Source: an uncultured Methanosarcinales archaeon
GTDB lineage: Archaea > Nanobdellota > Nanobdellia > Woesearchaeales > CAZPJY01
Length of the DNA: 32,000 nt
NCBI GenBank assembly: GCA_964587045.1
Contig: CAZPJY010000014.1
Span: 1 to 32,000, forward strand
Direction of reading: 5' to 3'
Every line of letters starts with the position of its first letter. Positions within the stretch are counted from its first letter, which is position 1. The translations under genes were made by a program, and so were the position numbers. Below the pieces are notes generated by a model, which was not told the DNA's origin, searched no databases, and was given only the letters and a program-made list of their open reading frames with translations. Shown piece by piece: positions 1 through 32,000 of this stretch.

Positions 1-129
1 ATCAATACGCAGGACTATAACGTCTACATGAACGTTCAGGAGCAAATCAACCTGAAACTCATCAGGGCTTTCAACAAGGAAGGCATCGAGTTCGCCTTCC
101 CGACAAGGACTGTGATTCTCTCGAAGTAG
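1..129 (+). CDS. C-terminal fragment of a mechanosensitive ion channel (MscS family); the 5' part lies outside the window
   Basis: Frame 1 is open from base 1 to TAG at 127-129. The translation INTQDYNVYMNVQEQINLKLIRAFNKEGIEFAFPTRTVILSK resembles the conserved C-terminal end of MscS-like channels (GIEFAFPxRTV). Confidence 0.55.
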   Translation: MNTQDYNVYMNVQEQINLKLIRAFNKEGIEFAFPTRTVILSK

Positions 130-156
130 CCCCGTCGACATTAGAAAAGAATACTA

Positions 157-229
157 TGGGGCTGCTGGGATTCGAACCCAGGTTGCGCGGCCCCGAACCG
201 CGAATGATACCAAGCTACACTACAGCCCC
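157..229 (-). tRNA. tRNA-Pro (anticodon CGG), no intron, CCA not encoded
   Basis: The reverse complement reads GGGGCTGTAGTGTAGCTTGGTATCATTCGCGGTTCGGGGCCGCGCAACCTGGGTTCGAATCCCAGCAGCCCCA. Acceptor stem is GGGGCTG/CAGCCCC. Anticodon stem is CGCGG/CCGCG with loop TTCGGGG (CGG at 195-193). T arm is CTGGG-TTCGAAT-CCCAG. Confidence 0.9.
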
Positions 230-256
230 GATGGGCCGTAAGGAAGAACGGGGTGG

Positions 257-265
257 TTATAAAGG
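257..265 (-). promoter_or_regulatory. TATA box (CCTTTATAA) for tRNA-Pro, overlapping the TAA stop of the upstream GTPase gene
   Basis: The minus-strand TTTATAA lies about 28-35 nt upstream of the tRNA 5' end at 229. The GTPase stop codon (257-259) is part of the same motif. Confidence 0.45.
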
Positions 266-979
266 TTTCTGCCCTATCCTGCCTTCCTGCCAGGCCTTTA
301 CGAGCATCCTGGCCGTCGTCTCGGTGTCTGGCAGGCCGCCCTTCTTCAGGCGGTTGAGCTTGATTGCCACAGCTTCCAAAACCTCCTCGGGTTCGCCGGC
401 CTCCACATTGTAGTGCTCCTCAACCGCGCCATCAAGGGACTTGATGAGGTGCTCTGCGACCTGCTCGGGATCTTTCAGCTCGTAGAAGTTTTTGGAGCCG
501 ATGAGGGCGTGCCTTACCTCATCGTCCTCCCTGAAGGGTATGACGCCGGGCGTGTCGATCAGCCTCAAGTTCTTTGATGCGCGCACGTCCTGCCTGCCCA
601 GAGTCGTGCCGCTCTTGCTCGATACCTTGGCCTTGCCGCCACCACCCAGAGAGTTGATGACTGAGCTCTTGCCCACGTTGGGGTAGCCCAGGACGCCGAC
701 TACGACTGGCTTTTTCTTGGCCACGATCATGATGAGCTCCCTAAGCCTCTTGGCTCCCTCATGCTTGCGGGAATCCATCACCACCGCGGGCTTTAGCGAG
801 GTCTTAGTTCTCGCCAGGTCCGCCTTGTTTATGACGTAAATCAGGACCTTGCCCTCCTTTCTGACCTTCTCTTCTATCTCAGGGTTCCTGGTCTCTTCTA
901 TCAGGCGGGCGTCGAGAACTTCCAGAACTACATCTGCCTCCTTTATGACCCTGTTGACCGATTTCCAGAATGATATCAT
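257..979 (-). CDS. Circularly permuted GTPase of the YlqF/RbgA/YawG ribosome-biogenesis family
   Basis: 240 aa. The G4 motif NKAD comes before G1 (GYPNVGKSS) and G3 (DTPG), which is the permuted order diagnostic of this family. The start overlaps the upstream ORF stop as ATGA. Confidence 0.85.
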   Translation of the reverse strand: MISFWKSVNRVIKEADVVLEVLDARLIEETRNPEIEEKVRKEGKVLIYVINKADLARTKTSLKPAVVMDSRKHEGAKRLRELIMIVAKKKPVVVGVLGYPNVGKSSVINSLGGGGKAKVSSKSGTTLGRQDVRASKNLRLIDTPGVIPFREDDEVRHALIGSKNFYELKDPEQVAEHLIKSLDGAVEEHYNVEAGEPEEVLEAVAIKLNRLKKGGLPDTETTARMLVKAWQEGRIGQKPL

Positions 980-1239
980 AAACGGGATTTCTTGCCGCGA
1001 TACTGCTTCTTCGAGAGGCGGGACTGCTCCTTTATGCTCAGCCGTTTGAAGGGATCCCGGTTCATCTTGGACCTCCGTATGAAAAGGCCGAGCTTCCGGT
1101 CGTCGTCGATGGCATTTGGAGTCTCATCAGGAGGCTTGATCTGATTGATAGCCTTGAGCCTCTCCTCGACCTGCGACGGGTACTTGCTCCCCTTGACTAC
1201 CTTTGCTGCCTTCTTTTTCTCTCTTTTCTTGCGACTCAT
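976..1239 (-). CDS. Small Lys/Arg-rich protein of unknown function, translationally coupled to the GTPase
   Basis: MSRKKREKKKAAKVVKGSKYPSQVEERLK... is strongly basic. Its TGA overlaps the GTPase ATG (ATGA at 976-979). ATG at 1239 is preferred because it lies 22 nt from the TATA-like motif at 1261-1271. ATG 1245 and TTG 1248 are alternatives. Confidence 0.5.
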   Translation of the reverse strand: MSRKKREKKKAAKVVKGSKYPSQVEERLKAINQIKPPDETPNAIDDDRKLGLFIRRSKMNRDPFKRLSIKEQSRLSKKQYRGKKSRL

Positions 1240-1313
1240 AACCATCAAGGAAGAGGAAGATGTTTAAATAGTTTTTGACAAGCTTTTTATAAACAGGGAG
1301 ATACGCTAAAATC

Positions 1314-2267
1314 GTGGAAAAGACAACCATCATCTACAACTCATCCATCAGGCTCCCCAAACGCAAGGAGATGAGCCTGTTCGCATTCGCCAAACGGTAC
1401 GGCGCGGAGGTCATACCGACCGAAAGGCAGGGCCATGGCCAGGAGCTTGCTAGAAGGGCGGTGGATGCTGGCGCCAGGATAGTGGGAGCGCTCGGAGGCG
1501 ACGGCACGGTAAGCGAGGTGGTGAACGGCTCCCTGGGTAAGGAGGTCGTGAACTTCGTGCTCCCAGGGGGCACAGGAAACGATTTTGCCAAATACAGCCT
1601 TGGGGTGAGGGACTTTTCGGCCGGTCTGGAAAAACTGGTCAGATACCTGGAGACTGGCGCCAGCAAGAAGAGGATAGACGTGCTGTCCTTTGCTTCAGAG
1701 ACGTTGAACAGGCATTTCGTCAGCACTGGCGACCTGCACTTCGCAGCAGAGGCGACAGTGGAGGCCAAGAAATTCAAGGAGAAGTTCCCGAGGCTGGCTT
1801 ACCCCCTCGGGGCGATATCGGCCTACGGCCGCGTGGAGCAGAAATACCTGCGGCAGGTCAGGATCAACGACGAGCTTGAGATGGAGATTGTCCCTGCGTG
1901 GATGGTGAACGTCAGCAACTCGCCGAGGATCGGCGGAGGGCTCAGGATTGCGCCATATGCGAAGCCCGACGACGGCTACATGGATGTGGTGTTCGTCAAA
2001 AAGCCGAGGTTCGGCCAGCTCCTGCGTCTGCTCCTTAGCGTCCAGCTGGGGTGCTCCTATCACGTGAAGTCAGACATCGCAGAATACTTCTCAGGCCAGC
2101 GCTTCCATGAGAAGTTCAACTCCTTGAAATCGGACATAAAGCCGACTTCGCTTGAGGTGGAGGTTTACCAGGCCATGAGGGTCGAGCTCGACGGCGAGGT
2201 ATTCGAGCCAAAGGACTTCAGGTACGAATTCTCAGTTAGCCCTCACAAGGCTCAGTTCATTAATTAA
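1314..2267 (+). CDS. Lipid kinase of the diacylglycerol kinase catalytic-domain family (YegS/BmrU/LCB5-like), paralog 1
   Basis: 317 aa with a GTG start 20 nt after TTTTATAAAC (1285-1294). Motifs: GALGGDGTVSEVVNG (the GGDGT nucleotide-binding signature) and LPGGTGNDFA. Confidence 0.8.
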   Translation: MEKTTIIYNSSIRLPKRKEMSLFAFAKRYGAEVIPTERQGHGQELARRAVDAGARIVGALGGDGTVSEVVNGSLGKEVVNFVLPGGTGNDFAKYSLGVRDFSAGLEKLVRYLETGASKKRIDVLSFASETLNRHFVSTGDLHFAAEATVEAKKFKEKFPRLAYPLGAISAYGRVEQKYLRQVRINDELEMEIVPAWMVNVSNSPRIGGGLRIAPYAKPDDGYMDVVFVKKPRFGQLLRLLLSVQLGCSYHVKSDIAEYFSGQRFHEKFNSLKSDIKPTSLEVEVYQAMRVELDGEVFEPKDFRYEFSVSPHKAQFIN

Positions 2268-2902
2268 GGCACTGACTTTCTGGAGTACTCGAAGTATGAG
2301 AACACCACCGTGATCAGAGCCGCGGCAAGAACAGACACCAACACGAAGTATATGGCCAGCTTTGGGAAAAGGAGCCCGAGGAAGGATATTATACCAGCCG
2401 CCAAGAAGAGCTTCGATCCCAGAAGGTGGGTCTTTTCCCATACCCTGTCGCTTGATAGGGTCCAGGGTGTGCGTATCCCGATGAACCAGTTGCGCTTGGC
2501 CTTCCTCAGCAGCACGCTCAGATAGATGAAGAGCAATCCCATCGCAGGGGTCATCATGCCTCCGATGTTGAACCTCGCACCCGCGTTCCAAGCGAGGGTC
2601 AATGCGTGGACGTAGACCAGGAAGACCAGGATGACCACTATGAACCAGTCGTAGTATTTCCTGAAAGATTTGATGTTCTTCCTCAATGGGTCGATGAGAG
2701 GTATGCCTAAGAATAGGAGAATCAGTGCAAGGGAGATGATGGGCATCAGGAAGGTGCCCCAAAACTTTGACATGTACCCGTTGACCTCGCCTGCTGCGTT
2801 CCAGTGAGAGGCCATCCTGTCAGGCATGGAGCCGTATACTGAGAAACTAAGGATGAATGATGCTGCTACGAGCACTAGGATTATGATATAGCTGATTTTC
2901 AT
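2264..2902 (-). CDS. SdpI/YhfL-family integral membrane protein with an N-terminal DUF1648-like segment
   Basis: 212 aa, polytopic. SMPDRMASHWNAAGEVNGY matches the DUF1648 signature. RKAKRNWFIGIRTPWTLSSDRVWEKTH matches the SdpI signature (N-x-GIRTPWTL). The stop overlaps the stop of the convergent kinase gene inside the palindrome TTAATTAA (2260-2267). Confidence 0.75.
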   Translation of the reverse strand: MKISYIIILVLVAASFILSFSVYGSMPDRMASHWNAAGEVNGYMSKFWGTFLMPIISLALILLFLGIPLIDPLRKNIKSFRKYYDWFIVVILVFLVYVHALTLAWNAGARFNIGGMMTPAMGLLFIYLSVLLRKAKRNWFIGIRTPWTLSSDRVWEKTHLLGSKLFLAAGIISFLGLLFPKLAIYFVLVSVLAAALITVVFSYFEYSRKSVP

Positions 2903-2923
2903 ATTCTTGGAGTGGGGTGAGGA

Positions 2924-2935
2924 GGTTAATATACC
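2924..2935 (-). promoter_or_regulatory. TATA box (GGTATATTAACC) for the SdpI-like gene
   Basis: The proximal end lies about 23 nt from ATG 2902, the same spacing seen at other genes in the window. This predicts a leaderless transcript. Confidence 0.4.
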
Positions 2936-2947
2936 TTCCCAATAAGG

Positions 2948-2959
2948 CTTATAAATACC
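2948..2959 (+). promoter_or_regulatory. TATA box (CTTATAAATACC) for the beta-barrel-like gene
   Basis: It matches the window-wide motif and ends 20 nt before ATG 2978, which predicts a leaderless transcript. Confidence 0.45.
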
Positions 2960-2977
2960 AGTTTTGTACGTGGGTAG

Positions 2978-3673
2978 ATGCTCAAGAGAGCCGTTACGCT
3001 CATGCTCGCTGCATCACTTTCATTCCTTCCATTTAGCAAGGCGTTTCCGCAGGACAAGAAGGTCGAGGTCTCGGTCGACTCAGAACCTTTCAGGTTCGAA
3101 GACAAGCTATACGTGATGTTGCGCGTGCCTGAGAGGTACAGGACTGTCAATGGCCATTTGATCGAACGCGAAACCATGATGATCGACGACAAGACAGTCA
3201 AGGCTTCGTTAAAATTGGGCATCGCAGCGCCGCTCATATGGGAGCTTTACGTAAGAGGTCACGCAGGCGTTGCCTTCGACCTAAACCAATCGACAAAAGA
3301 GAGGCGGAACTTTTCAGACCGCGCAGAAGAAGGCAACGATTACTACTTCATCAGCTCATCAAACCGGCTACACCCCCTCTTCGGACTGGAGCTTGAGTTC
3401 AGACCGACTGAGAGGAGGAACGAGAGGCTTAGGATCGCGTACGGGCTAGAAGCAGTTCTCGATGAGGGCTTTGCGGCTTACACACCCAAAGGGTCAAGGG
3501 ACATCGGCGGGTTGAGCACCCTGAGCCAGTACCTGCGCGCAAGGGTGATGCTCTCAGAGCATTTCTATGTCGGGTTCAGGTTCGGAACGGTCGAAATCCT
3601 CACGACGAAGCTTCCCTTCTACCAGGCTGATAGGAACTACACCGCTGGCTTCACGACTGGATTCGAGTTTTGA
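2978..3673 (+). CDS. Secreted protein resembling a small bacterial outer-membrane beta-barrel (OmpA/OmpW-like OMP_b-brl type)
   Basis: 231 aa. The N-terminal signal peptide is MLKRAVTLMLAASLSFLPFSKA. There are repeated amphipathic alternating segments (LFGLELEFR, LRIAYGLEAVL, YLRARVMLS, FYVGFRFGTVEIL). The C terminus YTAGFTTGFEF ends in Phe, like the OMP beta-signal. Confidence 0.5.
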   Translation: MLKRAVTLMLAASLSFLPFSKAFPQDKKVEVSVDSEPFRFEDKLYVMLRVPERYRTVNGHLIERETMMIDDKTVKASLKLGIAAPLIWELYVRGHAGVAFDLNQSTKERRNFSDRAEEGNDYYFISSSNRLHPLFGLELEFRPTERRNERLRIAYGLEAVLDEGFAAYTPKGSRDIGGLSTLSQYLRARVMLSEHFYVGFRFGTVEILTTKLPFYQADRNYTAGFTTGFEF

Positions 3674-4559
3674 AGTCCCTCAGCAGCTTACGGTCCAGAT
3701 TTGAGAAATCTATGAGAGCGTTGTAGAGCTCGAGCACAGAATAAGGTCCTGAATTGTTCTCATAATCTGCCTCTGCACGGTATTCCAAGGTCTTCCTGAC
3801 CAGCCAATTCTTCGAGTGGGCCTTCTCATATTTTTTGTTCCTCTCAAGCTGTGCCATGAGCTTGGCAGTATGCGGGAGGCTGCTTATGGTCTCTGGCAAC
3901 TCGCGGAGCGGGATCCTGAATTCCTTGAGGTGCTCAACAGTCTTTTTGGTGACCTCGACCACGTCATCAAGTTCGCCTTCATTTTCTGACGCTTTGATGT
4001 AGGCTGAGGCGATGTCCCCTACCTTGAATAGGAAGTTCCCATCTTGATATGATAACAGGTGTACGTCGCAAGCCGCGCCTGCGACAGATTCGATATCGAA
4101 AACCTTGGAGTCCTTGAACATAGATTTTATCGTTATTGAAAGGTAATCCATGTTGAGGTTGGTGTTGAGCTTTTCGAGTGTGGTCTCGAGAGCCTTGGTC
4201 ATGCCGACCAGGGTGTGGGGCGCTGCGCTGTGGGTATGGTACAGCTCGAGCGTCGGAATAAGGTCGCCGAAGACGTCATGCGCGTCGTTGGGCCCCTTGC
4301 CGCTTGGAACGTTTTTATCGAACGCATCGAGTATGTGAGTCATGGATAAGTAGTATTCTTGTGCTGAGGATGCCATGTCATCTTTCTCTATCAACGATTT
4401 CAGGAGCAGTGTAATGCCCCAATCGTCTGCCCTCTTATCGTCAGCCCTGCTGAGTATGTCTTTGGCTATGTCATCTAGATTCCTGAAGCTTTCGTCATAG
4501 CTTGAGCCCTGGCCCAGCATCACGATCATCCGCTGATAGCAGCTTTGTGTGTATCCCAT
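3651..4559 (-). CDS. Hypothetical cytoplasmic protein (302 aa), no recognisable domain
   Basis: This is the long ORF directly downstream of the TolC-like gene. It has no signal peptide or TM segment. Its 3' end overlaps the convergent beta-barrel-like gene by 23 nt. Confidence 0.55.
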   Translation of the reverse strand: MGYTQSCYQRMIVMLGQGSSYDESFRNLDDIAKDILSRADDKRADDWGITLLLKSLIEKDDMASSAQEYYLSMTHILDAFDKNVPSGKGPNDAHDVFGDLIPTLELYHTHSAAPHTLVGMTKALETTLEKLNTNLNMDYLSITIKSMFKDSKVFDIESVAGAACDVHLLSYQDGNFLFKVGDIASAYIKASENEGELDDVVEVTKKTVEHLKEFRIPLRELPETISSLPHTAKLMAQLERNKKYEKAHSKNWLVRKTLEYRAEADYENNSGPYSVLELYNALIDFSNLDRKLLRDFKTRIQS

Positions 4560-4581
4560 CGTGAAATCGAGGAGAAACAGT

Positions 4582-4594
4582 CTATTTATAAAGC
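4582..4594 (-). promoter_or_regulatory. TATA box (GCTTTATAAATAG) for the 302-aa gene, abutting the TolC-like stop codon
   Basis: The motif ends 23 nt upstream of ATG 4559. The TolC-like TAA is at 4595-4597. Confidence 0.45.
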
Positions 4595-5875
4595 TTATTG
4601 AGCTTTTCCCCTCGCGACCAGCTCGTCGAGAGGTGTTTCGAAATCCTGGAGGTAGTACCTCAGCGACAGCTCAGCCATCCTGTAAGCTGTAAGGTTCTCG
4701 TAAAGAGCGTACCTTGCGTCGTAATACGCGTCCATCGCATCTTCGACCTCTTTTGCCGTGACCTTCTCCTTGCCTATCTTGCCGGTCGCGAGGTCGTACG
4801 GCACCATGAACAGCTTGACCCCTTCAGGGTCTATTACTTCATATTTCTCCATCATGGTCTTGTAGGAGCCACGAATCCAGCTGTCTATGTCAATCAGCTT
4901 CTGCCTCTTGGCATTCTCCATCTGCTCCAGGCTTATAAGCGCGTTCTCCTTGGTGAGGCTGCTCTCCCCCCAGTCGTAGATTCGCCAGTTTAGGGTGACC
5001 TGCGCGCTGTAGCCGTCGTAACCGGCCTCGATGTTCGAGATCTTATTTGCGCCAAGCGAAACCTGCGGCCATTTGATGGCCTCTGCCAGCTTGATGTTGA
5101 GCCTGCTCTGCTGCTGGTTGAGGTTCTCGTACTGGGTGTGGATAGGAATCGCCAACTGCTTTAGGACGGTGATGGTCTCTTCGTCCTTGAATTCAGGCTT
5201 CTTAGGGAAGATGTAATTTCCGTCGACATTGAAGTCGGATTCGTTGGTCCTGCTCATCCAGCTCTTTATCTTGTCAATCTGGTTTGAGTATGCCACCTGC
5301 ATCTGCATCAGCTTGTTCTTTTGTTCCCGCCTCCTGGCTATGAATGTGGCCTCGAAATCTTGAATGGTCGACTCGTCTTTGGTTTCCCTCGCGATCTGGA
5401 CCACGCGGTCGATGTCGAGGATCTGGTCTGTAAGCAGATCCTTGGCGGTTCTGGTGAGCCTCGCGCTGTAGTAGCTTTGGCTTGTGTTTAGGATTATCCT
5501 TGAGGTGTTGAACTCGACGTCGACCTCTTGCTCTTTGACATTGTTCTTGCGCTTTTCTATGGTAGGGCTCCTTGCGCGGTCGAACAGGGGGACCCCTGTG
5601 TATACGTTGATGGGCGTGCTGTAGTCGCTCTCTCTGTTGGTCCAGTTCTGCGACCCTTGTATCGTCGTCCTCAGGGTTGGGAAATACTGCTGCTTTTTGA
5701 CTATCGACACCATGTTCTCAGCTTTCTTCACCTCAAGGCGGGTGTTCTTCAGCGAGAGGTTGTTCCTTACCGCCTCTTCTACCACCTGGTCAAGAGAGAG
5801 GGTCTCCTGCGCACGCGCGAGAGTGGGAAACAGCAGGCCGGCTGAAAGCAGGGCAACTTTGAGCAGCTTTTTCAT
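4595..5875 (-). CDS. TolC/OprM-like outer membrane factor (outer membrane efflux protein family)
   Basis: 426 aa. Signal peptide MKKLLKVALLSAGLLFPTLARA/QE. The N-terminal signature is LSLDQVVEEAVRNNLSLKNTRLEVKKAENMV...YFPTLRTT. The second half-repeat is LKQLAIPIHTQYENLNQQQSRLNIKLAEAIKWPQVSLGAN. Length and two-repeat layout are typical of OMF proteins. Confidence 0.75.
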   Translation of the reverse strand: MKKLLKVALLSAGLLFPTLARAQETLSLDQVVEEAVRNNLSLKNTRLEVKKAENMVSIVKKQQYFPTLRTTIQGSQNWTNRESDYSTPINVYTGVPLFDRARSPTIEKRKNNVKEQEVDVEFNTSRIILNTSQSYYSARLTRTAKDLLTDQILDIDRVVQIARETKDESTIQDFEATFIARRREQKNKLMQMQVAYSNQIDKIKSWMSRTNESDFNVDGNYIFPKKPEFKDEETITVLKQLAIPIHTQYENLNQQQSRLNIKLAEAIKWPQVSLGANKISNIEAGYDGYSAQVTLNWRIYDWGESSLTKENALISLEQMENAKRQKLIDIDSWIRGSYKTMMEKYEVIDPEGVKLFMVPYDLATGKIGKEKVTAKEVEDAMDAYYDARYALYENLTAYRMAELSLRYYLQDFETPLDELVARGKAQ

Positions 5876-5896
5876 AGAAGTCTGGAAATCTAATGA

Positions 5897-5909
5897 TTAT
5901 TTATATAAC
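5897..5909 (-). promoter_or_regulatory. TATA box (GTTATATAAATAA) for the TolC-like gene
   Basis: The proximal end is about 25 nt upstream of ATG 5875, the same motif and spacing as at housekeeping genes such as lonB. Confidence 0.45.
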
Positions 5910-5916
5910 TTGTGGG

Positions 5917-6885
5917 TTATTTTGAGAGGGCTTTGATGATGTCCTCAGCCCTGTAGATGGTCATTCCAAAGGTGTCCCTTTTCACCTGGTTTTTATACAC
6001 GCAGTAGCCTGCCCAGATTGCCTTTCTCGCCCCTGCTAGGTCCCTAAGCCTGAAAGGCACCCTAATCTTTTCGAAGAGGTATAGCATCTCCTCCCCGGGG
6101 TACGCCTGGTATGACACAAATCCTGAGACGTGGGTTCGGGTGGGGTCGATGGTGAATGGTATGCTCTTAGACAGCCTGATTTTGTTCACATACTCCCCCA
6201 ACAAGCCCATGTTCAAGAGGGTGGGGATATCTGATTTGGAGACGTTGGGTTTTTCGAACCTGCAAAAAGAGAGGTAATGGCTCCAAGGCGTTTCCGTTGA
6301 TTTGAACTCTATCCTGCTACCAGTCTCCTTGACTGTCTTGGTAAAATCCCTGTCCGATCCCCTGACCAGCCTGATTGAGTGCACCTCTTCCGGAAGCAGC
6401 ACGATATCCCAATTTGGATTGGTGTCGCTTCCCGACAGGTCTATGGTAAGGTAGGGATCGGTGTGGTTGAGGACTACGTTCCTGTGGTCCCTTTCCCTGA
6501 TCCTTTTCCGTTCCCTTGAGCCTGTCTTGGTGGTGTAGGGCAGAAGCATTGTGAATGTGTGTGTGACTTTCCTTTCTGAGATGTCAGTACCGTAGGCAGC
6601 CTCGAGATATCTCTTGAGCCGCTCCCTTCCGAGGTTGAGCATGGGCTTGTCCAGTAGCTTGGTGTCGAGGTCGATGTACGTGTTGACCTCGACTGCTGAT
6701 GCTTGGGTCGGGAAGAGGTTTATTGCTTCTGTGAGTATCTCGTTGATGTCGAGCGCAATGAGCTCAAGCTTCTCTTCATCAGCCTCGAGTTTGAAACGTT
6801 TGAGGCGTCCGTCCAGGAACTCGTTCGCGGTCTCTATAGTGAGCGTGTCCAAATACACTTTCTCTGTCAGACTCTGGGTGTTCAT
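5917..6885 (-). CDS. Hypothetical cytoplasmic protein (322 aa), no recognisable domain
   Basis: The long ORF opens at ATG 6903, but the TATA motif at 6905-6916 sits immediately next to that codon. The second in-frame ATG at 6885 (MNTQSLTEK...) has the canonical 20-nt spacing and is preferred. Confidence 0.55.
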   Translation of the reverse strand: MNTQSLTEKVYLDTLTIETANEFLDGRLKRFKLEADEEKLELIALDINEILTEAINLFPTQASAVEVNTYIDLDTKLLDKPMLNLGRERLKRYLEAAYGTDISERKVTHTFTMLLPYTTKTGSRERKRIRERDHRNVVLNHTDPYLTIDLSGSDTNPNWDIVLLPEEVHSIRLVRGSDRDFTKTVKETGSRIEFKSTETPWSHYLSFCRFEKPNVSKSDIPTLLNMGLLGEYVNKIRLSKSIPFTIDPTRTHVSGFVSYQAYPGEEMLYLFEKIRVPFRLRDLAGARKAIWAGYCVYKNQVKRDTFGMTIYRAEDIIKALSK

Positions 6886-6904
6886 GGTGAGCAGGAGAAA
6901 CATA

Positions 6905-6916
6905 CTATTTATAAGC
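6905..6916 (-). promoter_or_regulatory. TATA box (GCTTATAAATAG) for the 322-aa gene
   Basis: Consensus motif 20 nt upstream of ATG 6885. Confidence 0.45.
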
Positions 6917-6956
6917 TTTATGTCATTTACTACTTATTGGTGGTTAATAATCGAAA

Positions 6957-6970
6957 CATTTATATAAATT
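6957..6970 (+). promoter_or_regulatory. TATA box (CATTTATATAAATT) for the divergent membrane-protein gene
   Basis: It ends about 19-20 nt before the in-frame ATG at 6989. Confidence 0.4.
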
Positions 6971-6988
6971 TGGGGGTTGCATGAGAGC

Positions 6989-7492
6989 ATGGACCAGGAT
7001 AGAAGCCTTGAGCAGGCGATCAACGATACAGGCATGGGCGTGGCCCTAGCAGCCGTTGTCTATGGCACCAGGTACAAGTTTGCGCCATACATCGCTAAAC
7101 TGATCGGTAACGTTGACCTGAAGGTAAGCATCGACCATTTTTGGGGCATGGCATCAGTACCAATTATAGCTAAGGGAGTAGGAGGCCTGGTCGAGCACGC
7201 CTTCCGGAATGATTCTGACCATAGAATTGGGAAGTTCGCAAATACCCTGATCCAGACTGCGTTTATTGGTTCAGCATTCCTGCTGCAGACTGTCGGCTGG
7301 GAGATGCTGACCCAGCCGGGTCGTAGGGGATACACCCAGTGGGAGCAGGTCGCCGCAGACTGCCTCGGGCTCGCCGCAGGGATTGGGATAGCGCATTACG
7401 ATTCAGCCAAGAAGCATCTCGGAAGTTACGCCTCGAGGTTGGGCGGACAGCTCCGCAAGGTCAAGGACTCCCTCCATCCCGCTGATTTCTGA
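6989..7492 (+). CDS. Hypothetical integral membrane protein (167 aa, about 4 hydrophobic segments)
   Basis: Hydrophobic stretches: GMGVALAAVVYG, MASVPIIAKGVGGLV, LIQTAFIGSAFLLQTVGW and CLGLAAGIGIA. ATG 6989 is preferred over TTG 6977 because of the TATA spacing. Confidence 0.5.
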   Translation: MDQDRSLEQAINDTGMGVALAAVVYGTRYKFAPYIAKLIGNVDLKVSIDHFWGMASVPIIAKGVGGLVEHAFRNDSDHRIGKFANTLIQTAFIGSAFLLQTVGWEMLTQPGRRGYTQWEQVAADCLGLAAGIGIAHYDSAKKHLGSYASRLGGQLRKVKDSLHPADF

Positions 7493-7498
7493 AAAGAC

Positions 7499-9508
7499 TC
7501 ACTCCTGCATGATCTCAAATATGTGGCATTCGCCAGGTTCGAGCACGACAGTCAGGAAAGGAGTGGTGCGTTCGTAGAAGCTGTCCTTGAGCAGGTCCTT
7601 TAGAACATAAGGCTTGGAGAAGTCGTAGCCCTCAAGCTCAGGTAGGTCAATCTTCACGTGATCTGCCCTGGCGTTGACGTCCAGGTTTACCACAACCAGG
7701 CAGGTCTGGCGTCTATCAGAACCGTTGTAGTTCCGCAGGAAAGCGAAGATCTGGGCTTGATGCGTGACGCCCTGCTCTGACATGACAAAATGGTAAGAGC
7801 CCTTTTGGAAGGCTACATTATCATTCCTGATGCTGTTGATACTGCCCAGGAATTCAGAAATGTTGTTTGGCGAATCCCAGTTGATCGGGGTGTAGGATAG
7901 GACGCTTACGTTCTTGTGTTCGACGACCTCGTATCCGTTGTGCAGCATAGGTATGCCCGGAAGCAGGGCTGTCAGCACCCACCTGCTCTTGTTGAGCCTG
8001 ACGTCAGACTTGTCCGAGTGAAGCAGGTCCTTGAATTTCTCAGGCAGCCTCATGTGATCATGGCATTCAGGGAACTGCATCCACCACGAGCCCCTGGGGA
8101 AGAACTCGCCTGAGATGTTGTAGGCGTAGTCCAGGTACCCCTTGAGCGACTCGACATTGTGTATCTTCCAGGCAAAGTCCCCGTTGAGGCAGTCGATCCC
8201 GCACTCCTGCAGCTCGAAAACGTCATTTACATAAGTCTCGCCAATGAACAGGATGTCTGCAGATAATGGGGCCACGTCCTGGTCGGCCGGATTCCTCTTG
8301 TTGTTGGAGCAGACCTTCTCCGCATACCTCCTTGTCTCCTCTATGGCCTCGTGCCAGAAGTTCGGCGGCACGGCGTATGCGACGTCGAGGCGGAAACCGT
8401 CCACTCCGTAGTTCTTGATCCAGTACTTCAGGACGTTTTTAAAGTACTCTCTCATCTCCCTGATGCGCGGGTTCCTGGGAGGCTCGTTTTCAGCCGGCGC
8501 GTAGCGGAAGTTCCAGTTGATCTGGGCACAGTCCTTCCAGAATATGTCGTGGTCGAAAGGCGAGAAGGCGTGTTCTGGCTTGCCCCAGTACAGGTCGGAG
8601 TTCGGACCGTCAGGGTAGAGGTAAGGCCCCTCCAAAGAGTGTGGGAACCTCTTGTAGAGGAACCATTCAGGATGTATCCTCTGGATGAACGAGTCCTTAG
8701 CGGTGTGGTCAAATACCATGTCGAGGATGACCCTGATTCCCCTCATGTGACAAGTTTTCACGAACCTCTTAAACTCGTGGTACTGGTCGGTGTCAGGCAT
8801 CTCCTCATTGAGCCCGAGCTCTGGATCTATCGACTTGTACTCCTTGAGGGAATACACCGAGCCCGGAAGAAGGTAGGACGGCAGGCTGTTGGTCTCATCT
8901 TGGTAATGGTACAAGTCTCCGACCTTCTGTATGGGGTTGAGATAAATCGCGCCGATCCCGAGGTTGGCTAGCCTGGGCATGGCCTTAATCAGGTCGTTGA
9001 AGGTACCTCCCTCCCCAGGCCGTATGATTCCGTCCTTGTTGTCGTCCCTAGCGCCGAACTGCCTGACGAAAGCGTTGTAGATGATGGTATCGGAAAGCCA
9101 GGAAGGCTCGACGTAAATAGGATTCACCTTCCTTTTGGCAAAGCTCCTGTTCTCGCCGCCCCACCAGTTCCACACTGCCTCGCTCTTCAATCTGTAACGG
9201 ATTGAGAACTCGTAGAAGCCCGCCCTCGAAGGCGTGATGGTCCTCTTGAAGAAAAGGAAGTCGCCTTCCCTCTTGTAAAACCTCAGGACAGCGGCGTACT
9301 CAGGCCTGGTGCCCGGCTCTTTTGGGCTGATCCTCTCAAACTCCTTGCAGGGGATGTTGGTCCAGATCTCGGGCCTGAATCTCGATATGAAATCCTCGGG
9401 CGACTCTTCAAGCCCGCTCACCTCAATCGTCATGAAGAAGGTAAGCGGCTCTAATGATAGCACCTTGGTCAGAACGTCAGGATAGACCTGCACCACGTCG
9501 ATATGCAA
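7499..9508 (-). CDS. GH13 (alpha-amylase superfamily) alpha-glucan-active enzyme with GlgE-like sequence signatures
   Basis: 669 aa. GH13 regions: DMVFDHTAKD (I), GFRLDVAYAVPPNFW (II), LFIGETY (III), FPECHDH (IV). HPEWF and the R-L-D-x5-P-x2-FW spacing resemble maltosyltransferase GlgE more than classic amylases. The TTG start at 9508 follows the SD GAGGTGGTG (9511-9519). Confidence 0.8.
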   Translation of the reverse strand: MHIDVVQVYPDVLTKVLSLEPLTFFMTIEVSGLEESPEDFISRFRPEIWTNIPCKEFERISPKEPGTRPEYAAVLRFYKREGDFLFFKRTITPSRAGFYEFSIRYRLKSEAVWNWWGGENRSFAKRKVNPIYVEPSWLSDTIIYNAFVRQFGARDDNKDGIIRPGEGGTFNDLIKAMPRLANLGIGAIYLNPIQKVGDLYHYQDETNSLPSYLLPGSVYSLKEYKSIDPELGLNEEMPDTDQYHEFKRFVKTCHMRGIRVILDMVFDHTAKDSFIQRIHPEWFLYKRFPHSLEGPYLYPDGPNSDLYWGKPEHAFSPFDHDIFWKDCAQINWNFRYAPAENEPPRNPRIREMREYFKNVLKYWIKNYGVDGFRLDVAYAVPPNFWHEAIEETRRYAEKVCSNNKRNPADQDVAPLSADILFIGETYVNDVFELQECGIDCLNGDFAWKIHNVESLKGYLDYAYNISGEFFPRGSWWMQFPECHDHMRLPEKFKDLLHSDKSDVRLNKSRWVLTALLPGIPMLHNGYEVVEHKNVSVLSYTPINWDSPNNISEFLGSINSIRNDNVAFQKGSYHFVMSEQGVTHQAQIFAFLRNYNGSDRRQTCLVVVNLDVNARADHVKIDLPELEGYDFSKPYVLKDLLKDSFYERTTPFLTVVLEPGECHIFEIMQE

Positions 9509-9548
9509 AACACCACCTCTTTCATGATAGAATATGACGGAGGCCTAT

Positions 9549-10556
9549 TTATAAGTTGCGGTTAGCGAATCTCTCAAAGTCATCAGGGGATAGGTGCCTG
9601 TAGTCCATCGGCGAATCCACATCGTTCTCAAGCTCTGCACCTGCCTTGCTGATGTTGAACTTGATGCCGAAGCCGAAATCGACGCCGAACTTCCTCCCAA
9701 GCACATCCTTAGCCTCGTGCACGGCGTTGTCGATGTCCAGACGATCGGCGAAGTAGTCGGCGATAAGCCCCCACTTGCCGTACCTGGTGAGCGTGTACGC
9801 CACGGTGCCGATTGCCGCAAGGAGCTTCCGGGTGCCGTAGATGAAGTCAGGGATTTCGCTGTCGAAAAAGGAGTCAGTTTCCTCGCACTTCTCGAACGTG
9901 AAGGTGTTGGCGACCCTAACGTTCCTACTCACGCCACCATCCCTCACAGGAATCCACATCTTGTACTCGTCATGCTTGGCAAACCTCATGAGGAGCCTGT
10001 CAAGCGTGCCGGGACTCTCGAGCTGGTCGTACCTGACCATCCTGTTGGGGAATTGGCTGTTCCTAGCGACGTTCTTGTACTCTGCAAGGCTGAAGACCAG
10101 CCTGGTCGGCTCCCCATCCACGTCGGGCCTGCCCAGCAGCGCGTTGCTCTCGTCGTACAGCATCCGAACATGCTCGGGCTTGAGCATCGGCAGGTCCCCG
10201 TACCAGACATGTCCCCTATCCCCATATTCGAGCTGGGAATAGAAGTCCTTGATATTCTTGCCGACGTCGAAGCTCATCTGGTGCACTCTGAGGCCGCCGT
10301 ACAGGCGCGTGTCGATGTTTTCAGCGATGTCGAAGATGTCGTTGTATATGTGGATATCAGAAAATATTGACGACCCACTGACAGCGTCGAGAACGTACTG
10401 TATTATTGGTTTGCCCTTAAGGGGCAGGATGTACTTGTTGATGTTGAAGAAGACGACATCCCCGTCGTTACTCTTTGCCAGCCTACGCTTCTTCTTCTCA
10501 ACTTCCTTTTCTGTGTAGACGCACCAACCTCCGAATATCGCTGCGATATCTGCCAT
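9549..10556 (-). CDS. Hypothetical protein with an N-terminal nucleotidyltransferase (MobA/GT-A-like) signature
   Basis: 335 aa. AAIFGGW...ILPLKGKPIIQYVLDAV...GDLPMLKPEHV resembles the NTP-transferase fold (AGG-like loop, K-G-kPli, D-x-P). The C-terminal half is unrecognised. TTTAAATA (10581-10588) lies 25 nt upstream of the ATG. Confidence 0.4.
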   Translation of the reverse strand: MADIAAIFGGWCVYTEKEVEKKKRRLAKSNDGDVVFFNINKYILPLKGKPIIQYVLDAVSGSSIFSDIHIYNDIFDIAENIDTRLYGGLRVHQMSFDVGKNIKDFYSQLEYGDRGHVWYGDLPMLKPEHVRMLYDESNALLGRPDVDGEPTRLVFSLAEYKNVARNSQFPNRMVRYDQLESPGTLDRLLMRFAKHDEYKMWIPVRDGGVSRNVRVANTFTFEKCEETDSFFDSEIPDFIYGTRKLLAAIGTVAYTLTRYGKWGLIADYFADRLDIDNAVHEAKDVLGRKFGVDFGFGIKFNISKAGAELENDVDSPMDYRHLSPDDFERFANRNL

Positions 10557-10647
10557 TCCGGCCGGTGAGCATTTAGGCTTTATTTAAATGTTATCTAGAA
10601 AGTTTTTTATAATTCAGCACAAGGATATGCGGGGTGGGGGTGTTATA

Positions 10648-11700
10648 ATGAAAAAGTCATTGGTATTAGTAATTCTGGTATTGCTGCTCGCAGCATCGGC
10701 CTTGGCTGTGACAGGACCAAAAACCTTCAACGGCAAGAGCTACTACGTCGTGACCTCGACGGACCAGACTGAGGATTCAGGTAACGAGGTCTGCACCAAG
10801 ATGGGGATGAAGTGCGTGGGCTACACCGAGCCTACCACTGCGGTGTGCAAGCTGTTCCACCCTGGAGCCGCGGACACATCAAGCATGTCAGGAGACCTTT
10901 CTGGGGTGTACTGCAACGGAGCGCCGCAGAGCGGCGTCTGCGCTGCTGAGACTGACACCTGTCACGCATGTCCCGCGTGCACTAACACCGTGAGCTGCTC
11001 GACCGCGATAGGAGGGCTCTACATGGAGATGTACGTCGAGTGCGCTTCGGGATCCTGCAAGATCAATATAGTATCTCAGAACACGCAGGACTTCTTCAAG
11101 GAGATACCCAGCCTGAACGCCCAGCTCCAGGGCTGCCCTGTCGCTCTTCCAAAAGGCACAGGTTTGGTGCTGGCAAACGGCATAACCCAGGTGAATGTCG
11201 CCATGAATACAGGAGCGATCCAGGGGTTCTACCTAACGGTCTCGAATGGCCTGATAACTGGCATTGCGGCAGGCACCTCGTCGTGCAAGCAGCGGCTCGC
11301 GATGATGGAGTCGGACCTTGACACCATCCTTTTAAGCAGCAACCAGCTGGGCACGGTGTCGTCGATGATCGCAAGCAAGAAGATTGGAATAAGCGGCTGC
11401 AAGCTGCTCACCAAGATAAAGCTCGCCATCATCAAGCCTGTAATCAACTATATTGCCAAGAAGCAGGCTCCTCCGACCCCGCCGCCACCAAAGCCCCCAC
11501 CCAACTGCGGCCAAATCGGCGAGCAGTGCAACAACAGGGCGTGCTGGTCTGGCATGTGCGGAGCTCCCAAGGAGTTCGTCAACGGGCAGTGGAGGTATGT
11601 CAACTACCGCTGCATAACCCAGGCGGAATACACTGCCAACTGCATCGGACAAGGCAATACTCCTCCGGCTTGGAGCTGTCTGGTTGGTCCATGCCAGTAA
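10648..11700 (+). CDS. Secreted cysteine-rich protein with a proline-rich linker and a C-terminal disulfide-knot-like module
   Basis: ATG 10648 follows the SD GGGGTGGGGGTG. Signal peptide MKKSLVLVILVLLLAASALA. I count 22 Cys. The linker is QAPPTPPPPKPPPN. The final approx. 65 aa carry 8 Cys (NCGQIGEQCNNRACWSGMCG...). There is no C-terminal membrane anchor. Confidence 0.65.
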   Translation: MKKSLVLVILVLLLAASALAVTGPKTFNGKSYYVVTSTDQTEDSGNEVCTKMGMKCVGYTEPTTAVCKLFHPGAADTSSMSGDLSGVYCNGAPQSGVCAAETDTCHACPACTNTVSCSTAIGGLYMEMYVECASGSCKINIVSQNTQDFFKEIPSLNAQLQGCPVALPKGTGLVLANGITQVNVAMNTGAIQGFYLTVSNGLITGIAAGTSSCKQRLAMMESDLDTILLSSNQLGTVSSMIASKKIGISGCKLLTKIKLAIIKPVINYIAKKQAPPTPPPPKPPPNCGQIGEQCNNRACWSGMCGAPKEFVNGQWRYVNYRCITQAEYTANCIGQGNTPPAWSCLVGPCQ

Positions 11701-11725
11701 ATTTTTTTTTCTTATTTCTCTTCAT
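11701..11725 (+). terminator. Oligo-T archaeal-type terminator after the Cys-rich gene
   Basis: ATTTTTTTTTCTTATTTCTCTTC follows the TAA stop directly and contains a T9 run at 11702-11710. Confidence 0.45.
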
Positions 11726-11767
11726 CAAGGAAAATCCTTAAATAAGAGAAGGTGGTTTTAGAAGTTG

Positions 11768-12979
11768 ATGATTCTGCTTAAGAATTATGAGAGCACTGTT
11801 GGCAAGGAAGTGATTGGGAGGATAGAGAGGCGCGCCGCAAAGCTCAAAGGCCGCCATATAGTTGCTATCAGCTCTACCTACCAGGGTGGAGGCGTAGCCG
11901 AGATGCTCAACAGCATGGTGGTTCTATTCAACCAGATGGGGATCAGGTTCGGGTGGCGGATCCTGCACGGCTCCCCTGACTTCTTCACAGTGACCAAGAA
12001 GTTCCACAACGCCTTACAGGGTGGTGGGTTACACCTTTCAGAGAACAAGAAGCATGTCTACCTCTCGAACAACGAGCGTTATTCGACCTTCACGCATCTC
12101 GGCCACGAGCTGGTCATAGTCCATGACCCCCAGCCCCTTCCGATTATTTCCTACTATGACAAGAAGCAGCCGTGGGTGTGGCGCTGCCACGTTGACCTCT
12201 CGAAGCCGAACCCAGAGCTGTTCAGGTATCTCAGGCACTTCATCAACATGTACGACAGAGTTGTAATTAGTCATAAGGACTACAAGCAGGATTTAAGGCC
12301 TAGACAAGACATTATCATGCCTGCGATAGACCCGCTTTCCAACAAGAACAAGCGCCTGCAGTCCAGGACCATCGCCAAGTTCTTGGGCAAGCACCACATA
12401 AGGGGTCACAGGCCCATAATCGCCCAGATATCGAGGTTCGACAAGTGGAAGGATCCGTTAGGGGTGATCGACGTTTTCGAAAGGGTCAGGGAGAATGTGG
12501 ACTGCCGTCTGGTGCTCCTGGGCAACCTTGCAACTGACGATCCCGAAGGTCTGCCGCTTTTCCACAAGGTGGAGGAGAAGGCCAGGAGGTCCAAGTTTGC
12601 TAGCGACATCCACATCATCTGCGAGGACAACACCATACTCGTAAACGCGCTGCAGAGGACCGCGAGTGTCGTGATCCAGAAGAGCCTCAAGGAGGGCTTC
12701 GGCCTTACTGTCACCGAGGCCATGTGGAAGGGAACGCCTGTTGTGGCGAGCAGCATAGGCGGCATCCCCCTGCAGATAACTGACGGCGTGACAGGCTTCC
12801 TGCACAAACCCAAGGACAAGCGGGGCTTTGCGCGGAGTATCGAGTACCTGCTCACCCACGAGTCTGAAAGGAAGGAGATGGGCCATAAGGCAAGGGAGCA
12901 TGTCAGGGAGAACTTCCTGATAACCAGACTTATTGAGGACTGGCTCAAACTGATCAGCGACATGCTGGGTGTTAAGTGA
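11768..12979 (+). CDS. treT: Trehalose glycosyltransferring synthase-like GT4 glycosyltransferase
   Basis: The N terminus GRHIVAISSTYQGGGVAEMLNSMVVLFNQMGIRFGWRILHGSPDFFTVTKKFHNALQG matches the TreT-type signature. The C-terminal GT-B motif is EGFGLTVTEAMWKGTPVVAS. ATG 11768 (TTG 11765 is an alternative) lies 22 nt after CCTTAAATAAG. Confidence 0.75.
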   Translation: MILLKNYESTVGKEVIGRIERRAAKLKGRHIVAISSTYQGGGVAEMLNSMVVLFNQMGIRFGWRILHGSPDFFTVTKKFHNALQGGGLHLSENKKHVYLSNNERYSTFTHLGHELVIVHDPQPLPIISYYDKKQPWVWRCHVDLSKPNPELFRYLRHFINMYDRVVISHKDYKQDLRPRQDIIMPAIDPLSNKNKRLQSRTIAKFLGKHHIRGHRPIIAQISRFDKWKDPLGVIDVFERVRENVDCRLVLLGNLATDDPEGLPLFHKVEEKARRSKFASDIHIICEDNTILVNALQRTASVVIQKSLKEGFGLTVTEAMWKGTPVVASSIGGIPLQITDGVTGFLHKPKDKRGFARSIEYLLTHESERKEMGHKAREHVRENFLITRLIEDWLKLISDMLGVK

Positions 12980-13050
12980 GCCCGGAGGGATTCGAACCCC
13001 CGTCAATCGGTCCGAAGCCGACCGCACTATCCAGGCTATGCTACGGGCCC
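12977..13050 (-). tRNA. tRNA-Arg (anticodon UCG), no intron, CCA not encoded
   Basis: The reverse complement reads GGGCCCGTAGCATAGCCTGGATAGTGCGGTCGGCTTCGGACCGATTGACGGGGGTTCGAATCCCTCCGGGCTCA. Anticodon stem is GTCGG/CCGAT with loop CTTCGGA (TCG at 13015-13013). T loop is TTCGAAT. The 3' end overlaps the treT stop codon by 3 nt on the opposite strand. Confidence 0.9.
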
Positions 13051-13075
13051 ATGTGGGATGGTGTTATCGTCCGGG

Positions 13076-13086
13076 CTTTATAAAAG
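13076..13086 (-). promoter_or_regulatory. TATA box (palindromic TTTATAAA core) for tRNA-Arg
   Basis: The core at 13077-13084 lies 27-34 nt upstream of the tRNA 5' end at 13050. Confidence 0.4.
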
Positions 13087-13148
13087 TTGCTACCCTCTGT
13101 CGAGGTCCAAGAAGAAGCTTTAATAATAGATGATTTTCCCCTCCTTGC

Positions 13149-13442
13149 ATGTCTGAGATATTTGTCAATGAGCGTGGAGATGTCAGGTGCTACACACTAA
13201 TCCCCTCTTTCGTCTTCAAGCTGCTATCTGACCAGAAATTGAAAGGCATGTACGATAAGGCCATGAACCAGGCGAGAGGGGATTACTCCGATCCCATGGT
13301 TGTCGCAATTGACTTCGATGACATCGCCCGCGCCACCGTCATGCTGGAAAAGGAGATGGTAAGGAGGGGCTTTGAAAAGAAGCCGCTGAGCCAAAGCAAA
13401 CCGGAAGTCTATGCCTCAGACGTGTGGAAATCGTACTGCTAG
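13149..13442 (+). CDS. Hypothetical protein (97 aa)
   Basis: The ORF has a TATA-like GCTTTAATAATAG (13117-13129) 20 nt upstream of the ATG. No recognisable motif. Confidence 0.45.
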   Translation: MSEIFVNERGDVRCYTLIPSFVFKLLSDQKLKGMYDKAMNQARGDYSDPMVVAIDFDDIARATVMLEKEMVRRGFEKKPLSQSKPEVYASDVWKSYC

Positions 13443-13560
13443 CATCATTTCTTGAAAGGGTCCTCACCGTACCCTATCCAGATCCATTCGGCCTTCTTCC
13501 TCCTGATGGATAGCATGTCCTTCAGGCTATTTACAACGTGTGTAAGAATCCTCATCCCAT

Positions 13561-13845
13561 TCACTTCTTTGCCAGTGTTATGTCGATGGTTGAAACTCGG
13601 ACCTGTCGGCCCTCTTTGTTTTCAAATTCTTCCGAGTCGATCTTGATGTCAGTTACCACAACAGTGTTGTCGAGGAATCTCTTGCAAGACACTTCTGCCA
13701 CGTCGACTGCGCGCGATATGAACTTGCCTCTCGCCTTGATGATCACTTCATCTGCGTTCTTTGTAGTAAACTGCATCACTACACCGGTGACGTAGTTCAT
13801 GAAAGGCTTGCCACCGATGAATATCGAGTTGTCCTTGGTAGTCAT
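13561..13845 (-). CDS. albA: Alba (Sac10b family) DNA/RNA-binding chromatin protein
   Basis: 94 aa. NSIFIGGKPFMNYVTGVVMQF...EVIIKARGKFISRAVDVAEV...ITLAKK is the typical Alba sequence and length. Confidence 0.9.
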   Translation of the reverse strand: MTTKDNSIFIGGKPFMNYVTGVVMQFTTKNADEVIIKARGKFISRAVDVAEVSCKRFLDNTVVVTDIKIDSEEFENKEGRQVRVSTIDITLAKK

Positions 13846-13848
13846 AGC

Positions 13849-13859
13849 GGATCACCCCC
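13849..13859 (-). promoter_or_regulatory. Extended Shine-Dalgarno site (GGGGGTGATCC) for albA
   Basis: An 11-nt element lies 3 nt from ATG 13845. GGTGATCC is complementary to the conserved archaeal 16S rRNA 3' end. Confidence 0.5.
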
Positions 13860-13901
13860 TGCCCGCTGTCTTCACTGGTATGCCAAAGGGTGTTCCTGGG
13901 G

Positions 13902-13913
13902 CCTATTTAAATC
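13902..13913 (-). promoter_or_regulatory. TATA box (GATTTAAATAGG) for albA; predicts a 5' UTR of about 35 nt
   Basis: Consensus motif about 57 nt upstream of the ATG. This is consistent with an SD-led rather than a leaderless transcript. Confidence 0.4.
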
Positions 13914-13973
13914 TTGTTGTTGCGGAATGGTGAAAAACGCGGAGAATGCGGAATTCTTACCTTTCAGCGCTTC

Positions 13974-14759
13974 TCAATACAGTTCCATCAGCAGCTTTTT
14001 TGCTGCCAGCAGGGTGATGTTTCCATTGTCTTTTCGCGGGTTGTACTCGACCAGGTCGAACATGCCAATGTTCTTGAGCCTCTTTAACCTGTAGATGAAT
14101 CGCAGCAGCTCGCGCGTGGTCATCCCACCAGCCTCAGGATGGCCTGTTCCCGGAGCGAATGCGGGATCAAGCACGTCTATGTCTATGGAAACGTACGCAG
14201 ACTCCCAGCCGCGAGCGATCGACATGACCGCCTCGCATACCTCATCGACGCCTTCCCTGGCGATTTCAGGCATGCCGAACACCTTGAGTCCGTGCGTTCT
14301 GGAAAACTCCAGCTCCTTTACGCTCCAGTTCCTGGTGCCCACAATTACTACCTTCTTTGGGTCAAGCACGCCTTTTTCAATGAGCGCTGCCAGGTAGGCC
14401 TCGTGGGTCGGGGGCTGGAAGTCGGCCTGCAGGTCGGGGTGCGCGTCAAAGACTATCAGCCCGGCCTGGGGATGCTTACTAGCGAAGGCTACGAAAGAGG
14501 AGTAGGTTATTGAGTGGTCGCCTCCGACCAGGACTAAAGGTGAACCAAGAGCTGCTAAAACAGCCTTCCTGATGGACTCATGGCTAGCGTCGATCTCAGA
14601 GTTCCTCACCTCTGCCTCCCTCCATTCGAACAAGGGGTACTGGTTGTGCTCGGTCAGGTGTGGTTGGCCCAGGGATGCCTGAATCTTGTCCGGGCCCTCC
14701 TCGCAACCGTCTGTCTTGCCCAGGCCTCCTGCAGAGAAAGGCACCTTAAGTATTATCAT
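13974..14759 (-). CDS. Ureohydrolase of the arginase/agmatinase/formiminoglutamase family
   Basis: 261 aa. Metal-binding motifs: GGDHSITY, FDAHPD, SIDIDVLDP and EYNP. ATTTATAC (14782-14789) lies 23 nt upstream of the ATG and overlaps the upstream gene's TAA. Confidence 0.8.
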   Translation of the reverse strand: MIILKVPFSAGGLGKTDGCEEGPDKIQASLGQPHLTEHNQYPLFEWREAEVRNSEIDASHESIRKAVLAALGSPLVLVGGDHSITYSSFVAFASKHPQAGLIVFDAHPDLQADFQPPTHEAYLAALIEKGVLDPKKVVIVGTRNWSVKELEFSRTHGLKVFGMPEIAREGVDEVCEAVMSIARGWESAYVSIDIDVLDPAFAPGTGHPEAGGMTTRELLRFIYRLKRLKNIGMFDLVEYNPRKDNGNITLLAAKKLLMELY

Positions 14760-14788
14760 TTTTTGCCCGTAAGAAAAGGTAGTATAAA

Positions 14789-15787
14789 TTACTTGGCCTC
14801 GGCATCGCGAGGGTCGTAGATCTCCCCGACGATCTCTTCCATCATGTCTTCCATCGTGATTATGCCCATTGATGTGCGTTTGGCTTTCACCACGGCCATG
14901 GAATCGCCCTGGCTCTGGAGCTCCTGGATCAGCGCGCCGATGCTCTTGCCCTCGCTCACAGTCACTAGCGGGCGTATGAGGTTCCTCCAGTCAGACTCAT
15001 CCTTGGAGTAAAGCATGTCGAAGATGTTGAGGAAGCCGATTATGTTCCTAGGGTTCCTGTTCCAGACCGGGTACCTGGTGAATCCGGATTTCGCAGCCAT
15101 CTTGAGCACATCCTGCCTTTTGGCCTTCATGCTGACGGACTTGACCTTCGAGATGGGAATCATGACTTTCCTCACCTTGGTCTCAGAGAACTGGAAGATG
15201 GAATGTATCATATCCTTTTCGTGGGCCTCAAGCACGCCTTCCTTTTCACCCTCAACCACCAGTAGCCTAAGCTCCTCCTTGGTCAGGAAGACGCTCTTTC
15301 CCGTCCTCTTGACCCCCAGCATCCAGGTGATGGCTTTCGATATGCTGCTCGTAACTATTATCACGGGCCAGAACAGGTAGATGAAGAGTCGCAACACCCG
15401 GGAAAGAGAGCGCACCATCAGAGAAGCCCGCATCCTGAACAGGGTCTTGGGCAGGATCTCGCCGAACACCAGGATTATGATGGTTACGACTACAGTCGCA
15501 ACGCTTGCGCCGTAGCTGCCCAGAAGCGAGACGAACATGAGCGTGGCAAAGGATGTGGCAGCAACATTTGAGAGGTTGGTTCCGACCAGCATGGCTGAGA
15601 GCACCCTGTCAGGGTTGTCCAGCATCCTGATCACCCTCCTTGCGTTGGGGTTGCCTTCCTCTGCCAGATGCCTCAGGCGTATCCTGTTGACCGCGGTGAG
15701 GCCTGTTTCGCTTCCTGAGAAGAATGCGCTTAAGAACAGAGCGAGGACGAAGCCGGACACGGTCCAGATGCTGAACGGCTCGATCAT
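14789..15787 (-). CDS. CNNM/CorC-type transporter-like protein: DUF21 membrane domain plus CBS pair, with no CorC_HlyC tail
   Basis: 332 aa. The N-terminal FFSGSETGLTAVNRIRLRHLAEEGN is the DUF21 signature, followed by a CBS pair. The protein ends right after ...MEDMMEEIVGEIYD. Confidence 0.8.
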   Translation of the reverse strand: MIEPFSIWTVSGFVLALFLSAFFSGSETGLTAVNRIRLRHLAEEGNPNARRVIRMLDNPDRVLSAMLVGTNLSNVAATSFATLMFVSLLGSYGASVATVVVTIIILVFGEILPKTLFRMRASLMVRSLSRVLRLFIYLFWPVIIVTSSISKAITWMLGVKRTGKSVFLTKEELRLLVVEGEKEGVLEAHEKDMIHSIFQFSETKVRKVMIPISKVKSVSMKAKRQDVLKMAAKSGFTRYPVWNRNPRNIIGFLNIFDMLYSKDESDWRNLIRPLVTVSEGKSIGALIQELQSQGDSMAVVKAKRTSMGIITMEDMMEEIVGEIYDPRDAEAK

Positions 15788-17061
15788 ATTTTACCTCCCG
15801 AGGTCTTCCTGACCTTGCGTCTGGGTTGGGGCATCAAGTTCTTCCAGGGCCGTGTCTTGTCATTCAAGAGGACTGATACTATGCGTTTCTTCCTCACCAG
15901 CTCCACCCTGAGCTTCCTCGCCTTGAATTTCACGGTGTCGCCTTTTGTCGGCAGGCGGCCCAGCTTGTGCATGATGAAGCCTGCCACGGTGTCGTAGTCG
16001 CCTTCAGGGATTTCAGCACCGAGCTCGTCATTGGCCTCATCGATGAGCAGCGCGCCTGACATCCTGACCGTAGACGGGTTGATTACCTTGAAAGCCTCCT
16101 CAGGCTTTTCGTACTCGTCGCGGATCTCGCCGAAAATCTCTTCCAGCACGTCTTCCAGGGTGACCAGGCCGGCGGTCCCGCCGAACTCGTCCACTACGAC
16201 TGCCATCTTCCTTCGTTCCTTCTGGAAGGTTCTGAGCATGCGGGAGATGCCGATGACCTCAGGCACCAGAAGGGGTTTTTTCACGTACTCAGAAGCAGGC
16301 AGCCCCAGGAGCAGCGGCTTGGTGTGGACTACACCCTCCACCCTGTCTATGTCCTCCCCTATGAGGGGCATCTTCGAGTGCTTGGCCTGAATGGCGGTGA
16401 CTGTCATCTCAGTCGAGCTCATAGACGTGTTGAGGCTTTTCATGTCTACCCTGGGAGTCATGATGTCCTTGACTACTGTATCCGAGAACTCGAGGACGTT
16501 GGTTATCATCTCCTTCTCTTCCTCGTCGAGGACGCCGTCGTGCTGACCTATCTTGATAAGGGTTCTCAGCTCGTCCTCAGTCACTATCTTTTCCTTCTTG
16601 GGCTTGAAATTCTTCAGCATCTTCTCAGTCAGGTTCTCGAGGACGATGATGAATGGGTAGGCGATTATTGCAAAGTAGTGCAGTGGGTAGATCTCGATAA
16701 TAGCGAAGCGTTCAGCGTTCTCGATGGCTATGACCTTTGGTGTGATCTCGCCCAGGATGAGCAGCAGGAGAGTTATCACGCCGATTGCGATGCCGAGTCC
16801 TGCGTCACCGAAAACCCTGATCGCGATGCTGGTCGCAAGAGCTGATGTTGCGACGTTGATTAGCGTGTTGCCGAGGAGTATCGTGACGAGGGTCCGGGTC
16901 GGCTTTTCCATCATGTCAGAGATCATCTTGCCGGCGATTGGATGTTTCTTCCTGAGCCTGATGATTCTGATCTTCGATAGTGAGAACAGCGCAGTCTCTG
17001 TTGATGAGAAGAATGCAGACAGGAAAAAAAGTATGATGAATGCGACGACCTGTCCGATCAC
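15784..17061 (-). CDS. CNNM/CorC-type transporter-like protein: DUF21 + CBS pair + CorC_HlyC transporter-associated domain
   Basis: 425 aa with a GTG start. FFSSTETALFSLSKIRIIRLRKK is the DUF21 signature, followed by a CBS pair. LEDVLEEIFGEIRDEYE is followed by a C-terminal domain ...DYDTVAGFIMHKLGRLPTKGDTV. The stop overlaps the start of the downstream paralog (15784-15787). Confidence 0.85.
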   Translation of the reverse strand: MIGQVVAFIILFFLSAFFSSTETALFSLSKIRIIRLRKKHPIAGKMISDMMEKPTRTLVTILLGNTLINVATSALATSIAIRVFGDAGLGIAIGVITLLLLILGEITPKVIAIENAERFAIIEIYPLHYFAIIAYPFIIVLENLTEKMLKNFKPKKEKIVTEDELRTLIKIGQHDGVLDEEEKEMITNVLEFSDTVVKDIMTPRVDMKSLNTSMSSTEMTVTAIQAKHSKMPLIGEDIDRVEGVVHTKPLLLGLPASEYVKKPLLVPEVIGISRMLRTFQKERRKMAVVVDEFGGTAGLVTLEDVLEEIFGEIRDEYEKPEEAFKVINPSTVRMSGALLIDEANDELGAEIPEGDYDTVAGFIMHKLGRLPTKGDTVKFKARKLRVELVRKKRIVSVLLNDKTRPWKNLMPQPRRKVRKTSGGKI

Positions 17062-17111
17062 GCTGATGATACCCCTTTATGTGTGAACGATGCCATTCTA
17101 TTTAAAATTTT

Positions 17112-18845
17112 TCACATCTTCCTCGGCGCATCTATGCCCATCAGGCCCAGACCATCTGCTAGGACCTTCCTTGTGGCAACACACAAGGTCATCCTCGCTT
17201 TCATCACTTCATCCTTCTCCTTGAGGACCGGGCAGGCGTGGTAGAATTCGCTGAAGGTCTGTGCTAGCGCTATCAGGTAGTTTGCAATGTTCTGCGGTCT
17301 GTATCCTGAGGCAGCCGCCCTTACCGTGCCCGGGAAGGCGCTGATCATCCTTGCTAGCTTGAACTCCGATTCGTGGTGGCAGGAGATTTTGTTTGCGGGC
17401 TTGAAGTCTTTTCCGTGCATCTCATTGTATTTCTCCTCTATCGAGCAGATGCGCGCGTGTGCGTACTGGAGGTAAGGTCCGGTTTCACCTTCGAAGTCGA
17501 GCGCTTTTTCGAGGTTGAATATCATGGACTTGTATGAATCTATGCTGAGCATCGAGAATTTGATACCTGCTAGCGCGATGGAGCGGGCTGCCTTTTCTAC
17601 CTGTTCTTCTCCCCAGTCCTCATGGCGCTTTTTCACCTCTTTGGCAGCAGTTTCTATGACGTCTCCCACGAAGTCTTCTGCCAGGATCAGCTCTCCTTCG
17701 CGGCTCGAAATCTTGCCGCCCTCCAGCATCACAAGATCATAGGGCAGGTGGTAGCATTTTTTTGCCTGCTTGAAGCCCATCAGCTCGAGCGTCTTGAACA
17801 GCTGCTGGAAGTAGAGCTTCTGCTCGCTTCCGACGACGTAGACAGACCTGTCTATTTTGTACTCCTCGAACTTGACTTTCGCAAGCGCCAGGTCCTTGGT
17901 TGAGTAAAGGGCCGTCCCGTCGCTTTTCAGGAGCAGCCAGGTGCCCAGCTTGTACTTCTCAAGGTCGATTACCAGCGCGCCTTCGCTCGTTTCAGCCAGG
18001 CCTTTTTCCTTGAGGGACTCGACGATGTCCTTTCCGGGCTTTTCCATCTGGCTCTCGAAGAAGTAGACGTCGAACTTGACGCCAATCAGCTTGTACAGGT
18101 CCTCGAAGTCGTCGAGTGACCACTGCCTGGTCTGCTTCCACAGCTTGGTGAGCTCGGAATCCCCGCTCTCAAGTTTCTGGAGCACCACTGATACTTCCTT
18201 TTTATACTTCTCTTGCTTTTCCCCTGTTGCATTGCCGATCATGGCATTGGCTTTCTGGTAGATCTGTCCCAGCCATCTTCCTCTCTTGCTTTTAGGATAC
18301 TCGCCCTTGTGGTGTTTGGTGAGGTACCAGATGCATTTGGCCACGTGCGCTCCGATGTCGCCTTGGTAGTTGGCAGAGATCACTGTGAAGCCCGCAAACC
18401 TCAGCAGCTTTATGAGGGAAGAGCCGAGCAGCGTGCCCCTGAGGTGTCCCACGTGGAACGCCTTGTGCGTGTTCACCTGGCTGTACTCCACCATGACCTT
18501 TTCGTCCTCCTTGCCTGTGCCGAAACCCTCCTTGAGTGCTGATTTCACAGTCTCGTTGGCGAAGCGGTCCCGATTTACGAAGAAGTTGAGATATCCGCCC
18601 ATGACCTCAATGCGTTCGATGAGCGGCTCTCCGGACACGTCGATCTTTTTGTTGAGCGATTCAGCTATGCGCTGCGGGCTGTCCTTCTTCTGCTGGGCAT
18701 ACCTAAAGCAAGGAAGGGCGTAGTCTCCCAGGCTCAAGTCAGGAGGAATCTCCAAGGGTACTTCTGCGAGGGACGGGTCAGCTGAGCTGATCAGGTTCCA
18801 TATGGCCTTTTCGAAGAGCTCCATGCACTTTTCAGTGAATGGCAT
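17112..18845 (-). CDS. argS: Arginyl-tRNA synthetase
   Basis: 577 aa. HIGH-type motif NTHKAFHVGHLRG, ISSREG (the KMSK-equivalent region), a DALR-type C-terminal domain, and a terminal ...GIDAPRKM. An alternative leaderless start is at ATG 18824 (MELFEK...), given TTATATAA at 18851-18858. Confidence 0.95.
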   Translation of the reverse strand: MPFTEKCMELFEKAIWNLISSADPSLAEVPLEIPPDLSLGDYALPCFRYAQQKKDSPQRIAESLNKKIDVSGEPLIERIEVMGGYLNFFVNRDRFANETVKSALKEGFGTGKEDEKVMVEYSQVNTHKAFHVGHLRGTLLGSSLIKLLRFAGFTVISANYQGDIGAHVAKCIWYLTKHHKGEYPKSKRGRWLGQIYQKANAMIGNATGEKQEKYKKEVSVVLQKLESGDSELTKLWKQTRQWSLDDFEDLYKLIGVKFDVYFFESQMEKPGKDIVESLKEKGLAETSEGALVIDLEKYKLGTWLLLKSDGTALYSTKDLALAKVKFEEYKIDRSVYVVGSEQKLYFQQLFKTLELMGFKQAKKCYHLPYDLVMLEGGKISSREGELILAEDFVGDVIETAAKEVKKRHEDWGEEQVEKAARSIALAGIKFSMLSIDSYKSMIFNLEKALDFEGETGPYLQYAHARICSIEEKYNEMHGKDFKPANKISCHHESEFKLARMISAFPGTVRAAASGYRPQNIANYLIALAQTFSEFYHACPVLKEKDEVMKARMTLCVATRKVLADGLGLMGIDAPRKM

Positions 18846-18934
18846 TCCTTTTATATAACTATTGCCGGCAACGACCGCAATATTTAATCACAAATGCGAA
18901 ATATTTATATATTAATATACTTATTTGTATATTG

Positions 18935-19042
18935 ATGAGACTAGAGCAGCTATATACCATCAAGAAAGCGAAGAGGCAGCGAGTAAAAGCCTTCATGCGC
19001 GAGCTTGAGGACAGGCATTACAGCAACATGGGTGGGCGCTGA
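18935..19042 (+). CDS. Possible 35-aa basic mini-protein
   Basis: ATG 18935 lies 23 nt after TTTATATA (18904-18911). Translation: MRLEQLYTIKKAKRQRVKAFMRELEDRHYSNMGGR. The stop overlaps the next ATG (TGATG). There is no homology evidence. Confidence 0.25.
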   Translation: MRLEQLYTIKKAKRQRVKAFMRELEDRHYSNMGGR

Positions 19043-19155
19043 TGCAGACAGAGCTCTCGAACTGGATCAACACTCACCAGATAGTTCTAAATCCTGAGAC
19101 CATCCGGAAAGTAAAGGAGCTCCGGATGAGAGGGATAAGGCGAAGAACCAGATAG
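19042..19155 (+). CDS. Possible 37-aa basic mini-protein
   Basis: Translation: MQTELSNWINTHQIVLNPETIRKVKELRMRGIRRRTR. It appears translationally coupled to the preceding mini-ORF. It falls below the ORF-track size cutoff. Confidence 0.2.
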   Translation: MQTELSNWINTHQIVLNPETIRKVKELRMRGIRRRTR

Positions 19156-19186
19156 GAATACCTATGAGAGAATCAGCTTACCTGAC

Positions 19187-19381
19187 CTAAGAGGAATCTT
19201 TTGACTCATCAGTGGATGACTCTTCGTCTTCCTTCTCCTCGTCGGCGGCTTGGTCATAGCCGATGAGGAAAGCCTCCTCCTCCGGCTCTATCATATCGTT
19301 GTCAAGCCATTCCTCGGTCGTGTCGGCATCGACCTCAGCGTGGGCGTCGTCGTATGCCTCCTCGTCGTACTCTTCATCCAT
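19187..19381 (-). CDS. Extremely acidic 64-aa protein
   Basis: MDEEYDEEAYDDAHAEVDADTTEEWLDNDMIEPEEEAFLIGYDQAADEEKEDEESSTDESKDSS is about half Asp/Glu. The gene starts 5 nt after the stop of the upstream coiled-coil gene. Confidence 0.5.
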   Translation of the reverse strand: MDEEYDEEAYDDAHAEVDADTTEEWLDNDMIEPEEEAFLIGYDQAADEEKEDEESSTDESKDSS

Positions 19382-19386
19382 AGGGC

Positions 19387-19596
19387 CTACTTTTCGCTTT
19401 TTTCTTTAAATACTTTTTCTTTTTTCAAGCCAGCGACGACAGACTCCCATTTCAGGCTCTCATCCCTCTGCTTTATGGCCGTCCTCATCAGCAGCTCGTT
19501 TTCGGCGCGGAGCTTGTCTATCATCTCATCCTTCCTTTTCAGCTCATCATGGAGGACCGAGACTTCACGCTTGTAATCCGCGAGCTTTTTTGCCAT
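19387..19596 (-). CDS. Small coiled-coil protein (69 aa)
   Basis: MAKKLADYKREVSVLHDELKRKDEMIDKLRAENELLMRTAIKQRDESLKWESVVAGLKKEK has heptad-like charge and hydrophobic periodicity. ATG 19596 is preceded by GGTGGGTG; GTG 19599 is an alternative. Confidence 0.5.
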   Translation of the reverse strand: MAKKLADYKREVSVLHDELKRKDEMIDKLRAENELLMRTAIKQRDESLKWESVVAGLKKEKVFKEKSEK

Positions 19597-19778
19597 CACC
19601 CACCTTTTTCAGCGCTCACGTATTTAATTCTTTCCTACAGTAATAAATTACTCACATTTTTCGTATATCAGTCTAATATTTTGTGACCTGCTCTGGTCGG
19701 TATAATAGAAAATTATTTATATGCCACTCGCACAAATAGACACAATCAAGTTTGCATTGGAAAAGGAGGTTGATATGA

Positions 19779-20024
19779 GTGGCTGATGAAAAAAGTTTTT
19801 ATCCGGGCGCTTCGGTTGTCGCGTCTCTTCTTGGGCTCATCCTTGTGTTCTATACAGGACCGATAGGTGCAATCCTGGCGATAGTAGGCATCTACTTCGG
19901 CGGGGTGCAGCTGAACAAATTCGCGAAGGGACATGCTGAAGCAGGGATTGGTGGATCTCTAGGCGGTGTCATCATTGGAATAATAGCGCTGCTAATATTC
20001 GTATTCCTCGCCTACGGCATCTAA
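19779..20024 (+). CDS. Small two-TM membrane protein (81 aa, Gly-rich; DUF4190-like)
   Basis: The GTG start lies 9 nt after the SD GGAGGT (19765-19770). The two hydrophobic Gly-rich segments are ASVVASLLGLILVFYTGPIGAILAIVGIYFGG and GGSLGGVIIGIIALLIFVFLAYGI. Confidence 0.55.
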   Translation: MADEKSFYPGASVVASLLGLILVFYTGPIGAILAIVGIYFGGVQLNKFAKGHAEAGIGGSLGGVIIGIIALLIFVFLAYGI

Positions 20025-20050
20025 TTTATTTCCTCTTTCTTTCTTGCAAA

Positions 20051-20061
20051 ACTTTATATAC
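20051..20061 (+). promoter_or_regulatory. TATA box (ACTTTATATAC) for the 20085-22708 operon
   Basis: It has the same 11-mer as the lonB promoter (29091-29101). It ends 23 nt before ATG 20085. Confidence 0.45.
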
Positions 20062-20084
20062 TTCAACTACCCAGATGAGGCTTA

Positions 20085-20924
20085 ATGGCCGACGATTCGC
20101 TAGCTGACTTCATGAAAAAAGAGCTCATACGTTACGTAAAGAAGGAGGTAGACAAGGGACATCCCCTCTGGGCCATCAAAAGGAGTCTCATAGATGGCGG
20201 CCACCACAAGACTCTAATCGACGAATCAATAGACGCGCTGAAGAAGAACGACTTCGACGTCGAGAAAGCTTTGGAGGAGCCGGCAGCAACCTCCCTCACA
20301 GAAGACCTTAGATACGACGTGCACGAGGCCCTGAAGAAATACATCAAACACCAGCACGAAAACGGCTACACTTTGTCGGAGATAAAGGAGATACTCACCC
20401 ATTATGGCCATGTCAAGGAGGACATCAACAAGGCGATCGAAGCAGTGGCCGACCACGAAGAGCCCAGGCGCCACCACCCAAAGCACGACGAAGCGCTTGG
20501 CATAACAAAACTGGTCGTCTACGGCGGGGTGATAACCACCCTCATCATCCTGCTGTTTTTCGTCAGCGTCTCAGCGGGTGAGGACATATACCTCATAATC
20601 GTCGGGTTCTTCCCAACTATCATCACAGTCCTGTTCGCATCTTACATGATGAGCAGGCTAGAAGAGGAGAAGAGGTCAGTCGTCTGGGCTGTGCCGCTCA
20701 TACTCGCAGCCCTGCTCTACATCGCAGGCATGAACCGCGGCAGCAGCCTTTTCTCTGCTATGGATACCGAACGCCTCGCGATCATCAATCTCATCATCTC
20801 GCTAATCTATGTTGCTTACATCAATCGCATTCCCCCTCCTGAGGGCACAACAGGGGGGCGCAGTGAGAAAGGGGGTGTCTCAGAAGCGCCGCAACAGACA
20901 GAGAGTATCAAGTCTGCTGTATAA
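20085..20924 (+). CDS. Membrane protein with a duplicated cytoplasmic helical module and about 4 TM segments
   Basis: 279 aa. Residues 14-52 (LIRYVKKEVDKGHPLWAIKRSLIDGGHHKTLIDESIDAL) and 83-121 (LKKYIKHQHENGYTLSEIKEILTHYGHVKEDINKAIEAV) align without gaps. Hydrophobic segments then run from about residue 140 to 250. Confidence 0.6.
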   Translation: MADDSLADFMKKELIRYVKKEVDKGHPLWAIKRSLIDGGHHKTLIDESIDALKKNDFDVEKALEEPAATSLTEDLRYDVHEALKKYIKHQHENGYTLSEIKEILTHYGHVKEDINKAIEAVADHEEPRRHHPKHDEALGITKLVVYGGVITTLIILLFFVSVSAGEDIYLIIVGFFPTIITVLFASYMMSRLEEEKRSVVWAVPLILAALLYIAGMNRGSSLFSAMDTERLAIINLIISLIYVAYINRIPPPEGTTGGRSEKGGVSEAPQQTESIKSAV

Positions 20925-21121
20925 TGGGACAAAGAGACGTGTATGAGTTTCTCAAGGCGAACGAGGGCTCGTGGTTTTGCGCGGGAGACCTCTGCGAGAA
21001 GCTAGGTGTCACCATCGGCGCGGTGACCGCGAGTCTGAGGAAACTCAGACGGTTCCGGGAGGTCCGGAGCAGGCGTGACGGTCGCAAGACCTATTTTAGC
21101 TATACGAGGCAGGACGCATGA
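20924..21121 (+). CDS. Small winged-helix DNA-binding protein (65 aa)
   Basis: VYEFLKANEGSWFCAGDLCEKLGVTIGAVTASLRKLRRFREVRSRRDGRKTYFSY fits the helix-turn-helix plus beta-wing pattern. The ATG overlaps the upstream TAA (TAATG). Confidence 0.55.
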   Translation: MGQRDVYEFLKANEGSWFCAGDLCEKLGVTIGAVTASLRKLRRFREVRSRRDGRKTYFSYTRQDA

Positions 21122-21897
21122 CGGCTGAAAAGGAGATCATCAGGAAGTGGCTCAACAGGAAAGGCTATGCCGTATTCTCAGACATTAACGCTGGACATAG
21201 AGTAATCGACCTCATCGCGATTAGGGGCAGCGAGGTGATCCATGTCGAGACCATGTGCTCCACTTCCTCTGTCGAGGTGAAGCCAAAGGAGATAGAGCGC
21301 AAGTTCACCGGGACTGCGAGGGAGGTCAACCGTATGATCAAGCAGCATGCGGGAGGGACTAAGGACTACCAGAAATGGCTTGTTATGAACAGGCCGGCAA
21401 TGCCTTTCAAGGGACCAAAAGGCATCAGGATTGTCAGGTTTGAGGAGGTCTTGCTCGAGGTGATGGATGAGCTCGACCGCCAAAACTACCGTGACCCGGT
21501 CATCAGAGGGCTGCAGCTGGTCAAGTTCCTCCTGATGTCAGATGGAGAATCCCTTGCCAAGCTCCTCATAAGCGATGGCAAGAACAAGGTGCAGAGTGCT
21601 CCTTCGCGGGACCAGTTCATCAAGGAGTACATGTCAAACTCGGAGAGCATCAAATCTCTTTCGAAGTACGATGCGATCCTCATCGCCGCTCTGGCACACT
21701 CGAGGCTTTCCATGCCAGAAAAGCTTGCAAAGGTGCTCATCACAGACATTCTGGGAACTAGGGGTAGGTACAAGTTCATGCGCGAGCTGCTAAACGACAA
21801 GCGCATGAGGGACAACCTTGAAAGGACCCTGTCCAAAAGGGAGCTCAAGGAGATAATCGAGAGGAAAGAGACAACGCTTGACAAGTTTATGAAGTGA
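21118..21897 (+). CDS. Protein with an N-terminal YraN/Hjc-like PD-(D/E)xK nuclease-fold domain and a helical C-terminal half
   Basis: 259 aa. AEKEIIRKWLNRKGYAVFSDINAGHRVIDLIAIRGSEVIHVETM parallels the YraN/UPF0102 pattern (aE..a..yL...Gy.il..N.r...gEiDlIa..g..lvfVEVK), but the final Lys is replaced by Met. The start overlaps the upstream stop as ATGA. Confidence 0.5.
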   Translation: MTAEKEIIRKWLNRKGYAVFSDINAGHRVIDLIAIRGSEVIHVETMCSTSSVEVKPKEIERKFTGTAREVNRMIKQHAGGTKDYQKWLVMNRPAMPFKGPKGIRIVRFEEVLLEVMDELDRQNYRDPVIRGLQLVKFLLMSDGESLAKLLISDGKNKVQSAPSRDQFIKEYMSNSESIKSLSKYDAILIAALAHSRLSMPEKLAKVLITDILGTRGRYKFMRELLNDKRMRDNLERTLSKRELKEIIERKETTLDKFMK

Positions 21898-21900
21898 AAG

Positions 21901-22518
21901 ATGGATGCTCCAATAGTCACCCATCCGCACGCATGCCCAATATGCGGAGGAACGGTAAAGGGAAACGATCAGTACAGTTATTACTGCAAGAGATGCAACC
22001 TTCTCTTCCAAAAGAGGCACCTAATTCTGATCCCTTCAAAACGCAGGAGCAAAGGTAACTACAAAAAGGACCTAGAGAGGATCAGGGAACTATTCAAGGA
22101 AGAGCATCCCGATGTCAAGGCACCTCAGGCGCCGATAAAGAGGCCGAAGGTCACGGCCATGGAGCAGAGGAAGCGTTTCAAATACCTGGCATCAAAGAAG
22201 TCAGATAAGTTCCACTTGAGCATCTGCCCGCACACGCACAGGATAAAGGAGGATAACCTTATCTTCTTTAGGACCGACGCGGATGCGAAGGCACACATGT
22301 ACAAGCCCGGACCGTGTGTCGCGAAGCCGGCGTCAGCTAGGCTAAAAGACACAATCGCAGAGAGCAAAGGATACAGGTATGCCCAGACCAAGGACTCAAA
22401 CGTCCTCCATGTGATAGGCTGCCCTTACATCAGGGACTCGAAGGATCTGAATTTTTTGAAGGAGAAAAAGAGGGGTATAAAGCACTGCAAGTGTATGGAG
22501 GCGAATCCGCATGCGTAA
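21901..22518 (+). CDS. Zinc-ribbon protein with two Ada-type metal-binding-like motifs
   Basis: 205 aa. The N-terminal ribbon is CPICGG-x13-CKRC. Next come KFHLSICPHTHRIKEDNLIFFRTDADAKAHMYKPGPC and VLHVIGCPYIRDSKDLNFLKEKKRGIKHCKC. These resemble the Ada Zn-binding pattern (H/Y-x3-C ... n..fF.s...A...Gy.pC..C). Confidence 0.55.
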   Translation: MDAPIVTHPHACPICGGTVKGNDQYSYYCKRCNLLFQKRHLILIPSKRRSKGNYKKDLERIRELFKEEHPDVKAPQAPIKRPKVTAMEQRKRFKYLASKKSDKFHLSICPHTHRIKEDNLIFFRTDADAKAHMYKPGPCVAKPASARLKDTIAESKGYRYAQTKDSNVLHVIGCPYIRDSKDLNFLKEKKRGIKHCKCMEANPHA

Positions 22519-22708
22519 GAAACTAGTTATGACCCTCATCATGCTTATGTTCGTGTTTTTCTTCACGTTCTCCTTCGCATTAAGGGGGCTCACTACGGGG
22601 GCAATGCTCTTTAACCTGGGCGTGGGAGCCACTGCAGAGAACTGGATGGTCATCATCCTATCCATAGCCTTTATGGCGGTGATAGTCCGCGAGCTGCACA
22701 GGCTCTGA
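22511..22708 (+). CDS. Small two-TM membrane protein (65 aa)
   Basis: MRKKLVMTLIMLMFVFFFTFSFAL...NWMVIILSIAFMAVIV. The start overlaps the upstream gene by 8 nt. The 3' end overlaps the convergent peptidase gene by 38 nt. Confidence 0.4.
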   Translation: MRKKLVMTLIMLMFVFFFTFSFALRGLTTGAMLFNLGVGATAENWMVIILSIAFMAVIVRELHRL

Positions 22709-23159
22709 TCGCTTTCTCGACGAAATCAGCGGCCTTTGCAGCGTCGAAAGTCTTGGGCACGTGGATGAATGCGAAAGGCAGGCTTGGGGTAAAACTCCTA
22801 ATGACATACATTGAGAAGTTACATACCGACCTCCCAGCATCGTAAGACAGCCAGGCGCCCTCCTTGGGCAGGCTCAGGCTCATCCTTATCGTGTCCGGCC
22901 CTTGGCCAATCGGTCCGTCCCTCTTGAGGTTCTTGGCCTTGCGCTCAATTCTGAGCATCCTGCCTCGCGGGTGCATACCCAGCCCGATTATCGCATCAGG
23001 CTCCGCCTTCTTAACAGTGTTGGTAAACATCTTCTTGTCATAGACCACAGGGAAGATCTCCTTGATAACGCCAACAGACCTGACCCTTTCAACGACCTTC
23101 TTTGATATGTTGAAATCCATGCCGCCATAAGGCTGGAAGCCGAAGATGAGAAACCTCAT
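22671..23159 (-). CDS. Short pyroglutamyl-peptidase I-like (peptidase C15) protein
   Basis: 162 aa. MRFLIFGFQPYGG, PDAIIGLG, IERKAKN (Glu), AGRSVCNFSMY (Cys) and FIHVP (His) follow the order of the C15 catalytic triad motifs. The middle region is shorter than in typical Pcp. ATAAATAG lies 22 nt upstream of the ATG. Confidence 0.6.
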   Translation of the reverse strand: MRFLIFGFQPYGGMDFNISKKVVERVRSVGVIKEIFPVVYDKKMFTNTVKKAEPDAIIGLGMHPRGRMLRIERKAKNLKRDGPIGQGPDTIRMSLSLPKEGAWLSYDAGRSVCNFSMYVIRSFTPSLPFAFIHVPKTFDAAKAADFVEKAIRACAARGLSPP

Positions 23160-23233
23160 GGACCATTACAAGACTGCTGCCTATTTATCTTTTTTGTAAA
23201 AGCTTAAATATTCAGCTTCCAGAAGCCATACGC

Positions 23234-23830
23234 ATGGACTTCAGCTTGGGCATAAGGAACGAGCTTAGGAAATACTTCCACCTCCGCGAGGAGGACCGCC
23301 TCGGCTACGAGGATAGGATGCTCTCAATATTTAACAGGATGACAGGCAGTCTTGACAGCTTCTTCATCAACGAGTATGAGATCGCTGAGGAATCATACTT
23401 CTGCAACCCGGAAGACAGCGACGCCCGTGCAGGATTCGACAAGCTAAACGACATATTGTATGGCAGGTGGCTGGCAGCGTCCTACGGGGAGGATGGGCTC
23501 GAAGAGGTTATAAGAGGAACCATCAGGGAGTTCCGCGACCTGTATTATTCCAACTCTGTCGGCAATGTGAGGGGGTTTGATGCCTTCAGGATGCTCAAGG
23601 CCGATCCCGGTGACTATTCTGGGCTGGCCGACCGGCTCAGCATGAGGTTCTTTGACGCTTACTGCGCTGCCAAGGAGGGAAGGGCGCGGACAGCGAGGAC
23701 TATCCTCTCAGAGCTTGAATCCTACAGCATTCCGGTCGAGGCCTTCGCCGACGATTATTTCAGGGAGATTTGGAAAAGGATAGAAAAAGAAAAGAGAAAG
23801 CTCAGCGTTTCCCTGGCATTGGACGCCTGA
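23234..23830 (+). CDS. Hypothetical protein (198 aa)
   Basis: CTTAAATATT (23203-23212) ends 22 nt before the ATG. No recognisable motif. The 3' end overlaps the convergent rpoK by 29 nt. Confidence 0.5.
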   Translation: MDFSLGIRNELRKYFHLREEDRLGYEDRMLSIFNRMTGSLDSFFINEYEIAEESYFCNPEDSDARAGFDKLNDILYGRWLAASYGEDGLEEVIRGTIREFRDLYYSNSVGNVRGFDAFRMLKADPGDYSGLADRLSMRFFDAYCAAKEGRARTARTILSELESYSIPVEAFADDYFREIWKRIEKEKRKLSVSLALDA

Positions 23831-24026
23831 CCGTGAGTGGGATCACACCCTTATCGAACTCTATCCTGGCAATCTTTATCGGGTTGTAGCTCAGGTTCTC
23901 GATCTCCTTCTTGGTGAGTTTCACCATGAAAGGGGCTCCCATCGCGATTTGCAGCGCCCGGCTGCCTATCATCCTTGCCTTCTCGTACTTGGTGTAGCGG
24001 ATGTCTTCTTCTTTCTTCTTCGCCAT
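23802..24026 (-). CDS. rpoK: DNA-directed RNA polymerase subunit K (Rpo6)
   Basis: 74 aa. YTKYEKARMIGSRALQIAMGAPFMV...NPIKIARIEFDKGVIPLTVRR is the RpoK/Rpb6 signature. Confidence 0.9.
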   Translation of the reverse strand: MAKKKEEDIRYTKYEKARMIGSRALQIAMGAPFMVKLTKKEIENLSYNPIKIARIEFDKGVIPLTVRRPMPGKR

Positions 24027-24034
24027 GAGCTCAC

Positions 24035-24835
24035 CTAAAGGGCTTTTCGGAGCTGGACACTCACATTCTGGGCGATACCGACCATCTTGTCGATCTCTTC
24101 AGGCGTCAGCGCTCCGTTCCCGCCCTTCTGCATCGCGCACAGCCTTCCGTCGGCCGTTGTGGACACGGTCAGTCGGGCGTCAGCAGCCTCTTCCTCCTGG
24201 GGAAGCGGGTCCACTATAAAATGCTTTCCAACCTTGAATACAGTGACGGGAAGCGGCTCCCGGATCAGGGGCAGCTTATCAGTTGACTTCTTCTTGTGAT
24301 CGACTTTTATGTCAACAAACTTGCCATCCTCGTCCCGAACGATTTCGAATGTCGGGAAGACGCAGTTCTTCAGTGCTGCCATAGCGCCGAGGCCTGAAAT
24401 GTCAATTAGGTTGCCGGCGACGTTCATGGACATTATGTCAACGCTCACCATCCACACCTTCTTTCCCGGCTCTATGCAGAGCTTCTTTGTCTCGATCGCA
24501 CCTGATTCCCTGATGCCGCGGTCAACCACCCTTGCCAGCTCGATTGCCTCGATGCTCGGAGGGCCGGACTCGAATGCCGGATTGGAGAAAGGTATGAGCT
24601 CCGCTCCCACCATCATCACACCATCATCAGGCGTGTCAGGGAAGGGAGTGCCCAGTTCCATCTTGATTCCGACCAATACCTCGTTGTCACCGATGCAAAC
24701 TCGGGCGGAGCCCTCCGCTGTCTTCGAAAAGCTCGGCTCGACTGTCACGGGCCTGAAATCCAGCAGTTTCCTGCCGTCCAGATGGATGCCCTGATCGAGG
24801 TATTTGAGTATGTGGTTCTTGAAAGAGTCTCTCAT
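24035..24835 (-). CDS. rrp42: Exosome complex component Rrp42 (RNase PH-like, inactive subunit)
   Basis: 266 aa. LDGRKLLDFRPVTVEPSFSKTAEGSARVCIGDNEVLVGIKMELGTPFPDTPDDGVMMV. Its position directly downstream of rrp41 has a 4-nt overlap. Confidence 0.9.
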   Translation of the reverse strand: MRDSFKNHILKYLDQGIHLDGRKLLDFRPVTVEPSFSKTAEGSARVCIGDNEVLVGIKMELGTPFPDTPDDGVMMVGAELIPFSNPAFESGPPSIEAIELARVVDRGIRESGAIETKKLCIEPGKKVWMVSVDIMSMNVAGNLIDISGLGAMAALKNCVFPTFEIVRDEDGKFVDIKVDHKKKSTDKLPLIREPLPVTVFKVGKHFIVDPLPQEEEAADARLTVSTTADGRLCAMQKGGNGALTPEEIDKMVGIAQNVSVQLRKAL

Positions 24836-25551
24836 TTTGCCTGCACCTCAAACTTCTTCTTCACAGCATCGCGCTGGACATCGGCAATCTGCTTGATGGC
24901 CACCTTGGCCTTTTTTAGGATCTCCTTTAGTTCCTCCCTTGTCAGGAACCCGTCCATCTGCAGTAGGCTCACCTCACCGGTCGAAGGAATCATCGCCACC
25001 GGGATATCGGTTGACATCGCGACCCCATCCTCCTTGTAAGCCTCTTCGGTGTAATCCAGATCCACCACGATCTTGTCTCCAATCTTTCCCAAGGCGATCG
25101 CGCCGACGAGGTCCTTCATGTTGATACCTGCGTCCGCGAGTGCCATTGAGGCCGCACAGATGCCTGCGCACCTGCTGCCGGCGTCTGTCTGAGGCAGTTC
25201 GATGAAGACGTCCACGACAGCGTTTGGGTACTCGGAGAGATCGATTACGGGCTGGAGGGCTTTTTCAGTCACGAGCGATATCTCTTTCGACCTCCTGTTT
25301 GCCCCTGGCCTCACGCGGTCCTCCTTGGCGGAGAAAGGCATCATGTTGTAGTTGACGCGAAGTATCCCCGTCGCGGGGTTCTGCATGAATTTGGGGTAGA
25401 GATCCCTCGGACCGTACACAGCTGCGTAGGCATGGGTATTGCCGATCTTGAAATAGGCAGACCCTTCGGCGTTCTTGATCACACCGACTTTCGCTTCAAT
25501 CGGGCGCAGCTGTTCAAAACTCCGTCCGTCTTCTCGCTTATTGTATGTCAT
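24832..25551 (-). CDS. rrp41: Exosome complex exonuclease Rrp41 (RNase PH-like, catalytic subunit)
   Basis: 239 aa. REDGRSFEQLRPIEAKVGVIKNAEGSAYFKIGNTHAYAAVYGPRD and GANRRSKEISL (phosphate-binding region). Confidence 0.9.
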   Translation of the reverse strand: MTYNKREDGRSFEQLRPIEAKVGVIKNAEGSAYFKIGNTHAYAAVYGPRDLYPKFMQNPATGILRVNYNMMPFSAKEDRVRPGANRRSKEISLVTEKALQPVIDLSEYPNAVVDVFIELPQTDAGSRCAGICAASMALADAGINMKDLVGAIALGKIGDKIVVDLDYTEEAYKEDGVAMSTDIPVAMIPSTGEVSLLQMDGFLTREELKEILKKAKVAIKQIADVQRDAVKKKFEVQAK

Positions 25552-25553
25552 TG

Positions 25554-26273
25554 TTATGCACCCTTCAGTTCCTTCTCAATGAAGGCTTTGACCTGGTCCG
25601 TGAGTCCCGGGAGGTGCGACTGCTTCTCTATCATCCTTATGGTTTTGACGACCACCAGCTCTGATTTCGGTTCGCCGCTCAGCCAGATTATCCCGTTCTG
25701 GCCGACGATTATCTGGACGTTGGTCAGGTTTTTGATCAAGCTCACCATGGAGCCCTGCTTTCCGATGATCCTCGGCACCTTGTTCGGGCTGACCGTGAGG
25801 AACCTCCCGCCGCTCAGCTTCCGAAGACCCGGACCCTTCATGGACAGGTCGACCAGCTTCTGGCTCGTCACCTGCACGATTTTGGTCACCAGGAAATCTC
25901 CGATGTCGAAATACTTCGTGAGGTCGGCGCCGCGCTGAATGTACTCGCTTGTCGCGTCTTTCATCGAAAGCATCGCGCTGTAGGCCGAGTTGGTCTCCAG
26001 CCTCCATCCCATAAGGCTTACGTCGATCACCGGACCGATGATCACATCTCCTTTCTTGGGAAGGTACTTTCCGGAGAGGGGGATCAGCTTCACCGCCCTC
26101 CCTTCAAGGTACACGAGCCCCAGCTTGGATGCGACGACCTTGTCGCCCAGCCTGTAAGTGCCAGCGGTGGGCAGGTAGTCCATGCCCTCCGCTATGCAGT
26201 CTCCAGGGACCACGATGTCCTTTTCCTTGACTAACATATTTCCCATTGTTTCATCAACTCCCTTTGCTATCAA
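25554..26273 (-). CDS. rrp4: Exosome RNA-binding cap subunit Rrp4 (N-terminal, S1 and KH domains)
   Basis: 239 aa. VVPGDCIAEG, YLPKKGDVIIGPVIDVSLMGWRLETNS (S1) and VSPNKVPRIIGKQGSMVSLI (KH GxxG). The start is ambiguous: ATG 26246 or 26237 would remove the 20-nt overlap with SBDS. Confidence 0.9.
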   Translation of the reverse strand: MIAKGVDETMGNMLVKEKDIVVPGDCIAEGMDYLPTAGTYRLGDKVVASKLGLVYLEGRAVKLIPLSGKYLPKKGDVIIGPVIDVSLMGWRLETNSAYSAMLSMKDATSEYIQRGADLTKYFDIGDFLVTKIVQVTSQKLVDLSMKGPGLRKLSGGRFLTVSPNKVPRIIGKQGSMVSLIKNLTNVQIIVGQNGIIWLSGEPKSELVVVKTIRMIEKQSHLPGLTDQVKAFIEKELKGA

Positions 26274-26991
26274 GTATCTTGGATTCTATATTGCCATGAG
26301 TTAACTGGTTGAGCTTGTCGAAGAACTCGTCCCTCATGCCTGCGGGCATCTCGACAGTGGCCTTCCACGACCCGTCGTTTTGCCATTCCTGCCTTGTGAT
26401 GGATGACATCCCGTTCACCATCGAATATGATTTTACGGCGTACTGGGCAGGGATGACCAGCTCGATGATGGCCTGCTCGAAGCGTATCGGCATGACTTCC
26501 CTCAGCTTGGCCAGCACGGGCTGCACCTGGTCCTCTGCCTTCTTGAACTCGTCAATGTGGACCCTGGCCTGCTCGAAGGCGTTCTCAATCCGCGTCATCG
26601 GATGTGGCAGGTGGGTGCGTGGGTCGACTGCGTTTGCGTGGATCATGGCCAGGATGCGCTTCCTCTTCTCCTCCCTCAGCCTCTGCCTGTATTCTGAAGA
26701 AAGCTGTATCTCTCCATGCCTGATGATCTCATCGGCGACCTCTAAGTGGTTGGAGGTCCCGAAGAATTCCTTCATCTTGGATTCGGCGGCGAGTTCGCCC
26801 TTCTTGGCGTCGTGGAACACTTCCTCGCTCTTGAGGACGTCTTTTACGTCGACCTGCTTTCCTTCCCTGTGCGCTACAGCGAGATCCGGGTCCACCACTA
26901 TCTCGAAGTTGATGCCTCCCTTCTTGAGCCTTGTCAGGTTGAAACTCACCTTCTCCTTGTCGAACGTCTGTCCGTGAGAGATTGTTCTCAC
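26254..26991 (-). CDS. sdo1: SBDS/Sdo1-family ribosome maturation protein
   Basis: 245 aa. TRLKKGGINFEIVVDPDLAVAHREGKQVDVKDVLKSEEVFHDAKKGELA is the FYSH-domain signature. The GTG start overlaps the psmA stop (GTGA). Confidence 0.9.
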   Translation of the reverse strand: MRTISHGQTFDKEKVSFNLTRLKKGGINFEIVVDPDLAVAHREGKQVDVKDVLKSEEVFHDAKKGELAAESKMKEFFGTSNHLEVADEIIRHGEIQLSSEYRQRLREEKRKRILAMIHANAVDPRTHLPHPMTRIENAFEQARVHIDEFKKAEDQVQPVLAKLREVMPIRFEQAIIELVIPAQYAVKSYSMVNGMSSITRQEWQNDGSWKATVEMPAGMRDEFFDKLNQLTHGNIESKILDSKGS

Positions 26992-27731
26992 CCCTTCTTT
27001 TTTATCTCGCTCAGGATGCCCCCTATTTCGCCTGCGGTCATCTTGGTGAACTTCTTGTCCTTGGTGGATATGTAGGCCACCTCGACCTTCTCCTCTGAGA
27101 GCTTGGTGTTGAGGGCCTGCGTCAGGGCCTTAAGAGCCATCCTGATGCCGTCCTGCATGGTCATGTCGTCCTTGTACTCCTTGTGCAGGAGCTCCTCTAT
27201 CTCGGTCTCGCCCTCGCCTATCACAGTGGCCTTGTACTGGAAGAAGATGCCGGTCGGGTCTGTCTCGAAAAGCTTCGGCTTTCCGTTGTCGACCCCTGCG
27301 ATGAGCAGCGATACGCCGAACGGCCTGAGCCCTCCTGACTGCGTGCATATCTGCTTGAGGGCACAGACGTGCTTGACTATCGACAGCACATCTATAGGGG
27401 TGTCATAGGTCACCGCGTGCTGCTGGGCCTTGACCTGCGCGCTCTCGATTAGCACTCGGGCGTCTGAGATTATTCCTGCGGCTGTGGCGCCGATGTGTTC
27501 ATCTATCTGGAAGACCTTCTCCACAGCTTCCGGCACGATGAGTTTGTCGATTATCCTCTTGTCGGTGACGAGTATCACTCCGTCTTTGCAGGCTACACCT
27601 ATCGCGGTCGATCCCTGTCTGACGGTCTTTTTTGCGTACTCGACCTGTAGCAGTCTTCCATCAGGGCTGAACATCGTTATAGCCCTATCGTATCCCATTA
27701 TTTGGTGTGACATTGGTTGCACGAGCACCAC
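26988..27731 (-). CDS. psmA: Proteasome subunit alpha
   Basis: 247 aa. GYDRAITMFSPDGRLLQVEYAKKTVRQGSTAIGV is the proteasome alpha-type signature. Confidence 0.95.
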   Translation of the reverse strand: MVLVQPMSHQIMGYDRAITMFSPDGRLLQVEYAKKTVRQGSTAIGVACKDGVILVTDKRIIDKLIVPEAVEKVFQIDEHIGATAAGIISDARVLIESAQVKAQQHAVTYDTPIDVLSIVKHVCALKQICTQSGGLRPFGVSLLIAGVDNGKPKLFETDPTGIFFQYKATVIGEGETEIEELLHKEYKDDMTMQDGIRMALKALTQALNTKLSEEKVEVAYISTKDKKFTKMTAGEIGGILSEIKKKG

Positions 27732-27732
27732 C

Positions 27733-28089
27733 TCATGTGATTGCTTTTTCTGCTTTCTTTATCATGCCTGACGTGATCAGGCTCTTGACAATGACCTTCT
27801 TGCCCCTGATATCCTTGATGAACGCAAGAGCCGCCCTCAGCTCGTCCACATAGTTGTGGGAGACGCGGAGGATTCCGCTGTTGGTCTCAGGATTCCAGCG
27901 CTTGTCCACGAGCTGGACACCCCCTTTCGAGAGCCCGACTTCGCCGTACAGGCGCTTGAATGATGACATGATGGCCTCTTTTACGGCCGCAACTGGCATT
28001 TTGCCATCAGTTATGATCTTAAATGCGATGTAGCGTTTGCGTTCTCGTAGTGTGGGTGATAGCGATTTAAGGGTTCTCTTGATTTGCAT
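27733..28089 (-). CDS. rnp2: RNase P protein component 2 (Pop5/Rpp14 family)
   Basis: 118 aa. LRERKRYIAFKIITDG...ILRVSHNYVDELRAALAFI. It is the first gene of the exosome/proteasome superoperon and ends 1 nt before psmA. Confidence 0.8.
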   Translation of the reverse strand: MQIKRTLKSLSPTLRERKRYIAFKIITDGKMPVAAVKEAIMSSFKRLYGEVGLSKGGVQLVDKRWNPETNSGILRVSHNYVDELRAALAFIKDIRGKKVIVKSLITSGMIKKAEKAIT

Positions 28090-28186
28090 CCCCCTATTTT
28101 TCAGAGAAAAAGATTCGCCTTTTCTCTTCCATCTCTCTGGCAGCAGGAATTCCGGTTTTGTTTATAAACCTTACGGATTTCGAGAA

Positions 28187-28197
28187 CTTTAAATATT
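28187..28197 (+). promoter_or_regulatory. TATA box (CTTTAAATATT) for lipid kinase paralog 2
   Basis: It ends 20 nt before ATG 28217, which predicts a leaderless transcript. Confidence 0.45.
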
Positions 28198-28212
28198 AGC
28201 TGGAAACCAGCT
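28198..28212. promoter_or_regulatory. Perfect inverted repeat AGCTGG-AAA-CCAGCT across the predicted transcription start of the kinase gene (candidate operator)
   Basis: 6-bp arms with a 3-nt spacer lie exactly between the TATA box and the ATG. Confidence 0.3.
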
Positions 28213-28216
28213 GCTC

Positions 28217-29083
28217 ATGCGCTACGGAATAGTCGCCAACCCTGCCGCCGACAACGGCAGGCTGAAGAGCAATTTCTCAAGCCTGAGGAGGATTCGGGAT
28301 GAGGTTTTCCCAGGGGCAAGGATAGAAGGGCTCGACACCCCGTGCAAGGAAGATTTCATGGGATGCGCATCTGAGCTTGAGAAGTCTGTTGACATTCTCA
28401 TCGTCGCAGGCGGCGACGGCACTTTCTCGGATGTGATTAACGCGGTGCCTGAGAGCGCCGCCTTGGGATACCTCCCCATGGGAACAGGCAATGGTGTCGG
28501 CTTCGCGTTCGGCCTTCCGAAAGACCCAATGGGGGCTGCGAGGAGGATCAAGTCAGGAAGGGTCCACCCCACGGATGCGGTCGGTGTCCTAACACCAGAT
28601 GGGGCTGTCAAGGCCCTGCTGACCACCTTGGGCATCGAGGGAGTTGTTACAGATGCCTACAACAAGGGCAGTAGAGTAGGCTTCCTGGGCTACGCGGCAT
28701 CCTTGCTGCCGGCCCTCACATCCTACGGCGGTTATGATGCTGAGATCCTTACAGGGAGTGAATCCCTCAGAATAGTCGGTGTCAGGTCCCTGATCGTCAG
28801 CAAGAGCCCGTTCTACGGCTACGGTGTGAATATTAATCCGACAGCGGTAATGGATGACGGCCTCCTGCACCTGAGGGCGATGAACCCTACGCGCATCGGC
28901 GCAGTCCGAGACCTTTTAGGGACGCTTTTTTTCGGCAACAAGTCAGGCGTGGTGAGGAAGGCGACTGACATCACCATACGGACATCCATCCCCCAGATTC
29001 TCCAGGTAGAGGGAGACAACCGCTTCATTGCCCAAGATTTTTCTTACCATGCGATTCCCGGCTGCCTGAAAATGGTCTATTGA
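28217..29083 (+). CDS. Lipid kinase of the diacylglycerol kinase catalytic-domain family, paralog 2
   Basis: 288 aa. ILIVAGGDGTFSDVINAV and LGYLPMGTGNGVGFAFG. Confidence 0.8.
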   Translation: MRYGIVANPAADNGRLKSNFSSLRRIRDEVFPGARIEGLDTPCKEDFMGCASELEKSVDILIVAGGDGTFSDVINAVPESAALGYLPMGTGNGVGFAFGLPKDPMGAARRIKSGRVHPTDAVGVLTPDGAVKALLTTLGIEGVVTDAYNKGSRVGFLGYAASLLPALTSYGGYDAEILTGSESLRIVGVRSLIVSKSPFYGYGVNINPTAVMDDGLLHLRAMNPTRIGAVRDLLGTLFFGNKSGVVRKATDITIRTSIPQILQVEGDNRFIAQDFSYHAIPGCLKMVY

Positions 29084-29090
29084 AAGTCAA

Positions 29091-29101
29091 ACTTTATATA
29101 C
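29091..29101 (+). promoter_or_regulatory. TATA box (ACTTTATATAC) for lonB
   Basis: It ends 22 nt before ATG 29124, which predicts a leaderless transcript. Confidence 0.45.
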
Positions 29102-29123
29102 AAAAGACTTATCCTATAACACT

Positions 29124-31007
29124 ATGGCAAGGAAGTCTTCTAACGGCACAGTCGCCCTCAAATTCAAGACCACCGACGACATCAAGGTAGGTAAGAGGAT
29201 AATAGACCAGGTCATCGGCCAGGACGACGCGGTGAACGTGATAAGGAAGGCGGCCCAGCAGCGCAGGCACGTCCTCTTGATAGGTGAGCCCGGAACTGGC
29301 AAGTCCATGCTGGGCCTTGCTCTTGCGGAGCTCTTGCCCAAGGAAAAGCTCGTTGATGTCATTTCCTTCCCCAACCCCAACGACGAGAACCAGCCGCTCA
29401 TACGGACGATGCCCGCGGGCAAGGGACGGGACCTGGTCACCAAGGCAAGGATGCAGTCCATGAGCATGTTCAAGAACCAAAACGTCCTGCTCTTCATCCT
29501 CGTCATAGCGGCGATGATCGCGCCTTGGTGGGTCCGAGCCCACTACGGATCAGACATCATGTTTGCCGCCTTCTTCCTGGGCGGCATGGTGTTCCTGGCG
29601 TCATTTGTGATATTCCTGAACCTAGGCAAGAAGATGGACAACAAGGTCCTGGTGCCTAAATTAATCGTCGACAACTTTGGGCAGAAGACAGCGCCCTTCT
29701 TCGACGCGACCGGCGCGCACGCTGGAGCCCTGCTGGGAGATGTGCTCCACGACCCGTTCCAGAGCGGCGGGCTCGGAACGCCTGCGCACGAAAGAGTTGT
29801 GGCAGGCATGATGCACAAGGCCAACATGGGCGTGCTGTTCATAGATGAGATATCAACCCTGAAGCCCAGCACGCAGCAGGACCTGCTGACAGCTCTTCAG
29901 GAGGGAAAATATCCCATAACCGGCCAGTCTGAGAGGTCAGCTGGAGCCATGGTCAGGACCGAAGCTGTCCCTTGCAGGTTCATCCTGGTGGCAGCTGGCA
30001 ACCTGGAGACCCTAAAGCACATGCACCCAGCCCTGAGGTCAAGGATAAGGGGGTACGGATACGAGGTCTACATGCAGGACACCATCCCCGACAATGAGGA
30101 TAACCGCAACAAGATAGCGGTCTTCATAGCCCAGGAGGTAAAGAAGGATGAGAAGATACCTCCCTTCTCCCGCGCCGCTGTTGAGGTGATAGTCGAGGAG
30201 GCAAGGAGGCGGGCCAATAGGAAGAACCACCTCACCCTTCGCCTGAGGGAGCTTGGAGGTCTGGTCAGGGCAGCCGGAGACCTGGCCTTGGAGCATGGGT
30301 CTAAGGTGGTGGAGCCTGAGCACATCAAAGGCGCTGAAAGGATAGCGCGGGCTCTCGAGCAGCAGATCGCCGACCAGCTAATATCGAGAAAGAAGGAGTA
30401 CGAGGTCATCAAGACCAAAGGAAAGCAGGTCGGCCGCGTCAACGGCCTAGCGGTGATCGGCGGAGGGAGCGCCTTCTCAGGCATAATCCTTCCTATAGAG
30501 TCCGAGGTAACGCCCGGCGGAAAGGAGTCAGAGATCATCGCGACAGGCAAGCTGGGCGAGATCGCAAAGGAGGCGGTCAAGAACGTCTCTGCCATCATCA
30601 AGCGCTTCTTCGGAACAGACATCAAAGGCACCTATGACATCTACGTCCAGTTCCTCCAGACCTATGAGGGCGTCGAGGGCGATTCCGCCAGCATTGCTGT
30701 AGCGACCACCATCATCTCAGCGCTGAAAAAAGTGCCTATCAAGCAAAACTATGCCATGACAGGCTCGCTCTCGGTGCGCGGCGAAGTGCTCCCTGTCGGA
30801 GGGGTGACCTACAAGATCGAGGCTGCAATCGACGCCGGAATCGAAAACGTCATCGTGCCTAGGTCCAACCTAAAGGATATAGTTATTGATTCTAAACGGC
30901 TTGCCAAGATAAAGGTCATACCTGTCGAGACCATCCTTGAGGTGCTGAAGGAGGCGCTGGACTGGACCGGGAAGACGAGCATACTCAAGCGCATCTCTGC
31001 TACATGA
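29124..31007 (+). CDS. lonB: Archaeal membrane-anchored Lon protease (LonB)
   Basis: 627 aa. Walker A is GEPGTGKSMLG. Two hydrophobic segments are inserted in the AAA+ module (VLLFILVIAAMIAPWW, FAAFFLGGMVFLASFVIFL). Walker B is VLFIDEI. The protease Ser is in GDSASIAVATTIISAL and the Lys in GGVTYKIEAA. Confidence 0.95.
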   Translation: MARKSSNGTVALKFKTTDDIKVGKRIIDQVIGQDDAVNVIRKAAQQRRHVLLIGEPGTGKSMLGLALAELLPKEKLVDVISFPNPNDENQPLIRTMPAGKGRDLVTKARMQSMSMFKNQNVLLFILVIAAMIAPWWVRAHYGSDIMFAAFFLGGMVFLASFVIFLNLGKKMDNKVLVPKLIVDNFGQKTAPFFDATGAHAGALLGDVLHDPFQSGGLGTPAHERVVAGMMHKANMGVLFIDEISTLKPSTQQDLLTALQEGKYPITGQSERSAGAMVRTEAVPCRFILVAAGNLETLKHMHPALRSRIRGYGYEVYMQDTIPDNEDNRNKIAVFIAQEVKKDEKIPPFSRAAVEVIVEEARRRANRKNHLTLRLRELGGLVRAAGDLALEHGSKVVEPEHIKGAERIARALEQQIADQLISRKKEYEVIKTKGKQVGRVNGLAVIGGGSAFSGIILPIESEVTPGGKESEIIATGKLGEIAKEAVKNVSAIIKRFFGTDIKGTYDIYVQFLQTYEGVEGDSASIAVATTIISALKKVPIKQNYAMTGSLSVRGEVLPVGGVTYKIEAAIDAGIENVIVPRSNLKDIVIDSKRLAKIKVIPVETILEVLKEALDWTGKTSILKRISAT

Positions 31008-32000
31008 GCGATTCCATGTTCTGGGGGAAGGGAGTTGATGCGCGAATGTCCCCTGACCTAAGCGCGTACTGCGTAACCCTGTTCACCCCTATACCGCAGC
31101 CCGCGTGGGGCAGGCTGCCGTGCATCTCCATCCCCTCGAGATACCATGAGAAGTCCTCGATTGAGCCTCCGCGCCTCTCAAGCTGCGAAAGCATCGGCGA
31201 CTCCTTCAGCCTCCGTCTCAGGGAGGTGTGTTCGAACTCCCTCTCAGCTGCGCCAACCGCCTCGCCGCTGTAGGGCAGGATGAGGTCGACGCTGTTGACA
31301 ACCGTTCTGTCGTCGCCGTTCTCCCGCATGTTGAAGAACTTGATCGCCTTTGGGTAGTGGGTTATGAAGAGCGGCACTGACCCGACCTTCTCTGAAAGGT
31401 ATGCCTCATGGGAGCTCTTGAGGTCGTCACCCCACTCAACGCCTTCCAGCGTATTGACCGCTTCTGTGTAGGTCATCCTCTTAAACGGGAGTGTTAGCTG
31501 TTCCATGTGGCTGATGTCTATGCCGAGGCTCTTGAACTCATTGTACCCTTCGATGGTCGCTGATGAGATCATTGAGAAGATGGTCTCCTCGATGTGTTTC
31601 AGCAGCTCCTCCATGTCGCCAGGGAACTCGATCTCTGCCAGGGTGAACTCTGTCAGGTGCCTGCCGTCCACTTTGGGCTCTGCTCTGAAGCTGGGCCCTA
31701 TGCAGTAAACCTTCCCAAGGGTTGGTACGAGGGATTCGAGGTACAGCTGGCCGGTCTGGCAGAGGTATCCTGTCTTTCCGAAGAAGTCCAGTCCGAATAG
31801 GGTGTCTATGTTTTCGCACGCGCCTGTGGCCTTGGTTATGTGGGGCACCACAACCTCTTTGAACCCCGCCTCATCAAAGTACTTCCTTGCGCCTTTTAGC
31901 AGGAGCCCCTCGATTGCCGCCACCGACTGGAAAGCCGGTTTCCTGAAGTGCTTGTAGCGTTGTGCCGTGTCTGACAGGTCGTTTAGGGCTGTCGCTATTG
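31000..32000 (-). CDS. Class IIb aminoacyl-tRNA synthetase catalytic core, AsnRS-like (3' two-thirds; the gene continues past the right edge)
   Basis: The reading frame stays open upstream of the GTG at 31923 to the window end (...IATALNDLSDTAQRYKHFRKPAFQS-VAAIEG). Motifs: QTGQLYLES, GPSFRAEPKVDGRHLTEF (motif 2) and GCGIGVNRVTQYALRSGDIRASTPFP (motif 3). The stop overlaps the lonB 3' end by 8 nt. Confidence 0.65.
   Translation of the reverse strand, partial: IATALNDLSDTAQRYKHFRKPAFQSVAAIEGLLLKGARKYFDEAGFKEVVVPHITKATGACENIDTLFGLDFFGKTGYLCQTGQLYLESLVPTLGKVYCIGPSFRAEPKVDGRHLTEFTLAEIEFPGDMEELLKHIEETIFSMISSATIEGYNEFKSLGIDISHMEQLTLPFKRMTYTEAVNTLEGVEWGDDLKSSHEAYLSEKVGSVPLFITHYPKAIKFFNMRENGDDRTVVNSVDLILPYSGEAVGAAEREFEHTSLRRRLKESPMLSQLERRGGSIEDFSWYLEGMEMHGSLPHAGCGIGVNRVTQYALRSGDIRASTPFPQNMESLM

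What the first reader, a model, noticed from the sequence alone, without database searches (positions are those of the whole stretch)
2948..5909. Bacterial-type outer-membrane proteins (TolC-like channel plus a small beta-barrel with a terminal-Phe beta-signal) in an archaeal chromosome, under native archaeal promoters
ORF 4595-5875 (-) has a Sec signal peptide ending ARA/QE. It then shows LSLDQVVEEAVRNNLSLKN...YFPTLRTT and a second half-repeat ending ...IKWPQVSLGAN. At 426 aa, this is the architecture of TolC/OprM outer membrane factors.

ORF 2978-3673 (+) has a signal peptide and alternating amphipathic strands. It ends in YTAGFTTGFEF, the C-terminal aromatic signature used by Bam-dependent OMPs.

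Outer membrane factors and OMP beta-barrels are hallmarks of diderm bacteria. The rest of the window is unambiguously archaeal (Alba, exosome, PsmA, Pop5, RpoK, LonB).

Both genes carry the same TATA motif at the same 20-25 nt distance from the ATG as lonB and other core genes. They therefore look domesticated rather than contaminating.

Two readings follow. Either bacterial envelope proteins were acquired horizontally by an archaeon and have an unknown insertion target, or the host has an outer-membrane-like layer.
Basis: partly seen in the sequence, partly recalled or inferred. Interest (0 to 1): 0.85.

Follow-up and report, generated by a model that had tools for sequence, protein, structure and literature searches.

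The report
TolC-like channel gene in DPANN archaeon
A small symbiotic-type archaeon (Woesearchaeota) carries a very diverged copy of the bacterial outer-membrane channel protein TolC with host-type expression signals, which is odd because such archaea are not known to have an outer membrane; the neighbouring "small beta-barrel" could not be confirmed.

Summary
The sequence observation is confirmed. ORF 4595-5875(-) is a full-length, very diverged member of the TolC/outer-membrane-factor family. It scores 69 bits on Pfam OEP against a cutoff of 22, with two repeats. A profile built only from bacterial TolCs finds it at E 1.8e-46, and hhalign gives 99.9% probability over 395 columns.

The contig is archaeal on both sides. 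LonB is 72-78% identical to about 80 Woesearchaeota/Nanoarchaeota genomes, and the exosome superoperon, Alba and PsmA are present.

A chimeric join is very unlikely:
- A separate JGI assembly reproduces 5295-8108 at 99.9% identity.
- The gene's GC3 and codon usage match the host.
- All five island genes carry the host TATA motif 20-23 nt before the start codon.

The nearest relatives are only about 26% identical and form a tiny subfamily. The one member with long enough context sits in a plainly bacterial (Bacteroidota) contig, so the likely origin is an old bacterium-to-archaeon transfer. No pump or adaptor genes lie in the window.

ORF231 has a signal peptide, amphipathic beta-type segments and a C-terminal F-x-F. 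It is an orphan with no profile hit and no usable model, so its barrel status is unproven.

Whether the host has an outer lipid layer cannot be tested here.

The parts
4595..5875 (-). TolC-family (OEP) outer-membrane-factor homologue, 426 aa, full length
   Evidence: Pfam OEP gives 69.1 bits in 2 stretches. TIGR01844 gives only 33.7 bits against a cutoff of 225. hhalign against bacterial TolCs gives 99.9% probability with residues 5-410 aligned. An HMM of bacterial TolCs alone gives E 1.8e-46. The family profile matches solved TolC, OprM, CusC and CmeC at full length.
5810..5875 (-). Sec-type signal peptide, residues 1-22, predicted cleavage ARA|QE
   Evidence: By sequence inspection: KK n-region, a 14-residue hydrophobic core, and an A-x-A motif. 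The mature part has no hydrophobic segment of transmembrane-helix length.
5579..5686 (-). First beta-hairpin region (about residues 64-99, YFPTLRTTIQGSQNW...PINVYTGVPLFD), with short external loop
   Evidence: It aligns to the strand columns of classical TolCs, including the conserved Pro and the FD motif, and is much shorter than in them. The alternating hydrophobic face was read directly from the sequence.
4967..5074 (-). Second beta-hairpin region (about residues 268-303, WPQVSLGANKISN...SAQVTLNWRIYDWG)
   Evidence: It aligns to the TolC strand columns. The nearly invariant P270 and the DWG motif are retained.
4598..4648 (-). C-terminal tail QDFETPLDELVARGKAQ, shared only with the small subfamility of nearest relatives (DFxTPxxxLGxRN)
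   Evidence: Alignments A3 and A4. The tail is absent from classical TolCs.
5899..5908 (-). TATA box of the TolC-like gene (TTATATAAAT), 22 nt before the ATG
   Evidence: Motif and spacing match those of host genes lonB, orf279, orf288, orf97 and dagk.
2978..3673 (+). ORF231: orphan secreted protein, candidate beta-rich or OMP-like, unproven
   Evidence: Signal peptide MLKRAVTLMLAASLSFLPFSKA|F and C-terminal ...GFTTGFEF. It has 6 dyad-amphipathic segments against 1.8 in shuffles. No family or PDB hits and no homologues. AlphaFold pLDDT is 31.
2940..2957 (+). Promoter of ORF231 (CAATAAGGCTTATAAATA), 20 nt before the ATG
   Evidence: (inverted repeats I11 and I15 with the orf302 and orf328 promoters).
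3651..4559 (-). ORF302: orphan protein directly downstream of the TolC-like gene, no signal peptide, function unknown
   Evidence: No hits in Pfam, NCBIfam, PHROG, PADLOC or PDB. It has its own TATA box at 4583-4600, overlapping the TolC stop codon.
5917..6903 (-). ORF328: orphan protein directly upstream of the TolC-like gene; true start probably M7 (ATG at 6885)
   Evidence: No family hits. A 99.7% identical copy lies on JGI contig L001. Promoter at 6906-6921.
6977..7492 (+). ORF171: orphan, Gly/Ala-rich, moderately hydrophobic protein; true start probably M5 (ATG at 6989)
   Evidence: No family hits. It is 100% identical on L001. The TATA box lies at about 6958-6968.

Best explanation
ORF 4595-5875(-) is a genuine, highly diverged member of the TolC/outer-membrane-factor (OEP) family, resident in the chromosome of a Woesearchaeota-type DPANN archaeon.

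Shown:
- It has the full TolC architecture at sequence level: a signal peptide and two OEP repeats. Each repeat has a short amphipathic beta-hairpin followed by long helices.
- It lies between archaeal genes.
- Its codon usage is the host's.
- It has a host-type TATA box at leaderless spacing.

Inferred:
- It was acquired long ago from a bacterium. Its nearest relatives form a small stand-alone TolC subfamily, one member of which is in a Bacteroidota MAG. It was then ameliorated and kept.
- It is exported by Sec and its signal peptide is cleaved.
- It assembles as a trimer, with a 12-stranded lipid-embedded barrel and a helical tunnel about 10 nm long.
- It serves as a gated duct in the archaeon's envelope, or at the contact zone with its host cell.
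- It works without a genetically linked pump or adaptor.

The membrane it inserts into is unknown. The adjacent ORF231 is an orphan secreted protein rich in amphipathic beta-type segments. It may be a membrane barrel, but this is not established.
For: Family membership:
- Pfam OEP gives 69 bits in 2 repeats.
- All 6 subfamily members hit OEP.
- hhalign gives 99.9% probability over 395 columns.
- An HMM built only from bacterial TolCs gives E 1.8e-46.
- The family profile matches solved TolC, OprM and CusC at full length.
- Family-wide hallmark residues are kept: NN in helix 1, YY135-136, P270 and DWG301-303.

Native to an archaeon:
- LonB is 72-78% identical to 80 Woesearchaeota/Nanoarchaeota genomes.
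- The left-flank GTPase and ArgRS also hit those genomes, and archaeal core genes are present.
- A separate JGI assembly matches 5295-8108 at 99.9% identity, across the junction into the amylase gene.
- GC3 is 0.742 and the codon-usage distance is 0.755, inside the host range, while the relatives' contigs are 30-41% GC.
- The host promoter motif sits at fixed spacing.

Bacterial origin:
- The nearest relatives P0128 and P0129 lie in bacterial context.

Export without a helix anchor:
- A signal peptide is present and no transmembrane helix.
Against: - No 3D support. The AlphaFold model has pLDDT 46.8, shows only long helices and does not model the beta regions. Foldseek on that model gives only generic coiled coils.
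- The protein fails the NCBIfam TolC subfamily cutoff (33.7 against 225 bits).
- No adaptor, pump or Omp85 gene is in the window.
- The host lineage is not known to have a second membrane. No insertion machinery or target membrane is known for an archaeon.
- No close homologue exists, so purifying selection could not be measured.
- The rest of the genome could not be retrieved.
Confidence: 0.6

Rival explanations
1. The host archaeon really has an outer lipid layer, as reported for Ignicoccus, ARMAN and Altiarchaeum. The TolC-like protein and ORF231 are its resident outer-membrane proteins.
For: - Both proteins have cleavable signal peptides and no helix anchor.
- The TolC-like hairpins keep a hydrophobic face (sequence inspection).
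- ORF231 shows excess dyad amphipathicity and a C-terminal F-x-F.
- Double membranes are reported in a few archaea, including DPANN-affiliated ones (PMC8871954).
Against: - The gene is extremely rare. There are no relatives in GTDB genomes and none in 1.1 Mb of 80 Woesearchaeal genomes. Only 27 weak hits occur in 1.84 billion representatives.
- No Omp85, Lpt, Lol or adaptor gene is in the window.
- ORF231 is not verified as a barrel.
Confidence: 0.12
2. The protein is a host-directed device. It is secreted by the episymbiont and its barrel inserts into the membrane of the partner cell (a diderm bacterium or archaeon). The helical tunnel then spans the intercellular gap as a conduit.
For: - DPANN archaea are mostly contact-dependent ectosymbionts (PMC6349945).
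- The protein is secreted, stand-alone and fast-evolving, as surface and interaction proteins often are.
- It sits among orphan genes with their own promoters.
Against: This is pure inference. TolC barrels normally need BAM and insert from the periplasmic side. No partner that would connect the tunnel to the symbiont's own membrane is seen, and the host organism is unknown.
Confidence: 0.12
3. It is a domesticated but repurposed or decaying transfer. The protein is a soluble or S-layer-associated helical scaffold, or has no function, and no longer forms a membrane barrel.
For: - It is extremely diverged, at most 26% identity to anything.
- The hairpin loops are shortened.
- AlphaFold models only the helices.
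- No partners are present.
Against: - The 426-codon ORF is intact, has host codon usage and has a consensus promoter.
- Strand-region hallmark residues and dyad hydrophobicity are retained.
Confidence: 0.12
4. Assembly or binning artefact: a bacterial fragment was joined to an archaeal contig.
For: The closest relatives are bacterial. The left junction (2903-2977) has no second assembly covering it.
Against: - A second assembly spans the TolC-like gene, orf328, orf171 and the amylase gene at 99.9% identity.
- Archaeal genes lie on both sides.
- Codon usage is the same as the host's.
- The same promoter motif and spacing occur in island and core genes, including the shared divergent sdpI/orf231 intergenic region.
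Confidence: 0.03

Closest known systems
TolC / outer membrane factor family (Pfam OEP PF02321; E. coli TolC 1EK9, OprM 1WP1, CusC, CmeC, MtrE)
   Same: - Sec signal peptide.
- Two tandem OEP repeats.
- Full-length colinear alignment.
- Conserved Pro before strand 1 of each repeat, the DWG motif after the last strand, and long helical hairpins.
- Non-lipoprotein, TolC-type N-terminus with no lipobox Cys.
   Different: - About 20-26% identity only, and below the NCBIfam TolC and NodT cutoffs.
- Much shorter external loops and an extra C-terminal DFxTP tail.
- Encoded in an archaeon, from an archaeal leaderless promoter.
- No adaptor or pump nearby.
Small stand-alone TolC subfamily (P0126, P0127, P0130; Bacteroidota MAG GCA_030706235.1 proteins MDP4267526.1 and MDP4266800.1)
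   Same: - Short hairpins and the same C-terminal tail.
- Similar length, 415-452 aa.
- Not next to efflux genes. Neighbours are NAD kinase, a TPR protein, a TrpB-like protein and an SMC_N protein.
   Different: - Only 20-27% identical.
- Low-GC contigs (30-41%) against 53% here.
- The one informative context is bacterial.
- No neighbour genes are shared with the window.
Small 8-10-stranded OMP barrels (OmpA-TM, OmpX, OmpW, Pfam OMP_b-brl) - for ORF231
   Same: Signal peptide, a mature size of about 208 aa, several dyad-amphipathic segments, and a last strand ending F-x-F.
   Different: No profile or structure-database similarity at all, and no homologues. It has a high Arg/Glu content, and the fold is not predicted.
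Archaeal outer-membrane proteins of known diderm archaea (e.g. Ignicoccus Ihomp1/Imp1227; from my own knowledge)
   Same: It would likewise be a pore-forming protein of an archaeal outer envelope, if the novel reading were true.
   Different: Those proteins are archaeal inventions, small and alpha-helical, and are unrelated to TolC.

Membership tests
TolC / OMF (Pfam OEP PF02321) | Significant match to the OEP profile in two tandem repeats covering the whole protein | tested here: met
   69.1 bits against a cutoff of 22, in 2 stretches. hhalign aligns residues 5-410 at 99.9% probability. An HMM built only from bacterial TolCs gives E 1.8e-46.
TolC / OMF (Pfam OEP PF02321) | N-terminal Sec signal peptide (with or without a lipobox) | tested here: met
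   MKKLLKVALLSAGLLFPTLARA|QE by inspection, with no Cys and therefore TolC-type. No dedicated predictor was available.
TolC / OMF (Pfam OEP PF02321) | Two amphipathic beta-hairpins per protomer (12-stranded barrel in the trimer) plus long helical hairpins | tested here: inconclusive
   Sequence-level alignment to the strand columns and the dyad hydrophobic pattern are present. Long helices are predicted at 111-165, 168-209, 305-344 and 374-410. The model has pLDDT 46.8, the strands are not modelled, and Foldseek is uninformative.
TolC / OMF (Pfam OEP PF02321) | Homotrimer embedded in the outer membrane of a diderm cell, inserted by BAM | not testable with these tools
   There is no multimer prediction, no full genome and no imaging. 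The host lineage is Woesearchaeota, which is not known to be diderm.
TolC / OMF (Pfam OEP PF02321) | Works with a periplasmic adaptor (HlyD/MFP) and an inner-membrane RND, ABC or MFS transporter | tested here: not met
   No such domains occur in any ORF of the 32-kb window. The rest of the genome was not retrievable. Many bacterial tolC genes are also unlinked, so this does not exclude partners elsewhere.
NCBIfam TIGR01844 (type I secretion TolC) / TIGR01845 (NodT lipoprotein) subfamilies | Score above the curated subfamily cutoff | tested here: not met
   33.7 bits against 225.15, and 13.5 against 210.05. It is not a member of either curated subfamily.
Bam-dependent small OMP beta-barrels (OmpA/OmpW/OmpX, OMP_b-brl) - ORF231 | Profile or structural similarity to a barrel family | tested here: not met
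   No Pfam or NCBIfam hit at E<=1. No PDB hit. No homologues from which to build a profile.
Bam-dependent small OMP beta-barrels (OmpA/OmpW/OmpX, OMP_b-brl) - ORF231 | Signal peptide and C-terminal beta-signal ending in an aromatic residue | tested here: met
   SKA|F cleavage motif. In the last strand NYTAGFTTGFEF, alternating positions are Y, A, F, T, F, F and the terminal residue is Phe. This is a loose, post-hoc pattern match.
Bam-dependent small OMP beta-barrels (OmpA/OmpW/OmpX, OMP_b-brl) - ORF231 | An even number (8 or more) of transmembrane amphipathic strands forming a closed barrel | tested here: inconclusive
   6 strong dyad-amphipathic 10-mers against 1.8+-1.2 in shuffles (p about 0.004) on the Kyte-Doolittle scale, not significant on the Wimley-White scale. 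AlphaFold pLDDT is 31.

The most novel reading that the evidence does not exclude
A Woesearchaeal DPANN archaeon uses a domesticated bacterial TolC-type channel-tunnel in a lipid layer outside its cytoplasmic membrane, possibly together with the orphan beta-rich protein ORF231. That layer would be either an outer membrane of its own or the membrane of its host cell at the contact site. This would be the first bacterial-type outer-membrane channel working in an archaeal envelope or in an interdomain cell-cell conduit.
Probability: 0.15. Interest if true: 0.85.

Novelty: new member of a known kind. Interest (0 to 1): 0.5.

Why it matters
TolC-family proteins are treated as markers of the diderm bacterial envelope. 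This copy is demonstrably native to an archaeon, and its signals look expressible. Two consequences follow:
- The marker can cross domains and persist, which is a caution for envelope inference from MAGs.
- A concrete question arises: into which lipid layer does an archaeal TolC insert, and without BAM?

If the protein proves to be membrane-embedded, it would bear on how DPANN episymbionts build conduits to their hosts. It would also bear on the repeated origin of double membranes in archaea. If not, it is a well-documented example of interdomain transfer and amelioration of an envelope gene.

Tried and rejected
- AlphaFold of ORF231 (single sequence, pLDDT 31) was unusable.
- AlphaFold of the TolC-like protein with a 120-sequence alignment gave pLDDT 46.8. 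That alignment was dominated by one Acidobacteria-type TolC clade. Foldseek on this model returned only coiled coils.
- PDB sequence searches with single proteins found nothing. The subfamily profile alone gave only marginal MtrE and OprM hits.
- Looking for relatives found nothing new: GTDB genomes with the protein, IMG/VR with the TolC-like protein and orf328, and JGI metagenomes with the adjacent amylase. The subfamily alignment was too variable to scan with.
- PHROGs and PADLOC gave no hits, so nothing here points to a virus or a defence system.
- No integrase is present and no flanking direct repeats were found, so there is no support for a mobile island. The only repeats are the promoter motifs.
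- Neighbour genes of the relatives are not shared with the window.
- The internal repeat is not detectable by BLASTP of the two halves; only the profile shows it.
- The source contig could not be extended.
- Literature searches found no description of TolC/OEP proteins in DPANN or other archaea.


Full report
**1. Observation**

Both ORFs are present exactly as described.
- ORF 4595-5875(-) encodes 426 aa. It begins MKKLLKVALLSAGLLFPTLARA|QETLSLDQ, a classical n-h-c signal peptide with an A-x-A cleavage motif.
- ORF 2978-3673(+) encodes 231 aa. It begins MLKRAVTLMLAASLSFLPFSKA|F and ends YTAGFTTGFEF.
- Neither protein has a hydrophobic segment of transmembrane-helix length in its mature part.

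**2. Identity of the 426-aa protein**

Direct family tests:
- Pfam OEP (PF02321) matches with 69.1 bits against a curated cutoff of 22, in two stretches.
- The NCBIfam TolC and NodT subfamily models are far from met: 33.7 against 225 bits, and 13.5 against 210.
- Single-sequence search of the PDB finds nothing.

Database relatives:
- The word-indexed search of 5.8 billion protein clusters finds only the protein itself and one weak TolC hit.
- Exhaustive phmmer over 1.84 billion representatives gives only 27 hits at E<=1e-3. The best are P0126 (26% identity, E 2e-32), P0127 (E 8e-17) and three fragments. Together these form a small subfamily.
- The subfamily has short hairpin loops and a shared C-terminal DFxTPxxxLGxRN tail. 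All six members hit OEP.

Profile-level tests:
- The subfamily profile aligns to a profile of 22 classical bacterial TolCs with 99.9% probability and E 3e-34. The alignment spans 395 columns, covering query residues 5-410.
- An HMM built from those bacterial TolCs alone, without the window sequence, scores the window ORF at 156 bits, E 1.8e-46.
- A combined profile matches solved TolC, OprM, CusC, CmeC, MtrE and VceC structures end to end, with E down to 4.5e-36.
- Family hallmarks are retained: the NN motif of helix 1, YY135-136, the nearly invariant P270 before the second hairpin, and DWG301-303.
- By direct reading, the four predicted strands (about residues 66-77, 88-98, 271-281 and 290-302) keep one predominantly hydrophobic face.

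Three-dimensional confirmation failed:
- AlphaFold with the only alignment allowed reached pLDDT 46.8. That alignment held 120 sequences, almost all from one Acidobacteria-type clade. The model showed only the long helices at 111-165, 168-209, 232-266, 305-344 and 374-410.
- Foldseek on that model was meaningless.

Conclusion: this is a full-length but very diverged TolC-family protein at sequence level. The fold is inferred, not shown.

**3. Host and authenticity**

The window carries the archaeal exosome superoperon (Pop5, PsmA, SBDS, Rrp4, Rrp41, Rrp42), Alba, LonB, ArgRS, TreT and two tRNAs.

Lineage:
- LonB is 72-78% identical to LonB of 80 genomes. Most are labelled Woesearchaeota, Nanoarchaeota or Nanoarchaeia, including the complete genome GW2011_AR15.
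- Many of the 80 are binchicken MAGs labelled 'uncultured Methanosarcinales', which I take to be placeholder names.
- The GTPase on the left flank (257-979) and ArgRS also find their best matches in these genomes.
- The host is therefore a Woesearchaeota-type DPANN archaeon.

Evidence against a chimera:
- (i) JGI contig Ga0315542_1022813 (2,814 bp) matches window 5295-8108 at 99.9% identity. This is a separate assembly, though I cannot tell whether it comes from a separate sample. It spans the TolC N-terminus, orf328, orf171 and the junction into the GH13 amylase gene.
- (ii) GC3 of the TolC-like gene is 0.742 and its codon-usage distance to the other genes is 0.755. Both lie inside the range of core genes (GC3 0.62-0.77; distance 0.55-1.5). 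The contigs of its relatives have 30-41% GC.
- (iii) A motif (A/T)AAGCTT(T)ATAAATA precedes all five island genes, ending 20-23 nt before the start codon. The spacing is 20 nt for orf231, 22 nt for the TolC-like gene and 23 nt for orf302.
- orf328 and orf171 fit the same spacing if their starts are moved to M7 (ATG at 6885) and M5 (ATG at 6989).
- The same motif and spacing precede lonB (21 nt), orf279, orf288, orf97, dagk and ntp335. This is the BRE/TATA arrangement expected for leaderless archaeal mRNAs.

The left border (2903-2977) has no second assembly. It is, however, a shared divergent promoter region between the host sdpI gene and orf231.

**4. Origin**

Only two relatives come with informative context, P0128 and P0129. 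They are probably two halves of one gene split between contigs of the MAG GCA_030706235.1, which NCBI names as a TolC family protein of a Bacteroidota bacterium. Their neighbours are plainly bacterial: GyrA, NlpC/P60, Asd, DUF1573 and NAD kinase.

The other relatives sit on contigs shorter than 4.5 kb, next to TrpB-like, POT/MFS or SMC_N genes. None is adjacent to efflux genes, and none shares neighbours with the window.

The most economical reading is an old bacterium-to-archaeon transfer of a stand-alone TolC-type gene, followed by complete amelioration and strong divergence.

The gene is not a lineage trait:
- No relative was found in GTDB species genomes by the pattern scan.
- No TolC-like ORF occurs in 1.1 Mb from 80 Woesearchaeal genomes.
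- None was found in IMG/VR.

**5. The rest of the island (2948-7492)**

- orf302, orf328 and orf171 have no hit in Pfam, NCBIfam, PHROGs, PADLOC or the PDB.
- No integrase is present and no flanking direct repeats were found, so I found no sign of a mobile element, virus or defence system.
- No HlyD/MFP adaptor, no RND, ABC or MFS efflux transporter and no Omp85 occurs anywhere in the 32 kb.

**6. ORF231**

- It is an orphan: only itself in 5.8 billion clusters, no profile or PDB similarity, and an AlphaFold pLDDT of 31.
- It has six strongly dyad-amphipathic 10-mers against 1.8+-1.2 in shuffles (p about 0.004) on the Kyte-Doolittle scale. On an interfacial scale there is no excess. Control proteins from the window show no excess on either scale.
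- Its last strand, NYTAGFTTGFEF, has the alternating hydrophobic pattern and terminal Phe typical of OMP C-termini. This is a loose, post-hoc criterion.
- The barrel reading is compatible with the data but unproven. A secreted beta-sandwich would look the same.

**7. Mechanism**

Shown:
- A Sec-type signal peptide.
- TolC-family colinearity, including both hairpin regions.
- Host-type promoter elements upstream.
- No alpha-helical anchor.

Inferred from established knowledge of TolC (solved structures matched):
- Trimerisation into a 12-stranded barrel with a helical tunnel that is closed at its distal end until engaged.

Unknown:
- The lipid layer that receives the barrel, and how insertion occurs without BAM.

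Three targets are conceivable: an uncharacterised outer layer of the archaeon, the membrane of a host cell at the contact site, or no membrane at all if the protein has been repurposed as a scaffold. I rank a membrane-embedded envelope duct first, because the strand hallmarks and dyad hydrophobicity are conserved despite roughly 75% sequence divergence. Confidence in this step is modest.

**8. Comparison and novelty**

This is a new, very divergent member of a known family (OEP/TolC) in an unexpected host, without linked partners. I found no paper describing TolC-family proteins in DPANN or other archaea. Double membranes are reported for Ignicoccus, ARMAN and Altiarchaeum (PMC8871954).

The finding is solid as an interdomain transfer. 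It is intriguing but unproven as envelope biology.

**9. Verdict**

- Observation: partly confirmed. The TolC-like gene, the archaeal context and the promoters hold; the ORF231 barrel is unproven.
- Interpretation: partly supported. Horizontal acquisition and domestication hold; the outer-membrane reading is untested and not favoured by the gene's rarity.
- Interest is 0.5.
- The most novel reading still open is a bacterial-type channel working in an archaeal outer layer or an archaeon-host conduit. I put it at about 0.15 probability.

Noticed in passing
window 10588-11700 (+): A 370-aa protein with a signal peptide, very many cysteines and a PPTPPPPKPPP linker, with no Pfam hit. It looks like a secreted or surface protein of the kind common in DPANN genomes.
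   Followed up: no
window 6885-6903 and 6977-6989: Promoter spacing implies mis-set start codons. orf328 most likely starts at M7 (ATG at 6885), because its TATA box lies only 5 nt from the first ATG. orf171 most likely starts at M5 (ATG at 6989) and not at the TTG at 6977.
   Followed up: partly
window 4583-4600: The TATA/BRE motif of orf302 overlaps the stop codon and last codons of the TolC-like gene. The promoter-plus-leader sequences of orf302 and orf328 are 83% identical over 29 nt (repeat D1).
   Followed up: partly
window 14789-17061 (-); 1314-2267 (+) and 28217-29083 (+): Tandem CNNM/CorC-type paralogues (30% identical) and two diacylglycerol-kinase-like genes (26% identical) in one 32-kb stretch of a presumably small genome.
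   Followed up: no
window 24035-31007 versus loci L012-L091: None of 80 related Woesearchaeal genomes has psmA, pop5, SBDS or exosome genes within 10 kb of lonB. Gene order around lonB is therefore not conserved in this lineage. ArgRS is only about 41% identical while LonB is about 76%.
   Followed up: partly
window 18846-20084: A low-GC (about 0.47) stretch of 1.2 kb without long ORFs. It holds only small ORFs: a very acidic 64-aa ORF, a coiled-coil-like 70-aa ORF and an 81-aa ORF with two hydrophobic segments. No Rfam family reaches threshold.
   Followed up: no
loci L092 (308-982) and L093 (10001-10502), Bacteroidota MAG GCA_030706235.1: The two nearest named relatives look like the C- and N-terminal halves of one TolC-family gene split across two contig ends. 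Its flanks are a TPR protein upstream and NAD kinase downstream, not efflux genes. This suggests an uncharacterised stand-alone TolC subfamily in bacteria.
   Followed up: partly
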